Source of the DNA: a virus
Taxonomy: Duplodnaviria; Caudoviricetes
DNA length: 61,095 bases
Direction: 5' to 3' (one strand)
Virus record (IMG/VR): IMGVR_UViG_3300046788_000030
Location: 1-61,095 of that record
Shown: one piece after another, positions 1 to 61,095 of the stretch
Layout: every line of letters begins with the position of its first letter
How positions within the stretch are numbered: the stretch's first letter is position 1
The notes under the pieces: model-generated
The model's database searches: none
The model's input: only the letters and a program-made list of their open reading frames with translations
Told to the model about the DNA's origin: nothing
Translations under genes and position numbers: made by a program

Positions 1-1
1 G

Positions 2-178
2 TTCACCGCTGCCGGTGGCCCCCTGCCCGCCTTCAGGTACGTCGTCCTCTACAACTCCACCGCTGCCGGTGGCCCGCTCATCGGCTGGTACGACTACGGT
101 TCGTCCATAACACCGGCAGATACTGAAACGTTTACCACGGACTTCGACCAAGCGGCAGGGGTGTTGACGCTGCAGTAG
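2..178 (+). CDS. Partial (5'-truncated) conserved phage virion protein
   Basis: Frame 2 reads FTAAGGPLPAFRYVVLYNSTAAGGPLIGWYDYGSSITPADTETFTTDFDQAAGVLTLQ*, a C-terminus common in phage structural clusters. RBS AGGAG for the next gene follows. Confidence 0.8.
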   Translation, partial: FTAAGGPLPAFRYVVLYNSTAAGGPLIGWYDYGSSITPADTETFTTDFDQAAGVLTLQ

Positions 179-187
179 GAGATTGCT

Positions 188-1954
188 GTGGCGTTTGTAT
201 ACAAAGATAGGGTGAAGGAAGCCAGCACCAGTGTCGGAACTGGTGCTTTCGTTGGTACCGGCACCGCCAGCCCCAAGTTCCTGCCCCTATCGACCATAGG
301 TAATACCAACACCTTCGCCTACACCATCGAGCATGATTCGCTAAGCGAATGGGAGGTGGGCATCGGGACGTACACCACGGCTGGTAACAGCTTCACCAGA
401 GATCTCGTCCTCGCCTCATCCAACGCCAACGCCCTCGTCACCTTCAGTGCCGGGTCGAAGACCGTCTTCAACACCCTGCCAGCGGCGCGGATACACCCAC
501 CCCTCGGTAACACCCAAGTCGGTGTAGGGGACAGCAACAGCGTCCTCTCCGGTTCCAGCGAACTGATCTACGACAGCATAGGGCTGCGCCACATCAAGGC
601 CCAGAACGCTGTCAGCCAGATCGTGGCGGTGAACACCGATGCCGGTGGTGCGGCGCAGGCACGGTTCAATTGCGCCAACGGCACCAACAACCTGTGGCTG
701 CAGAAGAACGGCACTGGCTATACCACGACAGGACTGGCGGTTGCCAACCAAGGCTGGCTGTACAACACCGACGGCTCGACGCTGTTCAGCAACAACGTCG
801 CTGCCGACTTCATCTGGTCCTCTGGCGGCATTGGTGTCGGCAACGAGAAGATGCGCTTGCTGGCCAACGGCAACTGGAGCCTCAGTGGCACTTCGGGGGC
901 GACACCGGAGGTGTCATACGACCCCACCACTGGCAGCAACGCCCGCTTGCTGGTGCAGAAGTCATCGGCCAACATCACCGACATCGGTGCCATCAACCCC
1001 AATACCGGTACCACGTCTTACGGTCAGGTGTATGCCGGGAACGGCGCGTCGTACCTGATCATGATCAAGACCAGCACCGGCTACACCCCCAACGGACTGC
1101 AGGGTGCCGGGATGGGGGTCATCGGCAACACCAACGGGGCACTGCTGACCTACAACGGCGCAGCCGCCGACATGATCTGGTCCATCGGTGGCGTGGCCGT
1201 GGCCAGCGAGAAGATGCGGCTCAACACTGCCGCTCAATTGACGGTTTACGACTCCAGCACTGGCGGTTACGCCGGACTGCGGGTCAGCAACGACAACGCC
1301 CGTTTCAACATCTACAAATTCGGCAGTGCGTGGCCCGGTAACGGACTGCAGGTAGCCAACCAAGCCTACCTTGAGAATGCCACCGGCCAGACGATGTTTG
1401 TCAACACCACGGCCAACGACTACATCTGGACCATCGGTGGATTTGCCGCAGGCAACGAGGCCATGCGACTGAGGGCCGACCGCTTGACGGTAGCTGGCAA
1501 ACCGGTCATGTGCTACCGGGGGCCATGGGTCAACGGCACGGTGTATGGCATCGGTGATGTTATCTATTACGGCGGCAACAATTACAACTGCCTGATCGCC
1601 AGCAATAACGTCGTGCCGACTAACACCAGCTACTGGCAGTTGATGACCAACAACCACGGTCGTCCGCAACTGACCGATGCCGCTACCACCACTTGGGACG
1701 TTGCCGCCACTCCCGTGGCGTGGTGGAACCCCGCCGCTGCCCGCACACTGTCCATCACCAACTCGCTGGCAGGACAGACCTACGCGCTGCAGATCCAAGG
1801 GGGCTATACGATCACATGGCCCTCCATCGTGCACTGGCCCAACGGCAACCGGGCACCAGTGTCGTCGGCAGGGGGCTTCCTCGACGTGTTCACCTTCGTC
1901 TGCCTTGTCGATAACGGGTATCTGGCAGGTGCCTTCCAGTTGGGCTATCAGTAA
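188..1954 (+). CDS. Tail/head fibre protein with three internal repeats and a CBM5/12-like carbohydrate-binding module
   Basis: N-terminal DRVKE...WEVGIGTY...TRD.VLASSN domain common in phage fibres. Three repeats end in IW.xGG...E[KA]MRL. YRGPW...Y..GDVIYYGG..Y.C...P....YW is CBM-like. C-terminal LTDAAT..WD...TITWP...WP.G..P domain. Confidence 0.75.
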   Translation: MAFVYKDRVKEASTSVGTGAFVGTGTASPKFLPLSTIGNTNTFAYTIEHDSLSEWEVGIGTYTTAGNSFTRDLVLASSNANALVTFSAGSKTVFNTLPAARIHPPLGNTQVGVGDSNSVLSGSSELIYDSIGLRHIKAQNAVSQIVAVNTDAGGAAQARFNCANGTNNLWLQKNGTGYTTTGLAVANQGWLYNTDGSTLFSNNVAADFIWSSGGIGVGNEKMRLLANGNWSLSGTSGATPEVSYDPTTGSNARLLVQKSSANITDIGAINPNTGTTSYGQVYAGNGASYLIMIKTSTGYTPNGLQGAGMGVIGNTNGALLTYNGAAADMIWSIGGVAVASEKMRLNTAAQLTVYDSSTGGYAGLRVSNDNARFNIYKFGSAWPGNGLQVANQAYLENATGQTMFVNTTANDYIWTIGGFAAGNEAMRLRADRLTVAGKPVMCYRGPWVNGTVYGIGDVIYYGGNNYNCLIASNNVVPTNTSYWQLMTNNHGRPQLTDAATTTWDVAATPVAWWNPAAARTLSITNSLAGQTYALQIQGGYTITWPSIVHWPNGNRAPVSSAGGFLDVFTFVCLVDNGYLAGAFQLGYQ

Positions 1955-3900
1955 TGCTGATCCCCGCCGCGCACTGGGGCAGTGTCATACCGTTCCAGAT
2001 TCCCAACTCGGCGAAGATCTACGACAACCCGCTGATGTGGCAGTTATGGCCCAATGTGGCCGCTGGCGACGCCACGCCGTATTACACCTGCGCTCTCGCT
2101 GGCGGCACGGTGCAGGACTGGGAAGGTGTCCTACGCAAGTGCAAGGCCAACGAGGCGCGTTTCCCCGGCGCGAGAAGGGTCGAGAACCTGATCCTCGGCA
2201 ACAGCCAGAACCTGACCGTCTCGCCATGGACGGCGTACAACGTCGGTCTCAATTCGGCGGCACCGGTCCTGACGTGGAACTACGGCGGATCGCAGGCCAC
2301 CCGCTGCCAACTCAACCGGGGCAACGATCTCGCGGTGGGCGTGTGCAGCATGTACCAAGTCCTTGTGGTGCCCTACACCACCGCCGCTTTTCGCCTGACG
2401 GTCGATCTGTGGACGCTGGGCAATCCGATAACGCTGGTCGTTGCTCTCAGCAACCAGATCAACAACCTCACCATCACCAACACCGGCCCGGTGCGCTATT
2501 CGTTTCTGGTCACTGCCAATTTCGCTTCAGCACCCAGCTTCGCCATCGGCCTCTACGGCACCAACAGCGGCGGGGTCAACAACTCGCAGTCTGCCGATCT
2601 GATGGTTGGCAGGGTGCAGTTCGAACTGATCTCGGGGCAGTCCAACACCAACCCCGGCGAGTATGTCAGCGTCGGCATGAGTGCGCAGGTGTTCTCCAAC
2701 GTCGATGGCGTGCGCTGCTTCGGCACCAAGCTTGGTAACACCATGACCGGTAACGTGGTCAACGAGATCGCGGGCAGCATCTCACTGACTACCACCAATG
2801 GAGCCAGTGCCGCCGTCTGCGATACCCTCGGGCCAACCGGGCTGTTGGTGGATAACCAGCAGACGGTAGCCTACGGCATCGAGTGGGACTTCACGGTCGC
2901 GGGCGCGGCCAACATGTCCTACATCAACAAAGCCGTCGCGGGGCCGACCGGTGACTATTACGGCTGCGCCGTGGTCGAGAACACGGTCAATGGTGCCCAC
3001 TACATCAACCCCTACGGCACGCTGCCCTTCGCCACCACCAATACCTTCTTCGGCTTCTTCGTCAAGCCTTACCAGCGCACCAACATCCAGATGAATTCCA
3101 GCATTGGCAACGATACCGGGGTGGTCAGGTGGGATCTGACCGGCAACGGCGCGGTGACCTATGCCGCGATGGGGGGCACCGGCGGTGGCACCCTGCGCGG
3201 GTCAGGGATCATTCCCTACAAGAATGGGTGGTACGTCTGTTGGGTGTTGCAGTCAGCGACGGCGGCGCAGACGGCGATGAACATCGGCATCTTCGGCGAG
3301 TACGGTGGCAGCTATGCTGGCAGCGGCAGTACGGCTTGGTACCTGTACGGACTGACGGTGATGGACACCGGCAGCGATCCTTATACCTACTGCCAGTACG
3401 CCACCGCCACCCGTGGCACCGATCAATTGACTCCTGCCGGGTCGGGCCAGAACGTCATCGCCGCCAACGGTACCGTCTACGCCGAAATCAAGACCAAATG
3501 GCAGACTGCCGGAGGCAACCATCATGTGTACTTCAGCGGTGACAACAACTACCACTCCCCGTTGATGGCGTATAACGGCTGGCCTTCGACCTCCGTCTTC
3601 ATGTACGACGGGACTTATCTGCCCTACCAAACCGGACTGCCCGATGCTTCCACTGCATCGCGTAAAGTGGCTTCAAGCTGGAACAATGCCATCCAACGGC
3701 TGACATGTACCGGTAGCGGCATAGCTGCCGGGACGGGGACCAGTGCGACTTTATTCAATGGCAGCATGGCGAGTACCGGACCCTATATGAGCATCGGCTA
3801 TAGCGCATGGCCTGCGCTGGCGATGGGGGGTCAGATCCGCAACGTGCGGGTCTGGAACGTCGCCGCCTCACCCGGTGAGCTTGCAGCCTTGACTGCCTGA
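1954..3900 (+). CDS. Head-spike/fibre-like beta-rich virion protein (LamG/ConA-like C-terminus)
   Basis: ARF.GARRVENL, GLLV.NQ.T and ATRGTD motifs typical of spike fibres. C-terminal GGQIRNVRVWN.A....EL.ALTA is LamG-like. Rich in G/T/N/S. Confidence 0.65.
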   Translation: MLIPAAHWGSVIPFQIPNSAKIYDNPLMWQLWPNVAAGDATPYYTCALAGGTVQDWEGVLRKCKANEARFPGARRVENLILGNSQNLTVSPWTAYNVGLNSAAPVLTWNYGGSQATRCQLNRGNDLAVGVCSMYQVLVVPYTTAAFRLTVDLWTLGNPITLVVALSNQINNLTITNTGPVRYSFLVTANFASAPSFAIGLYGTNSGGVNNSQSADLMVGRVQFELISGQSNTNPGEYVSVGMSAQVFSNVDGVRCFGTKLGNTMTGNVVNEIAGSISLTTTNGASAAVCDTLGPTGLLVDNQQTVAYGIEWDFTVAGAANMSYINKAVAGPTGDYYGCAVVENTVNGAHYINPYGTLPFATTNTFFGFFVKPYQRTNIQMNSSIGNDTGVVRWDLTGNGAVTYAAMGGTGGGTLRGSGIIPYKNGWYVCWVLQSATAAQTAMNIGIFGEYGGSYAGSGSTAWYLYGLTVMDTGSDPYTYCQYATATRGTDQLTPAGSGQNVIAANGTVYAEIKTKWQTAGGNHHVYFSGDNNYHSPLMAYNGWPSTSVFMYDGTYLPYQTGLPDASTASRKVASSWNNAIQRLTCTGSGIAAGTGTSATLFNGSMASTGPYMSIGYSAWPALAMGGQIRNVRVWNVAASPGELAALTA

Positions 3901-3901
3901 C

Positions 3902-6805
3902 ATGCTCGGCCATGTCCCCATCTCCGCGTCGCCGATCAGCGCGGTCAGTGCGAAGCGAAGCTACACCCTCACCGCTGACGTAGCCGCGTACACCTTCACC
4001 GGTGTTGCGGCGCTGCTCAAGCGCGGCTATAACCTCCCCGCCGTCAAGGCGACATACACGCTGGCGGCACCCGCCACCGGGTTGCGCCGGGGCTTCGTCC
4101 TCCCGGTCACGGTCGCGACATACACCCTCGGTGCCCCGGTCACGGCGTTCAAGCGGGCCTACAAGCTCGTCGCCACGACCACGACGTACACCCTCGGTGC
4201 CCCAGCCACCACCTTGCGCCGGGGCTTTGTCATTAAGGCTACCGTCGCCGCGTACACCCTCGGTGCCCCGGTCACGGCGTTCAAGCGGGCCTACAAGCTC
4301 GTCGCCACGACCACGACGTACACGCTGGCTGCGCCAGCCACCGGGCTGCGCCGCAGCTACAAGGCTCTGCCAGCGACGGTCACGACGTACGTCTTCACCC
4401 CGGTCGCCACGACGCTGCGCCGGGGCTTCGTCCTCAAGGCCGATGTTGCAGCCTTCACCCTCACCGCCCCGGCCACGGCGCTGCGCCGGGGCTTCGTTCT
4501 CCCGGCCACCGTCCAGACCTACGCCTTCACCGGCATCCCGGCAACGCTCAGAAAGAGCTACAAGCCGCTGACGGCGGATCAGGCTACCTACACCCTCACT
4601 GCCCCGCCCGCGACGCTCAGGCGCAGCTACAAGCCCCTTCCTGCCACCGTTACGACGTACGCGCTGACCGCGCCGGTCACTAACCGGCTGCGGCGGGGCT
4701 TCAACCTCGTCGCCACCCCGGCCAGCTACACCCTCGGTGCCCCGGCCACAGGCTTCAAACGTAAATACGTCCTGAAGGCCGATGTCGCAACCTACGCTAT
4801 CACCGGCACCAGCACCGGGCTGGTGTACAGCGTCTTCAAGAAGCTCACCGCTGCCCCGGCGAGCTACGTCCTGACCGGTCTGCCGGTCGGTTTCAAGCGC
4901 ACTTACGTGCTGAAGGCCGACGTTGCCACGTACACCCTGACCGGGGTCGCTGCGGCGCTCAAGTACGGGGCGGGGTACAAGCTCCCCGCCGCGTCAGCGG
5001 CGTATGTCCTGACTGGCCTGCCGGTGGGGTTCAAACGTACCTACGCGCTGGTCGCCACCAGTGCCCAGTTCAACGTCACCGGCATCAACACCGGGCTGCG
5101 TCGGGGGTATAGCTTCGCTATAACCCCGGCGGCATACACCGTCACCGGCATCGCCGCCGGGTTCAAGCGCAGTTACGTGCTAAAGGCCGCGCCAGCGGCG
5201 TACACGCTGACTGGTGTCGATGCTGTCCTGAAGTACGGCATCCAGTACGTGCTGCCGATGACCAAGGCGACGTACGTTCTGACCGGAGTGCCGGTTGGCT
5301 TCAAGCGTACTTACGTCCTTGCTGCTGCGCCAGCGGCGTACACCCTGACCGGCCTGCCGGTCGCGCTCAAGCGCAGCTACGTCCTCAAGGCCGATGTCGC
5401 GGCTTACGCCGTGACTGGTGTCCCGGCCTTCCTGAAGTACGGCGTGCAGTACGTGCTGCCAACGCCGGTCGCGACGTACAATTTCACCGGCCTGCCGGTT
5501 GCCTTCCGTCGCACGTACGTCCTCGCCGCATTCCCCACGGCGTACACGCTCAACGGCATTCCGGCAGGCTTCCGCCGCACTTACGTCCTCAAGGCAGACC
5601 CTGCCGCCTACACCCTGACCGGTGTCGATGTGGCGCTGACGTATGGCAAGAAGACCGGGTACGTCCTCACCGCCGACGTTGCCGCGTACACCCTGACCGG
5701 CATCGCCGCGACGTTCAAGCGCGGCACCATCCTCACTGTCGTCCCGGCCAGCTACGTCTTCACCGGCATCTCGGCGCAGTTCCGGCGTACCTACGTCCTG
5801 ACCAGTGCCTACACCGCGACCACGGTCTACACGCTGGGGGCACCACCAGTCGCGCTGCGCCGCACCTTCGTCCTCAAGGCCGCGCCAGCGGCGTACACGC
5901 TGACCACCAACCCGGCCAGCTTCAGTCGCCGGTACGTCCTCAAAGCCGAGACCGCCAGCTACACCCTCACCCTGCAGCCGTGGGTGATGCGGCGCAGTTA
6001 CAGGCTGCTGGCTACAGCCACTGCGTACACCCTGACCGGCATCCCACCGCTGCTGAAATACGGCTTCGCCTACAAGCTCACTGCCACGACGGCGACGTAC
6101 ACCCTGACCGGTATACCGGTGGCGCTGCGCAAGAACATCAACTGGCCACTGCCAGTTACCCCCACCAGCTACATCCTGACCGGCAATCCAGTTGGCTTCA
6201 AGCGTAGCTACGTCCTCAAGGCCGAGATGGGGGCGTACACCCTCACCGGCAACCCGGTCGCAGTACGTCGTATCTATAACCTCAAAACTGCAGTTGCCGC
6301 ATACACACTGACTGCACCATCGGCCGCTCTACGTCGGGATTACCACCTAATAGTCACACCCGCGACATACACTTTGACTGGCATTCCAGCCAATCTTGTC
6401 TACTTCATCCGGCACCATTACCGGTTGTATGCCGATACAGCGTCATATCTGCTGTCATTCCCACCGGTCAAGCTGGTCTATCGCTTCCTGTGGGCTGCGG
6501 GTACGATCACCAAGTACGTCTACAACGTGCCCATAGCGGTCACGTTGTCCAGTCAACCACTGGTCACGACGCTGCGTAAAGTACCATTGCTGCCCGTTCT
6601 GTTGTCGGAGCAGCCGCTGCAGGTGACGATGGGTGGCCATGCGCCTATAGTAACGCTGTACGAACAGCCGTTGGAAGTATCGATACGACAGCTACCACCG
6701 ATTGCGGTGGTCTTGTACGATCAATCTCTGAACGTGACTATACGGCAGTTACCACCAATTTCTGTCTTTATGTACGATCAGCCGCTGATCATAACCGGAG
6801 CTTGA
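3902..6805 (+). CDS. Highly repetitive basic virion protein (about 37 repeats of 22-25 aa)
   Basis: N-terminal MLG..PIS..PIS motif. Repeat consensus YTLTGxxxx[LF][KR]RxYxLxAxxAx. C-terminal second repeat of about 19 aa (PI.V.LY.QPL.V.IRQL). Confidence 0.85.
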   Translation: MLGHVPISASPISAVSAKRSYTLTADVAAYTFTGVAALLKRGYNLPAVKATYTLAAPATGLRRGFVLPVTVATYTLGAPVTAFKRAYKLVATTTTYTLGAPATTLRRGFVIKATVAAYTLGAPVTAFKRAYKLVATTTTYTLAAPATGLRRSYKALPATVTTYVFTPVATTLRRGFVLKADVAAFTLTAPATALRRGFVLPATVQTYAFTGIPATLRKSYKPLTADQATYTLTAPPATLRRSYKPLPATVTTYALTAPVTNRLRRGFNLVATPASYTLGAPATGFKRKYVLKADVATYAITGTSTGLVYSVFKKLTAAPASYVLTGLPVGFKRTYVLKADVATYTLTGVAAALKYGAGYKLPAASAAYVLTGLPVGFKRTYALVATSAQFNVTGINTGLRRGYSFAITPAAYTVTGIAAGFKRSYVLKAAPAAYTLTGVDAVLKYGIQYVLPMTKATYVLTGVPVGFKRTYVLAAAPAAYTLTGLPVALKRSYVLKADVAAYAVTGVPAFLKYGVQYVLPTPVATYNFTGLPVAFRRTYVLAAFPTAYTLNGIPAGFRRTYVLKADPAAYTLTGVDVALTYGKKTGYVLTADVAAYTLTGIAATFKRGTILTVVPASYVFTGISAQFRRTYVLTSAYTATTVYTLGAPPVALRRTFVLKAAPAAYTLTTNPASFSRRYVLKAETASYTLTLQPWVMRRSYRLLATATAYTLTGIPPLLKYGFAYKLTATTATYTLTGIPVALRKNINWPLPVTPTSYILTGNPVGFKRSYVLKAEMGAYTLTGNPVAVRRIYNLKTAVAAYTLTAPSAALRRDYHLIVTPATYTLTGIPANLVYFIRHHYRLYADTASYLLSFPPVKLVYRFLWAAGTITKYVYNVPIAVTLSSQPLVTTLRKVPLLPVLLSEQPLQVTMGGHAPIVTLYEQPLEVSIRQLPPIAVVLYDQSLNVTIRQLPPISVFMYDQPLIITGA
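4121..4323 (+). repeat. Exact 71-nt direct repeat (4121-4191 and 4253-4323), period 132 nt
   Basis: tacaccctcggtgccccggtcacggcgttcaagcgggcctacaagctcgtcgccacgaccacgacgtacac occurs twice. The period equals two 22-aa units. Confidence 0.9.
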
Positions 6806-6806
6806 G

Positions 6807-7106
6807 ATGGCAGACATCATCGTGGGTCAATCGCGGCGCATCGCGTGGGAGTGCCGCACGCTGGATGGTGACTTGACCGATCCCAGTTCGATCACCTTCA
6901 AGATGCAACACAAGGGTCCACTTTCAGCACGCAATGATGTTTACATATATGGTACAGATGATGAGGTGGTACGCGACAGTACAGGGAAGTACCACATTGA
7001 TATATGGTTTGATACTCATGGCGATTGGAAGTACCGCATCGTCTGCGCCGGGGTGGTCAACGCTGCAGCGCAGGACACTCTCTATGTGGCACCGGCCAAC
7101 CAATGA
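6807..7106 (+). CDS. Small Ig-like phage structural protein
   Basis: LTDP..ITF...YGTD.EVVRDSTGKYH.D...G.W.YR pattern seen in small phage virion proteins. Stop overlaps the TerL start (ATGA). Confidence 0.7.
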   Translation: MADIIVGQSRRIAWECRTLDGDLTDPSSITFKMQHKGPLSARNDVYIYGTDDEVVRDSTGKYHIDIWFDTHGDWKYRIVCAGVVNAAAQDTLYVAPANQ

Positions 7107-8572
7107 GCCTCATCGACTACACACCAGCCCCCACGGTCGGTGCCTTCATCAAGCACCACGCCAAGGGCGAACTATTCGCCGACTGGATCATCGGTCCCGT
7201 TGGTAGTGGCAAGACCACCGGCAATTTCTTCAAGCTGGTCTATCTGGCCACCAAGCAGGACAAGTCGCCGGTTGATGGCGTGCGCCGGGTGAAGGCGGTG
7301 GTGGTACGCAACACAGGACCACAACTCAGGGATACTACCATTCCTTCGTGGATGATCTGGTTCAAGGACGGACAGGCAGGGAAATGGCATGCAACCGACT
7401 CGCGTTTCATACTCAGGTTCGCCGACGTGGAGTGCGAGGTGCTGTTCCGTGCCTTGGATACTCCTGATGACGTTGCTCGGGTGCTGTCTCTGGATGTTAC
7501 GTTTGTCATCATCGACGAGTTCGTACAATTGCCGAAAGCGGTTGTCGACGCGTTGGCTGCACGCTGCGGGCGCTATCCATCGGATAAGGACGGCAAGGCG
7601 ACCAACTGGGGCATGTGGGGCGCGTCGAACCCCGGCAACGAAGACCAGTGGTGGTACGACGCGCTGAACCAATCCGAGTTGTTCTCGTTGAATCCGGAGG
7701 ACATGGCGGTGCGGCGCAACGAGAAGCTGCTGATGGGCGAGGTGCCCTCGACATGGACGTATTTCAGGCAGCCGTCAGGCTTCGCTATCAATGCCGAGAA
7801 CTTGGACAAGCTGCCCGGTGGCCGCGCCTACTACACGTCGCTGGCCAAGGACCACTCAGAGTCGTGGGTCAAGCAGTTCATCGAGGTCGAGTGGGGCTAC
7901 TCGCTGGTCGGCACGCCGGTGATCGCCACCTTCAAGCCCAAGCTGCATCTGTCCGAGACGCGATTGAAGTGGAACCCGCGCATGCAACTGGTGGGCGGCT
8001 TCGATCCCGGCATGAACAGCGCCATGATCCTCGGTCAGCAGGATCACCATGGCCGACTCAACGTCCTGCATGAACTGGTCCAGCGCGACATGGGCGCGGA
8101 ACGCTTCATCAGCAACCGCCTGCGTCCGCTGTTGCGAGCCGAATATCCCGATGCCGACTTCATCATTGCGCCCGATCCGGCTGCGGCGCAGCGGACGCAG
8201 ACCGACGAGAAGACGGTGGTCGACGTGCTGCGTCGTCATTTCAAGGTGCGCATCACCACCGGCAACAACCGGTTGCCGGGACGCATCGAGGCCATCGAGC
8301 ATTTCACCTGTCGTCTGACCGAAGATGGACCGGCGCTGCGCATCGATCCAGTGACGTGCAGGGGGTTGATCAGAAGTCTGAGGGGAGGTTGGCAGTACGG
8401 CATCTCGCCGCGTGGCGTCACCAACGCGGAACCGATCAAGAACGACCACTCGCACCCCGGCGATGCCTTCGGTTACCTGTGCCAGCACTTCCACTTGTCG
8501 CACTCAAGAGAGCTACGTGAGCGTAATATGCCGCCAGCAAGGGTGTATCACAACCCGTACGTGTTGAGGTGA
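7103..8572 (+). CDS. terL: Terminase large subunit
   Basis: Walker A GPVGSGKT, Walker B VIIDEF, coupling motif ASNPG, nuclease GFDPG and HPGDAFGY. Start set at ATG 7103 (ATGA overlap) rather than 7025. Confidence 0.95.
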   Translation: MSLIDYTPAPTVGAFIKHHAKGELFADWIIGPVGSGKTTGNFFKLVYLATKQDKSPVDGVRRVKAVVVRNTGPQLRDTTIPSWMIWFKDGQAGKWHATDSRFILRFADVECEVLFRALDTPDDVARVLSLDVTFVIIDEFVQLPKAVVDALAARCGRYPSDKDGKATNWGMWGASNPGNEDQWWYDALNQSELFSLNPEDMAVRRNEKLLMGEVPSTWTYFRQPSGFAINAENLDKLPGGRAYYTSLAKDHSESWVKQFIEVEWGYSLVGTPVIATFKPKLHLSETRLKWNPRMQLVGGFDPGMNSAMILGQQDHHGRLNVLHELVQRDMGAERFISNRLRPLLRAEYPDADFIIAPDPAAAQRTQTDEKTVVDVLRRHFKVRITTGNNRLPGRIEAIEHFTCRLTEDGPALRIDPVTCRGLIRSLRGGWQYGISPRGVTNAEPIKNDHSHPGDAFGYLCQHFHLSHSRELRERNMPPARVYHNPYVLR

Positions 8573-8575
8573 CAC

Positions 8576-9553
8576 ATGCCATATGGAACATCAGGCGATG
8601 AAAGTATCGTCACCAGTCCGCCCCCTCCAAAAAGGGAAGGCAGGGACGCCATACTTGAAACAATTGCCAATGAGGCTATGAAAAAAGGGCCAGTGACTAA
8701 ATGGCCCAAAGGCATGCCCAATCCGGTTATGGAATCAGTACGTGGCACCAATGCTGCAGTTGGCATGCCACCAAATGTCTATCATGTACCCAAAGCAAGA
8801 GCATTAGGTGTAGGGGGTTGGACCATGCCAGAGACTGGCAATATGTTTATTGCCAATGATTCTGCTATGCCATTATCCAATGTAGTGGCACATGAAGGAT
8901 TGCACAGTATGCATTCACCGGCAGGTATGCCATTTAACCCTAGTACAGAAGGTAAGTTGGATAAGGTAATAGCTGCCAATATGGAAAAAATTTACCCTGA
9001 TGCCACATGGGGTGAAGGTCCAACAACTCCACCTTGGGGTTTAACCAGAGGTGCCAATCCAGAAGAACGAATGGCTGGTCTTCGTGGTTACGAGGGTGGT
9101 TTGCCTGTCAACGTACCCATTACAAAATCACCAGTAGCACAACAGTTGTTCAATGCACCTTGGCATGGTCCGTTGAGTGTAAATGATACTGATCTGCAGA
9201 ATTACTATTACCAAAAAACCAGCAATCCAAAGATTGGTGGTGTTTGGGGTACTCAGGCACCAGAGCCAACAATAGGCGAAAGGGCCATGAGTCTGGGGCG
9301 TAATCTGGCTACCCGCCTTGGTATCAATATGGTGAATCGCAATGCTCCCGCCATGCCCGGTGTTGCAGAAGCTGCTGCCGCGCAAGATGCTGCGCAAAAA
9401 TCATCACTGATGGGTAGATTGGTAAGTGCTGGTATGAATCCATCATCGTTGTCAAATGTATCGGATTTGGTTAAACCGGGTTTGTTTGAGGATTTGATAC
9501 CAGCACCGCTGTCAGGCATTGTAGATACGATCAAGAAGGGAATTTCCCGATGA
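8576..9553 (+). CDS. Putative zincin metallopeptidase-like protein (HExxH)
   Basis: VVAHEGLHSMH motif with downstream PEERMA (candidate third ligand). AT-richer than flanking genes. Lies between terL and portal. Confidence 0.55.
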   Translation: MPYGTSGDESIVTSPPPPKREGRDAILETIANEAMKKGPVTKWPKGMPNPVMESVRGTNAAVGMPPNVYHVPKARALGVGGWTMPETGNMFIANDSAMPLSNVVAHEGLHSMHSPAGMPFNPSTEGKLDKVIAANMEKIYPDATWGEGPTTPPWGLTRGANPEERMAGLRGYEGGLPVNVPITKSPVAQQLFNAPWHGPLSVNDTDLQNYYYQKTSNPKIGGVWGTQAPEPTIGERAMSLGRNLATRLGINMVNRNAPAMPGVAEAAAAQDAAQKSSLMGRLVSAGMNPSSLSNVSDLVKPGLFEDLIPAPLSGIVDTIKKGISR

Positions 9554-11790
9554 GCGCAGCCAAAGTAGCAGCAATGCCACCTAACACAGCAGGTGAGATG
9601 GATGCAGCGCCGCTGCCACGGGACCGGGATAGGCTACGTGCCCTTGGCAACCGGTTGGCAGATCGCTTCAAGCAGTACGAGTCGGCCCGTAAGCTGCAGG
9701 AGTTGAAGTGGACTCGCAACCTGCGCCAGTTCCTCGGCGAGTATGACCCGGAGGTGAAGATCGACAAGGAACGGTCTCAGGCATACCCACGTATTACACG
9801 AGTTAAATGCATCTCCTTCCTGTCGCGGATGATGAACCTGCTGTTCCCGCAGACCGAGAAGAACTGGGGCATCGAGATCTCCCCGGTGCCCAACCTGAGT
9901 CGGGAGGATCTGCAGCAGGTACTGGCCGAAGCGCAGCAGCATGCACAGACGACGCAGACCCAACTCAACGACGAGTTGATCGAGCAGGCCATCCGCGACT
10001 TCGCCAAGAAGCGTGCGGACAATCTTTCGCAGGAAGTGTCCGACCAGTTGACCGAGATTGGCGGCAGCCGCAACGTCAGCTACGTGTCGCTGTGTCGCCG
10101 GGTGATGCTGTCGGGGATCATGTACGGGGTGGGGGTGATGAAGGGTCCGTTCACCCGTACGCAGCTACGGCGCACATGGCAGAAGGACGAGCAGACCGGG
10201 CAGTACGTGGCGACTGAGGTGCCGGGGTTCCGGCCACACTTCGAATTCGTGCCGATCTGGGAGTATTACCCGGATATGTCGGCCAAGCACTTCTACCAGA
10301 TGGATGGCCAGTTCCAGCGTATGGTGATGAGCATGAGTCAGATGCGGGAACTGGCAGATCGCCCTGATTTCTTCGGTGACACTATCAAGGGCATCTTGAA
10401 GAACAATCCACAAGGTAATTTCAAGGAGAAGCAGTTCGAATCGGATTTGCGTACTATGGGGGTGTCGACCAATGTCAGCCCTAATACCACAACGAAATAC
10501 GAAGTGTTGGTGTGGGAGGGATATGTATCCGCCGAAGACATCAAGGCTTGTGGCGTGGTACTTCCGGAGGGTTTTGAAGCAGACACCGCCGATGCTTCGA
10601 TCTGGATGGTCGATAACCAGATCATCAAGGGTGACGTGTCCCCATGGCTGGCACTGGAGCCGGATCAACGCACGGCGATGTACCACCACTTTCTGTTCGA
10701 AGAAGACGACAGCAACCTGATGGGCAATGGCCTGCCCAATATCATGCGTGACTCGCAGATGGCCATCGCCGCTGCCACCCGCATGCTGCTCGACAATGCA
10801 TCGGTCACCTGTGGCCCCAATTTGGAGGTCAATGTCGATCTGCTGCGGCCCGGTCAGGATGTGCAGACGGTGCAGCCGTACAAGCTCTGGTCGCGTGAGG
10901 GGATGGGCGCGGAAGCGCAGTGGCCCGCCGTGCGCGAGATCAACATCGCCTCGCACATTCCGGAGTTGAAGGAGGTGGTGGAGATGTTCATGGACTTCGC
11001 CGACCGCGAGACGTTCGTCAATCCTGCTACTGGTGGGGATATGCAGGGCCAACCTAGCGAGCCGATGCGCACCGCAGCCGGGGCGTCGATGATCCACGGC
11101 ATGGCGGCGCTGCCGTTCAAGGACGCCGTGCACAATTTCGACACCTTCACCATCTCGGTGGTGCAGTCGCTGATCCTGTTCAACAAGCACTTCAATCCCG
11201 ATCCCAACATCCGTGGTGATTTCCAGCCGATTGCAAGAGGATCAACCAGTCTCATCGCCAAGGAGGTGCGTGGCATGGCACTGGATAACTTGGCGGCTAC
11301 GCTGCAGCCAGAGGAGCGGCCTTACCTGAACTGGCACAAGCTGCTGACAGAGCGGCTGCGGGTGCGTGATGTCGATGCCAGCATAGTGGTGGTCTCCGAT
11401 CTGGAAGCCAACATGATCGACCAGCAGAACCAAGCCAAGGCGGCGGAACAGGCAGCCAGTGCGAAGGAGATGCTGACTGCGCAGATCCGCGAGACGCTGG
11501 CCAGCGCAGTCAAGTCGCTGACCCAATCCGATGCCAATTCGGCCAAGGCCGACGCCGCGACGCAGAAGCAGACTATCGATGTCTACAACGCCATGCTGAA
11601 GGGGTTGGAGAGTGGGGTAACTCCAGCCGACGTACACGCAGCTACTCAAGGTGCCCAGTTACCAGATGCAATTGCCAAGGGCTTCCGTAAGATGAGCGGT
11701 AAGGACAAAACACCAACCCCCAAAGAAGGCGAAGTGCCAGAACCACCACCGCCACAGGCAATGATGCCACCACCGCCGGGAATGATGTGA
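9550..11790 (+). CDS. Portal protein (head-tail connector)
   Basis: 746 aa after TerL. YPRITRVKC, YG.GV.KGP, G.GLP.IMRDSQ..I.AA.RMLLDNA...GP.LEVN and RTA.GASM motifs. Q/P-rich C-terminus typical of podoviral portals. Confidence 0.9.
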   Translation: MSAAKVAAMPPNTAGEMDAAPLPRDRDRLRALGNRLADRFKQYESARKLQELKWTRNLRQFLGEYDPEVKIDKERSQAYPRITRVKCISFLSRMMNLLFPQTEKNWGIEISPVPNLSREDLQQVLAEAQQHAQTTQTQLNDELIEQAIRDFAKKRADNLSQEVSDQLTEIGGSRNVSYVSLCRRVMLSGIMYGVGVMKGPFTRTQLRRTWQKDEQTGQYVATEVPGFRPHFEFVPIWEYYPDMSAKHFYQMDGQFQRMVMSMSQMRELADRPDFFGDTIKGILKNNPQGNFKEKQFESDLRTMGVSTNVSPNTTTKYEVLVWEGYVSAEDIKACGVVLPEGFEADTADASIWMVDNQIIKGDVSPWLALEPDQRTAMYHHFLFEEDDSNLMGNGLPNIMRDSQMAIAAATRMLLDNASVTCGPNLEVNVDLLRPGQDVQTVQPYKLWSREGMGAEAQWPAVREINIASHIPELKEVVEMFMDFADRETFVNPATGGDMQGQPSEPMRTAAGASMIHGMAALPFKDAVHNFDTFTISVVQSLILFNKHFNPDPNIRGDFQPIARGSTSLIAKEVRGMALDNLAATLQPEERPYLNWHKLLTERLRVRDVDASIVVVSDLEANMIDQQNQAKAAEQAASAKEMLTAQIRETLASAVKSLTQSDANSAKADAATQKQTIDVYNAMLKGLESGVTPADVHAATQGAQLPDAIAKGFRKMSGKDKTPTPKEGEVPEPPPPQAMMPPPPGMM

Positions 11791-12023
11791 TGGATGCGAA
11801 GATGCAGGTCAATGAACTTCGCACAAGGTTGTACGCAATGCGTGGTGAATTGGCATGTGAAGCATTGCTGCGGTTGGTAGCAGTGGAGTTGACCATGTTG
11901 GACCGGCGTTTGCGTACTTGCACAGAAGCGGAATTGTTGCATTTGCAGGGGCAGGTGCACATCTGGGAGAAGCTGCAGAAATACATCAATGAACAACCCC
12001 CGCCAGTGAAGAGCTTGACATAA
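11787..12023 (+). CDS. Small conserved head-region protein
   Basis: 78 aa with an L..LQG motif, between portal and scaffold. Overlaps the portal stop. Confidence 0.7.
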   Translation: MMDAKMQVNELRTRLYAMRGELACEALLRLVAVELTMLDRRLRTCTEAELLHLQGQVHIWEKLQKYINEQPPPVKSLT

Positions 12024-12043
12024 CCGAATCAAAGGCTTACAAG
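12015..12043 (+). promoter_or_regulatory. Possible sigma70-type promoter for scaffold/capsid genes
   Basis: TTGACA-17 nt-TACAAG just upstream of the scaffold start. The -10 box is imperfect. Confidence 0.4.
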
Positions 12044-12051
12044 GACATCCC

Positions 12052-12969
12052 ATGGCTACCACACCAGAACAACCGCAAGACACAGCAGCCAGTGCTGCCG
12101 CAGCATTAGCTGATCAATCATTCGCAGACGCATTCGCGGAAGCGGTTGCGGAATCGCCCCCACCGACAACTCCGGTGGCTGCTGAAGCGCCCAAGGCCGA
12201 AGCGGAAGCTCCCCCTGTCGAAGCTGCCCCGGCTGCAGAAGAACCAGCACCTGTCGAGGAGCCGGAAGAGACGCCGGATGCCAAGATCGCACGGCTGGAA
12301 GCGGAGGTGGCGGAATTCAAGAAGGCACCTCCGACGCCTGCACCGACACCGGAACCGGTCGAGGCCAAGCCGGAACCCAAGGCACCGGAGCAGCCTGCCG
12401 CGCCGGTCGAGCCGCAGTGGTACAGGCCGACCGATGAGGAAGCGGCTACGCTCAAGCGGCACGAGGAGCAGTGGCCGGAAATTTCCACTGCAGAGGCACT
12501 GCGTACCAAGGTGGCAGTGTACAACGCAGTGCAGTATGTATTTACCAAGATGGGTGAGGTGTATGGTCCTGTCTTGCGCCGGTTCAATGACACTGCCGAT
12601 GCCATCGAAGAGCAACTGACTCTTGGTGCATTGCGTAGTGAGCATGAGGACTACGATACGATATATGGCAAAGTGGTGGCATGGGTGCCAACGTTGCCGG
12701 TAGCATTTCGTCAGGGTGCTGAACGAGTGATGAAGGAAGGTACGCCGGAAGAGGTGGCCGACTTGATCAGCACCTACAAACAGTCAATCGCTGCGCCGCC
12801 AAGCGCAGCCGCAGCACCTGCAGCAAAACGTACGCCCGAACTGTCAGCACCGGCCAAAAAAGCGGCGGCGGCGCTCACCGTGGTCGGCTCCAAACGCTCA
12901 ACGCCGGTTACTGCCATCGACGCCAATGATTTTGATGGTGCGTGGGCTGATGCAATCAACCAGCGTTGA
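12052..12969 (+). CDS. Capsid scaffolding protein
   Basis: A/E/P-rich, acidic, coiled. C-terminal D.NDFDGAW. Immediately upstream of the major capsid gene. Confidence 0.8.
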   Translation: MATTPEQPQDTAASAAAALADQSFADAFAEAVAESPPPTTPVAAEAPKAEAEAPPVEAAPAAEEPAPVEEPEETPDAKIARLEAEVAEFKKAPPTPAPTPEPVEAKPEPKAPEQPAAPVEPQWYRPTDEEAATLKRHEEQWPEISTAEALRTKVAVYNAVQYVFTKMGEVYGPVLRRFNDTADAIEEQLTLGALRSEHEDYDTIYGKVVAWVPTLPVAFRQGAERVMKEGTPEEVADLISTYKQSIAAPPSAAAAPAAKRTPELSAPAKKAAAALTVVGSKRSTPVTAIDANDFDGAWADAINQR

Positions 12970-13000
12970 CTGACATTCATCTCGTACAAAGGATATAACC

Positions 13001-14041
13001 ATGGCAACTCCCGTCACCTACGGAGATATCACTCCCCGTACCGCTGCCTACGTCGTAAAGGATCTGCTCAAGCGTGCCATGCCGTACATGGTGCTGGAGA
13101 AATTCGGGCAGCAGTATCCCATTCCGCAGAACAACACCAAGAGCGCGAAGTTCCGTCGCTACTTCCTTGTCGGTGCCACCGGCTCGGCGGGCGCGGGCAC
13201 GGTAGGTCAACCGTACTTCGTGCCGATTGCGATCACGCCACTGGTCGAAGGCATCACGCCATCCGGCTCCCGGCTGACGTACGTCGACTACACGGTCCAA
13301 CTGAATCAGTATGGTGACTTCATCACCATCACCGATGTGGTGGAAGACACCCACGAAGACCCGGTGCTGCAGGAAGCCACCACGATCATGGCAGAGCAGG
13401 CGTCGCTGACCATCGAGACGGTGCGCTACAACATCCTGAAGGCGGGCACCAACGTCTTCTACGCGGGTGGTGTGGTTGGTCGCAGCACGGTTGTCACTCC
13501 GATGACGTTGGCGCTGCAGCGGCAGATCACCACGGCGCTGAATCGGCAGAATGCGAAGTTCATCACGTCGGTGCTGAAGTCGACACCGGACTATCGGACG
13601 GAGCCAATCGAGGCCGCGTACATCGCGCTGATCCATCCGGACTGCGAGACCGATGTCCGCACCATGACCGGTTTCATCAGCACCAAGCAGTACGGCACGA
13701 CCACGCCATGGGAGAACGAAATCGGCTCGGTCGAGCGTGTGCGTTACCTTACCTCCACAGTGTTCGCGCCGTTCCCCGACGCGGGTGGTGCCAAGGGTCT
13801 GATGCGTTCCACCAGCGGCACGCTGGCGGATGTGTACCCGATCCTGATCATCGCTCGCGATGCGTACGGCATCGTGCCGTTGCGCGGCAAGGATTCGCTG
13901 ACGCCGATGGTGGTCAATCCGAAACCGGCGGCTGGTGACCCACTGGGTCAGCGTGGTACGGTGGGCTGGAAAGCGTGGCAGTCGGCGGTCATCCTGCAAG
14001 ACGCCTTCTTCATCCGCTGCGAAGTCGCGGCGACGGCGTAA
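13001..14041 (+). CDS. Major capsid protein, N4-gp56 family
   Basis: YGDI.PRTAAY, KFRRY, LxEG.TP, QYG....TD, EIG.VE.VR and DPLGQRG.VGWK motifs of this family. Confidence 0.92.
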   Translation: MATPVTYGDITPRTAAYVVKDLLKRAMPYMVLEKFGQQYPIPQNNTKSAKFRRYFLVGATGSAGAGTVGQPYFVPIAITPLVEGITPSGSRLTYVDYTVQLNQYGDFITITDVVEDTHEDPVLQEATTIMAEQASLTIETVRYNILKAGTNVFYAGGVVGRSTVVTPMTLALQRQITTALNRQNAKFITSVLKSTPDYRTEPIEAAYIALIHPDCETDVRTMTGFISTKQYGTTTPWENEIGSVERVRYLTSTVFAPFPDAGGAKGLMRSTSGTLADVYPILIIARDAYGIVPLRGKDSLTPMVVNPKPAAGDPLGQRGTVGWKAWQSAVILQDAFFIRCEVAATA

Positions 14042-14050
14042 GGAGTCGTC

Positions 14051-14467
14051 ATGACTACCAAACACGATCAAGTGATCAAGGACGAGGCCGACGCCGAAAA
14101 GCGGCACAAGGCCGAGAAGGAAGTGCCAGTCGAGAAGGTCAAGCGTCCGATGATGTTCGACCTGTCGCCGCTGGCTGCCGATGCGCCGATGCCTGCAGGT
14201 ACGGTGGCGGTGCAAGCATCGATGATGGACCCGGAGACCAAGAAGGTCATCGAGCAACTGATTGTCGAGATCAGGAAGCAGGTATCGGGAGGTGGCGGCG
14301 GGAGCGGTGGTGGTACTGCCACCGATCTCAGTTCAGTGGTTACCGATCTGAACTCGCTGCGTGACGCGATCATGCTGACCAACGCCTCGCTCGACGCCGA
14401 TACCGGCGTGGCTACCACCACGTACGCCGAGAACGGCGATCCACCCCCAATTACCACTGTCGCTTGA
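14051..14467 (+). CDS. Head decoration/fibre protein (putative)
   Basis: Directly after the capsid gene, RBS AGGAG. Gly linker, then a LDAD.GV..T.YA motif seen in head fibre proteins. Confidence 0.6.
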   Translation: MTTKHDQVIKDEADAEKRHKAEKEVPVEKVKRPMMFDLSPLAADAPMPAGTVAVQASMMDPETKKVIEQLIVEIRKQVSGGGGGSGGGTATDLSSVVTDLNSLRDAIMLTNASLDADTGVATTTYAENGDPPPITTVA

Positions 14468-14480
14468 AGGAGATGACAAC

Positions 14481-14828
14481 ATGGCACTGACTACCAATAC
14501 ACAAACGCAGGCCGCAGGCGTTCTCAACTACGCCACTGGCTACGTCGTGACCGATGCGGCAGCGGCGGTGAATACCACCTTCGTGGTGGGCTTCACTCCC
14601 CGTTCCATCCGGGTGTACAACGTCACGGATGGCATCAGCGACGAGTGGTTCGCCGGTATGGCCAATGGCTCGGCACTGCATACCGTCGCTGCAGGTACTC
14701 GCACGCTGGCAGCATCGCCGACCGGTATCACGGTTGGTACGGCAGCCGGTGGTGATGCTGGCAGTTTCACAATTCCGGCGGCGCTGATCCCGGCGTCGAA
14801 GACGCTGATCTGGGAAGCCCAAGGTTAG
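14481..14828 (+). CDS. Virion structural protein
   Basis: RBS AAGGAG. VGF.PR.IRV.N.TD....EW..GMA motif. A/T/G-rich. Confidence 0.75.
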   Translation: MALTTNTQTQAAGVLNYATGYVVTDAAAAVNTTFVVGFTPRSIRVYNVTDGISDEWFAGMANGSALHTVAAGTRTLAASPTGITVGTAAGGDAGSFTIPAALIPASKTLIWEAQG

Positions 14829-14834
14829 GAGAGG

Positions 14835-15245
14835 ATGATCATGAATCTCAATTCTGCAGTAACGTATGTCCGGTCCCTGCCGATGGTTCCCGACGAGCAG
14901 GCTTACATCATCATGCTCATGACGCAGGCTGAAGCGCGACGGCCACCTCCGGAAGATCCGGAGGTGTTGAAGGCGCGGGCGGCTGCGGCGGCTTCCGCAA
15001 CGGCACAGGCAAAAGCTGCAGCCAGTGCGGAAGTGGCAAAGCAGGCCGCTGCAGACGTGCAGAAGGCGCAGGATGACAAGGAAGCTACCGAAGCCGGGGT
15101 GAAGGCCGCGCATGATGCCAAGGCTGCAGCCGACAAGGTTGCAGCGGAAGACAAGGCGGCTGCGGCCAAGGTTGCGCATGAGGCCAAGGCTGCGGCCGAC
15201 AAGGTTGCGGCGCAGGACAAGAAGGCAGCGGAAACGGTGGGTTGA
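14835..15245 (+). CDS. Ala/Lys-rich coiled-coil protein with internal duplication
   Basis: RBS AGGAGAGG. AH[DE]AKAAADKVAA[EQ]DK occurs twice (66-nt period). Confidence 0.7.
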   Translation: MIMNLNSAVTYVRSLPMVPDEQAYIIMLMTQAEARRPPPEDPEVLKARAAAAASATAQAKAAASAEVAKQAAADVQKAQDDKEATEAGVKAAHDAKAAADKVAAEDKAAAAKVAHEAKAAADKVAAQDKKAAETVG

Positions 15246-15259
15246 TGGTGCGCGTTATA

Positions 15260-15311
15260 ACGGGGGGCGGCGGGCAACTCCTCCGCACCGTATAAGACCC
15301 TCCGTCTTTTT
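15260..15311 (+). terminator. Putative intrinsic terminator or attenuator after the capsid genes
   Basis: ACGGGGGG...CCCTCCGT outer stem with inner GCGG/CCGC, followed by CTTTTT. Confidence 0.5.
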
Positions 15312-15321
15312 GGAGTGCATC

Positions 15322-15567
15322 ATGAGTGAATGCATTGTCCGTATCGAGCGGTTGCAGAACGGCTACGAAGTCGAAGTGATCGATGAAAAGATCCAAGACG
15401 AGAACATGAAGCCAAGGGCTGCATGGAAAGATCCGTGGAAGGGCTATGCATTCACCGATGTCAAGGAAGTGGTGGCATTCCTGACCAAGCATCTCGACAG
15501 TCTGCCAGTCGAAAAAGACGACTACGCAACATCATTCAACAAAGCAACAGCAGAAGACAAGGATTGA
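15322..15567 (+). CDS. Hypothetical conserved phage protein
   Basis: RBS GGAG. MSECIVRIERLQNGYEVE...Y..SFNKA. Start revised from 15112. Confidence 0.75.
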   Translation: MSECIVRIERLQNGYEVEVIDEKIQDENMKPRAAWKDPWKGYAFTDVKEVVAFLTKHLDSLPVEKDDYATSFNKATAEDKD

Positions 15568-15569
15568 CA

Positions 15570-15944
15570 ATGAGTGCAATGGCAAATGCATTTGCCGATA
15601 ACATCGGTGATGACACGGTATTGCCCATGGGCGTGGTGCCGGGGCAACTGATCGACAAACCCCCGGAAGTCGTCAATGAGCCGCCACCGTACACCGGGCC
15701 GCGTGCCTGCATTGTGCTGGAAGACAACGAAAACATCCCGCCGACCGGTCTGTTCATCGGTCACAATGGCCGGGGCTTCATCCTGCGCAGTGGCGAGAAG
15801 GCGATGGTGCCGGAAGAATTGCTGAACGTGCTGAACGACGCCGTGTGGTCAGCGCCCATCGTGGACGAGGCCACCCGGCAGATCATCGGCTATCGCAAGC
15901 GGCTGCGCTTTCCCTATCGTTTCGCTGATCCCAACGAGCCATGA
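15570..15944 (+). CDS. Conserved phage virion protein
   Basis: RBS AAGGA. FIGHNG....LR.GE...VPEEL..VL.DAV...RFPY motif. Start revised from 15423. Confidence 0.75.
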   Translation: MSAMANAFADNIGDDTVLPMGVVPGQLIDKPPEVVNEPPPYTGPRACIVLEDNENIPPTGLFIGHNGRGFILRSGEKAMVPEELLNVLNDAVWSAPIVDEATRQIIGYRKRLRFPYRFADPNEP

Positions 15945-15947
15945 AAC

Positions 15948-16790
15948 GTGGACATCGAAGAGTGTCTGGACGAATTGCAGGGGGCGCTGCTCCGTGACAT
16001 AAGCAGTCAGATCGCGGGTGATCCCGACGACTTCTGGCCCAAGCCCCGGCTGCTGCGCTACATCAACGAGGCGCAGCGCCGGTTCGCCCGCCGTGCCCTG
16101 TGCATCCGCGACGACAGCACGCCTGCCGTGGCCAAGGTGGCGCTGGTGCCCGGTCAGGTGCTGTACACGCTGCATCCCTCAGTGCTGCGGGTGTTGAGCG
16201 CACGTCATCAGGACGCAGTGCAGGATATGGTGCGGATGACCCATCCCAACACCTATGCCCGCCTGAACATCTACACTGATCATGTGGCATCCGGATTCAC
16301 TGGTGGCTTCAATGTCAATACCATGATCAGCACCGCTACCGCACCTTCTGAATACTCCACCGATGAGAGTGTGAAGGTGGATGATAAGTACCAGATTCAG
16401 TTACTGGTGCGGGCTACACCCAGTGCAGATCAGGCTGGCAAGTTCATTTACCTGCGCACGATACGTCTGCCGTTGATGACGTTGGCACTGGACGATGCAT
16501 CGGATGAGTCGCAGTCGCCAGAGGAAGCGACGGCCGGGGTGACCCAGCAACTGGAGATCCCCGAAGACTGGGCGCTGGACATGCTGGAGTGGGCAGCTTT
16601 CCGCGCATGGCGCACCTACGATGCCGAAGACGACAATGGCCGGGAGTGGGCCACGAAGAAGGCCAACTCGCACAGCGAGCGGTTCGAAGCGGCGGTGCGC
16701 GAGTGTCGACGGGAGATCGAAGACAAGATGCTGCAGCCGCTGAAGTGGGGCTTCGGGCAGGGCGCGTTCGGCGCGTACATCAAGAATTGA
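15948..16790 (+). CDS. Head-tail adaptor protein
   Basis: D..W....LLRYINEAQ.R.ARR N-terminus and EIPE.W...MLEWA..RA motif, typical of adaptor proteins. Position fits. Confidence 0.75.
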   Translation: MDIEECLDELQGALLRDISSQIAGDPDDFWPKPRLLRYINEAQRRFARRALCIRDDSTPAVAKVALVPGQVLYTLHPSVLRVLSARHQDAVQDMVRMTHPNTYARLNIYTDHVASGFTGGFNVNTMISTATAPSEYSTDESVKVDDKYQIQLLVRATPSADQAGKFIYLRTIRLPLMTLALDDASDESQSPEEATAGVTQQLEIPEDWALDMLEWAAFRAWRTYDAEDDNGREWATKKANSHSERFEAAVRECRREIEDKMLQPLKWGFGQGAFGAYIKN

Positions 16791-16797
16791 GGCAGTC

Positions 16798-18066
16798 ATG
16801 GCAAAGTCACTCGATCCCACCAACACCGAATGGAATGCTTCTTTAATCAATAACAGGGGTTATCCGCAATTGCCAAGTCCGGTTACTGCTGCACCTGCTG
16901 CACCAGCACAACCAACTGCACCTGCAGCACCGTTGGTAGGGTCACCTTATGGCTTCTCATTGGATCAGATGAGAAATGCGGCGAAGACGACCGGACAGAC
17001 ATCTCCTGTCATGGGGCCGAGTGCATTGGACGCACGTACATCGAACCCTACTGGGGATATGTATGGCACTACTCCCACGGTAGACGTGACAGGACCAACA
17101 CCCACTAACGCACAGTGGAACAACGCAGTGCCGGGAATGGAGTCGCCGGGACAGGCCGATCAGGACATTATCAACAAGAAGTCGCCTGTGTACAGTGCAG
17201 GTTATAGCAATAAACCAGCCGGTGGTGGCTGGTGGTCAGGTCCGGATGGTGTCAAGCATATGGTGCCTGCCACTCGTGACTCACAGGCTACGTTTACCAA
17301 TCCGGATGGTACGACGCAGGGGTACTACCGGCAGTCGGACATGCCCTCGCCGCTCACCGGGCAGCGTGGGTCGGTGTCGAGCATTTCGTCGGCGGCCATG
17401 TCGGGACTGTCGCCTGAGACCAGTCGCGCCTTGAGCGCGGCGCGGGCGGCAGCGGCCGACCGGGGTGACTTCGAAGCGGTCAGCAACTCCTACGGCGGCA
17501 ACTTCGCCGGGGGTCAGTTCCGGCCACAGGCACCGACTCTCCAGAGTCCGCTGCAGGATCAGATGAGTGCAGTGCGCGAGCAGTTGAATCAGGTGTCCAA
17601 TGACACGTCGATGACCGGGCGCATGCGCGAGCGTGAGCTATCCGCCCGCATGCTGGAACTGGGCAAGCTGGAGCATGACTACGCAGGCACCAACATTCAG
17701 CAAGGCCAGCTTGGCGTACAGCAAGGCCAGCTTGGCGTGCAGCAGGCCATGGTACCCATCCACCAGATGTCGGCAGAGGCGCAACAGTCACAAGCCAATA
17801 CGTCTTTCATGGCTCATTTGCCTGAAGCAGAGAAACAGTCGTTTATAAACGATATGATAAGACGTAAAGACATAAAGGGTTTGACAGCATTAGCACAAGC
17901 TCAGGCAGGCAAGACAGGCGAAACTTTGACACCGGGAGCAATACATTTGCCTACCAGTGTATTGAATCAAATAGCTGTTGCGCCGTTCATGCAAGGCATG
18001 CCGCAAGGAACACCATCATTGTATCCGTCGTTACCTTCGATTCCACCAAAACCAACTACCCGGTGA
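16798..18066 (+). CDS. Internal virion (ejection) protein, putative
   Basis: Low-complexity P/Q/G/A-rich. 21-nt tandem duplication QQGQLGV x2. Precedes the giant internal protein. Confidence 0.6.
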   Translation: MAKSLDPTNTEWNASLINNRGYPQLPSPVTAAPAAPAQPTAPAAPLVGSPYGFSLDQMRNAAKTTGQTSPVMGPSALDARTSNPTGDMYGTTPTVDVTGPTPTNAQWNNAVPGMESPGQADQDIINKKSPVYSAGYSNKPAGGGWWSGPDGVKHMVPATRDSQATFTNPDGTTQGYYRQSDMPSPLTGQRGSVSSISSAAMSGLSPETSRALSAARAAAADRGDFEAVSNSYGGNFAGGQFRPQAPTLQSPLQDQMSAVREQLNQVSNDTSMTGRMRERELSARMLELGKLEHDYAGTNIQQGQLGVQQGQLGVQQAMVPIHQMSAEAQQSQANTSFMAHLPEAEKQSFINDMIRRKDIKGLTALAQAQAGKTGETLTPGAIHLPTSVLNQIAVAPFMQGMPQGTPSLYPSLPSIPPKPTTR

Positions 18067-18072
18067 CATAGT

Positions 18073-21000
18073 GTGGCTGATCCTGTCTTTCCCGGTTTAC
18101 CGTTTCCAAAGGTTGCACCGGCCCTAGATCCCCGCATTGCCGCGTATGTTCAGAGTGCGCGGATGCATTGGGGTATGCCAGAGCCGCAGGAAGCCGCGCC
18201 TGCGCCGCCACCGCCACCTCCCGAGAAGCAGGGGTTCCTGACTGACGTTGGCCACGGCTTCGCCCGTGGCGCGGCAGTGGCACTGCCTGAGATGGCAGGG
18301 CAGGCGTTGAAGGCGTTCGGTGCGGATGAACTGGGCAAGTCGCTGGTGGAGGGTGCCCGCGCCCGCGAGCATGACCCGCTGTACCAAGTCAATCAGGGCG
18401 GTTGGGGTGAGGCGGCATCGAGCGTAGTGCCCGCACTGGCAGCGGCAGGTACTGCCCTTATCCCCGGTGTTGGTGAGATCGCAGGCCCAGCGATAGCTGG
18501 TGGCTTGCTGTTTGGCGGATCGCAGTACACCGAGACGCGGGAGAAGGGTGGCAGTGTCGGACAGGGGCTGGCTGCGGGGGCCATACAGGGCGTAGGGCAG
18601 GCTGCCATGTCGGCGGTAGGGGGTAAGCTGCTGACCGGTGCCACCAGCATGTTCAGGAAGCCTGCAGCGCAGGCGCTGATGGATGATTACGTCGCACCGC
18701 CGTTGCTGGGGGTGGGACGCACGTTGGCTAATACCCTCAAGGCTGGGGCGATACAGGTGCCGGTGCAGGCTGCTGCGGCGGGTGGTGTGGCAGGCGTCGA
18801 GTCTGGGCTGCCGAATACGCCGGGTATGGGCGAAGCGGCTTTGGGGTCAGTTGGTCCGACGCTGAAGATGACAGCGTTGATGGCACCGTTCGGTCTGGCA
18901 GGTACTGCCTACAACAATGCACAGAAGCGGGCAGTCGGTGCGACTACTGCCAATCCCATTGATCCTGCCAAGTTGAATGAAGGATCTATCAAGGACCGGC
19001 TGAAAGCATCAAGAATAATAGCCAGTGACATGAAGTCCAGTGATCCGGATGCTGCCGCTGCATGGCATCAGCAAGCGATGCTGGCCATTGCCGCCAACAA
19101 GCCAGTCGAGATGAAGGTTGGTTGGAACTTCGATCCCTTGGCATTGTATACAGAACAACCACCTGCCACGCCGCAGGGGCCGCAGCAGTTGGCATTGCCA
19201 CCACCTACCAGAGAGCTATACGACGAGACGCAGCGTGGTGCCACTGCTGGCATGAATGAAGAACAACGACAGGCACAGCAACGGTTTGAAGAAGCGACTG
19301 CAGCACACTATGCTGAACGTGATGCATTTGCGGCAGATCAGAAACGGCAGTGGGATGAGTATGAAGCGAAGGTAACTGGCAAGTCACCCCTTCCTGAGAT
19401 ATTGACTCCGGAAGAAGTAACCGGCAAGCAGTTGCCCGGTGAGATCGTTACCAGTGCGGAAGTGACTGCCAATTTGGCACGGGAACAGCGGGATGCTGCT
19501 GCGCGGGCCGAGGCGGGGGTTACCACGACACAGGAAGCACAGGCATTGGCAGCACGCCGTGAAGCACAGAGGGCAGCAGAAGAAGCAGGCAGGCCGCTAC
19601 CGACAATCGAGGGACCGCCAGAACAGAAGGTGGTGGAGTCAGACAAGACATTACCGAAACTTGATGCAGAACTGACACGACGTGAGGAGCCACTGCCGCA
19701 GTTGCCACTGCAACGTGAGGAGCCGCTGCCGCATGTGCTGACTGCCGGAACGGCGAAGGAAGAACAGCGGGTACGTGAGGAGCAGTTGGCACGGCAGCAG
19801 GAAGACCAGCGGATTCTGGAATCGAATGCGGCAGCCAAGCTGACACCTACGGAGCAGCGTGATTTCCTGCGCTCGCTGGAGAACGATAAGCCAGCACGCG
19901 ACCGTGCTGCGGAGATGTCCGAAGATGAGATGCGGGCACGGCTGAAGGCGTATGCAGAGCAGGAAGAAGCCGCGCTGGCGAAGATCACCAAGGATGCACC
20001 GGAGGTCATCTACGACGAGCAGGGCACAGCAATCTGGAAGGCCACCAAAGAAGATCGTACCAAGTGGGTATTGAATGCGCTGGGTGGCAAGACACCCAAG
20101 GCGTTGCGGGAGAGTCTGGTCGATCTGGGACCGGCTGAACTCGCAGCGCGGCTCAAGGCACAGTGGGAAGCACGCGGTGGCGAGTCGCCCAATGCGCCTG
20201 CCTACATGTCCAAGCTGGACGCCATGTACAAGAGCATCACTGGCGAAGACATCCGTGGCAAGCCTGTGGAGAAGCCAGCGGCTGAGATACCTGCTGGTGA
20301 AGTTGCGCCACCACCTACCGGCAAGGAAGCAGCCCCTGAAGTGCCTGCCGGGGCGAAGGTGGAGGGACTGACTGAACCACGTACGGAACAGCACCAGAAA
20401 GCATTCGATTCATTGACGCCTGATCAGCAGAAATATGTCGACTCATTGCCTGTAGATCAACAACAAAAATTATTGAGTGGCGTTGCAAATACTGCAGACA
20501 TCAAGACTGCTGAAGCAGCACCGAAAGAACCACCTATTGTGCAGTTTCGCAAGGATGCTGCAGCTATAGCGGCTGACCTACCAGCAGTACCAGAAGGGCA
20601 TGTACGTCTGTGGCGTGGTAATCGTCCAGATGAAGTTGGTAAAGCTACAACATTCACCAATGATCTTCCGGGGATTGCACTGCCATTTCACAAATCGTAT
20701 GGAGGAAAACTTTCCTACGTAGATGTACCTGCTGCCGATTCGGCGAAGTATGAACAGAAGGTAGCTGTGGCCCCCGGTGCGGAATTCAATGTGCCTGCAG
20801 AAGTTGCAGCAAAGGCGCGTGTCTACGAATCGAAGGAAGAAATTAAGGCAGCCGCCGAAACACAAGCGGTGGTGGACCACGGTGCTACTGTGATGGGGGT
20901 GACAAAAGAACAGGGAGCCAAGGCTGCCAAGGCGTTGGCAAATGAAAAGGTTGCTGAAGATAGCTTCAATGCCAAGATAGAAGCCGTTGATGTTGCTGTT

Positions 21001-24000
21001 GCTAATAAGACCATGACAGAGGAACAGGGGGCCGATGCCTATGCGAAGATCATGGCCGACTCCATGGCAGAGAAGACCAACAATGACACTCAAGGCCGGG
21101 GCATCGCTGGCTTCAGTGACGAACAGCTAGGCAAGGTGGTTGGCAAGACGGCAGAGGTGACCAAGGCGCTGAACCATATCGCCACCACGCACAAGGATGC
21201 GGCGACGCGGGAGATGGCGGCGTTGTTCGGCAAGCAGTTGCCGTCGGCGACGATCAAGGTCATCGAGAATGCGGACTTCGATGGGGCACGGTACCGGCCG
21301 CGCACCAACACCATCGAGGTTGGCCGGGGTGGCATGAACACCCTGACTCTCATGCACGAGACCACGCATGCGCTGACGCATGCCGCATTGGATCGTGCGC
21401 TGGCTGCTGAACTGAAGGACAGCAAGACGCTGACGCCCAGTGAGCAGGCAGAGGTGGGTGCGCTGAAGTCTGTGCGTGAGGTGATGGACGAGTTCTACAA
21501 GAAGTACAACAAGAACGATCCGTCGCATGTACTGGCGTTGAGCAGCCCGCACGAGTTCGTATCCGAGGGATTGAACAATCCGACCATCCGTGCGGCGCTG
21601 GGCGACAAGGGGTGGAAGAAATTTGCCAATTCGCTGTTGCAGGCGTTGCACATCGACTTCAGGTTTGAGACGCAGTTCAACAAGCTGCTGGATGCATCGA
21701 AGGCGTTGTTCGGTGATCCCAACCGCAACTCGACGGAGGTGTTCAACAATGCACTGGTGGACCGCTATCCCAACAGTCCGCTGGGTGCGTTTGGGCGGCT
21801 GTCCAGTTTCCTCAACAGCATCCCCGGCGTGTCCACCGCACTGAGTGGTGCGAGCGACAGGTTCACGAAACACAGCATCGACAGCCTGAGTCCACGACAG
21901 GCGTTCAATATGCACGGCTGGTTCACCCTGCACGATCACGAGCGTCGGATGGAGATGATGCGCAAGGACGTGTGGAACAGGTTCCCTGCTGCCGGTCCTG
22001 CCGTCGACAAGGTGAACCAGTGGTTCACCAGTTTCCGTCAGGTTGCCGAGGGCCGTTCGTCGGATAGTCACAAGTTGCTGAACGATCCCGGTGGTACGCA
22101 GGAACATGGCCAGCGCATGATGGCGATGGACAAGCTCAGTCCCAAGGGCATGGAGATCATGGGTGAGATGGCGCGTGATGCCGTGGCTACCGGTGCCCAT
22201 CCCAAGTACAAGACACTGGCTGATGCGCAGAAGGAGAATCCGACGCTGACACAGGCGCAGTTCGATCACCCTGCAGCGGTGCGGGCACGGGCCAAGTACG
22301 AGCAACTGACGCAGATATCGAAGGCGATGGAGGGCCGTGGCGCGACGGACACGCCGCTCAAGGTCTACGAGGCAGGATTGGTGAAGAACCAGTTGATGAA
22401 TGCCCAGCGCCACGCCCAGATGCTGTGGGGCGAGGTCAAGGGCGATGGCTTTCCATCCGAGGCAGGACTCGACTTTGCCGCGCATCTGCGCAATGCGGAT
22501 CGCACGCCGATTCCAGTGGAGCAACAACTGTCTCGTTTGCAGAAGGCCATCAATGGCGTGATGAAGGAGTCGAAGGCGGATGTGCAGCGGGCAGAGAATG
22601 CGGCGGTAGCTGAACCGGATGCACAGAAGGCAATAGCCAAGGCAGTGGCTAAAGCGGAGAAGGCCAATGGCAAGCCCTTTACTGCTGCAGAACGTACTGC
22701 TGCGACTACCGAAGCAACTAACAAGACAAAGGAAGGTTTGGCGTTGGCAGAGAAGATGCGCCACGATACGATGGAAGGCATGCAGGCCGCGTACGAACAG
22801 CAGAGCAAGCTGCCGTATTACCACCGTGGGCGCGAGGGCACGCACTTCATCGTGTTCGATGTCAAGGGCGGCGAAGAGGAATGGAACCGGGTGGGCAAGG
22901 TGGTCGACGGGATGAACCGCGACTGGCGCGAGATGCTGCCCGACGGTTCGCGCCGGGTGTACATGAAGTTCACCGATCAGCTTTCCCACACCGAGGCGGT
23001 CTCCAAGCTTGCCGGATTGAGTGATCTGTTCGAACCGGATTCGTACGGGGCTGGACTCATTGGCGAACGCAACAAGTTTGCAGCGGGGGCCACGCCCGCA
23101 TTCATCCGCTCTGCCGAGAGGCGCATCGATGGTCTGGAGAAGGCGACCGATGCCGCCAAGGACCAGATGAAGCAGGCGTTGCATGACCTGTACATCGGCC
23201 AGCAGCCAGAGACTTCACCACTCAAGAACAGGATGATGGCTGACAACACCAATGGTGCCAGCCGCGACACTACCAAGATGTACATGAACAACATGGAGAT
23301 GTCCAATCGCGCCTTGGTGAATGCGCGGTCGGCGATGAGGTTCGCCGATGTGTCGACCAATCTGGATGCGGCAATGACCGAATTGCGTGCCGTGCCGGGT
23401 GCGGACATCAACGACATCCGTACGCAGATTGGGGGCTACGTCAACGAGTTGTACAAGAAGCAGGCAGACATGCAGCAGCCGCTGGAGTACAGCCAGACGA
23501 TTGCCGCGATGCGTGCGGCCACCGGGTTCTGGCGACTGGGACTGTCGCCCATGTACATGCTGACTGTTGGCTTGCAGCCTGCACAGGTCACGCTGCCTAC
23601 GCTGGGTGCCAAGTACGGGTATGCCGATGCGGCAATGTCGATGGGACGCAACACCGCGCTGGCGTGGGGGATGCTCAAGTCGGCGATGACGACCGGTTGG
23701 ATGTCGAGCAAGGGCGACTCGTTGTTCAACAGGCTGGCGAAGACATCGGACATCACGCTGGAAGCGTCGAAGCTGCGCAACAAGGACGGGACGCCAGTGC
23801 TGAGTGAGCGGCAACTGGACCTGATGGATCACCTGATGGACACCGGGCTGATCAACTTCGGCATCACGCAGCAGATGCTGCGCATGGACCCCAACGACAA
23901 GAGCATCGGCGCACGGGCTGCACGCATTGCACAGACCATACCGCACTACATCGAGATGTCCAACCGGATCGTCTCTGCCTTGTCCGGTTATGAGTTGCAC

Positions 24001-25206
24001 TACAACAAGCTCGCGGCGGGCAAGGACTTGTCCCCGGCGGAAATGAACAGGATTCACGAAGAGGCGAAGCGTGAGGCCATCACCACCATCCGCGAGTCCG
24101 ATGGTGATCATTCGCAGGTGAACGTGGCGCGGCAACTGGGGCAGCGCGGCATACTCAAGCAGACTACGCCACTGGTGGTGGGCTTCGGCCAGTGGAGCAT
24201 CCAGATGAGCGAGTTCCTTGCGCGGCAGTTCCAGCGTTCGATCAGCGCCAAGTCCACCAAGGAAGAGCGGATCGAGAGCCTGAAGATCATGGGTGGTGTT
24301 TCGGCCATGACTGGGGCGATGGCCGGTGCGCTTGGCTTGCCGTTCATGAACGTGGCGACGGGTGTCTACAACGCCGTGATGCAGATACTCCAAGACGAAG
24401 GGGAGACGCCGCCCAATGCCGAGGAGATGTTCCGCCATGGTGTGCGCAGCCTGTTGTCCACAGTATCGGACGACAAGGAAAGCGTGAACAAGATGGAGGA
24501 GATCTTCTCACGCGGGCTGCCACGGGCCGCTGGCTTCGACATGAGCAGCCGTGCGGGCTTTCAGGATCTGCTGCCGTTCACCGGGCTGCTGACCAACCGG
24601 GCCAGAATCTCCGACCGTCTCAAGGACGGCTCGTTCGATTTCATGGGACCGGCATTCGGCGCTGCTGCTGGCGTGGTTACCGGGCTGCAGGCGTACAAGG
24701 ATGGTGATTACGTCAAGGGTAACAACGAAGCACTGCCGGTGTTCGCCCGCAATATCGCCAAGGCCATGCGCATGTCGCAGTATGGCTATGAGACCACAGG
24801 CAGCAACAACCAGATTCCTATCCCGGTTACCAACTGGGATACCTTCATGCAGGGGATGGGTGCAACGTCGGGTGTCAAGGCCGAGTACAACGAACAGGCG
24901 TATGCGCAACAGGTCAACCAGAAGATCCTGATGGACCGGCATCAGGTGGTCATGAACGAGATCCTGCGCAATGCGGAGCATGGCGATTATCAGGCGATGC
25001 AGCAGTCGATGACGCGCAGCATCCAGTTCGGTTTGCAGCAGCCGCAGTTCCGCCAGTTCGACGTGCCCGGTGCCATGGTCGGACGGGCCATGCAGCGGGC
25101 CATCGGCGGCATGCCGGATGTCGGCGGCTTGCTGTTGAACAAGTCCCAGTTGCCGTACTACATGATGCGGCAGGGCATGATCCCGCCACCACAACAGGTG
25201 CAATGA
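18073..25206 (+). CDS. Giant internal virion / polyvalent DNA-transfer protein with ART-like and zincin domains
   Basis: 2377 aa. G/A-rich hydrophobic N-terminus. VRLWRG...TFT...YVDVP...EF segment. LMHETTH...HEFVSE zincin. C-terminal region (G..GLPF, SRGLP, GP..G) typical of large podoviral ejection proteins. Confidence 0.8.
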   Translation: MADPVFPGLPFPKVAPALDPRIAAYVQSARMHWGMPEPQEAAPAPPPPPPEKQGFLTDVGHGFARGAAVALPEMAGQALKAFGADELGKSLVEGARAREHDPLYQVNQGGWGEAASSVVPALAAAGTALIPGVGEIAGPAIAGGLLFGGSQYTETREKGGSVGQGLAAGAIQGVGQAAMSAVGGKLLTGATSMFRKPAAQALMDDYVAPPLLGVGRTLANTLKAGAIQVPVQAAAAGGVAGVESGLPNTPGMGEAALGSVGPTLKMTALMAPFGLAGTAYNNAQKRAVGATTANPIDPAKLNEGSIKDRLKASRIIASDMKSSDPDAAAAWHQQAMLAIAANKPVEMKVGWNFDPLALYTEQPPATPQGPQQLALPPPTRELYDETQRGATAGMNEEQRQAQQRFEEATAAHYAERDAFAADQKRQWDEYEAKVTGKSPLPEILTPEEVTGKQLPGEIVTSAEVTANLAREQRDAAARAEAGVTTTQEAQALAARREAQRAAEEAGRPLPTIEGPPEQKVVESDKTLPKLDAELTRREEPLPQLPLQREEPLPHVLTAGTAKEEQRVREEQLARQQEDQRILESNAAAKLTPTEQRDFLRSLENDKPARDRAAEMSEDEMRARLKAYAEQEEAALAKITKDAPEVIYDEQGTAIWKATKEDRTKWVLNALGGKTPKALRESLVDLGPAELAARLKAQWEARGGESPNAPAYMSKLDAMYKSITGEDIRGKPVEKPAAEIPAGEVAPPPTGKEAAPEVPAGAKVEGLTEPRTEQHQKAFDSLTPDQQKYVDSLPVDQQQKLLSGVANTADIKTAEAAPKEPPIVQFRKDAAAIAADLPAVPEGHVRLWRGNRPDEVGKATTFTNDLPGIALPFHKSYGGKLSYVDVPAADSAKYEQKVAVAPGAEFNVPAEVAAKARVYESKEEIKAAAETQAVVDHGATVMGVTKEQGAKAAKALANEKVAEDSFNAKIEAVDVAVANKTMTEEQGADAYAKIMADSMAEKTNNDTQGRGIAGFSDEQLGKVVGKTAEVTKALNHIATTHKDAATREMAALFGKQLPSATIKVIENADFDGARYRPRTNTIEVGRGGMNTLTLMHETTHALTHAALDRALAAELKDSKTLTPSEQAEVGALKSVREVMDEFYKKYNKNDPSHVLALSSPHEFVSEGLNNPTIRAALGDKGWKKFANSLLQALHIDFRFETQFNKLLDASKALFGDPNRNSTEVFNNALVDRYPNSPLGAFGRLSSFLNSIPGVSTALSGASDRFTKHSIDSLSPRQAFNMHGWFTLHDHERRMEMMRKDVWNRFPAAGPAVDKVNQWFTSFRQVAEGRSSDSHKLLNDPGGTQEHGQRMMAMDKLSPKGMEIMGEMARDAVATGAHPKYKTLADAQKENPTLTQAQFDHPAAVRARAKYEQLTQISKAMEGRGATDTPLKVYEAGLVKNQLMNAQRHAQMLWGEVKGDGFPSEAGLDFAAHLRNADRTPIPVEQQLSRLQKAINGVMKESKADVQRAENAAVAEPDAQKAIAKAVAKAEKANGKPFTAAERTAATTEATNKTKEGLALAEKMRHDTMEGMQAAYEQQSKLPYYHRGREGTHFIVFDVKGGEEEWNRVGKVVDGMNRDWREMLPDGSRRVYMKFTDQLSHTEAVSKLAGLSDLFEPDSYGAGLIGERNKFAAGATPAFIRSAERRIDGLEKATDAAKDQMKQALHDLYIGQQPETSPLKNRMMADNTNGASRDTTKMYMNNMEMSNRALVNARSAMRFADVSTNLDAAMTELRAVPGADINDIRTQIGGYVNELYKKQADMQQPLEYSQTIAAMRAATGFWRLGLSPMYMLTVGLQPAQVTLPTLGAKYGYADAAMSMGRNTALAWGMLKSAMTTGWMSSKGDSLFNRLAKTSDITLEASKLRNKDGTPVLSERQLDLMDHLMDTGLINFGITQQMLRMDPNDKSIGARAARIAQTIPHYIEMSNRIVSALSGYELHYNKLAAGKDLSPAEMNRIHEEAKREAITTIRESDGDHSQVNVARQLGQRGILKQTTPLVVGFGQWSIQMSEFLARQFQRSISAKSTKEERIESLKIMGGVSAMTGAMAGALGLPFMNVATGVYNAVMQILQDEGETPPNAEEMFRHGVRSLLSTVSDDKESVNKMEEIFSRGLPRAAGFDMSSRAGFQDLLPFTGLLTNRARISDRLKDGSFDFMGPAFGAAAGVVTGLQAYKDGDYVKGNNEALPVFARNIAKAMRMSQYGYETTGSNNQIPIPVTNWDTFMQGMGATSGVKAEYNEQAYAQQVNQKILMDRHQVVMNEILRNAEHGDYQAMQQSMTRSIQFGLQQPQFRQFDVPGAMVGRAMQRAIGGMPDVGGLLLNKSQLPYYMMRQGMIPPPQQVQ

Positions 25207-25207
25207 T

Positions 25208-26386
25208 ATGGCCGACATGAAGTTGACGTGGAAGCTGGGCATGGACGTGGTGTCCGACAAGAACATGCTGCCTGACGGCGCGGTGATGGATGCGGTCAAC
25301 ATCGACATCGACCGCACCGGGGGCATCAACCGGCGCATGGGTGCGCAGCGGGTGTACAGCGGCGTAGGCGTGCACGATCTGTGGACCAGCGAGATCCGGG
25401 GCGAGAGCTACGGCGTGGTCAACGGCTGGCTGTGCCGGGTGCAGATGCCGTGGGTGGTGACCCAGTTGCGGCAGTTGCTGCAGGATGCCCCTGTCTCGTT
25501 CACGGATCTCAACGGTGACGTGCTGTGCAGTTCTCGCTACGAAGTTCTGGTGATCGCACCGGACTTCACTGTACGGCGTTTGGGGCTGGAAAAGCCGTCG
25601 CTGACGGGGGTGTACCCAGTTGATGCCGGTGGACTCGCTGCAGGCCGCTACGGCGTGGCTGTGGCCTATCTCCGGGGGGATGAGGAGGGACCACTGTCTC
25701 GGGCAGTGTTCACCTACATCCCAGAGGGGGATGGCCTGAGTGTCCCCCTGCCTGTCCCTAACGAGTCACTGCCAACCAAGGTCAGAGTCTACCGGACAGC
25801 GGCCAACGGTGATGTGCTGCACAGGATGGCCGACGCCCCGGTTGGGGCCGCGCCAGTGTTCCTTGGCGTGGGCACGCTGGGGCGGCAGGCGCAGAACCAG
25901 TTCACCGACCGCATGATCTCCGGGGATTTCGTGCGCTACTGGCGCGGCATGCTGTGGACCGTGCGCGGCAACTTCGCCTTCCACTCAGAGCCGATGTGGT
26001 ACGGGGTCTACGATCCCCGTTTCAATTTCGTGCAGGTGCCGCACGCGATCCGCATGTTCGAACCGGTGGAGGGCGGCATCTTCATCGGTACCAAGGCAGG
26101 TGTATTCTTCCTGAAGGGCAAGACACCACAGGAGTTTGAACTGGTGAATTTGGGTGGAGCAGCACCTCTCAGGGGCACATCGAAAAGGATTCCGTCGTCA
26201 CTGCTGGGTGACAAGGTGGGTGATGCCGGTGAGTATGTGGTGGTGTGGTTGTCTAGTGTCGGGTTCGTGATTGGCACTGACGATGGCCACATCATTGAAG
26301 AGCAGCGTCGTCGTATCGTGCTGGATGGTACCGAGGGCGCAGTGGCAGTCGACAACCGCAGGATCGTTGCAGTCGTTTCCAACTAA
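25208..26386 (+). CDS. Tail protein (nozzle/tubular-like)
   Basis: GMD......LP.GA..DAVN.DI...G...RR.G N-terminus and a beta-propeller-like C-terminus. Confidence 0.7.
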   Translation: MADMKLTWKLGMDVVSDKNMLPDGAVMDAVNIDIDRTGGINRRMGAQRVYSGVGVHDLWTSEIRGESYGVVNGWLCRVQMPWVVTQLRQLLQDAPVSFTDLNGDVLCSSRYEVLVIAPDFTVRRLGLEKPSLTGVYPVDAGGLAAGRYGVAVAYLRGDEEGPLSRAVFTYIPEGDGLSVPLPVPNESLPTKVRVYRTAANGDVLHRMADAPVGAAPVFLGVGTLGRQAQNQFTDRMISGDFVRYWRGMLWTVRGNFAFHSEPMWYGVYDPRFNFVQVPHAIRMFEPVEGGIFIGTKAGVFFLKGKTPQEFELVNLGGAAPLRGTSKRIPSSLLGDKVGDAGEYVVVWLSSVGFVIGTDDGHIIEEQRRRIVLDGTEGAVAVDNRRIVAVVSN

Positions 26387-26398
26387 TCGAGGAGCATC

Positions 26399-26995
26399 AT
26401 GAACATCATCAAGTACGGCAAGGCAATCGCTGCGGCACTGCGCAACGAGCGGTACAAACTGTCCGACGGCGGCGTCCTGCTGTTCAACGACAGCCTGCGG
26501 CTGCAGGGTGTGGGCGAGTATCTGGAGGGGGTCAATGGCCGCGACTGGCGCGTGCACCGCAACCTGCTGGTCGACCAAGGGCTGATCTTCGACCTGAACG
26601 TGACCTTCGGCAACCTCGCCAAGATCACCACATGGTATCTGGCCCCGTTCTCCGGAGCCGCCACGCCAGCCAACACATGGACGGCTGCCAACTTCACCGC
26701 CAACGCATCGGAGATCGTGTCCGGTACCGAGGGTTATGCCGAGACGACGCGGGTGGCGGTGGCCTTCGTCAACGCGGCAGCGGCAACGCAGATCGACAAC
26801 TATGCGGCCAAGTCGGTGTTCACCATCGTCACCGCGTCGTCGCTGTCGGTGACCGGCATCGGCCTGTTGTCGCTGTCGACCAAGGGCGGCACCACCGGCA
26901 CCCTGATGAGCGCCACCAAGTTCGGCACCACTCGCGTGCTGCAGAACGCCGACGTGTGGAACGTCGGCTACAGGGTGGTGCTGGCGAGTAGCTGA
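26399..26995 (+). CDS. Tail structural protein
   Basis: RBS GAGGAG. NL.V..G, WY.APF, Y.E.TR and GGT.G.L.SA.KF...R motifs. Confidence 0.75.
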   Translation: MNIIKYGKAIAAALRNERYKLSDGGVLLFNDSLRLQGVGEYLEGVNGRDWRVHRNLLVDQGLIFDLNVTFGNLAKITTWYLAPFSGAATPANTWTAANFTANASEIVSGTEGYAETTRVAVAFVNAAAATQIDNYAAKSVFTIVTASSLSVTGIGLLSLSTKGGTTGTLMSATKFGTTRVLQNADVWNVGYRVVLASS

Positions 26996-29685
26996 TGCGC
27001 GTCGCTTTCTCGGGTAACGTCGAGGAAGCAAGGGCATTGTTGGGGAAGGCGCAGCAGGAGCTATTCCGGCTCAAGCAGCGTATGACCCTGCGTGGTGACG
27101 CGCAGGGTTCTTTCCACATGCAGCTTTCTCCCCTCGCATCGGTCAGCATGCAGGTGCTGCCCAATGGCATCGAGCAGATCTTCATCGATGTGCGTCCGGT
27201 CCCAGCCCCGGCAGGAGGAGAGCCGCCCCCTGTTGTCGAACAATATCCTAGCCCCTATTTCGAGTTCTTCACGTCTGGCAAGCCGGTCATGACGCAGACT
27301 ATATCGCAGGGCAATGTAACTGCCAGTAATGTCTACAAGGCAGCAGTGGTCAGCGTGTTCTTCGATGGCAAGAAAGTTGGTGCAGAGATACTGGGCGGGG
27401 CGAGGATGGAAAACACCGCCGAAAAATCGTATCTGGAACGTGCGCACCAGATCAACTTGGGTGATGAACCGGTTGTAGCAAGGTCATTTCCAAAGGTACT
27501 TGAGGATGGCAAGTTGGAACGTACCAAGCAGTTCGGTGAATACAAGAAGATTCTGTACGAGTCGTGGTCGCCGGGACATGCATTCACTGGTGTATTCACT
27601 CGTGGTTACAACACGGCAGGTAACGGATTTGCCATTTATGACACACGTGGATCATTCGACGTAGAGACGGTGCGTGACGTTGGCTTCGACGTGCCGTGGG
27701 TCGACAGTGAGGGGGTGGCTCCGGTACGCACTGTATTCATCCAGAACGATGCGGATTGGCCGCGTGCGTCAGGTGTGCAGATCGTCAAGAGCAAGTTTGG
27801 TGATCGTGAGTTCGCTCTGTACTTCGATGCCTTCGATCAGGTGTCGGTGTTCCCTACGTCGGCCATCGAGCCGCTGCATCAAGATCCATACGAGCAGAAC
27901 GTGCCGGTGGATCATGTGATCACACGGAAGATTCCACTGCCGGGATGGGTGTTCCAGAAGTCGATGAAGTTCAGGGATTTCTACAACATCTCTGGCGGTG
28001 ACATTGGCACGACTGACTTTCCGGAACTGGACTGGAAGATGCATCCGGATGGCACCAAGGCGTGTTCGGTCGTCATCGAGCGGCAGGCAGCGATTTTCGA
28101 TGATGCGTACTTTACCGACAATGTAGGAACCAATCCGCAGGATGCGGCAGGGTTCAAGACATGGTGTGATGAACACACCGGGTTTGCTGCGCGGCATCAG
28201 ATGGTTATCGATCCCGACCATTTGCCGCAACGTTATCTCATGGGTGTGGGGTTATTGGAGATCACACTCGACATAGCTATTGTCGGGCCGGATACCAAGA
28301 ATTTCACTTTCGGTATTACGGTCACCGAAGTGAGGCGACCGATTACCAGTCCTTACTGCCCCATCGTGGCGGGTTATGTCTGGTATGACATCGAGGCCAA
28401 ACAGGAGGAGGGTGCGACGGAGAAGACGTACATAGCGGATCGTGGGGACTTCATCTCGTTGGACATCGAGCGGTATTACCATCCCACGCTGGGTGGACGG
28501 GGCAGCTTCTATTCGTTGAAGAACCTGACCAAGAAGACCGAGATGTTCACGACCACCGCGTACACGCTGATTGATTACGATCTGCCCACCGCATCGTTTG
28601 TATTTGGTTTTGAGAATAATGAGGATGTGAAACGTACTATAAAACCACGGTTTGATGTTACTGGAAATGCTCCACCACATGAACGTACATTCACCATTAC
28701 TCACCAATGTGCATTGATATATATCTTCGGTAAGCTTAATATATTACTATTTCCAGATACTCTCCCACAAGCACAGCGTGACATCTTCATTGCTAATTCA
28801 ACGCTAGACATTCGTAAACAGGTTGGCGCACCTAACAGTGGTTGGGTGTACATGCCGATGAATGACATGCGTGACTGGCACAATGATCCGGAGTTGATGA
28901 ACCTGCGCCTGTGGTATTCCATCTGGTACAACTGGAAGACCGGGGCACCGCAGGACATCCATGACATTCCGCCGGAACTGAATAACTGGTGGGCATTGGG
29001 GATGCTGGTGTATTTTGTGCCCACGATGCTGTTGCAGATGACAGTGCCGCGTTTCGGCTGGTTCATCTACGACGACGAGATCGTGAACCGGTTGCAGGTC
29101 AGCCCACGGTCAGTGTTCTTCGTGCATCCATCGGGGACGTGGGCATTCTTCGATCAGCACCGGGTCTACAATTCGTACGGCATGGACTGGGAGGTAGGGC
29201 CGAATGCCTACGACGATACGCTGACACCGGCCATCAGTGACATGGTGCTGGAACACATGGTTTACGATTTTGTCCATCTGGAGCAAGAGCATGGTTCTGT
29301 CGACACCTCCTTTACAGCCCTGTATACCCAAGCCGTTACAACCGGAAAGGCGGCTGGCACTCTCAAGGAAGAGTTCCAGCCTGTCAGTCGAACAGATCTC
29401 AAGATTAAGTTCACTAAAGAAAGAGTTGCTGGCTCGGGCGGCATCGAATGGCTTCAGTTGAAATGTGACTGGTATCCAAATCCGCCGTTTTATTATTACG
29501 AGTTCGGATATCAGGGTGGGTCAGGGCAGCACGGTTACATGGTCGATGCCGGTGGCTTGATGGACATGACGCTAGGCTGCGTCGCCTATACCGGCCCGAT
29601 TTACGGTACGCCGATCTTCCATCCGATCTTGCGCAACACCCCAGTCACCTTTTCTTCTTGCGTGATGGTGACCAACAATGGCTGA
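26995..29685 (+). CDS. Tail-associated structural protein
   Basis: 896-aa ORF coupled to neighbours (TGATG overlap). Aromatic, beta-rich, in the tail cluster. Confidence 0.65.
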   Translation: MRVAFSGNVEEARALLGKAQQELFRLKQRMTLRGDAQGSFHMQLSPLASVSMQVLPNGIEQIFIDVRPVPAPAGGEPPPVVEQYPSPYFEFFTSGKPVMTQTISQGNVTASNVYKAAVVSVFFDGKKVGAEILGGARMENTAEKSYLERAHQINLGDEPVVARSFPKVLEDGKLERTKQFGEYKKILYESWSPGHAFTGVFTRGYNTAGNGFAIYDTRGSFDVETVRDVGFDVPWVDSEGVAPVRTVFIQNDADWPRASGVQIVKSKFGDREFALYFDAFDQVSVFPTSAIEPLHQDPYEQNVPVDHVITRKIPLPGWVFQKSMKFRDFYNISGGDIGTTDFPELDWKMHPDGTKACSVVIERQAAIFDDAYFTDNVGTNPQDAAGFKTWCDEHTGFAARHQMVIDPDHLPQRYLMGVGLLEITLDIAIVGPDTKNFTFGITVTEVRRPITSPYCPIVAGYVWYDIEAKQEEGATEKTYIADRGDFISLDIERYYHPTLGGRGSFYSLKNLTKKTEMFTTTAYTLIDYDLPTASFVFGFENNEDVKRTIKPRFDVTGNAPPHERTFTITHQCALIYIFGKLNILLFPDTLPQAQRDIFIANSTLDIRKQVGAPNSGWVYMPMNDMRDWHNDPELMNLRLWYSIWYNWKTGAPQDIHDIPPELNNWWALGMLVYFVPTMLLQMTVPRFGWFIYDDEIVNRLQVSPRSVFFVHPSGTWAFFDQHRVYNSYGMDWEVGPNAYDDTLTPAISDMVLEHMVYDFVHLEQEHGSVDTSFTALYTQAVTTGKAAGTLKEEFQPVSRTDLKIKFTKERVAGSGGIEWLQLKCDWYPNPPFYYYEFGYQGGSGQHGYMVDAGGLMDMTLGCVAYTGPIYGTPIFHPILRNTPVTFSSCVMVTNNG

Positions 29686-31219
29686 TTTCTTTGACAACTT
29701 CACGGTAGGTACTGGCACGCTATCCGGGCGTACCACAACTAGTGGCGGTACGTGGATACTCGATCAGCCTACCGCATGGGAAGGGCAGACGCCATCAGCA
29801 CCGCTGACTGACCTGACGTTGGCTGCCGAGGGGATGCAGCAGACTTCAGCAGGATGGCAGGCTCGTGGCTATGTCGGGTTGAAGCCCAGTCAGCAGCCGA
29901 CAGGGTTTCCGTATGCCGCAGAGTTGAAGTTCATCGCCTTCAATCGTAATATTGACTGGTCGTTCTGGACCCGATTCGCCATAACCACTCTGGAAGGAGT
30001 CGGTGCCAATTCATGGATGGGTGCACGGGTATTGATCCGTGTTAATTACGACTCTGCCTATCCAACTGAACTTCCAGACGTTCCCATCGAGTTGGGTGGT
30101 GCTGCGAGTGATGGTAATTTTTATTGGGCAGAAGGAGGTACTGTTTATCCTGACACCGGACCTACGTCTTCGTTTATGGGTGTAGAACATGCAGTCAGGA
30201 TAGTGTTTTACAGTGACCGAATGGAAGCGTATTACGATGGGATACTAATAGGTACTCTTGATGATTTTAATGCTAAAACAAGATACCAATCCTTAACAGG
30301 CAATAGCAAGAACATCAGATGTGAAATTGGGGATTGGGGTAATTACCATACTGATCCTCACGGTCTGCAGTACACCTCGTTTCGCATTTACAACCCCAAC
30401 GCCGACTGGCTGAAGGCCGAGTTCAACGGCCCCAACACCCTGAACCTGTCCACGTATGTACCGGAAGTCAACACGCTGGTGATTCCACCGTGGCCTGCGG
30501 AGGGGAGAGGCAATGAGGGTATTTCAGTTCCTTTGAGCAGTTACCTGCTTACCGGTACCGGACAGGTTTATATCAATCCTGCTTATGACCAGAACATTCA
30601 AACTGACATTATGTCGTTGGCACCGGGGTCGCCACCTCCATCCAATGATTACTACCATGAAGTGGAGATCAATCTACCGTCAGTGGCAAGCTTGGGTGAT
30701 AGCTACAACCATTTATTGTATGTAGGGATTGCCAGCCGAGTAATACCTAGTTCGTATAATCCACCATACAGTGCTAATGCCTTGAACATGATGGTGGATT
30801 TTGATGTTTTTAATGGGGGGTGGCGATTCTATGCGGAGATGTGGGATTACCTGTATCTGGGCGAATCAATTGACTACGACGACTGGTGGGATTTTCCGGA
30901 ATTTGTTCTGGGTGCTAATGCGCAGACAGTGAAGTTGCGGGTGCAAGTGAAGGGACGGATGTGGAACTTCTGGGTGAATGGAGTCCAGCAGGCCAGTCAT
31001 GGCGTGAAGGATTTTTACTGGACCGGTGCATCGAGCCTCGATAGTGGTACTTGCAAGATGTCCATCAACATGGAGAACTATGGTAGTGGTCCTGTTGGGG
31101 TTGGACCACCGGGGATAAGGATCGAAGCCTACCGGGCCGGGGGTATCCTGCTGTTCACACCGCCACCTCCCGGCGCGTTCTGGACCGAATACCAAGCCTG
31201 TGCCGAGGTGCTGCCGTGA
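29678..31219 (+). CDS. Putative receptor-binding protein with two ConA/lectin-like domains and a C-terminal FWTE tag
   Basis: Domains begin DFFDNF..G.GTLSGRT and WLKAEFNGPNT.NLSTY.PEV. Ends PPPPGAFWTEYQACAEVLP. Confidence 0.6.
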   Translation: MADFFDNFTVGTGTLSGRTTTSGGTWILDQPTAWEGQTPSAPLTDLTLAAEGMQQTSAGWQARGYVGLKPSQQPTGFPYAAELKFIAFNRNIDWSFWTRFAITTLEGVGANSWMGARVLIRVNYDSAYPTELPDVPIELGGAASDGNFYWAEGGTVYPDTGPTSSFMGVEHAVRIVFYSDRMEAYYDGILIGTLDDFNAKTRYQSLTGNSKNIRCEIGDWGNYHTDPHGLQYTSFRIYNPNADWLKAEFNGPNTLNLSTYVPEVNTLVIPPWPAEGRGNEGISVPLSSYLLTGTGQVYINPAYDQNIQTDIMSLAPGSPPPSNDYYHEVEINLPSVASLGDSYNHLLYVGIASRVIPSSYNPPYSANALNMMVDFDVFNGGWRFYAEMWDYLYLGESIDYDDWWDFPEFVLGANAQTVKLRVQVKGRMWNFWVNGVQQASHGVKDFYWTGASSLDSGTCKMSINMENYGSGPVGVGPPGIRIEAYRAGGILLFTPPPPGAFWTEYQACAEVLP

Positions 31220-32871
31220 GTACGGTGCTGGCCGTCAATGCCGACTTCGTTGGTGTCGATGGCACCAAGGTCACCGATTACATCGATCTGCTGGGCAACC
31301 ACTTTTATGTTCCGTACTATGCGGAGAGTGGATACGTCGACATCAACTACACGTTGTCTGCAGGCAACCTGTCGGGGATCAATCCGCCATACTGGTCGCC
31401 GGGTGGTGGTGATGACCGCAATGCTTATGCTAATCTGATCATACCCGGTGCTGATGTAATTGTAGACGCTGCTGTTATTAACAGAGCGCCAGCTATTGGT
31501 TCGTTGTGGTTGATTGCTCGTTCAACTACCAAGTATGGAGATTGGTCTGGGCATTCCACACCTAATTTGGCAACCAGAGTATATGCACAGATAGATTTTA
31601 CATCTAGCAATGCCACTTTATATTTAGTTGACCAAGTGGCGGGGGTTTATGTCAACAGTGTAAATAAACAGATTTCTTCGGTTAATGGTGTCAGTTCAAC
31701 TTACCTACTTACCATTACAGGTAACGTTGCCAAGCTGACAGTTAACGGAGTCGATCAGTTGACGTTGACGGTCACCGTGCTGGCTGCTGGGTACGCAGGA
31801 TGGTCCGGTGCTGTTTGGGGTGGCGGCAATTTCCCCGGTGATACACAGTTGATGTATTTCAAAGTTACCTACGAAACTCCCGCTCCGACACCTGTTCCGT
31901 TCTGGACTGAATACACGGCTGTTACTGAGGCCGATGCCCTACCGGTGGGGCTGATCCGCGATGCTTCGTCTTTGATTGTTCCTGTGCAAGTGCCGCTGCG
32001 GCCCCCACGCGAGCCTGAACTGTCGCCGCTGCTGCGGGCACCGGGGCACCCTGCACGGCTGCTGGTACCTACCCCACCGGTCGAGCGTCAGCGCATCCCC
32101 CCACGCATCGTACCGGCCCTGCTGACCCCATCTCCGCGTGTCGTGGTCGAACCATATGTATTAACCGACTTCCTGCTCGACAACTTCAACGGCAGTGGAC
32201 TGCTGAGTGCCCATACGCCGGATGTGGGTCCGTCGTGGCGGGCGGGTACTGGGACTGCTGCTGATATGGTGGATTTTCAGCAGGCTACTGTATCAGGCGG
32301 CAAGGTACTTTACTTTGACAATAGTGGTCTTGGGAATGCTGGTGGCATGTATGCAATTAGTGGCGTGACCCCACCCAGTGTCGATTACTATGTCGAGGGC
32401 GTGTTTACAATTCTTGGTGGTCTTGCACATGCCTATTACGCCGATGTCTTTCTACGTGCAATTCAGGGAGGTGTAGATTTTCCATATTGGAGCAAGCAGT
32501 ATTCATTGGAGGTGCAAGTTAACGATCCGCCGACAGGAAACATGAAGGTCACGCTGTTCGGCTATCAGTCGTATGGCTTTCCGGGGTTCATCAGTCTGGG
32601 ATCAACCACGATGATCTTCGGTGATCAGACCAGCATCAAGATGCGGTTGGAAGCAGAAGGTACCAATATCCGTGCCTTCATCAATGACGTGAAGATATTC
32701 GATGTTGTTAATGCTGCTGTTACTGCGGCTGGTTCGTGTGGATTTTATCTTGTACCCTATACCGAATCAGCGAATTGCAACATTACCAGTTTCAAGGCAG
32801 GACCACTTGGGGTTGTTGTACCTCCTGCTTTCTGGACTGAAAATGTAGCTGCAACGGAGATCGACTCATGA
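31216..32871 (+). CDS. Putative receptor-binding protein with two lectin-like modules, each ending in an FWTE tag
   Basis: Module 1 ends PAPTPVPFWTEYTAVTE. Pro/Arg linker. Module 2 starts DFLLDNFNGSGLLSAHTPDVG.SW and ends PPAFWTENVAATE. Confidence 0.6.
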   Translation: MSTVLAVNADFVGVDGTKVTDYIDLLGNHFYVPYYAESGYVDINYTLSAGNLSGINPPYWSPGGGDDRNAYANLIIPGADVIVDAAVINRAPAIGSLWLIARSTTKYGDWSGHSTPNLATRVYAQIDFTSSNATLYLVDQVAGVYVNSVNKQISSVNGVSSTYLLTITGNVAKLTVNGVDQLTLTVTVLAAGYAGWSGAVWGGGNFPGDTQLMYFKVTYETPAPTPVPFWTEYTAVTEADALPVGLIRDASSLIVPVQVPLRPPREPELSPLLRAPGHPARLLVPTPPVERQRIPPRIVPALLTPSPRVVVEPYVLTDFLLDNFNGSGLLSAHTPDVGPSWRAGTGTAADMVDFQQATVSGGKVLYFDNSGLGNAGGMYAISGVTPPSVDYYVEGVFTILGGLAHAYYADVFLRAIQGGVDFPYWSKQYSLEVQVNDPPTGNMKVTLFGYQSYGFPGFISLGSTTMIFGDQTSIKMRLEAEGTNIRAFINDVKIFDVVNAAVTAAGSCGFYLVPYTESANCNITSFKAGPLGVVVPPAFWTENVAATEIDS

Positions 32872-35147
32872 TCAACAAACTGACCAAAGATCCACCGACC
32901 ATAGTCATCGACCAGTACGAGCAGCCGTACATACCGGCTATACCACCGACGCCACCAACGGCGGGTGGCTATGGTACGCCGTATACGGTCTGGGTCAACC
33001 ATCAGGTGTACTACATCATTCCCGGCGGGCTGGATGGGCTGGGTGTGTACCGGCCACCATCATTGGCACCCAATGGTTATGTGCTGGTGCCGGAGACGCG
33101 GCAGGATTACTACCCGCCGTCTCCGGGGACACCGGGAGTACCGGCCACTCCCTATTCGCCTGCAGTGACCCACACCGAAGGGGGTGATGGCTGGAACGCC
33201 GGGGCGCGGTCCATCGCCTCGATCTCGGCCAACGGCCAGTACAAGTTCTCTGTGCCCAGCGGTGTCGGCGGCGTCATCACCGGCTTTCAGGATGTTAACG
33301 TCGATGCCGGGTATGCCAACATCGAGCATGCACTGGAGTTTGCCAGTGGTCTCGTGCGGGTCATCGAGTCGGGGGTGGCTGTCACCAGTGCCGTGCCATA
33401 TGTCAGCACTGACGTGTTCGCTATGTCACGGATAGGCAAAGCAGTCCGTTACTACCAGAACAGCAAGCAGTTGTACTACTCTGCGAAGCCCAGCATCGGC
33501 ACCATCTTCATCGACTCGTCGTTGTACAAGTCCGATGACAGCATCATTGATGCATCCATTGCCACGGTTGTTGATAGCGACTTCACTGGCGATGCGGTGG
33601 AGTTGGGCACCTTCACTGAACAGATCCTGTTGCCTGAGTTCGTCATCGAACGCGGCAATGCAGTCGACAAGCAGGTACAGACGATTGGCCTCGCCACCGA
33701 GATCGCCGCCTTCACCGAATTCTTCCTGCTCGATGAGTCGGTGGTTGAACGGATGACGGCGACGCATTCTCATTCGACAGGCATTACCACCTACGTCGGC
33801 AACTCCGTCAACCCCCGTGACCCGACAGGGACAGGCCGGTCGGAGGTGATGACGGCCAAGGACAAGCATCAGGTGCCGGATCTGGTGGTCGAGTTCCAGA
33901 TGGTGCGGGCCACGTCGTTCGACATCATCAACACCGGCCAGAAGACCAGTACCAATGGCATCCCCGATGGCTATGCGGTGGAGGTGTGCATCACCCGTGA
34001 TCGTCTCTTCGATGCGGAGATGCTGACTGAACGTGCCACCGGCAGGGACGATCTGTCGGGGGTGGGCAAGACCGACGACGAAGTGCTGGAGGTGTTCTAC
34101 GCCGACGAGGATGTGAAGGTCGAGCGTGGCTATCTGGTGGTCGAGTCTGCCACCGTCAGTGAAGTCTTCTCCGTAGTCGGCAAGTTGAGCAACGCGGTGG
34201 TGGAGTCGGGGCTGGCCAGCAACCTGCTGCTGTCGTCACCGCAGACGTTGGTGGTCAATAACCTCAATGCATCGGTGGTAACGACATCGGCGATGACTGC
34301 CGGGTCGGGAGTGGTGGAGACGGCCACGGCATCGGTGGCGCTTGCTGCCACTGCCTTCATCTCCAACACCTATTCGGAACTGGGCATCTTCGACACTGCC
34401 TACCAGTTCGCTTTCACCAACAACGCCATCGACAATGGCACTGCAACGGACGCCAACCAGTCCGAATACATTCTCGGCAATAACGTGGTGACAACAGCTA
34501 CGGCGACGTTGCTGCACGCCTACGGTCAGGAGCAACTGATCGCGGAGTACGGGACCGGAGGTATTTCCCTGAGTGGTAGTGCTGTTACAACGCAACAGCC
34601 GCCAGTGATCGAGCATGGCTTCGGGGATGTGGTGGTGCAGGGGGGAGGGATGTGGGGCGCGTGGACGGCGCACTTGGAGACGTTCGCCATGTCGCGCTAC
34701 ACCGGCACGCCGTACCAGTCCATGGCGGTGGTCGACGGGGTGCTGCTGGGGGCGCACGAGGCAGGGGTGTCGCGGCTGGATGCCGACGACGATGAGGGCA
34801 AGCCCATCGATGCCTCGATAGTCCATGACTGGACCGACAAGGTGCTGGACCGCACCGGGGAGATGCGCTCCAGCGAGTACGTGAAGCACCCGCGCTTCCT
34901 GTACATCGGCGCGGAGACGGCGGGTGTGCTGACCTTCACGCTGGGCTACATCGGGCGTGGGGGCAACGAGGCATTTGCCAAATACCGGGTTCTGACCAAG
35001 AATACAGCCACCGCCACCAGCAGGGCTATCCTTGGCCGGGGCATCACCTCACGCTACTTGAAGCCTACGATCAGCAACGAGAACGGATCACAGTTCTTCA
35101 TCAATGATGCAACGTTGCTGGTAGATCAAACCATACGGAGAACATGA
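32868..35147 (+). CDS. Tail structural protein
   Basis: Pro-rich N-terminus, GWNAGARS domain, T/V/S-rich beta repeats, C-terminal W......A.SRY...Y.S...GRG..SRY domain. Confidence 0.7.
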   Translation: MINKLTKDPPTIVIDQYEQPYIPAIPPTPPTAGGYGTPYTVWVNHQVYYIIPGGLDGLGVYRPPSLAPNGYVLVPETRQDYYPPSPGTPGVPATPYSPAVTHTEGGDGWNAGARSIASISANGQYKFSVPSGVGGVITGFQDVNVDAGYANIEHALEFASGLVRVIESGVAVTSAVPYVSTDVFAMSRIGKAVRYYQNSKQLYYSAKPSIGTIFIDSSLYKSDDSIIDASIATVVDSDFTGDAVELGTFTEQILLPEFVIERGNAVDKQVQTIGLATEIAAFTEFFLLDESVVERMTATHSHSTGITTYVGNSVNPRDPTGTGRSEVMTAKDKHQVPDLVVEFQMVRATSFDIINTGQKTSTNGIPDGYAVEVCITRDRLFDAEMLTERATGRDDLSGVGKTDDEVLEVFYADEDVKVERGYLVVESATVSEVFSVVGKLSNAVVESGLASNLLLSSPQTLVVNNLNASVVTTSAMTAGSGVVETATASVALAATAFISNTYSELGIFDTAYQFAFTNNAIDNGTATDANQSEYILGNNVVTTATATLLHAYGQEQLIAEYGTGGISLSGSAVTTQQPPVIEHGFGDVVVQGGGMWGAWTAHLETFAMSRYTGTPYQSMAVVDGVLLGAHEAGVSRLDADDDEGKPIDASIVHDWTDKVLDRTGEMRSSEYVKHPRFLYIGAETAGVLTFTLGYIGRGGNEAFAKYRVLTKNTATATSRAILGRGITSRYLKPTISNENGSQFFINDATLLVDQTIRRT

Positions 35148-37099
35148 TGGCAGACCAACCCCCCGGCTTTGAATACTTCGATGTACCGGCAGCCGTCGTC
35201 ATCGAGAACATGAACGAGATGAACGACCGGGCCGATGCCGCCATCGCCCAGTGCATGGACGTGATCAAGGTGTTGGGGTCGGTGTCCATGCTGGACCCGA
35301 TGCCGTCGCCACCCAACATCGAACTGCCTGACATCGACGTGCCGCCAGTGGTGGTGCCGTCGCCACCGAAGCCGCAGATCTTCGGCGTCATCGATCCGTA
35401 CGATGATCCGGGGATGGATGAGTTCGCGATCACTGGCGACATGACGGTGGATGTGGGCGACGCACCCACGGTGACCTTCAACTTCCCGCAGACGCCGCCT
35501 GCCGTCGACACGTCGGGACAACCTACGCATCCGTCTTCGCACCCGGTGACGTATCCCAAGGAGCCATCGTGGACCGAGCCGCCGCTGCCACCGCTGATGA
35601 CACTGACAGTGCCGGTGTTCAGTGGTATCAAGGAGCCACTGTTCAAAGACTACATCCCCATCTTCTCGGCCACGCCGCCAGCAGGGCTGATGTACACGCC
35701 GGGTGAGTACGTCAGCACCCTGCTGGACAAGCTCAAGAACAAGATCTTCACCTTCCTCGATGGCGGCACCGGCATGCCCATCGCCATTCAGGATGCGTTG
35801 TTTCAGGCAGCGCGGCAGCGGGAGCAGCAGACCGCACTGGCTGCACAGCAGACGGCGTTCGATACGTGGGCGGGGCGTGGCTTCGGCATGCCGCCGGGGA
35901 TGCTGGTCGAGGTAGTGGAGTCGGCCTATGAGAAGAGCCGCTTCGCCGAGAACGCGCTGGAGCGCGACATCCTGTCCAAGTCGGCGCAGTGGGAGATCGA
36001 GAACCTGCGGCACTACGTGGCGCAGGGGGTGGCGCTGGAGAGCGCCCTGATGCAGATGTGGAACCAGATGGAGCAGCGGACGCTGGACGCAGCCAAGGCG
36101 CAGGCCGACATCGAGGTCGAGATCTACAAGCTGGCGGTGTCGCTGTACGAGATGCAGCAGAACGCACGCAAGATCAGTGCGGAGGTATACAAGGCGCAAT
36201 GGGAGGGAGAGGCTGCCAAGGTGGCGGCGTACAAGGCCCAGATCGACGCCGTGGTGGCGCAGGGGCAGTTGAACGAGCAGTACCTCAAGGTGTACCTTGG
36301 CATGTGGGAAGGGATCAAGGCAGAGGCACAGGTGTATGCCACGACCATGCAGGGTTCGCAGATCATGGCCGAGACCAACAAGATTGCTATCGAGGGGTAT
36401 GGTGCGGATGTGCAGGCGTGGCTGGGGGTACTGAAGGCACGCATGACGCCCATAGAGGTCTACACCGAGACGATGAAGGGCGAGGCCGTCAAGGCCACTG
36501 CACTGGAGTCGATGACCAAGGGCTTCGTGGCCACGGTGCAGGCACAGGAGATCGAGGCCAATGTGAAGATGAAGCAGATGGGCCTGCAACTGGAGAGCGT
36601 CAACTCATCGGTCAACAAGTATCAGGCGACGCTGAAGTTCATGAGTGATCATATACAGGCACAGCTTGCCAACATCCAAGCACAGGCAGCGGCCTTCAAC
36701 GCCGACACCGGGCGCTACAAGGAAGAGATCAGCGGCGAGAACCAGACTCGTGCCCTGACCATGCAGACGCAGGAGCAGCGGCTGCGCAACAACATCGAGT
36801 ATTACGGCACGCAGCTACGCGAGTTCGACGCCCTGCTGGCGCGGCAGATCGAGCGGGTGAAGATCATACTGGAAGCGTCGAAGAGCGCCGGTCAGATCGG
36901 CGCGTCGCTGGCTGCCGGGGCGATGTCGGCCATTCATGTGTCGTCGGCCATCAGTGGTCAAGGCAGCGTCGGTGCCCAGAACAACACCTCGATGCAACGG
37001 ACGATAGCCAGTCAGGTGTCTGCCGGTATTCAGGAGACGTACAGCTTCCAGAATCCGTCGGCGCAGGTGCCGCAGATCCCGATGCCGCAGTTGCCGTGA
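35144..37099 (+). CDS. Tail/virion protein with Pro-rich N-half and long coiled-coil C-half
   Basis: GG.G.P...Q.ALF..AR.RE, W.GRGF.MPPG and LAAGAMSA.HVS motifs. Last large gene of the structural arm. Confidence 0.7.
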   Translation: MMADQPPGFEYFDVPAAVVIENMNEMNDRADAAIAQCMDVIKVLGSVSMLDPMPSPPNIELPDIDVPPVVVPSPPKPQIFGVIDPYDDPGMDEFAITGDMTVDVGDAPTVTFNFPQTPPAVDTSGQPTHPSSHPVTYPKEPSWTEPPLPPLMTLTVPVFSGIKEPLFKDYIPIFSATPPAGLMYTPGEYVSTLLDKLKNKIFTFLDGGTGMPIAIQDALFQAARQREQQTALAAQQTAFDTWAGRGFGMPPGMLVEVVESAYEKSRFAENALERDILSKSAQWEIENLRHYVAQGVALESALMQMWNQMEQRTLDAAKAQADIEVEIYKLAVSLYEMQQNARKISAEVYKAQWEGEAAKVAAYKAQIDAVVAQGQLNEQYLKVYLGMWEGIKAEAQVYATTMQGSQIMAETNKIAIEGYGADVQAWLGVLKARMTPIEVYTETMKGEAVKATALESMTKGFVATVQAQEIEANVKMKQMGLQLESVNSSVNKYQATLKFMSDHIQAQLANIQAQAAAFNADTGRYKEEISGENQTRALTMQTQEQRLRNNIEYYGTQLREFDALLARQIERVKIILEASKSAGQIGASLAAGAMSAIHVSSAISGQGSVGAQNNTSMQRTIASQVSAGIQETYSFQNPSAQVPQIPMPQLP

Positions 37100-37105
37100 A
37101 CATGC

Positions 37106-37399
37106 ATGGAAGAGACGCCGAAAACCGGATTCAATTTTTTACTGATGGTAGAGGCGCTGGTTGCCATTGGTGTCGTCGTGGTTGGTGTACTCTGGTTCGC
37201 GGTCAGGTTGGAGAACCGGGTGACGGCTATTGAAACCCGGCTGCAAGAAGAGCAGCAACATCGGGACACTGGCAAGAGGGAAGAGCGCATCGACCGCATG
37301 GAGCAGGCACTGCAGGAGCAGGCGCGGATGCTGCAACGTATGGTACCGAATGCTGCGCCTCAAGTGCCTCTTCCGCGAACACCCAGATCCACGCCATGA
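37106..37399 (+). CDS. Small single-TM membrane protein (holin/XhlA-like candidate)
   Basis: Hydrophobic FLLMVEALVAIGVVVVGVLWFAV followed by coiled coil RLENRVTAIETRL. Confidence 0.55.
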   Translation: MEETPKTGFNFLLMVEALVAIGVVVVGVLWFAVRLENRVTAIETRLQEEQQHRDTGKREERIDRMEQALQEQARMLQRMVPNAAPQVPLPRTPRSTP

Positions 37400-37511
37400 C
37401 GTAGGCACCGCCATCCTCCAGTATCACCGTCGCATCGGTATCCACCTCCAGCACCCGTTCCCGGTGTACGGTGCTGGCGGCAAGGATGTAAGCGTCGTGC
37501 GGTAGTTTCAT
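37227..37511 (-). CDS. Small conserved phage protein, antisense-overlapping the preceding gene
   Basis: Start overlaps the primase stop (ATGA). EVD.DA.V....GAYV.AW.WV motif recurs in small phage proteins. Confidence 0.6.
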   Translation of the reverse strand: MKLPHDAYILAASTVHRERVLEVDTDATVILEDGGAYVMAWIWVFAEEALEAQHSVPYVAASAPAPAVPAPCGRCALPSCQCPDVAALLAAGFQ

Positions 37512-40411
37512 TTCGTCACTTTCGTAGGTACGTTGGTTGGTTGTGTCGATGTTACTATAGCCAGCCCGCCGCTGACTTTAACAAGATCCAATTCGATGCA
37601 GCGCACCTTGCCTTTGGCGAAGGTGGTGTCTGCACCCAGCACCTTCAGGACATTGTTACGCAGCACCATGCCGTTCTTTTCCATCTCGTGGATGGTCCGG
37701 TTGAAGCTGACGCCCTGCTCCACGCAGTAGTCGCGAAAGCTGCTACGACTGACCCAAATCGTCTTAAGGTCGATATCCAGTCGTACGATCAGTTCACCCC
37801 GTGGTTCATGGATGATGTCATCGATGTTGCCAGCACCCTTGCTGCCTATGGTCAGAGTGTTGATCAGGTGGGCGTCGAGGAATTCGGCCATGACCTCGCC
37901 CGGTTGCGGCAACTGCTCAGTGGTCTGATGACGGATCAGGGGGATCTGGTTGTACATCCACTGCACGTCAGTGGTGACCGGCCATCCTTGCAGGATGCCA
38001 AGCTGGTTGCAGATCTCCCCGGCAACGCGGCCACAGGCTGCACCAGCGGTCCAGAACCGTTCCTCCGACTTGGCCCCCACCGCCTTGTCCGCATCGCTCA
38101 CAGCGTCGCGTACGCGCTTCTGGACGGCATCCCGGTTGGCTACCACGTACTGGATGAAGATGTGACCGGCATGACCATGGTTTTCTCGTATGGAGTTACG
38201 AAGGTTGTCACCCTCGGCCTTGGTGATCGCCATGTTGTCAACGAAGTGCCACTGGATCAGGCGCATCATGTGCTGGCTGCCGTCCCGGTGGACCGACGCT
38301 ATGCGCTCGTAGTCGTCGGTGTTGGCATTGGTCAGCATCATGTTGCTCCACGTTGCGATGTCGCCCCGTATGCCCCCGGTGGCGGTGCTGCGGATCTTGC
38401 CCTTGCCCCCGGAGTAGTTGAAGATCAGTTCGGCGATTTCCTTGGGGTCGCGGCCGGTGGTCTCGTCCATCCATACCGGTAGGTTGTTCATGGCATCGGC
38501 CCTGACCTCGGCCGCCGCTCGTGTTGACAGGTTACGGTCACCACGGATGACCAGCTTGGATGGATCACCGAAGACCGACGCGCAGACATCGAGCAGGGTG
38601 GACTTGCCGGTGCCGGTGACGCCGGTCGCCGAGACGATGGTGGCGATCTGCCCGGTCATCGGGTAGAGGATGGAGCCGAAGTCGCAGTAGACGGTGCTGC
38701 GGTAGGCTTCCAGTCCCCCTCGCTTGTAGATGTTGATATCCTGCCGCCATGTGTCGTAGTCACCAGCAGTGACAATACCATTCTCGATTGCCGACTCCAG
38801 TGCGTGGCTCATGCTGTGTTCTTCCATATGGCCATCTGGGAAGTATTGATATTTGCCATAGACGAAGCTGTTGTCTGGTCGCCAGCCCAATTTGGAGAAT
38901 GCCATTTCGCGTGGCAATTCATTTTGCAACTGACGCATGTACGCTGACATTAGTCTGTTCATTTGGGGGATGTATGGTTCATCTATGTACATGCCACGTT
39001 TGGACAACGTGGTACGCAACTGGTTGGAGGGAGTGTGCGGGATGTCGACTTCTATCCAGTCCTGCTTCGGCAGCTTGACCTTCCAGCGTACGTCATCCTC
39101 AAGACCGGTGCGCTCATCGACGCGCAGCCGAATGGGATACATGTCGTAGTCGCAGAAGTCCAGCACGTCGTTGGCTCCGGTCTTGGGATTGGCGAAGCCC
39201 ATGCCGATGCCCTTGGTGGTGCGGATGAACGGAGCGGGAGGATTGGGGATGGTGTAGATGTGGCCGTTGATCTGCTGCAGTATGGGTGGTGCCAGTTCGA
39301 CGTACTTGCCAACGGCTGCCGGGGAAGTGATCTTGCCTAGTGAGGGGCACCCGGCACAGCAGTCTGCGTTGGTAGGGTGGCCTGCGTAGGCTTTCTGGAA
39401 CGCCTTGCAGGTAGGTGGACCCACCCCCTTCTTTCTGGCGTCCATGATCTCCGCGTACTTCTGGTCGGTATTGGCAGGGTCGTAGCGGGGGTCGCTCTTG
39501 GAGATGAGGTGGATCACCTGCTCGGGCTTGCGCATGAACGAGGAGAGCAGCAGGGCCGCATGCCATGCCGGTTCCGGCACCCGTGCCTTGCCCTGCTCCT
39601 GATTCTCGGGGTCGATGGTGTAGGCATAGGTCTGGCAGTTGCTGGCGGTGGTCTTCAGTGACAGGTCGGCCACCGGCCCGTCATAGATCGGCTTGCTGAT
39701 GTTGGAACCGAAGCCGGTGGTGGGTGCTGCAGTGGTCAGGAGTGTTGACTGGGAGTGATCGAATGCCAGCAGCGCGTTATGGAATTGATCGTTGGGGGTG
39801 GGGGTGCCCAGCGTGACAACTTCGATCATGGGTGGCGGTGTGTATTTGTAGTTGTGGGTATTGACGACGCGGAGGACGGAGCTTGAATCTGCAGTGCGGC
39901 TGACATCTATCTTCAATCCACTATCGATTGCCAACTGCTTCAACCGTGCCCCGTTCTCTTCCCACAATGCTTCCTGTACTTCCTCTACCAATGTCCAATA
40001 GACGTGCAGTCCGTTGCCACTGTTAACGATGGTTGGAATTGGCAGCTTGTGCTTCTTGATGAATTGCTTCAAGGCAGTGGCAGCATCTACCACCGTGGGG
40101 TACTGTCGGTCAGGACCAGCGTCGAGGTCCATGATGTAGGCACGCACTCCCCGGATGTTGTCGCCGCTGCGCGATACCTTGTGCCGCTGACGCTTGTCGT
40201 CCCACACCTTGCCTTGAATCAGTGCACCGACTGCAAAGAAGACGTTCTTCTGGTATTGGTCCAGTCGGGTGGCGATGGCTGCGGCTTCGTTGATGCTGGC
40301 TGCGCCGTGCTGAATATAAGTTTTTGTACCGTCTGGCTTGCGCCCGTCATTGCAGATGCAGTACGGCCCCTCCAATGGTAAAACATGGCGCAGAAATGCC
40401 ACTGTATCCAT
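37508..40411 (-). CDS. DNA primase (AEP/RepB-like) fused to DUF927 helicase domain
   Basis: MDLDAG, SGNGLHVYW and D...VLR...T.N.K primase motifs. Cys cluster. KLGW motif, GVTGTGKST Walker A, WMDE Walker B, ENHGHAG. Confidence 0.9.
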   Translation of the reverse strand: MDTVAFLRHVLPLEGPYCICNDGRKPDGTKTYIQHGAASINEAAAIATRLDQYQKNVFFAVGALIQGKVWDDKRQRHKVSRSGDNIRGVRAYIMDLDAGPDRQYPTVVDAATALKQFIKKHKLPIPTIVNSGNGLHVYWTLVEEVQEALWEENGARLKQLAIDSGLKIDVSRTADSSSVLRVVNTHNYKYTPPPMIEVVTLGTPTPNDQFHNALLAFDHSQSTLLTTAAPTTGFGSNISKPIYDGPVADLSLKTTASNCQTYAYTIDPENQEQGKARVPEPAWHAALLLSSFMRKPEQVIHLISKSDPRYDPANTDQKYAEIMDARKKGVGPPTCKAFQKAYAGHPTNADCCAGCPSLGKITSPAAVGKYVELAPPILQQINGHIYTIPNPPAPFIRTTKGIGMGFANPKTGANDVLDFCDYDMYPIRLRVDERTGLEDDVRWKVKLPKQDWIEVDIPHTPSNQLRTTLSKRGMYIDEPYIPQMNRLMSAYMRQLQNELPREMAFSKLGWRPDNSFVYGKYQYFPDGHMEEHSMSHALESAIENGIVTAGDYDTWRQDINIYKRGGLEAYRSTVYCDFGSILYPMTGQIATIVSATGVTGTGKSTLLDVCASVFGDPSKLVIRGDRNLSTRAAAEVRADAMNNLPVWMDETTGRDPKEIAELIFNYSGGKGKIRSTATGGIRGDIATWSNMMLTNANTDDYERIASVHRDGSQHMMRLIQWHFVDNMAITKAEGDNLRNSIRENHGHAGHIFIQYVVANRDAVQKRVRDAVSDADKAVGAKSEERFWTAGAACGRVAGEICNQLGILQGWPVTTDVQWMYNQIPLIRHQTTEQLPQPGEVMAEFLDAHLINTLTIGSKGAGNIDDIIHEPRGELIVRLDIDLKTIWVSRSSFRDYCVEQGVSFNRTIHEMEKNGMVLRNNVLKVLGADTTFAKGKVRCIELDLVKVSGGLAIVTSTQPTNVPTKVTK

Positions 40412-40437
40412 AGTCCCTCCTCGTGGGTCAGGACCAA

Positions 40438-40806
40438 TTATGCTGCGCTGGGCAAGATGCGGCTAGGGCTTTTTACAGCCGCTTTGAAATCAACGATTTC
40501 GCACTCGATCATTTTTCGCTGTTCCGTCATGGAATATGAATACAGAGGCAGGTTCATCATCTTGCGCCACACTAGAAAAGCAATCAGGTTAGCAACCTTC
40601 TGCATGCAATAAGGTTGTATTGAACTCTGTCCGAATATCCACTTGCCGATGGTCTGCGGATGCACACCTACCAGTTCCGCCAGTATCGTCGTGGTCATTT
40701 GTTGCCTGACTGCCAACTCGCCCAAGTATGGTCCCAATGCTGTCCAGTCTCGTTCACGCGCTTCCATGATTCGCTCCAGTGTGCTGAGTCTGTTGCCTTT
40801 GCTCAT
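40438..40806 (-). CDS. Cro/CI-type helix-turn-helix regulator
   Basis: MTTTILAELVGVHPQTIGKWIFG HTH signature. RBS GAGGA before ATG 40806. Confidence 0.75.
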   Translation of the reverse strand: MSKGNRLSTLERIMEARERDWTALGPYLGELAVRQQMTTTILAELVGVHPQTIGKWIFGQSSIQPYCMQKVANLIAFLVWRKMMNLPLYSYSMTEQRKMIECEIVDFKAAVKSPSRILPSAA

Positions 40807-40820
40807 CTGTTCCTCAAGGT

Positions 40821-40845
40821 AAAAAGGGGGCAGCAATGCCGCCCC
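40821..40845 (-). terminator. Rho-independent terminator
   Basis: Minus strand GGGGCGGCA-TTGC-TGCCCCC-TTTTT. Confidence 0.8.
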
Positions 40846-40865
40846 TTTGAGTTGTTATGAAGTGG

Positions 40866-41108
40866 TTAGAGATTGACGATGCGCTGCATGAGGATGTACG
40901 AATACTCGGTCATCGCATCGTGCTGGCGTTGCAGCAGGTTCTTCTGCGGATCGGGCAATTTTTGGAATGTGTCCGTGGAGAGGAACCGATACAGCCGGTC
41001 CCGCTTCAGATCCAGTTCCTGCTTCTCCTGCAACAGCCGCTTGTGCCAGTCCGATGGCCGCACCACCTCGTCCTCGATCTCCTCGTAGCCCTTGCCCCCC
41101 GCGCTCAT
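40866..41108 (-). CDS. crAss001_48-like small helical protein
   Basis: RL..EK.EL..K...L..F....F..L......LL..Q...M..Y..IL..RI pattern. ATGA overlap with the upstream gene. Confidence 0.7.
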   Translation of the reverse strand: MSAGGKGYEEIEDEVVRPSDWHKRLLQEKQELDLKRDRLYRFLSTDTFQKLPDPQKNLLQRQHDAMTEYSYILMQRIVNL

Positions 41109-42166
41109 GCGTCGTCCCACGTATTGAGCAGCGTGGTCAGCTTGCTGTTGGCAGCAGGCGGCGTGGTGGCTGGGGCCGGGGGTGGCGTGGCATCCACCGC
41201 CTTGGTCTTGGCTGCGCTCACTGCGGCCGGGGTCGGCTTGTTCAACACCGGCTCGTCGTCGGGGTCGTGGCCATTGGCTGCTGGTGCAGGCGCAGGAGGT
41301 ACAGCCTTGACCACGGTGGGCTTGGCGGGCTTCGTAGGAGCCACAGGCGGTGTCGGAGCCGGGGCAGGCGGGGTAGGTGCCATCGCCTGTTCGAACGTCT
41401 CTCCTGCATCGGCTGCCACGCCATCCGGGGCCACGTTGAGGATCTTGTTCAGCACGTCCCGCTTCTCCAGTTGCGCTTGGATGTTGCCCTTCAGCGTTTC
41501 GGGGAGCCAGTCAACCGGGCCGAACAGCAGCTTGGGGTACGACGTACGCGGATCGAACTTGATCTTGGTGATGACCGACGCGGTATGCTTGATGCCCTTG
41601 CGCAGCAGCATCTCCATGTACTGGTCGAAGGCATAGAAGCCCTTCGCCGCCATCTCCTCGGCATCCTTGTCCCAGATCGAAGTCTGCGGCAGCTTCAGCA
41701 GCAGGGGTTCGAACGTGGTGTCGGCAGCGGGGACAACAACGGCACGCTTGAACTGCGAGCAGGCGGTGACCTGCTTGCCATCCGGGGTGACCCGCGATCC
41801 CTTCACCGACTGCGGGCACGAGGCGCACTTCGCCGCCTGCACCTTGGTGCCGGTGGGGTCGGGGGTGACACCATCATGCGACCAACACGTCGGTGCCGAC
41901 GCCTGTCCTTCGACATAGGCACCTTCGAAGAACGCCCGCGACCGCGCCTTGTTGTAGTTGAGGATGACGACGTTGACCGACTGCACCGGGTCGCCGTCGC
42001 GGTTGACCACGATCTCCTCGCTGCCCCCGGCATTGATGCGCCAGACCTTGCCGCGAAAGGAGATCATCGGCAGCGACTGCCGGACCTCGATGTTGCTGTC
42101 GGCGTTCAGGTCTGCCAGATGGGCAGGCAGGCCGGTGTTGCCGAACGTTGCGATTTCAGTGGACAT
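41105..42166 (-). CDS. Putative ssDNA-binding/annealing protein with Zn-binding Cys
   Basis: IS.RGK.WR, P.CWS.DG..PD, C..CP....GS, AC...KR motifs. Pro/Ala tail with acidic end WDDA. RBS AAGGAG. Confidence 0.7.
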   Translation of the reverse strand: MSTEIATFGNTGLPAHLADLNADSNIEVRQSLPMISFRGKVWRINAGGSEEIVVNRDGDPVQSVNVVILNYNKARSRAFFEGAYVEGQASAPTCWSHDGVTPDPTGTKVQAAKCASCPQSVKGSRVTPDGKQVTACSQFKRAVVVPAADTTFEPLLLKLPQTSIWDKDAEEMAAKGFYAFDQYMEMLLRKGIKHTASVITKIKFDPRTSYPKLLFGPVDWLPETLKGNIQAQLEKRDVLNKILNVAPDGVAADAGETFEQAMAPTPPAPAPTPPVAPTKPAKPTVVKAVPPAPAPAANGHDPDDEPVLNKPTPAAVSAAKTKAVDATPPPAPATTPPAANSKLTTLLNTWDDA

Positions 42167-42452
42167 TGTGAACTGCTCCTTCGGTGGGTTGTTGCTGCTT
42201 CGCCATGGCGGCGTTACGTGCTGCGCGGAACTCCTGCGCTTGTGCTGCTAGTGTGCTGATCACCTGCTCGACTTGTTGCTCATCGATCTCGCTCAACATG
42301 ATGGCGGTGACTTGCAGCACCACGTTGATGAACTCCGGGTACAGGTCGATGCACTTGGCGGTATTGGCCAGTGCATCGAGTGCTTCAAGGTAGTGCAGCC
42401 GGATGGGGTGCACCGGCTTGTCATTCTGGTCCAGCACTTCTTCGTCATTCAC
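42156..42452 (-). CDS. Hypothetical protein
   Basis: GTG start overlapping the upstream stop. Fills the gap with coding-like codon usage. Confidence 0.6.
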   Translation of the reverse strand: MNDEEVLDQNDKPVHPIRLHYLEALDALANTAKCIDLYPEFINVVLQVTAIMLSEIDEQQVEQVISTLAAQAQEFRAARNAAMAKQQQPTEGAVHNVH

Positions 42453-42879
42453 TGGGCTTGCCTTTCTTGGTAGGTACTCTGGTGTTGATAACGTACTCGC
42501 GGAAGACGGATAACCCCGGCGGCAACGCGCCACCGTTGTTTGCCATCCACGCCTGCACATGCTCCTGTTTCGGGCGTTTCTGGTAGAACTCATAGTCCTG
42601 CTGTTCCAATACAAAGCGTCCGTATACATCCTCGTCCGCTATGGTGAAGGTCACCGCTTGGCTGATGAAGCTGGTGCCCGATGGGGTCTTGGTCTGCGTT
42701 GCGCCGCGCTCCTGCAAGCGGCGCAGTATCTCCATCTCTACTTCTTTCTTCTGTTCCCGTAACGCCGCCAGCGCCTTGTCGTACTCGGCGTTGACTTCAC
42801 TGATGCGATTGCGGATCTTGATGACCACACGTACCAGTGTGTCGTCATCGGGGTCGGTCTCTGCTTCAACTGCGCTCAT
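42445..42879 (-). CDS. Gp157/Gam-like coiled-coil phage protein
   Basis: Coiled coil, then G....KT..GT and LPPGL motifs. Start revised to ATG 42879. Confidence 0.65.
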   Translation of the reverse strand: MSAVEAETDPDDDTLVRVVIKIRNRISEVNAEYDKALAALREQKKEVEMEILRRLQERGATQTKTPSGTSFISQAVTFTIADEDVYGRFVLEQQDYEFYQKRPKQEHVQAWMANNGGALPPGLSVFREYVINTRVPTKKGKPSE

Positions 42880-42969
42880 GTTGAACCTTTTTGAAATGAG
42901 TGGCAATAGATTGTCCCTCGGTTGTCAGGTACACTGGGGCGGGCAGTTTGCCCCGCGAAGGAGAACGGT

Positions 42970-43167
42970 ATGGATCTGATCGGTCTGTTGGTAGCGGTGT
43001 TGATATTTGGATTGGTATTTTGGTTGATATGGTGGGTGATAGGTATGATACCACTGCCGGAACCATTCAAAACGGTAGCGACTGTGGTGTTGGGGATCAT
43101 AGGCGTAATCCTGTTATTGAGCCTGTTGTTTGGTAGTGTCCAGATACCACACCTACGACTGCATTAG
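42970..43167 (+). CDS. Small two-TM membrane protein (Thivi_2564-like), opposite strand to its operon
   Basis: RBS AAGGAGA. LL..VLIFGLVFWLI....IP.PEPFK.V..VV..II.V..LL pattern. AT-rich. Confidence 0.8.
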   Translation: MDLIGLLVAVLIFGLVFWLIWWVIGMIPLPEPFKTVATVVLGIIGVILLLSLLFGSVQIPHLRLH

Positions 43168-44723
43168 TTCTCCTCCAGTACGTAATGCTTGAACATGGCT
43201 AGGATGGATGCCTGCATGTCGCGCTGGGCATCCACGTCGGCGTAGATCTGCCACTCCAGAGGGTGGCAGCCGATGCGGGCGATGGTCATGTCGTGGATCT
43301 GGTCGGGGCGAGCGATGCGTTCGATCACCTGCTGGTGCATGCCGTTGCTGTAGATCGGGCCGTAGAAGATCAGCGTCGCCGCCTCGGCCAAGTTCAGGCT
43401 GTGCGACATCACCTTGGGGTGGCAGAGCAGCACATGCGGATCGTTGGTGTCCTTGAACCGCTTGATGATGTTGGTACGTTCAGCGCGGGGCACGTCACCG
43501 TTGATGATCTCCACCGTGTGCTGCTTGGCGATCTGCGTCTCCAATGCGCGGATGATGCCCTTGAATGGCACGATGATAATCACCTTGCTGACTGCCTTGG
43601 CAATCTCCTGCATCAGCAGCGCCACTCGTGGCGCATGGTTAACCTCGGTGTATTCATCCTCGCCGGTCTTGATCACTCCTAACAGCACCTGCCGCATCTT
43701 GGTGATCTTGTCGGCGGCATTGACCGCCGTCACCTGTATGCCATTGCGTAGCTCCGCTGCCGCCTCGTATTTCAGTTGGGTCATGGCATGCTTCTGCTCG
43801 TCGGTCAGCGCCGCCTGCCTTCTGGTGGTGATCATCGGTGGCAAGTCGAAGCAGTCCTTCTTCCTGTAGCGCACCGCTGGCTGCATGGCTTGATAGGCCA
43901 ACTCGTAGGAGTTCATTCGGGGCAGCCACTTGTACTGTGACACTTGGTACATGGTCTGCCGTCGCCACTGGCTGAAGTAGGTCGGCACCCGGTCGCGGTT
44001 GACCAGCCGGGTCAATGCCCACGCATCGGTGGGGGCGTTGGGGACCGGCGTCCCCGACAGCAGCCAGATGCGACGCTTGCGCGTCACCTCCTCGATGTTC
44101 TTGTACAGGTCGGTGCCAGCGTTCTTCCACACGTCGCACTCATCGCCTATCACCAAGTCAATATCGGAGCGCGACTTCAACTCGTCGGTGATGGTGGCCA
44201 GTCCCTCATGGTTGATGACGTAGAAGTCGGAGTCGGTGGCGAGCAGCTTGGCGCGGCGCTCCCGGCTACCCACCAGCAGTGCAGCACGACGGTGCATGAG
44301 GAACTGGAAGATCTCCTCCATCCATGTGATGTCGATGCTGGAGTTGGGAGCCACCACCAGCACCTTGCGGATGACACCCTGCGTCATCAGGTAGTCGGCA
44401 GCCCACAGCGCCGTCGCCGTCTTCGCCGTGCCCGGTTCGTTGAAGCAGAAGGCACGGGAGTGCAGGGTTAAAAAAGCGGCTGTGAGCCGCTGGTGTTCAA
44501 GTGCCGGTTTGTGGGGTGGTCCCGGCCACTTGTAGTAATAGAGGATGGGCGACGGTGCCTGTATGCCGATGTTGCGCAGGATCTTCACCTCATCCAGCCG
44601 GTGCGGCACGGCGAGGTTGTGCCCGTCATAGTCTATGGGTTTGTACTTCGGCAGTAGCGCCGTGATCTTGGCCAGCGTGCGGACCTTGAGCAGCAGCGAT
44701 TGCGATTCAGAATGGACTAGCAT
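43164..44723 (-). CDS. SNF2-family helicase
   Basis: NEPGTAKT motif I, VINHEG, IGDEC motif II, LSGTP motif III, SHSLNL motif V, Q..ERI.R..Q motif VI. Confidence 0.9.
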   Translation of the reverse strand: MLVHSESQSLLLKVRTLAKITALLPKYKPIDYDGHNLAVPHRLDEVKILRNIGIQAPSPILYYYKWPGPPHKPALEHQRLTAAFLTLHSRAFCFNEPGTAKTATALWAADYLMTQGVIRKVLVVAPNSSIDITWMEEIFQFLMHRRAALLVGSRERRAKLLATDSDFYVINHEGLATITDELKSRSDIDLVIGDECDVWKNAGTDLYKNIEEVTRKRRIWLLSGTPVPNAPTDAWALTRLVNRDRVPTYFSQWRRQTMYQVSQYKWLPRMNSYELAYQAMQPAVRYRKKDCFDLPPMITTRRQAALTDEQKHAMTQLKYEAAAELRNGIQVTAVNAADKITKMRQVLLGVIKTGEDEYTEVNHAPRVALLMQEIAKAVSKVIIIVPFKGIIRALETQIAKQHTVEIINGDVPRAERTNIIKRFKDTNDPHVLLCHPKVMSHSLNLAEAATLIFYGPIYSNGMHQQVIERIARPDQIHDMTIARIGCHPLEWQIYADVDAQRDMQASILAMFKHYVLEEN

Positions 44724-44923
44724 TTTGGAAGTTCACAAACAGTTTTTGCAGGCTTGCCGTTATTGGCGAGATAACCACCACCCGGTGACATCTCCACTGA
44801 GTATCCGTTTTCATAGGGTATTACTCGCCATGCCGGATATCCTTGCGCATGTTTTACAGCCCATGTTCTCGCATCGTCAAATGATTTGAAAAATACTACG
44901 CCATAGGTTGCTGTAGTTCTCAC
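44717..44923 (-). CDS. Hypothetical protein
   Basis: 68-aa ORF exactly filling the gap. RBS AGGAG upstream. Confidence 0.55.
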   Translation of the reverse strand: MRTTATYGVVFFKSFDDARTWAVKHAQGYPAWRVIPYENGYSVEMSPGGGYLANNGKPAKTVCELPKC

Positions 44924-44924
44924 G

Positions 44925-45218
44925 TCATACTCCTAACAGATGTTGACCCAACCAGTTCTCAAGTTCGTGGGTATCACCATAGACGACGAACACCACTGCA
45001 CCAGCATCACGCATCTGTTGGATGGTATGTTGCTGGCGCAGGGTGATCTTGCCGTCTGGTGCCTTGGCTTCGATAGCAAAGTACATGCCGTTGTAACAGC
45101 AGATGAAATCAAGAGTGGGACCGCCCATCCCATTTTGCAGCGGCATGTGGTAGTAAGCCCCAGATGCCTTCAGCACCTTCTTGATTCTGTCTTTGACTTT
45201 GCCTTCGGGCGTTGACAT
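44925..45218 (-). CDS. VRR-NUC domain nuclease (Holliday junction resolvase-like)
   Basis: TPEGKVK, G.G..LDF.CC..G...AIEAKA....T.RQ motifs. Confidence 0.85.
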   Translation of the reverse strand: MSTPEGKVKDRIKKVLKASGAYYHMPLQNGMGGPTLDFICCYNGMYFAIEAKAPDGKITLRQQHTIQQMRDAGAVVFVVYGDTHELENWLGQHLLGV

Positions 45219-45220
45219 TG

Positions 45221-45886
45221 TTAGTAACGATCAGGGACCGCAATGTCCAGCAACATGTTCGACGGTTGCGCGGAGTTGTTGTCGCCGTTGGTGACCTCGA
45301 TGCCCAGCACGTCGCCGCTGTTCATCTGCACACTGGAGCCGCCGCCCGGTGCCGGGAAGTTGACCAAGTTGCCGGTCGGCCCGGTTTCGTTGTACGGCGT
45401 GCTGTCGTACTTTAGTACCCCGTTCACACTCAACTTCAAATGTCTCGGCATCACCGCGCTGCCCGGTTCTTCTACCACCTTCACCCACCCCGACTTGTTG
45501 GGGTCCATGGCCGACAGCCACTTCAGGGTGAAGCTGACCGTCTGGTTGGCTTGCATGGGGATGTGGTACTCCACCTGCCCTGACGCAGGCCACGGGATCT
45601 CACCGCCGTTGACCGGCGCGACGGGACTGCCACCGCTGACCGGAGGTGAAGTCTCCGGAGGTGGGACGTTGCCTAGCGGGGGAATGGGCGACGGCTTGGA
45701 ACCCACTGGCGGATGCAGCCCAGCCCCAAAGCCGACCTCGTACTGCAGTTGCCCGTAATCGGTCACCTGCACCTGTTTTGCCTGACCGACAAACAGTTCC
45801 ATTCCGGTATGGAATCCGGACTCGTACATCGACTTCCCGTACTCGTCGGTCACCTGTATGTTTCCTGCCTTGATCGTGATTCTCAT
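45221..45886 (-). CDS. Two-domain hypothetical protein with Pro-rich linker and beta-sandwich C-domain
   Basis: RBS AGGAG. Duplicated QVTD(E)YG...YE.GF..G unit, P/S/G linker, beta-rich C-terminus. Confidence 0.75.
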   Translation of the reverse strand: MRITIKAGNIQVTDEYGKSMYESGFHTGMELFVGQAKQVQVTDYGQLQYEVGFGAGLHPPVGSKPSPIPPLGNVPPPETSPPVSGGSPVAPVNGGEIPWPASGQVEYHIPMQANQTVSFTLKWLSAMDPNKSGWVKVVEEPGSAVMPRHLKLSVNGVLKYDSTPYNETGPTGNLVNFPAPGGGSSVQMNSGDVLGIEVTNGDNNSAQPSNMLLDIAVPDRY

Positions 45887-45895
45887 TTGTTGCTC

Positions 45896-46570
45896 CTATG
45901 GTCTGGTACGTACACGCTTCGGTCTCCAGTATTCGCAGTCGGTCACCGGGCACCAGCCAGCACAGAGGCCGTTCTGCCTCGGCTGCCATGTGTCGGTGGC
46001 GAATGCCTGTTGGTACTGCTGCAACTCCGGTATGAACAAGTCCCATAGTGCGGGGATCTCCCGCCGCAGGAACTCTTCCTTGTCCATCTCGCTGGTCTTC
46101 AGCCAGCAGAAGCCGGTGCGCACATGCTCTACCTCTGGGAAGTGGTAGAAGATCAGCAACGCCATCAGCATCATCTGCTTGGTGGCCTTGCGCTTGCCGG
46201 TCTTCCAGTCAACACCATGTGCAGTGTCACCGGCAACGGTAATCACGTCTGCCTTACCGCGCACCCACACATCCTCGGCAAAAAAATCGACCGGCTCCAG
46301 TTGCTGGTTGAGTGCCATCTGCTTCTCAACGAACATCACTCCCGGCCGACGCAAGATGGCATCTACGTACTCCTGCAGATAAGCGTGGGTTGGGGGTAAT
46401 GATGCAGTTCCGTTTAACGCATCCTCCATCAGCTTGTGCACGGTGTTGCCATAGGCCGCTGCCTCGCCCATCGGCTCCTCGATGCGCTTGATCACCTTCA
46501 CCTCGTGGTACTGCTTGGGGCAGGTGCTGAACTTCTCCAGCGCGGAGTGCGACCATGGCAACGGAGTCAT
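45896..46570 (-). CDS. PD-(D/E)XK exonuclease, Cas4/RecB-like
   Basis: WSHS.L..F..CP, G..VH, RGKAD, DWKTGK motifs. C-terminal C..WC...C completes a 4-Cys set. Confidence 0.88.
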   Translation of the reverse strand: MTPLPWSHSALEKFSTCPKQYHEVKVIKRIEEPMGEAAAYGNTVHKLMEDALNGTASLPPTHAYLQEYVDAILRRPGVMFVEKQMALNQQLEPVDFFAEDVWVRGKADVITVAGDTAHGVDWKTGKRKATKQMMLMALLIFYHFPEVEHVRTGFCWLKTSEMDKEEFLRREIPALWDLFIPELQQYQQAFATDTWQPRQNGLCAGWCPVTDCEYWRPKRVRTRP

Positions 46571-46881
46571 TACTTGTAATACTCCGGAAGTGATTTACAA
46601 ATGTCCGACCAATTGGCGAACATTTTGGACAGGTATGCACATGCGTGATGAAGTTGTATTGCTGCCGGAAGGTATAAAAGAGGCTCCAGTCCGATATCAC
46701 TATATTCAAGCAGTAGTGCATAGTCCTGAATCATCGATGACATGAATCTACCAATGCAGCAGTCACCGATGGTTATCGTATTGTCCCTTGCGTATACGAT
46801 AGCGACGTTATTGATTGTCAGCGCCTTGTTGCATACAGAACAACAATCGGCTGCCTTATCCATGGAAGGTGTGATACTCAT
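46570..46881 (-). CDS. Hypothetical Zn-finger-like protein
   Basis: CSVC...DCC motifs. AT-rich. Overlapping start/stop with both neighbours. Confidence 0.55.
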   Translation of the reverse strand: MSITPSMDKAADCCSVCNKALTINNVAIVYARDNTITIGDCCIGRFMSSMIQDYALLLEYSDIGLEPLLYLPAAIQLHHACAYLSKMFANWSDICKSLPEYYK

Positions 46882-47153
46882 TTGTTGTTCTTCGCTGATC
46901 CATCAGGATTACGTTGGTAACTTCGGTTGTCATGGATGGTGGCCACCCGCAGGTTGGACAGGGCATCCGTGCCACCTTTGGACACCATCTTCTTATGGTC
47001 GATGTCTACCTTCTGATGTGGCTTGATCATGCCCTTCTTGATCGCCAGCCGCCGCGCCCGCAGGCGCAGCGTGTGGCCCTCGCGCTCACCTCGGGCCAGC
47101 GATGTCTTGCGTTCCTGCGTGTAGTCCCTCACGTAGCCGGGTGAGCTTGGCAT
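46878..47153 (-). CDS. Small HNH endonuclease
   Basis: RDY..E, DIDHK....KGG....NLRV....NRS. Confidence 0.8.
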   Translation of the reverse strand: MPSSPGYVRDYTQERKTSLARGEREGHTLRLRARRLAIKKGMIKPHQKVDIDHKKMVSKGGTDALSNLRVATIHDNRSYQRNPDGSAKNNK

Positions 47154-47154
47154 G

Positions 47155-47427
47155 TCAACCTCCCTGTTTCTTCATGACACCACGATTGGTCTGGGCGTTG
47201 TACTTGAAGGCGGCGGGTGGCTTGCCGGTTTCCTTCGCCGCCCTGTCCTTGGCACGGGCACCGGGGGACATCATGCCGCGCTTGACGCCCTTGGCCGTGG
47301 GTTCGACGGTGCCTTTCTTCAGGTTGCCAGCCTTCTGCAGGGAACTGATGGCGATGGCATGGGCGGCGTTGCTGTCCTTGCCCTTGGCTTTCAACTGGCC
47401 GACTAGTCTATCGAGGATCGCTGGCAT
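47155..47427 (-). CDS. Small basic conserved phage protein
   Basis: RBS AGGAG. MPAILDRLV.QL.AKG...A.AIA...LQKAG.LKKG pattern. Confidence 0.75.
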   Translation of the reverse strand: MPAILDRLVGQLKAKGKDSNAAHAIAISSLQKAGNLKKGTVEPTAKGVKRGMMSPGARAKDRAAKETGKPPAAFKYNAQTNRGVMKKQGG

Positions 47428-47656
47428 GATGAATCTCCTGTGATGGGTACCACTTGTGCAGATACCGTTGCAGCTTGCTGGCTTCGTATGGACTCTTGCT
47501 GTTGGGCACGGCATGCCATGCTTCCAGTTCGACGGGTACGTAGCCGCGCTCGCGGCATTGGGGCTTGGTCAACTCCTGCTTCTCGTCGGTGACCATGTGC
47601 CGCAACTGCAGCTTCTTGGTCTCCTCATCGAAGCCTAACACTTCGAACACCGCCAT
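47408..47656 (-). CDS. Hypothetical protein, paralogue A
   Basis: FEVLGFDEETK...LTK......GY, similar to the adjacent ORF. Confidence 0.65.
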   Translation of the reverse strand: MAVFEVLGFDEETKKLQLRHMVTDEKQELTKPQCRERGYVPVELEAWHAVPNSKSPYEASKLQRYLHKWYPSQEIHHASDPR

Positions 47657-47666
47657 GCTGGCGTGT

Positions 47667-47876
47667 TTAAGATTCAGCAGCAGCACGCTTCACCATCTTG
47701 TAACCCTTCTTGGTAATCTCATCCTTGGTGAAGGGTGACATCGGGAAGTGACCGAACGCCCCCTTCAGGGTGGCGGTCTGTGTCTTCTCGTCATAGGACA
47801 GGATCTCGTATTCCTTCTTGGGATCTTTGAGGCTTTGCAGATAAGCTCTAACCTCTGGTTGATTTGCGTTGCTCAT
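47667..47876 (-). CDS. Hypothetical protein, paralogue B
   Basis: YEILSYDEKTQ...FTK......GY. RBS AAGGA before ATG 47876. Confidence 0.7.
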   Translation of the reverse strand: MSNANQPEVRAYLQSLKDPKKEYEILSYDEKTQTATLKGAFGHFPMSPFTKDEITKKGYKMVKRAAAES

Positions 47877-48024
47877 TGGCATCCTTGATAGTTTGGTCGA
47901 AGTCGCGTAAGGCTTTCTTGTCCAGCTTACATTTGCCTGCCAGTACGTTCTGTATGTATGCACCTCGCAACAGGCGCAATGCATGCACTAGTCTGGTAGT
48001 TATCTTTTTGCCTTGTACCATCAT
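47848..48024 (-). CDS. Small hypothetical protein (58 aa, not in ORF track)
   Basis: MMVQGKKITTRLVHALRLLRGAYIQNVLAGKCKLDKKALRDFDQTIKDANEQRKSTRG. ATG overlaps the polA stop (ATGA) and fills the gap. Confidence 0.55.
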   Translation of the reverse strand: MMVQGKKITTRLVHALRLLRGAYIQNVLAGKCKLDKKALRDFDQTIKDANEQRKSTRG

Positions 48025-49871
48025 GCTTTGGCATCTCCGTACACTTTGCCGTAGCCACCGCTGGCAGCCAGCGGCAAGTCAGGTGCCCATTTTGGGGGGA
48101 TGGACATGACCCCTGTCGCGTAATCCAGCCACGCCTTGCCGTCGCCTTCTTGGCAGAGGAACACGCCCTCGTCATGGACCGACATGCGGCACGGCAGGTG
48201 CTGATGGATCTCAAGAGTCTGCTCCAGCACGATGGTTCGCGCAAGCAGTTCGCAGACGTGCTGTACCACCTTTCCTCCGTACAAGTTAGTGTATCCGTCG
48301 CGGGCTTTGTACAACCATTCCTTCCGGTTCTTGTCCCAATGAAGTTCTGGATACCGGATGCGCAGCCCGGTCGGCCCCACCAGTGCGTTGTGTTCGATGC
48401 GGATGAGGTCACGGGGGTCGAGGAACGTATCGATGTCTTCCGGCCCCGCTGCGATGGCTGCAATCGCGTCCTGTGCCCGATGCCACATCACCTGCACCAT
48501 CGCATGCCGACTCCGGAACACTTCGACCATGCGGCTTGACTGGGCATCGGTGACGATGATCGGGTGGCCCGCTTTCCTTGATTCAATTCTGATGGTTTCG
48601 TTGAGCCTCGGTCCTCCTGACTGGTAACCACAACTGAGCTTGATGTACTTGCCGACCTGTCGCTCCTGTGGATGGGTCTCCTTGGTGATGGGCATGCCGT
48701 ACAACGCGCTGGCCATCATGCAGTACGGGTCAGGCCCGGTGCCCGCATCGTAGGCGCGGTAGATGTCCAGCCAGTCATCCTGCATCGACAGCCAGTCGTT
48801 GATGCGGGCCTCGATCAGCGAGGAGTCGACTACTACTACCTCGCTTCCCTCGGGGGCATAGATCGCATCGCGCAGCTTGCCGCCGCGTTGCATGTTCTGC
48901 CAGTTCATCGAGTCGCCCCCAGACAACCGGTGGGTCTGCTCCGCGCCGCTGTACTTGAGGTAGATGGGTGTCGGTCCACGCGGGGCCATGTCGGCCATGC
49001 GCAGCGCCCGCTTCTCGTTTATGGTGGTCTTGTTGCCCAGCCGCGCAGCCACCAGCGCCTGCACTTGCGGCAGGTCATGCTCCTCCAGATCGGTGAACGC
49101 CTTGTCGGTCTTGGCGAAGGCCCATGCAGGCTTGCCGGTGGTGGGACTGAGTTTGCGTGGCGGCTCGATGCCTGCGTTCTGTAGCGCAGTGGCGAACTTC
49201 TCGTTGCTCATCACTTCATCCTTGGTGATGCCCGCTGTCAGCAGCAATGTCGCTTTCTCCGCTTGAATATCTAATGCGTAATCTAATAGTTGTTGTTCGT
49301 TCAGAAGTAATGCAGGTTCGGTGAACATGCGCACGATCATGTCGATGATGCGCAACTCCAGCTTGTCGAACTGTGGCAACATCTTCTGGAAGATGTCGTA
49401 GGTACCCTGCACGTCGTTCATGCAATAGTTGGCGTACTGCATGATCTCCACTGCGTTGAAGTCGGCCAGCTTCTTGTTCTTGGCCAGCAGCACCTCAAAG
49501 CCCTTGTCTCCCACGCCATAGTGCTTCATCAGCTTGGACAGGCTGCCACCCACCTCGGCACCGTGCAGAGCACGGGCCATGGACAAGGTGTCGAACCATA
49601 CCTTGGGCCGGTGGTTGAAGTGATGGGACAGGATCAGGCCATCGAAGTGGGCATGGTGAGCTACCAGTGCACTGTTCTCGATGTCCAGTGAATTGAACAG
49701 GTGAGTGATGGCCCCCTTGCCGATAGCATGCATAGGTGGATCGTTGTTCACCTTGACCCCAACGATCAGTGGTTCGAAGCGGGGGTCTCGGATGTATGAC
49801 TCCGTGGTCATCTTCGACAGTGTGTAGTCATCAGCATAGTGCGTTTCAAAATCGAATGTTATTAGGTTCAT
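48021..49871 (-). CDS. polA: DNA polymerase, family A, with 3'-5' exonuclease
   Basis: ExoI DFET, ExoII H.HFD, ExoIII Y..ND. Motif A DSSLIEAR, motif B RQVGKYIKLSCGY, motif C VHDE. Confidence 0.95.
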   Translation of the reverse strand: MNLITFDFETHYADDYTLSKMTTESYIRDPRFEPLIVGVKVNNDPPMHAIGKGAITHLFNSLDIENSALVAHHAHFDGLILSHHFNHRPKVWFDTLSMARALHGAEVGGSLSKLMKHYGVGDKGFEVLLAKNKKLADFNAVEIMQYANYCMNDVQGTYDIFQKMLPQFDKLELRIIDMIVRMFTEPALLLNEQQLLDYALDIQAEKATLLLTAGITKDEVMSNEKFATALQNAGIEPPRKLSPTTGKPAWAFAKTDKAFTDLEEHDLPQVQALVAARLGNKTTINEKRALRMADMAPRGPTPIYLKYSGAEQTHRLSGGDSMNWQNMQRGGKLRDAIYAPEGSEVVVVDSSLIEARINDWLSMQDDWLDIYRAYDAGTGPDPYCMMASALYGMPITKETHPQERQVGKYIKLSCGYQSGGPRLNETIRIESRKAGHPIIVTDAQSSRMVEVFRSRHAMVQVMWHRAQDAIAAIAAGPEDIDTFLDPRDLIRIEHNALVGPTGLRIRYPELHWDKNRKEWLYKARDGYTNLYGGKVVQHVCELLARTIVLEQTLEIHQHLPCRMSVHDEGVFLCQEGDGKAWLDYATGVMSIPPKWAPDLPLAASGGYGKVYGDAKA

Positions 49872-49879
49872 GTCTTTCC

Positions 49880-49904
49880 AAAAAGTAGGGGGCCGCAGCC
49901 CCCT
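49880..49904 (-). terminator. Rho-independent terminator
   Basis: Minus strand AGGGGGC-TGCG-GCCCCCT-ACTTTTT. Confidence 0.8.
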
Positions 49905-49910
49905 TTGGTT

Positions 49911-50132
49911 TCAATATTCCAGTCGCTCGCCATCGGCCAGCATGATCACCGGGATGTTGCGACGCTTGGCATCGGTCACCTGCTCGATGTAACGCACCGC
50001 AGTGTTCCTGCGAGCGTACCCGGTCTTGGTGGCGACCAGCACCCGGCCGTTACCGGCGATGGCCTGCCAGTTCCAGCCGCCGTTGGTGTCGTGCCAGAGA
50101 TCGATGCGCTTCATGTCATGACGAGTGCCCAT
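49911..50132 (-). CDS. DUF1508/YegP-like protein
   Basis: D..G.W.W...A.NG.V......GY..R..A...I..V pattern. RBS GAGGAGG. Confidence 0.7.
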   Translation of the reverse strand: MGTRHDMKRIDLWHDTNGGWNWQAIAGNGRVLVATKTGYARRNTAVRYIEQVTDAKRRNIPVIMLADGERLEY

Positions 50133-50487
50133 AGTCATCCTCCTCGATCTCCCGGTTGATGCGGTCGACCAGTCCAAGGTATCCGGCACCGTCAATTAAA
50201 GAATCTCTATGGGTCGGGTCGTTGAGCAGGCGGGCCATCTTCAGCAGCACCATCATGTGCGCTACGTCCTCGGGCATCAGCGCCACCACCACGTTGTGCC
50301 GCCGCTTCAACCAGATGTTCCAGAACTCGGCGATGGTCTCCAAGTTGAAGGCGGGGGAGCCGTAGGTCTTCTCCCGGTCCCCCCAGATGATGGCCTGTGC
50401 CGCTACCAGCACCGGGGGTGGTACGGAATAACCTATGGCGTGATGCTGCATGAGTGCCTTCAGACCGTCCGGATCGTGGTCGTTCAC
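50116..50487 (-). CDS. DUF6378-like phage protein
   Basis: A..II.GDR...YG.P..N...IA..W, DVA.MM.LLK.AR, H.DS.ID.AGY. Confidence 0.8.
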   Translation of the reverse strand: MNDHDPDGLKALMQHHAIGYSVPPPVLVAAQAIIWGDREKTYGSPAFNLETIAEFWNIWLKRRHNVVVALMPEDVAHMMVLLKMARLLNDPTHRDSLIDGAGYLGLVDRINREIEEDDYGHSS

Positions 50488-50819
50488 CGCTTGGCCTTGG
50501 CTTTCTTCTTGGCCGGGGCGGCACGCTTCTTGGTCGCCTTCTTGGGCGCGTCACCGCTGCCGTTGGTGACCGACACGGTGATGGGGTTGGTGCACTCCGT
50601 GGTCTTCCACATGGCGATGCCGTCACCCTCCTTGCGCAGCACGATGCGGCAGCCCAGACGGCTGGCAACGCGGTAGAACCGTTGCGCCTTCTTGGAGATC
50701 GGCTCATCGAAGTACACGCTGTCGCCGACCTTCATCTTGGCCAGCAACTGCATGTTGCTGCCAGCGCGGGCCTTGGCTTCGGGGATGGGTACGCCGTTAC
50801 GAATTTGCATCTGATTCAT
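50484..50819 (-). CDS. Small DNA-binding-like protein with basic tail
   Basis: I..GVPIP....M.VGDS motif and Lys-rich C-terminus. Confidence 0.7.
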   Translation of the reverse strand: MNQMQIRNGVPIPEAKARAGSNMQLLAKMKVGDSVYFDEPISKKAQRFYRVASRLGCRIVLRKEGDGIAMWKTTECTNPITVSVTNGSGDAPKKATKKRAAPAKKKAKAKR

Positions 50820-50821
50820 TT

Positions 50822-51097
50822 TTACTTAGCTCCATTTAATTGCACAGTGGCGAGAGATTCGCCGTTGTGTACTACCACTACACTACTCCTTATACCACTC
50901 TTTTTCAGAAAGTCAACCAGATCTCCCAGTGACACGTCAAGACCAGTGACCGCAACTTCACCACTCAACGCCATAACCACCCGCTCCTTGCCGTCGGTAA
51001 CGTCGATGTCCTGTGCGATGGCCAGCTTGGTCAGCCTAGTTTCTACCCTGCGCAGGCGACTGGACATCTCCTGCAGTATTTCCCGGTCAGATATCAT
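50822..51097 (-). CDS. Hypothetical protein
   Basis: RL.R.ETRLTK motif. Fills the gap in the operon. Confidence 0.65.
   Translation of the reverse strand: MISDREILQEMSSRLRRVETRLTKLAIAQDIDVTDGKERVVMALSGEVAVTGLDVSLGDLVDFLKKSGIRSSVVVVHNGESLATVQLNGAK
50889..50916 (-). promoter_or_regulatory. Putative internal sigma70 promoter
   Basis: Minus strand TTGACT-16 nt-TATAAG with extended -10 TG, in a local AT-rich patch. Confidence 0.45.
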
Positions 51098-51923
51098 GGA
51101 TGTTCACCTTGCCGTAGTCCTTGACGATGGTGGTGTGCCATTCGTCACCACCCAGCAGACCTTGATAGCAGATCTGGTCACAGGCTACCCGCACGGCATT
51201 CTCCTGCGACTTGGCTGCCTTGCCCCGGTACAGCCCAGCCAGATACCGTTCATCGAAGTGATCAGACAGCATGCTCTGGGCCATGCCCCACTCGTTCCTG
51301 TCCGGCACCCGTGCCCACCATCCAGTGCGTTTCTTGTGGCCCCATGCCCCGGTTATGAAGGTACCGTACATGGCCCATGTGTCGGGGCTGCAGAACTCGC
51401 CCAGCATCATCCGGGTCAGCACCTGCTTGCGGAAGTCACGGGCGATGCGGGTTCGCTCTGCCTTCTTCACCGGGTCCAGTATGATCTGCTTGTCGATCAC
51501 CGGGTCGGTGAGGAAGCCACGCCGGTCGATGTTCAGCACGCCATCGGGGATGGGGAAGCTGCCGTCCCGCGTGCCGAAGCGCCGCTTTTCATGGTACTTG
51601 TGCTGGTTGTCCTGCCAGCAACGCACCGGCCCCCACTGGCTGATCTCGTTGTAGGTAATGGCACTGGGATGGGTGATGACACATATTGCACCATCTTCGA
51701 AGTATTGCAGGATGTCCGTATCGTACATCCGATAGCAACGTGCCGTTGCCCACTCATGTGTCGCCGGATGTGGCTTCCTTGCCTCACGCAGCCAATAATT
51801 TTTGCTGTGTCTGGCGATGTAGAACTGGTCCTTATTACCAAGCAAGGTGCCAATCTTGTCCCATGACAACTTGCCACCGTACATTTCGCTCTTGTGATTC
51901 ACACTCGATACACCCCAACTCAT
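51087..51923 (-). CDS. Hypothetical protein
   Basis: 278 aa. RBS TAGGAG. Y.TDIL motif. Confidence 0.75.
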   Translation of the reverse strand: MSWGVSSVNHKSEMYGGKLSWDKIGTLLGNKDQFYIARHSKNYWLREARKPHPATHEWATARCYRMYDTDILQYFEDGAICVITHPSAITYNEISQWGPVRCWQDNQHKYHEKRRFGTRDGSFPIPDGVLNIDRRGFLTDPVIDKQIILDPVKKAERTRIARDFRKQVLTRMMLGEFCSPDTWAMYGTFITGAWGHKKRTGWWARVPDRNEWGMAQSMLSDHFDERYLAGLYRGKAAKSQENAVRVACDQICYQGLLGGDEWHTTIVKDYGKVNIHDI

Positions 51924-51933
51924 TCTGCTGCTC

Positions 51934-53298
51934 CTAGTTAATTGAGATCACTGTGCCGTACGGCGCACGCTCGATGCTCGATGTCGACAGCCATACCGTC
52001 GGCACGTCGACCTCCGGACCAAACGGCCCGCACATGTCGGTTAGCACCGTCACCACATCCGGCGGGTCTTCCATGTTGGCAACGTAGTCGCTGAACCAGC
52101 GGAAGTCCGTCCCGCCACCCCCCACCGGCTTCATCTGCGCCGGGTCACCTTGGTACTCGCAGCGTTCGAACTGCTCCTCCAGCATGACCTGAGTATCGAA
52201 GTACACCACCTTCACCCATTTGGGTTGCACCTGCTCCAGCGTATCGGCGAAGTGCCTAGAGTAAAGACCGAAGTCATGAGGACCGATGGAGCCACTGCAG
52301 TCGACCAAGAACAGGATGCCACCCATGTCAGGCTGGTAGATGTCGGGGATCAGTGCGCCAGTGACGGCGAACATGCGCTTGTTGAAGCGATGCCACGAGT
52401 AGTCGGCGGCGTGGATGCCTTGCAGGAACTCGGCATACACATCCCACCAGTTGACCTTGACGTGGTTGGCATGCTCGATCACCCGCTTCATCCACCCCGG
52501 CAGCTTGCCCGCCATCTTGGCCAGCGCCTCGCCCTCGCTCAGTTCCTTCCGGATTTGTTGTTCAAGCTCGGCGGCTGTAGGTAGTGTTGCCACTGCACCG
52601 TCTTTGGTTTGCTCGGCGGTGGTGTCTTCGTAGCGTCGTAGGTCACGCATCGGACCCAATCGCTTAGCAGCGGCACGGCCAGCAGGTGTTTGGCCATCCA
52701 CGCCTTCTGCTGTGCCGTTATCCGGCCGTACTCCAGCTTCGTCTTCGGCATCGGTGGGTTGATCAGGGCTTCCGCTCTGGCCACTGCCTTGTCCAGCCTG
52801 ACCTCCGCTCTGGCCCTGCGCTTGGCCTTGCTGACCTTGCGGCTCTTGCTTCTGCTCATTCTCCAACTCCTTCATCAGTGCGTCGTACACTTCTTCGGTG
52901 GTCATGCCGATATACTTCACGTCGTACAGCCATGACCACGGCTTGCCGTCGATCACCAGATCGTTCAGTGGTTCGAACTTCGACTCCACCAGCATCAGGT
53001 TGATCACGTAGTCCCCGGCTGCGTTCCACACCGTCAAGTCACGGGTACCGACACGGGTGCCGTGCAGCAACGCCCGGTGGCCGATCTCGTGGGCCACCAC
53101 CGTCACCTTCTGCTCCTTGGTAAGCTGGTTCCAGAACTTGACATTGACCCACAAGTGCACCATGTCGGTACATAATGTGGGTTGGTCATTGTCGATCAGC
53201 AATATCATGTTGTAGTACATCGGCATGAAGTATTGCGCCCTGAACATCAACCGCACTGCAGTCTCCGCAGTGTCGGTGAACAGTTCGTACTTTTGCAT
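51934..53298 (-). CDS. DUF2201-type metallopeptidase + VWA domain protein
   Basis: AHEIGH..L.H, WN.A.DY.IN, MIDAS DCSGS, GGGGTDF, LTD motifs. Confidence 0.88.
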   Translation of the reverse strand: MQKYELFTDTAETAVRLMFRAQYFMPMYYNMILLIDNDQPTLCTDMVHLWVNVKFWNQLTKEQKVTVVAHEIGHRALLHGTRVGTRDLTVWNAAGDYVINLMLVESKFEPLNDLVIDGKPWSWLYDVKYIGMTTEEVYDALMKELENEQKQEPQGQQGQAQGQSGGQAGQGSGQSGSPDQPTDAEDEAGVRPDNGTAEGVDGQTPAGRAAAKRLGPMRDLRRYEDTTAEQTKDGAVATLPTAAELEQQIRKELSEGEALAKMAGKLPGWMKRVIEHANHVKVNWWDVYAEFLQGIHAADYSWHRFNKRMFAVTGALIPDIYQPDMGGILFLVDCSGSIGPHDFGLYSRHFADTLEQVQPKWVKVVYFDTQVMLEEQFERCEYQGDPAQMKPVGGGGTDFRWFSDYVANMEDPPDVVTVLTDMCGPFGPEVDVPTVWLSTSSIERAPYGTVISIN

Positions 53299-53319
53299 CT
53301 TGGTTCTCCTAGTTAGTGG

Positions 53320-54249
53320 TTAAGCGTTGGGCATGAACATGGCAATGCGGTTGGCCAACTCTTGTGCCTTCTTCCCGGTCACCACCTGCAACCCCGCGCT
53401 GTCCTTCAAGTCCTTGGTGGTCACCCCGTTGGCGAACGCCTCGATCTCGTCGGCCAGTGCGTTGATGCCGGGGTCATTGGTCAGGTTGCAGGTACGCGCC
53501 GACTCGGCCATCTTGAGGACGTTCTCCAGCAGCGAGTCGTACATTTTCTTGATGGTGCCGTCGTGGTAGCCCTTCAACGTGGTGGCCATGTGCACCAGCG
53601 GCTGCTTCATCGCCAGCAGCACGTCCTTGGTGGTCTGCTGCATGGCCTTGGCCATCTCAGCCCGCATGTTGCGCTCCATGTCGGCACGGATATGCGCCGG
53701 GATCTTGGTGCGCAGCCGAATATCATTCGGATTGTTCAACGGTACCGTCGGCAGCCGCATCCCGAATTTGTGGCGGAACTCCTCCACGCTGGGGTACTCC
53801 TGCGGGTTGAACAACTGCCCCAACCCCTCGGCATCGAACTCGGCCTTGGCCACCTGTTGCGGATAGACCGCCACCGCCGCTTCGACCAACGGCTCCAGCT
53901 TCTCCAGATGATCGCGGAACTCGCGCAGCCGCTGCTCGTGGAACTCCGACTTGCCCACCCGCACGCCACGCTGGTCACCCCACGCCACCGTCACCAGATA
54001 GAACCAGTTGTTGCGGACGTTGCCGATGTAGCTGTTGATCGCCTTCAACTCCTTGAAGTCCGGCAGCAGCAGCTTGTTGAAGTTGCCAGCGTCGGTGGTG
54101 TCGGCGATGCCGTTGGCCTGCTTCACCTGCTGGGTGGCCTTGTCGTCACGCTTGTACGCTGTCCAGTTGCTGGTATTCAGCGAATACATCAGCAAGTCGT
54201 TTTCCATCTCGATGTCGTCGTTGGTCGTCTTCATTTGAATCACAGTCAT
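53320..54249 (-). CDS. Conserved phage protein (DUF3150-like) accompanying AAA/VWA genes
   Basis: W...K.D..AT, LG.LFN..EYP......KF, SL.EN and N.TNDP motifs. Confidence 0.7.
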   Translation of the reverse strand: MTVIQMKTTNDDIEMENDLLMYSLNTSNWTAYKRDDKATQQVKQANGIADTTDAGNFNKLLLPDFKELKAINSYIGNVRNNWFYLVTVAWGDQRGVRVGKSEFHEQRLREFRDHLEKLEPLVEAAVAVYPQQVAKAEFDAEGLGQLFNPQEYPSVEEFRHKFGMRLPTVPLNNPNDIRLRTKIPAHIRADMERNMRAEMAKAMQQTTKDVLLAMKQPLVHMATTLKGYHDGTIKKMYDSLLENVLKMAESARTCNLTNDPGINALADEIEAFANGVTTKDLKDSAGLQVVTGKKAQELANRIAMFMPNA

Positions 54250-54261
54250 TTGCTTCTCCTA

Positions 54262-54828
54262 TTAAGGTGCGTCAATCGATACTGCTTGGAACTCTTCCAG
54301 CTTGCCGTTCCAGTATTCCTGCACGGCTTCGTCCCGTGCTTCCTGCTTCCGGCCTTCGAAGTCCTCGTCGGTCTCCCCCGGCTCGCGTTCCAGTTCCTCC
54401 CAGCCATGCTCCACCAGATCGTTCTCGTCCGGCTCGCCCAACTCGATGTTCTGGAATTCATCGATGGCAGAGTCAAGGGCGTCGTACCGCTCCTGCAGCA
54501 TGTTGCCGGTATCGCTGTCCTGCAGCGCGTCGGGCATGTTGTTCCTGCTCTCCTCGCACTGGTCGCGCAGTTCTTCGAGCGCGGACACCACCTCGTCGCG
54601 CAAGCTGCCCAGTTCTTCGCTGGCCTCGGCATCGCCGATCATGTCATCCTCGATGTCGTACAAGGTGGCGTAGAAGCTGGACCCGGTAAGCTGCGACCGC
54701 TTGGGCCGGGTCTTGCTGAACCGCTTGGCACCGCGATGGAGCTTCCACCAGTAATACGACTCGCCCTTCTTGATGTTGTGTTCCGGATAGTCTTTCTGTG
54801 CTGCCTTTACAAAGTTTGCTTTAGCCAT
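54262..54828 (-). CDS. Conserved phage protein with basic N-terminus and highly acidic C-terminus
   Basis: I.KGESYYWW......K..SK..P..SQLT, NMP.ALQ....G..L.ER. Confidence 0.8.
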   Translation of the reverse strand: MAKANFVKAAQKDYPEHNIKKGESYYWWKLHRGAKRFSKTRPKRSQLTGSSFYATLYDIEDDMIGDAEASEELGSLRDEVVSALEELRDQCEESRNNMPDALQDSDTGNMLQERYDALDSAIDEFQNIELGEPDENDLVEHGWEELEREPGETDEDFEGRKQEARDEAVQEYWNGKLEEFQAVSIDAP

Positions 54829-54831
54829 TCT

Positions 54832-55209
54832 TTATTGCTCCTCGTTGGTGGTGGTGCTGGTTACTACTACCTCGTCCGTCTGTTCCTTGAATACGTCGGG
54901 GCCGTGTTGCGCGTGCATCTGCTTGGTGTAGGCGATGGTTCGTTGCAGTACAACGTTGTATTCCTTCTGCACTGCTTCCAAGCGCAGCAGCATGTAGTTG
55001 ATCTGCTGCCTCGGGGTCATGCGGCTGAACAGCAGCACCCGCTCCAAGTCGTCGGCTCTGATGCAGTCGACCGTCGGCTCCTTGCTATAAGTACGCTTGA
55101 CCGGCAGGCAGCCCAGCATCTCCCACGCCTGCCTTTCGGCAGGCGTCAGCAGGGTGAGGGGGAAGGTGTAGGGGTGGATGCTGTTGACGATGCTCTCCAG
55201 CTTGGTCAT
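54832..55209 (-). CDS. Hypothetical protein
   Basis: ATG 55209 overlaps the AAA stop (ATGA). RBS GGAG. Confidence 0.65.
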   Translation of the reverse strand: MTKLESIVNSIHPYTFPLTLLTPAERQAWEMLGCLPVKRTYSKEPTVDCIRADDLERVLLFSRMTPRQQINYMLLRLEAVQKEYNVVLQRTIAYTKQMHAQHGPDVFKEQTDEVVVTSTTTNEEQ

Positions 55210-56312
55210 TTGCTCACTCCGTTGATCAGCTTGCTGATGTGCGGTGCCGTCACCCACAACTTGTAGTCACGGCAGCTATGGATGAACGACGTATGCTCGT
55301 CATTGACTTTCTTCAGGCGCTCGTTCATCAGGTTGAAGAAGCACACCTGCATCTCGTTCTGGTAACGTTGCATGTAGGTGGCGATAGGCACGAAGGTATT
55401 GCGGTTGACCATGTAGGCCAGCATGGTACTGATGGCGTACTGCTCGTGCAGCAGCTTCGACACCGATGCCTTCTTGGGGTCGGCCACGATGTCTTCCAGC
55501 GTGGTGATGTTGTCGAGCATCATGTTGAAGCTGTGGAACGCTGCCGCCATGCCGCTGCCGATGCTGCGCGGGATCTCCTCGGGCATCAGCGCCACGCCCG
55601 AAGTCTCCACGTCGGTCATGATGTTGGACACCCTGTCCCACGAGCGCAGGCTGGCCCAGATGCCCTGCTTCCCTTCTTGGAACAACAAGTCGTTCTCCAG
55701 CAGCTTGGGGTTTTCGAACACCTCCTTGTAGTTGTCGATCATGGTGGGATTGCGGATGCCGAAGGCAGCCACCCGCTCGTGCTTGGACTTCACCGCCTCG
55801 ACCATGTAGGGGATGTCCAGTTCCAGATTGAAGGAGAGGAAGCGCGACTGGTTGGCCCGCGACTCCACTTTCACCCCCGACTTGTCGCCGATGCGATTGC
55901 CGTCACCGACGAAGATGACGTGCGGCGGGATGCGGAAGTTGCCACCCACATCCTCGTGATTCCACATCTTCTGGAAGCCACGGCTGGTCTCCAGCCCCAT
56001 CAGCGCCTTCTCACCGACATAGATGATGCCGCACAACTCCGGTGTCTTGTAGTAATTGGGCAGGGTGCCGTCGTAGATCTTGCGCATCACCATCGCTTCC
56101 ATGTCCGGCACCGACATCACACCATCGGTAGGGGCCATGGTGCCGCCGTCCCACACTTCGAAGTGGAACTGCGGATCTTGCTGCTTGCGCATGCGGGCAT
56201 ACTCGGTGATCTGCCACGTCTTGCCCCATGCCGGTGGCGATTTGAGTTCGATGTTGTGTCCGCATCTTTCGGCGCGGCCCAGCAAAGCGGGTACTTGAGT
56301 CAGTGTTGCCAT
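55206..56312 (-). CDS. MoxR-like AAA+ ATPase with atypical Walker motifs
   Basis: SPPAWGKT Walker A, GIIYVGE at the Walker B position, GNR..D.SG sensor, SRF Arg finger, S.RSW..VS motif. Confidence 0.8.
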   Translation of the reverse strand: MATLTQVPALLGRAERCGHNIELKSPPAWGKTWQITEYARMRKQQDPQFHFEVWDGGTMAPTDGVMSVPDMEAMVMRKIYDGTLPNYYKTPELCGIIYVGEKALMGLETSRGFQKMWNHEDVGGNFRIPPHVIFVGDGNRIGDKSGVKVESRANQSRFLSFNLELDIPYMVEAVKSKHERVAAFGIRNPTMIDNYKEVFENPKLLENDLLFQEGKQGIWASLRSWDRVSNIMTDVETSGVALMPEEIPRSIGSGMAAAFHSFNMMLDNITTLEDIVADPKKASVSKLLHEQYAISTMLAYMVNRNTFVPIATYMQRYQNEMQVCFFNLMNERLKKVNDEHTSFIHSCRDYKLWVTAPHISKLINGVSK

Positions 56313-56335
56313 TTGCTTCTCCTAGTTAATGGTTA

Positions 56336-56524
56336 CTACTTGTTGATAGCGTTGATTGCATAGTCCAGTGCTTGCAAGCGCAACTGGAACTCGACCATCG
56401 CCATTGCCTTCTCCGACTCGCGCCACGAACGCTTGCGCTTGATGGACCTGATGTTCTCTTCCTGCACCATGCGCAGGTGTTCCAGCCGTTTCAGCACTTC
56501 TTCCTTCGTCATTGCTGTTGCCAT
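56336..56524 (-). CDS. Hypothetical protein
   Basis: MTKEEV...L...L.YAI.AI helical ORF filling the gap. Confidence 0.65.
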   Translation of the reverse strand: MATAMTKEEVLKRLEHLRMVQEENIRSIKRKRSWRESEKAMAMVEFQLRLQALDYAINAINK

Positions 56525-57033
56525 GCTCTGAGTCCTTTCAGTTGTCTACGGATCTTGCGAACTGCATTGATGGCGCGTATCTGTTTCTTGCACCATGCGG
56601 CCTCACGGGCTTCCAGCCGCTTGATCTTCACTGCTCGTATTGCTTCCTTGGTTGGTTTCGGTTTGGGTGGCTTGGGTTCAGGCGTGAGCAGCCCTACGAA
56701 ATACCCACGCTTGATACCACTGTTGATGCAGGTGTACAACGCCCGCTCGGGACTGGATACCTTGTTGCTTAACCATAGGTCGTTACACAGCCCTTGCAGG
56801 ATGGAGTACCAGCCCCGCGAGGGGGCGTAGACTACGTGATAGCGTTCGTTGGTAAGCCGGGTAACGTCGGTGTAGCTACGGCCATGACCCACGCTGATGG
56901 TGCCTTGGAAGGTCTCGCCGGTTACCGTTCGCCACAGCTTGCGCAGGATGCGTTCGCCTTCCACCGGATCGATCTCATCGGGGGTGTGGATCTTGAGGAA
57001 GTTCTCCCACAGCCGTTCGGATCTGGGTGTCAA
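56509..57033 (-). CDS. Hypothetical basic protein (TTG start)
   Basis: RBS AAAGGA lies inside the palindromic site. K/R-rich C-terminus. Confidence 0.7.
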   Translation of the reverse strand: MTPRSERLWENFLKIHTPDEIDPVEGERILRKLWRTVTGETFQGTISVGHGRSYTDVTRLTNERYHVVYAPSRGWYSILQGLCNDLWLSNKVSSPERALYTCINSGIKRGYFVGLLTPEPKPPKPKPTKEAIRAVKIKRLEAREAAWCKKQIRAINAVRKIRRQLKGLRAWQQQ

Positions 57034-57060
57034 TTGTCAGTTCCTTTCTGACTTCTGGCA
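57028..57060. promoter_or_regulatory. 33-bp palindromic site, copy C (inverted relative to A and B)
   Basis: TGTC aatt GTCAG ttccttt CTGAC ttct GGCA. Covers the RBS and TTG start of 56509..57033. Confidence 0.8.
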
Positions 57061-57064
57061 GGGG

Positions 57065-57301
57065 CTACAGATGCGCGGAGCAGACATACTCCAGCATGTA
57101 GGCCATGTAGTCGGGGTCGTTGAGTTGGTTGGTCACCTTGTTGATATGCTCCATGCGCGGGGCTACTACTACCTCGCGCAGGCGTTGGTGTTTGTCATGG
57201 CCCTCATCTCTCAGAATTAAAAGAGCTTCGTCAATATCGATCTTGCGGAACAGCAGCCCTACGTTGTAGATGGGTTTGGTGGGTGTGATCATGGACGCCA
57301 C
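57065..57301 (-). CDS. Hypothetical protein
   Basis: IN..T.Q.ND..Y.AYMLEY motif. Confidence 0.65.
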   Translation of the reverse strand: MASMITPTKPIYNVGLLFRKIDIDEALLILRDEGHDKHQRLREVVVAPRMEHINKVTNQLNDPDYMAYMLEYVCSAHL

Positions 57302-57534
57302 TCCCGGTTCATTCTTTCCCTTTCGCCTTCGGCATCCCGCTGCAATGCCACGTTCTCATCGATCAAGTCCTGCACCAACTCATCGGTGCTGTACACCGTG
57401 CACAAGGCGAGCAGTGCCTCGGCATTGCCCTTGCCCGCTTGGTCGATGACGTGCCACACCACGTCGACTTTCTCCTTGGTCTCGTCGATGCTCTCGATAC
57501 AGCCTGCTACATGGTTCACATGCCAGTCCATCAT
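57289..57534 (-). CDS. Hypothetical protein
   Basis: RBS GAGGA. ATGA overlap with the upstream gene. Confidence 0.65.
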   Translation of the reverse strand: MMDWHVNHVAGCIESIDETKEKVDVVWHVIDQAGKGNAEALLALCTVYSTDELVQDLIDENVALQRDAEGERERMNREWRP

Positions 57535-57809
57535 TCATCCTCACTTGTCAGTACATCGGTGGTTGGGGGTTCGTACTGATCGTTAACGTTGCCATCGATC
57601 ATCACCGCCAGTGGTATCAGTTCGTAGTCGTCATTGGTAGCGATGGGGTAGTTCACGGCGCACATCACGGCAACGGGGGTTCTATCCGATTTTCGCACCG
57701 CCGACATCAGGCAGATGTCCCCTTCCTTGATGGCCTTGACCAGCAGGTCGAAGTTCCTGATCTGCTCCTTGGTCAGGGGCTGGGTGTTGGGGGCTTCGAT
57801 CTTCTTCAT
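57531..57809 (-). CDS. DUF6117-like protein
   Basis: NF..L..A...G...LM......G/T.P..V.CAV......P.....DGN....Y.PP pattern. Confidence 0.65.
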   Translation of the reverse strand: MKKIEAPNTQPLTKEQIRNFDLLVKAIKEGDICLMSAVRKSDRTPVAVMCAVNYPIATNDDYELIPLAVMIDGNVNDQYEPPTTDVLTSEDE

Positions 57810-58180
57810 CACAGCCTCACGATCAGGTATTGAATGGCCTGCTCCGGGGTCCAGTCCCAATACTCCTTCAGCCCGTACTTGAACTTGATGGAGTCGATGC
57901 CGCGCAGCGAGCCACGACCACGCAGGACGATGCTCGACACGCGCACCCGGTGGATGGTCATGGGTGGGGTAGGCAGGCCCATGGCCAGCGTTTTGGGCTG
58001 GATGGCGTATTCGTACCAGCCCCCTTTCACGAGGTTCAGCACCTCGTGCAGGTACATGTAGCGCACCAGCACCGGAGTCTTGGTCTTCTTCCTGTCCCCG
58101 GTCTCGACGGCGTTGAACGCCTCGCGGCAGAGGATGGCGTGGTTGCGGTCCAGCACTGCTTCGTCAATCATCGCGCTCAC
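57809..58180 (-). CDS. Hypothetical protein
   Basis: GTG 58180 (or ATG 58171) start, coupled to the mini-ORF upstream. Confidence 0.65.
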   Translation of the reverse strand: MSAMIDEAVLDRNHAILCREAFNAVETGDRKKTKTPVLVRYMYLHEVLNLVKGGWYEYAIQPKTLAMGLPTPPMTIHRVRVSSIVLRGRGSLRGIDSIKFKYGLKEYWDWTPEQAIQYLIVRL

Positions 58181-58218
58181 TCGTCCCTCGCTTGCAGCAC
58201 TTCCTGTACGTCGTTCAT
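58177..58218 (-). other. 13-codon mini-ORF MNDVQEVLQARDE
   Basis: RBS AAGGA. ATGA overlap upstream and GTGA overlap downstream. Confidence 0.5.
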
Positions 58219-58403
58219 TCCCGTTCCTTATCGCTGTAAACTGGTGGCATATCCACACCGGTGGTCTTGATGGTGACCAGCACTGGCGGCCGGTCGGCTG
58301 CCGGGTTCAGCACCTGCAACAGTGCCTGTGCTTGGTTGCTGGCATCGATGGTGCTGGTCCAGCAGTAGCCATTGGCGTATATCATTTTGACTTGGTAGTT
58401 CAT
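58215..58403 (-). CDS. Hypothetical protein
   Basis: RBS AAGGA. ATG 58403 overlaps the upstream stop. Confidence 0.6.
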   Translation of the reverse strand: MNYQVKMIYANGYCWTSTIDASNQAQALLQVLNPAADRPPVLVTIKTTGVDMPPVYSDKERE

Positions 58404-59143
58404 TTTGGTTCCTTGGTCATGTTGACGATAGTGGCCCGCAACTGGTGGTTCTCGTCCTGCAGCTTCCGGTACTGCTGCATGGTGCCGTCCATGTCCCTCT
58501 GCAGGGCGTGGAAGCGACGCTCCCATTCATTGCATTCGAATTTCCATGCTTCACTGCGCTGCTCCACCTCCTTGATGTGGTCGATGGCCTCGCGCACCAC
58601 CTTCTTCTCGTTCTCATAGGCTATGTCCTGCATCACTTCGGTCAGCGCAGTGAGCAGCGGCTTGTCGGGGTCACCCTCGTTCCACACCTTCTGCAGGGTG
58701 TCCTTGAACTTTGCCGTGGCATCCTCGGGCCGGTTGCCGTCGCACACGGCGAACACCCCATCGGGGATGCGCAGGCTCTCCGCTGCCGTGGCCTTGCCCG
58801 CCTTGTAGTGGTCCTGCACCGCCTTGCTGCACGCCTCGTTCCACAACGGCAACTCGGTGTTCTCCTGCGAAGGGATCACGCACTCGTTGTCGTCGCAGTG
58901 GAAGGGCTGGCCAGCCTCGTACAGGCGGCCTTCGATGGTCTTGCCTGCTTCCAAGGCCACGGCGTTGACGACGAAGCCACCCATGGGGTTGCTGTAGTCG
59001 CGCAGGGCCGCGTTGCCGTAGCCCTCGATCTTGTTGCCGATCTTCACCGATCTGGTATTCGGCTCGCCTTCCTTGGTGATGGTGTAGAAGAACTCGCCCA
59101 TGGTGATGGTGGCGAACGGGGTGTAATGGTAGTGCTTGGTCAT
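58400..59143 (-). CDS. Hypothetical protein with C-terminal coiled coil
   Basis: RBS TAGGAG. 247 aa with strong GC3 codon bias. Confidence 0.75.
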   Translation of the reverse strand: MTKHYHYTPFATITMGEFFYTITKEGEPNTRSVKIGNKIEGYGNAALRDYSNPMGGFVVNAVALEAGKTIEGRLYEAGQPFHCDDNECVIPSQENTELPLWNEACSKAVQDHYKAGKATAAESLRIPDGVFAVCDGNRPEDATAKFKDTLQKVWNEGDPDKPLLTALTEVMQDIAYENEKKVVREAIDHIKEVEQRSEAWKFECNEWERRFHALQRDMDGTMQQYRKLQDENHQLRATIVNMTKEPK

Positions 59144-59162
59144 GCGATGCTCCTATTAAGTT

Positions 59163-59195
59163 TGCCAGAAGTAAGGTTGGACCTGACTTTTGACA
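59163..59195. promoter_or_regulatory. 33-bp palindromic site, copy A
   Basis: TGCC agaa GTAAG gttggac CTGAC tttt GACA. Lies between the stop at 59196 and the RBS of 58400..59143. Confidence 0.85.
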
Positions 59196-59453
59196 TTACT
59201 GCAACACCTTCGTGAGAAGGTGCACAATGGCCCGCGCCAGTTCGACACGGGCGTCACTGGCCTTGTGGATGGCCTTGATGGGCCGTGCGGCCAGCACCTC
59301 GGCCACGCTGGCTTCAACCATATCGTACGTACTACCGTCCCGCTCCTGCGCCTCGCGCTCGGCCACCGACTGGGGCCGGTTTTTCTTCATGGCCATGGTG
59401 GCCTTGAACTTGGCGGTGCGCTTGGCCTGTGCCTCGGGTGACAACTTAGGCAT
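59196..59453 (-). CDS. Hypothetical basic protein
   Basis: RBS GAGGTG. 85 aa. Confidence 0.65.
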   Translation of the reverse strand: MPKLSPEAQAKRTAKFKATMAMKKNRPQSVAEREAQERDGSTYDMVEASVAEVLAARPIKAIHKASDARVELARAIVHLLTKVLQ

Positions 59454-59715
59454 TCAGTTCACCTCTCTTGATCCAGATCTTGATGGTGCCGGTGGCGCTG
59501 TTGTGGTAGGTGCCCAGCAGGTGGCCAAGGGACACGTCATTGACTTCGATGACGGTCCCCACCTTGCTGATGGTGGCTTCCCACAAGGCAGCCTTGTGCG
59601 CGTTGAGGCGGATGGAGTAGCACCTGTGGGGCAGGTAGGTGTTGGTGGTGGCGTCGAGCAGCCTGTAAGGGCGGCGTACGTCCTGCCTCGGCACCAGCTT
59701 GAGGGCTGCACTCAT
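59446..59715 (-). CDS. Hypothetical protein
   Basis: RPYRL.D......LP.R.Y......A.....W..VG..IEV pattern. Confidence 0.65.
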   Translation of the reverse strand: MSAALKLVPRQDVRRPYRLLDATTNTYLPHRCYSIRLNAHKAALWEATISKVGTVIEVNDVSLGHLLGTYHNSATGTIKIWIKRGELNA

Positions 59716-59728
59716 TGGTTGTTCTCGT

Positions 59729-60181
59729 TCATTGCTTACCTTTCAGTGGTGTAGTGAGTGCTTTTGCTGTAGACCAGCCATGCTTGATGCGGAAGTGCAG
59801 GGTGCACAACAACATCTGCAACTCGCGTGCCCAGTTGGCCATGCTCATGGTGCGGCCTTGATAGGTGAGCATGTGCGATCCCCTGTTGGCACGCTTGTTC
59901 TCCTGCTGTTGCAGCGGCGTGGCCCAACGGCAATTGCTTGGGGTGTAGTTCTTGGCATGATCCAAGCGGTCGAGGGTGCACCCTTGCGGGCGCTCCCCCA
60001 TGTCGGCAAGGAAATGCTTGAACTGCGACCATCGCTGGCAGACGCGGATGCCCCTGCCCCCGTAGTGATGCCAGTCCTTATGATTGGAATTGCCGCATCG
60101 TGTGTGCATGGAGCGCCACGACCTATAGGTAGGAGTGACAGCGCCCTTTACTGCGTGCCCGTGCTGGTACTTGTGGTGCAT
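59729..60181 (-). CDS. HNH-type homing endonuclease-like protein
   Basis: HG......TY.SW..M..RC.......YGGRGI.VC.RW..F..FL.DMG.RP...TLDR.....Y.P.NCRWAT...Q..NKR. RBS AAGGAG before ATG 60181. Confidence 0.85.
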   Translation of the reverse strand: MHHKYQHGHAVKGAVTPTYRSWRSMHTRCGNSNHKDWHHYGGRGIRVCQRWSQFKHFLADMGERPQGCTLDRLDHAKNYTPSNCRWATPLQQQENKRANRGSHMLTYQGRTMSMANWARELQMLLCTLHFRIKHGWSTAKALTTPLKGKQ

Positions 60182-60434
60182 CCTGTTGCTCCTTGAAGTA
60201 TTGCCTTGCAAGTTGGATGTCGATGTAGAACACCTGCTTGGTGACAAGATTTTTGAGCGTCACATCCTTGAAGCGGTGGCTGTCGAGGGCCATCTTGAAG
60301 GCAGCCTTGGCTGCAGGCTGGGCATCCTGATAGTTGCGGCCGACTTGGGTGTACACCGTTTCGAACATCGACCCGGTTACGGTTGCGAACACGGCATAAG
60401 TGCCGGTGCTGGTCCTGCTGAAATCGAGGAACAT
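60123..60434 (-). CDS. Hypothetical protein
   Basis: RBS TAGGAG. 3' end overlaps the HNH gene by 59 nt. Confidence 0.65.
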   Translation of the reverse strand: MFLDFSRTSTGTYAVFATVTGSMFETVYTQVGRNYQDAQPAAKAAFKMALDSHRFKDVTLKNLVTKQVFYIDIQLARQYFKEQQDAPQVPARARSKGRCHSYL

Positions 60435-60443
60435 CTATTTCTC

Positions 60444-60599
60444 CTAATGAGTGGTACTGATGGTACTACAGATACGACGAAGACGGAGGTAGAGATCCGC
60501 CGCTTGACGCGCTTCGGCTATTGCCTTCTTCCTGCGTTGTGCGTTGCCTGACAGCCCCGTCTTCAGGGGCTGCAGCTTGTAGCTGTTCTTGAGTCTCAC
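60444..60599 (-). CDS. Small basic hypothetical protein (51 aa, not in ORF track)
   Basis: MRLKNSYKLQPLKTGLSGNAQRRKKAIAEARQAADLYLRLRRICSTISTTH. GTGA overlap, RBS AAGGA, exactly fills the gap. Confidence 0.6.
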   Translation of the reverse strand: MRLKNSYKLQPLKTGLSGNAQRRKKAIAEARQAADLYLRLRRICSTISTTH

Positions 60600-60835
60600 T
60601 GCTGGAATTCCTTGTTGAGGATGGCTACCTTCATCAGCGCGTGGATCTCGCGGTCCCTGCGCTTCTGCACTGCCTTGGCGGCGAGGGCTTTATCGTGGTC
60701 CGTCGGGAAGCTGACCACCTGCACGCCACGGGTTTCGGCCAGCACCCTGATTTTCTTCTGCTCCTTGGCGATGTTCATGCGGTAGGTGAATGCCGCTGCC
60801 TTGCTGCGTTGTGCCCTGCGTTCTGCGCGATTCAT
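60596..60835 (-). CDS. Hypothetical basic protein (MNRAERRA start)
   Basis: RBS TAGGAG. First gene downstream of the long non-coding region. Confidence 0.7.
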   Translation of the reverse strand: MNRAERRAQRSKAAAFTYRMNIAKEQKKIRVLAETRGVQVVSFPTDHDKALAAKAVQKRRDREIHALMKVAILNKEFQQ

Positions 60836-60937
60836 GTGAATCTCCTATCGAGTCGTACTGCTGTTGGGATGTGTACTGCACTGGTATTGAAGCCTGTTGT
60901 TCAAGCCTCAATATAAAGTGCCCTTGGGCTGCACCAT

Positions 60938-60970
60938 TGCCAAAAGTCAGATTGGAACTGACTTTTGACA
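60938..60970. promoter_or_regulatory. 33-bp palindromic site, copy B
   Basis: TGCC aaaa GTCAG attggaa CTGAC tttt GACA. CAAAAGTCAG/CTGACTTTTG is a perfect 10-bp inverted repeat. Confidence 0.85.
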
Positions 60971-61095
60971 TACATCGGTGCAGGTACGTGAGGGGGCCGT
61001 TTAGACTCTATTTCAAGTCATGCGTCCTTGTCCTCCAAGGGGATCGTAAGTCGGCTGTACGTATAGCTATCGAGGCACCAGTACCTGCATGCCCG

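Follow-up and report, generated by a model that had tools for sequence, protein, structure and literature searches.

Three dyads in the early arm of a soil phage

The question raised by this locus is what a long dyad, repeated between the early genes of a soil phage, does there. A degenerate 33-mer was scanned against the window, which is the whole 61095-bp record. Exactly three sites were matched (A, B and C; Table 1), each with 13-bp arms around a 7-bp spacer and each where the sequence-only reading had placed it, and no others were present in the record. None of 100 dinucleotide-preserving shuffles contained any match. A scan of the record for half-sites returned the six arms of the three sites and one exception, a lone half-site with one mismatch at 33394; the backwards-read control gave 0 matches. 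The distances between the sites are 1775 bp and 2135 bp, and all three spacers differ. Site C points the opposite way to A and B, to judge from its asymmetric ends (TGCCA...TGACA) and its spacer. Neither end of the record is complete: an ORF is cut at the left end and public contigs extend at least 669 nt past the right end, and more copies may therefore lie outside the window.

Genes around the dyads run on the minus strand. The first early ORF starts at 60835, and site B precedes it by 102 nt, in a leader or control region. Site A takes up the 52-nt gap that separates the stop at 59196 from the ATG at 59143; the TAA stop of the upstream gene directly adjoins the site, which ends 19 nt before the ATG. 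Motifs of the TTAACTAGGAG type, related to the RBS at site A, precede at least six other minus-strand genes that have no dyad. Site C occupies a 31-nt gap after the stop at 57065, and the earlier claim that this inverted copy covers an RBS and a start codon is supported: its spacer is the likely Shine-Dalgarno sequence of the 174-aa ORF 56509-57033, and the TTG of the TTGACA in its arm is the start of that ORF. Homologues align along the entire ORF (177-column alignment, 174-aa query). No sigma-70-like promoter and no minus-strand terminator-like site were found in a scan of 55500-61095. The TATATT hexamer listed in Table 1 was read from the sequence and was not called by the promoter scan; as a possible promoter it would put the centre of B near −51. 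The first early protein (79 aa, after B) has an arginine-rich N-terminus beginning MNRAERRAQRSK and a predicted structure consisting of a two-helix hairpin; no homologue was found in the relatives.

Table 1. Positions of the dyads and of neighbouring or related features
Genome	Feature	Position	Strand or orientation	Remarks
Window	Site B	60938-60970	+	33-bp 13-7-13 dyad; 12/13 arm positions complementary; spacer ATTGGAA (+ strand)
Window	Site A	59163-59195	+	33-bp 13-7-13 dyad; spacer GTTGGAC (+ strand)
Window	Site C	57028-57060	minus	33-bp 13-7-13 dyad; spacer AAAGGAA
Window	TATATT, -10-like hexamer	60910..60915	-	22 nt downstream of B; no -35 partner
Window	Early-gene arm punctuated by the sites	56509..60835	-	mainly small ORFans and one HNH endonuclease
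Window	HNH endonuclease	59729-60247		within the minus-strand early arm
Window	Extended RBS motif (AACTTAATAGGAG...)	59144..59162	-	between site A and ATG 59143
Window	MoxR-like ATPase gene	55206..56312	-	nearest dyad is C, two genes upstream
Window	XRE-type HTH protein	40438..40836	-	candidate binder of the sequence-only reading; homologues begin at ATG 40806
G002	Six 33-bp sites	all in 173-13565 of 66175 bp		
G001	Eleven 20-bp sites	all within about 14 kb of 68753 bp		
L050	Four 22-bp sites			
L054	Three 22-bp sites			
G003	Eight 17-bp sites	all in 963-7104 of 56018 bp		
L198	Seven sites			
L219	Six sites			
Phage Rollin	Five 25-bp dyads	clustered in its control region		

Lineage-specific dyads in related phages

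The sequence-only reading had called for a conservation check, and the dyad class proved to be present in every relative reached, each with an AT-rich dyad of its own that is limited to the early and DNA-metabolism arm; none was found in a late region. Dyad sequence is uniform inside a genome and different between lineages, and the backwards-read controls were also 0 for the G001, G002 and G003 scans. The relatives' dyads occupy tiny intergenic gaps, mostly right before a ribosome-binding site. In six of seven related genomes the ATPase gene is directly preceded by the genome's own dyad, 12-30 nt from its start. Gene-proximal dyads in general lie 12-30 nt before the start codon and directly before the Shine-Dalgarno sequence, and several other dyads sit in control regions, far from any such sequence. 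Both orientations occur, with C opposed to A and B in the window and mixed centres in L048 and L198. We assume that the distant lineages L244, L198 and L219 use their dyads in the same way.

The closest relative, G002 (about 50% protein identity), shares the 33-bp dyad length with the window. The symmetric positions invariant between the two are G2, C4, A5, T10 and C11 in one arm and A24, T29, G30 and C32 in the other. Positions 7-9 and 25-27 are unpaired in the G002 dyads. Pair 3/31 is Watson-Crick in all six G002 sites and comprises two pair types, which mildly favours base pairing or else may reflect two duplicated subfamilies.

Where strong promoters are recognisable in the relatives, the dyads lie downstream and never over the core promoter. 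In L048 a 12/12 sigma-70 promoter spans 1371-1399 and a dyad lies at about +62, L244 has a TTGACA-17-TAGTCT promoter with a dyad at about +49, and L047 has an 11/12 sigma-70 promoter. The alternative placement is about 50-56 bp upstream of promoters without a −35 element. As no dyad overlaps a recognisable core promoter, the classical operator geometry is missing, and these positions point instead to roadblock formation or looping inside the operon. Host sigma-70 promoters and T-tract terminators are carried by the relatives as elements separate from the dyads, and both identities were rejected for the dyads themselves.

Candidate roles of the dyads

The most likely explanation for these results, at a probability of roughly 0.42 and hence still tentative, is that the dyads are duplex-DNA binding sites for a lineage-specific symmetric regulator and serve mainly as intra-operon roadblocks. 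Protein binding and a regulatory outcome are both inferred here from sequence and position. Operator-like protein-binding sites were also the first proposal of the sequence-only reading, and that part remains the best supported; the HTH protein named as the binder is disfavoured. Its family is conserved in two relatives, and the predicted recognition helix (VHEQTVLRW) is identical in these two genomes although their dyads are completely different, so the helix does not change along with the dyads. In Pfam and PHROG scans, the early proteins yielded no DNA-binding candidate besides this protein, and no RNA polymerase or sigma factor was found. Uniformity within a genome could also come from recombination-driven concerted evolution without a specific trans factor, by analogy with the promoter-early stem-loops (PeSLs) of T4-like phages, and the tight adjacency to Shine-Dalgarno sequences also fits a role in RNA or translation.

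In such an RNA-level role, which we consider doubtful, the transcribed dyad would be a hairpin or AU-rich operator by the RBS that acts in translation, mRNA processing or stability, or antitermination, as known from T4 RegA, T7 RNase III sites and lambda N with nut/boxB. The placement of gene-proximal dyads speaks for it, as do recognisable strong promoters that put dyads in the transcribed leader, and the RNA of site B would fold with −16.9 kcal/mol in the sense direction, including a G.U pair, compared to −12.3 in antisense. The arginine-rich start of the 79-aa protein would suit the binder of a nut/boxB-like element, but this protein lacks homologues in the relatives. However, the distinct site sequences tested from L244, L198 and L219 all folded with 0 to −0.3 kcal/mol and two of four L050 sites with −1.7 kcal/mol, and hairpin energies showed no sense-versus-antisense bias. 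The sense hairpin of site C is weak (−5.4 kcal/mol), and its sense-strand loop differs because the site is inverted. Sense-strand mismatches in the window and G002 comprise 3 G.U and 6 A.C, the opposite of what a sense RNA stem predicts, and the dyads in control regions far from a Shine-Dalgarno sequence also argue against this role. Hairpin formation is not the common denominator of the class, as several lineages lack hairpin potential; with hairpins weak or absent and without strand bias, RNA-level roles are weakened, including the earlier suggestion of RNA-processing signals. Another reading, quite improbable, makes the dyads private promoters, or sites of recruitment, for a phage-specific transcription component that has escaped recognition and is either injected or made early. 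In T7 and N4 promoter sets positions are kept while sequence co-evolves with the polymerase, and the dyads likewise turn over in concert at fixed positions; these 15-33-bp AT-rich elements end 0-20 nt before Shine-Dalgarno sequences, which would give short leaders, and the window region scanned for sigma-70-like promoters had none. A virion RNA polymerase function for the giant virion protein of related podophages is a speculation of the authors describing StenR_269 (PMC10747016). Against this, PF00940 was absent from all five records, in a search that matched none of its control genomes either, and the 2377-aa protein carries an HExxH motif, matches no PDB sequence and is similar in its C-terminal half to LPD39/LPD38 polyvalent-protein domains. 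It also counts against this reading that the relatives' early arms open with consensus sigma-70 promoters, that the dyads occur in two orientations and that none was found in the late region, and T7-type promoters were rejected because no RNA polymerase gene was found. Sites of a host transcription factor or nucleoid protein exploited by the phage are slightly less probable still. The G001 dyad core, TGTGA-N6-TCACA, is what we take to be the CRP/FNR-family consensus, but dyads of one architecture differ in sequence from lineage to lineage. A scan of 185,579 species genomes gave 0 matches to the degenerate 33-mer. The 9-7-9 core had at least 120 single matches in species genomes; among the matches listed there was one per genome, mostly in AT-rich taxa, and no regulon-like clustering.

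Recombination offers two further explanations. The sequence-only reading had proposed that the sites, in the manner of lox/FRT cores, serve the excision or inversion of early cassettes; such programmed rearrangement would be the work of a tyrosine recombinase. In both loxP and FRT a short asymmetric spacer separates two inverted 13-bp arms, and the 13-7-13 layout with one inverted copy fits this geometry. We nevertheless find the proposal scarcely credible: the 7-bp spacers differ at all three sites, dyads in relatives are 15-25 bp with 1-6-bp centres, and the record holds neither a tyrosine nor a serine recombinase (PF00589, PF00239), in agreement with the earlier remark that the window lacks one. 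PF00589 is absent from three of four dyad-bearing genomes (G000, G002, G003) and PF00239 from all four. Contigs of four public runs span A, B and C in the order of the reference, and no joint falls at a spacer. A weaker form of recombination fared better. The dyads could be scaffolds for recombination, or repeats of a selfish or neutral kind, with intragenomic recombination maintaining the uniformity of the palindromes, modular shuffling of early ORFan cassettes as the main consequence and at most a generic spacer role. Three of four homology breakpoints between L244 and L248 fall at dyads, and two dyad copies in L244 enclose a 640-bp [dyad+gene] cassette at a place where L248 has just one copy; an indel in this distant pair bounded exactly by two dyads is the outcome expected of homologous exchange between repeats. 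Early arms are highly variable among the relatives, PeSL-mediated shuffling is documented in T4-like phages (PMC2839356, PMC4122927), and a Corndog gene lies between copies of a 17-bp direct repeat (PMC4351075). As a full account this is nonetheless unlikely. Dyad placement persists across lineages whose dyad sequences are unrelated, as in the six of seven placed before the ATPase gene, and the window and G002 keep the same symmetric positions unchanged at about 50% protein identity, which together argue for selection on function. Moreover, only 1 of about 5 breakpoints between L050 and L054 is near a dyad, no rearranged joints at the sites appeared in the public contigs, and the dyads lack the PeSL make-up of promoter plus terminator.

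Relation to known elements and proposed role

Dispersed early-region copies bound by one phage repressor are known as the conserved inverted repeats of phiC31 and the C1 operators of P1, and the dyads resemble them in having many copies of one short repeat across early regions; those phages are temperate with known repressors, whereas no comparable repressor was identified here. Stoperators of Cluster A mycobacteriophages (L5 gp71-type) are repressor sites dispersed through phage operons (PMC9283540, PMC3203893), and their motif is described as co-evolving with the repressor (PMC9283540, PMC6550527, PMC3203893). They share with the window dyads many near-identical, phage-specific sites in short intra-operon intergenic spaces, and they act, as we propose for the dyads, on elongation rather than at the core promoter. 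However, stoperators are 13-bp, asymmetric, orientation-dependent sites of a monomeric repressor spread over the whole genome of temperate phages, whereas the dyads are symmetric and orientation-independent, measure 15-33 bp and keep to the early arm; an integrase is present in one of four dyad-bearing genomes, and the regulator is only putative.

Like the dyads, the extended start-associated sequences (ESAS/SAS) of Cluster K mycobacteriophages adjoin an extended RBS motif on its upstream side and are built as imperfect inverted repeats whose spacer varies, a precedent that also suits an RNA-level role; ESAS are described as having a lineage-specific consensus, conserved positions and an unknown function (PMC3203893). 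In Cluster O, a 17-bp palindrome built as a 7-3-7 repeat occurs at gene starts or close to them and follows no rule of orientation (PMC4351075). Lineage-specific consensus and conserved positions are common to these elements and the dyads. Both belong to siphophages of Actinobacteria, are unrelated in sequence and occur genome-wide (more than 30 copies in Cluster O), whereas the dyads number 3-11 copies, in the early arm only, of Gram-negative-type podophage-like genomes. PeSLs are likewise short repeated motifs that bound early ORFan cassettes, with indels bounded by two copies (PMC2839356, PMC4122927), but they consist of a strong sigma-70 promoter and a terminator stem-loop, neither of which the dyads contain.

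On the duplex-DNA reading, each 33-bp dyad would be a copy of one phage-specific cis element by which cassette boundaries are marked across the early and DNA-metabolism arm. A clade of mostly uncultured podophage-like viruses that use the host RNA polymerase would share this class of element, each lineage having its own dyad. A putative dimeric or tetrameric regulator would read the dyad as duplex DNA and act inside the operon as a 'stoperator'-like roadblock or looping element, thereby timing or shutting off early expression. As short repeats, the dyads may double as junctions for the gain and loss of gene cassettes.

Dyads of the window and its relatives

The window (an entire IMG/VR virus record, linear, 61095 bp, estimated 98% complete) carries structural genes on its plus strand (188-37399), including those for terminase, portal, major capsid protein and a 2377-aa protein, and replication and early genes on its minus strand from about 60835 down to 37508. 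The minus-strand arm encodes a Prim-Pol/helicase, a SNF2 helicase, a PD-(D/E)XK nuclease, a family A DNA polymerase, a VWA/DUF2201 protein and a MoxR-like ATPase. Reading of the sequence and a degenerate scan found the three 33-bp dyads, sites A, B and C, exactly as the sequence-only reading had described them, all within the first 4 kb of this arm (see table). The degenerate 33-mer scan gave no match in 100 shuffles of the window. That reading had also proposed scanning the full genome; a half-site scan of the whole record returned the six arms of A, B and C and one isolated half-site with one mismatch, nothing more, and its backwards-read control returned no match. The proposed placement in gaps or at a gene start, with C inverted over an RBS and start codon, was likewise borne out. 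Site A fills the sole sizeable intercistronic gap of its neighbourhood and ends 19 nt before the ATG. The spacer of C is the likely Shine-Dalgarno sequence, and its arm the TTG start, of a 174-aa ORF (56509-57033) whose homologue alignments span its full length.

The record is incomplete on either side: its left end truncates an ORF, and on the right public contigs continue beyond 61095 by at least 509 nt and at least 669 nt; the early promoter and any first immediate-early gene (compare the related virus records G001 and G002) may lie beyond this point. A separate contig, present in three of four sequencing runs (X17, X21, X23), is alike only in the 33 bp of site B; each of its flanks is unlike over at least 255 nt. 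Its downstream flank has the 10-nt string CGCACAAGCA in common with the flank of a control-region dyad in G001. This contig may represent a fourth copy in the phage's unassembled end, or another phage with the same dyad. An extended RBS context, TTAACTAGGAG(A)A..ATG, recurs at minus-strand gene starts of the window (e.g. 56312, 54249, 53298 and 51923), with stop codons placed just before the Shine-Dalgarno sequence; G001 uses ACTAAAGGAG likewise.

Single-protein IMG/VR searches with the 247-aa gene and with the ATPase gene found no close relatives, and none of the 38 loci from a degenerate core scan of IMG/VR contained a full dyad. DNA similarity to cultured phages was confined to an HNH fragment, and the 247-aa protein had no tblastn match. 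The closest cultured phage was Pseudomonas phage Rollin (48% identity in the major capsid protein, 32% in the DNA polymerase), which was also the sole cultured phage in which analogous dyads were found. Relatives were retrieved with an alignment of ATPase homologues (43-57% identity), which yielded two viral records and eight metagenome loci, and with a VWA alignment, which yielded 80 further, more distant loci. Besides L183, which is the G001 record, a blind scan for repeated palindromes picked out five loci: L198/L199, L219, L244/L248 and L261. Of these, L244, L198 and L219 were followed up and L261 was left out. The scan of relatives, also proposed in the sequence-only reading, revealed a separate dyad family in every usable relative, with sequences differing by lineage. 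In all four records scanned whole, dyads were restricted to the early arm. The two ends of the G001 record share an overlap of about 30 bp, which places its dyads in one contiguous span of about 14 kb. The Rollin record (L007/L046, GenBank OR577172) has a run of N at about 987-1084 and about 9.5 kb (51782-61282) without annotated genes. We conclude that the dyads are real and non-random, and that they exemplify a class of early-arm dyad repeats found across the clade.

Dyads and selected genes of the window and related records
Feature	Record	Coordinates	Strand	Sequence	Remarks
Site B	window	60938-60970		TGCCAAAAGTCAG-ATTGGAA-CTGACTTTTGACA	102 nt upstream of first ORF
Site A	window	59163-59195		TGCCAGAAGTAAG-GTTGGAC-CTGACTTTTGACA	stop codon abuts; extended RBS and ATG follow
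Site C	window	57028-57060			orientation opposite to A and B; fills intercistronic gap
Virion-module protein, 2377 aa	window	18073-25206	+		HExxH motif; proline/alanine-rich N-terminus
Tyrosine integrase, 321 aa	G001	G001:C1:37925-38383	-		near HTH gene, G001 only
G002 dyads	G002 (L047), 66175 bp, terminal repeats, complete	173, 1381, 2826, 3728, 6210, 13533		33-bp YGYCAA..TCCAAY-N3-ATTGGA..TTGRCA	6 copies, nowhere else in record
G001 dyads	G001 (L048), 68753 bp	55664-68753, plus 21 and 797		20-bp TTTGTGAKA-NN-TMTCACAAA	11 copies
L050/L054 dyads	loci, partial			22-bp ATTTAAGACA-NN-TRTCTTAWWT	4 and 3 copies
Rollin dyads	Rollin, 61282 bp			25-bp dyad	5 copies, clustered in non-coding control region
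L244/L248 dyads	G003 (related virus record), 56018 bp	963-7104		ATTTAATC-N-GATTAAAT	eight copies in G003, all in this range
L198/L199 dyads	loci from VWA search			ATTAAT-N4-ATTAAT	seven copies
L219 dyads	locus from VWA search			GTTAAA-N3-TTTAAC	six copies

Gene-proximal dyads of the class end 12-30 nt 5' of the start codon, directly before the Shine-Dalgarno sequence, and the stop codon upstream often touches the dyad or falls within it. The ATPase gene is immediately preceded by a dyad in six of seven genomes (L047, L048, L050, L244, L198 and L219), the window being the exception, and the sequences of these six dyads are unrelated. This result indicates that position is conserved while sequence changes in concert across a genome's copies. 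The three sites of the window and the six of G002 have the same 33-bp length and were aligned without gaps. Ten symmetric positions are invariant (G2, C4, A5, T10, C11, T15, A24, T29, G30 and C32), whereas the inner 17 bp follow a 5-7-5 design in the window and a 7-3-7 design in G002, in which positions 7-9 and 25-27 are not complementary. Both orientations occur (C versus A and B in the window; mixed centres in L048 and L198).

Two relatives open alike (L047 1-1420; for G001, the reverse complement of L057 1-1100 plus L048 1-120). The first gene of each is a solitary ORFan that encodes a lysine/alanine-rich protein (254 aa in L047, 198 aa in G001) and has its own -35-less promoter, a strong terminator and flanking dyads; both control regions contain a GTAGTTG motif. 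The stretch from the consensus early promoter to the first substantial gene is an untranslated leader of about 600 nt in L048 (1406-2017), with two dyads, and in L047 (2300-2945), with one.

Promoters, terminators and hairpins

No sigma-70-like promoter was found in 55500-61095, where 2.2 were expected by chance, the TTGACA hexamers of A and B are on the strand opposite to the genes, and only 19 nt separate A from its ATG; on these grounds the dyads were rejected as sigma-70 promoters. Consensus promoters of the relatives are separate from the dyads (L048, 12/12 with TG at 1371-1399; L047, 11/12 at 2265-2293; L244, TTGACA-17-TAGTCT), and dyads lie within the leaders of the L048, L047 and L244 promoters at about +62, +526 and +49, respectively. 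In some control regions a dyad centre is located about 50-56 bp upstream of a -10-like element without a -35 partner. This -35-less arrangement was seen at site B of the window, at L047 173 and at a G001 dyad 33 nt before TGcTATAAT; these elements, read by eye, are putative promoters. None of the five terminator-like hits in 55500-61095 coincides with a dyad, and classical T-tract terminators occur separately in the window and in relatives (L047 1101-1130; G001 just after the first gene; L244 3768-3795), which led us to reject the dyads as intrinsic terminators. The G001 dyads have a T-run before the stem and an A-run after it. A G+C-rich hairpin followed by a T-run at about 49880-49903 (minus strand), directly before the DNA polymerase start, is likely an intrinsic terminator that ends the early/middle operon.

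Searches against PHROG, Pfam and PDB sequences revealed neither an RNA polymerase nor a sigma factor. PF00940 had no match in five of five records, although the same search matched none of its control genomes either. By language-model features, the C-terminal half of the 2377-aa protein is similar to LPD39/LPD38 polyvalent-protein domains (best score 0.97), and the protein is probably an ejected polyvalent protein rather than a virion RNA polymerase. The StenR_269 paper reportedly has no other basis for its suggestion of a virion RNA polymerase than the protein's size, its helicity and the absence of cysteine (PMC10747016). The PDB sequence, PF00940 and language-model domain searches lent the virion RNA polymerase idea no support, and promoters of T7/N4 type were set aside because no phage-encoded or virion RNA polymerase was recognised in sequence searches. 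A polymerase beyond the recognition of such searches is conceivable. We consider it very unlikely that the dyads are promoters private to the phage.

Hairpin energies for the sense versus the antisense strand were -16.9 versus -12.3 kcal/mol at B, -10.8 versus -10.5 kcal/mol at A and -5.4 versus -10.0 kcal/mol at C, and were mixed in G002; there was no consistent advantage of sense over antisense folding. Two of the four L050 sites fold at only -1.7 kcal/mol, and every distinct site sequence tested from L244, L198 and L219 at 0 to -0.3 kcal/mol. As folding is near zero in several lineages, a class-wide function cannot depend on hairpins, and symmetric, orientation-independent half-sites with variable centres are the pattern expected from a dimeric binder of duplex DNA. 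Because C is inverted, its sense loop (AAAGGAA) is unlike those of B (UUCCAAU) and A (GUCCAAC). A lambda-type nut/boxB element was rejected, since the same sense hairpin and loop are not presented at every site.

Proposed binding sites, cassette junctions and rival readings

The best-supported mechanism, to which we assign a probability of about 0.42, is that the dyads are lineage-specific protein-binding sites. A lineage-specific protein would bind them as duplex DNA, and the bound dyads would regulate the early operon from inside it and double as cassette junctions. The main rival, an RNA-level or translational role, is less likely but far from negligible: near-nil folding in L244, L198 and L219 and the lack of a strand advantage speak against it, whereas Watson-Crick pairing of G002 positions 3/31 in all six sites, with two pair types, speaks for it. 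So does the close adjoining of dyads and Shine-Dalgarno sequences, as in Cluster K ESAS elements, which are reported with no assigned role (PMC3203893). Sites for a host factor are still less probable, to the point of being scarcely credible, as none of 185,579 species genomes matched the full 33-mer. For the 9-7-9 core there were at least 120 single matches, one per genome and, among those listed, mostly in AT-rich taxa; the listed matches look like ordinary A-stem-T hairpins, and a host regulon was rejected.

Recombination was considered in two forms. All three sites share the 13-7-13 arm geometry of lox/FRT, but their spacers (ATTGGAA, GTTGGAC and, as reverse complement, AAAGGAA) differ at 2-3 of 7 positions. 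PF00589 matched in G001 only, not in the window, G002 or G003, and PF00239 in none of the four records, in agreement with the earlier statement that the window lacks a recombinase; given its 98% completeness, a recombinase gene might still lie in the missing end, though this is unlikely. Contigs of four soil/rhizosphere runs bridge A, B and C in the reference arrangement and contain no joints at the spacers, although contigs drop rare variants. The chance that the dyads are lox-like sites is next to nil. Between L244 and L248, three of four homology breakpoints are at dyads, and a 640-bp unit of dyad, RBS and gene lies between two dyad copies in L244, with a single copy in L248. Between L050 and L054, only one of about five breakpoints is near a dyad. 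By virtue of the L244/L248 indel, a weak, evolutionary form of the earlier recombination proposal survives; its lox/FRT form is not supported. That the dyads are primarily recombination scaffolds is nevertheless improbable. In one contig of run X21, position 58602 is joined to 56930 with 14 other letters between, which would skip site C and five small genes; this joint lies away from the dyads and could derive from another organism. The tyrosine integrase of G001 suggests that some clade members may be temperate.

As for the reader of the dyads, the sequence-only reading had named an HTH protein (40438..40806) as candidate repressor. G001 and G002 conserve this protein (ORF 40438-40836, minus strand) at 33-34% identity, and its homologues start at the window protein's Met11, the ATG at 40806. 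The same predicted recognition helix occurs in G001 and in G002 though their dyads are unrelated, which makes the HTH protein an unlikely reader. Of the earlier operator proposal, binding by a protein is the best-supported part, and neither the named HTH protein nor the host factor is favoured. Domain searches detected no other DNA-binding domains among early proteins. The 79-aa first early protein has an arginine-rich N-terminus by sequence impression and no homologues in relatives; its single-sequence model (pLDDT 87.6, pTM 0.37) predicts a two-helix hairpin, which is neither an RHH nor an HTH fold. The 247-aa protein had no informative atlas match. It (58400-59143) and a 259-aa protein of L047 (2946-3725), each encoded just downstream of a dyad, share LR[IV]P.GV..[VC][AC]DGN[RK]PEDA, a motif that also resembles the ATPase consensus and may reflect a partial duplication. 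The first gene of L047 is an ORFan with one self match only, and it has no detectable relationship to that of G001.

Known systems and meaning for the clade

The dyads were compared with phiC31 CIR, P1 C1, lambda nut, T4 RegA, T7 RNase III and loxP/FRT sites. Literature searches found nothing usable on phiC31 conserved inverted repeats and nothing equivalent on palindromic repeats in early genes of lytic phages. The comparisons with stoperators, ESAS, Cluster O and PeSLs draw on the respective reports (PMC9283540, PMC6550527, PMC3203893, PMC4351075, PMC2839356, PMC4122927). Like operators and stoperators, the dyads are phage-specific, near-identical and present several times over in short intergenic spaces inside operons. 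Site A and most gene-proximal dyads of relatives are built like Cluster K ESAS/SAS: the inverted repeat is imperfect, its spacer varies, and an extended RBS follows directly. The likeness is one of analogy alone, and because neither the sequences nor the hosts are related, the window sites are not members. In L244 and L248 the repeats bound variable early cassettes, with indels between copies, which parallels the repeat-mediated shuffling described for PeSLs of T4-like phages (PMC2839356, PMC4122927), but the dyads lack the composite of strong sigma-70 promoter and terminator stem-loop. The repeat-flanked gene 14 of Corndog is a parallel to the dyad-bounded cassette (PMC4351075).

A more far-reaching reading, which we regard as distinctly doubtful, is that the dyads form the cis component of a control system for early genes that co-evolves fast, is private to each lineage and serves phages without a recognisable RNA polymerase, sigma factor or repressor. 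Each lineage would have exchanged all its copies together and retained their positions, such as the one before the ATPase operon. In T7-group phages promoters were replaced in concert with positions kept, and the proposed turnover is likened to this. The trans factor would be a protein outside known DNA-binding and transcription families, possibly injected, and the dyad-plus-RBS unit would be a portable expression adaptor for plugging new ORFan cassettes into the early operon.

Some actinobacteriophages have been known for years to carry dispersed dyad repeats at gene starts, without a mechanism. The present results extend the phenomenon to an uncultured clade of soil/rhizosphere podophage-like viruses and constrain any explanation through early-arm confinement, conserved positions with concerted sequence turnover, orientation independence, no hairpin potential in several lineages, separation from host-type promoters and terminators, and coincidence with cassette indels. 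If a new regulator family is behind the repeats, it would provide a set of orthogonal protein-operator pairs and would explain how these phages swap early ORFan genes without disturbing operon expression.
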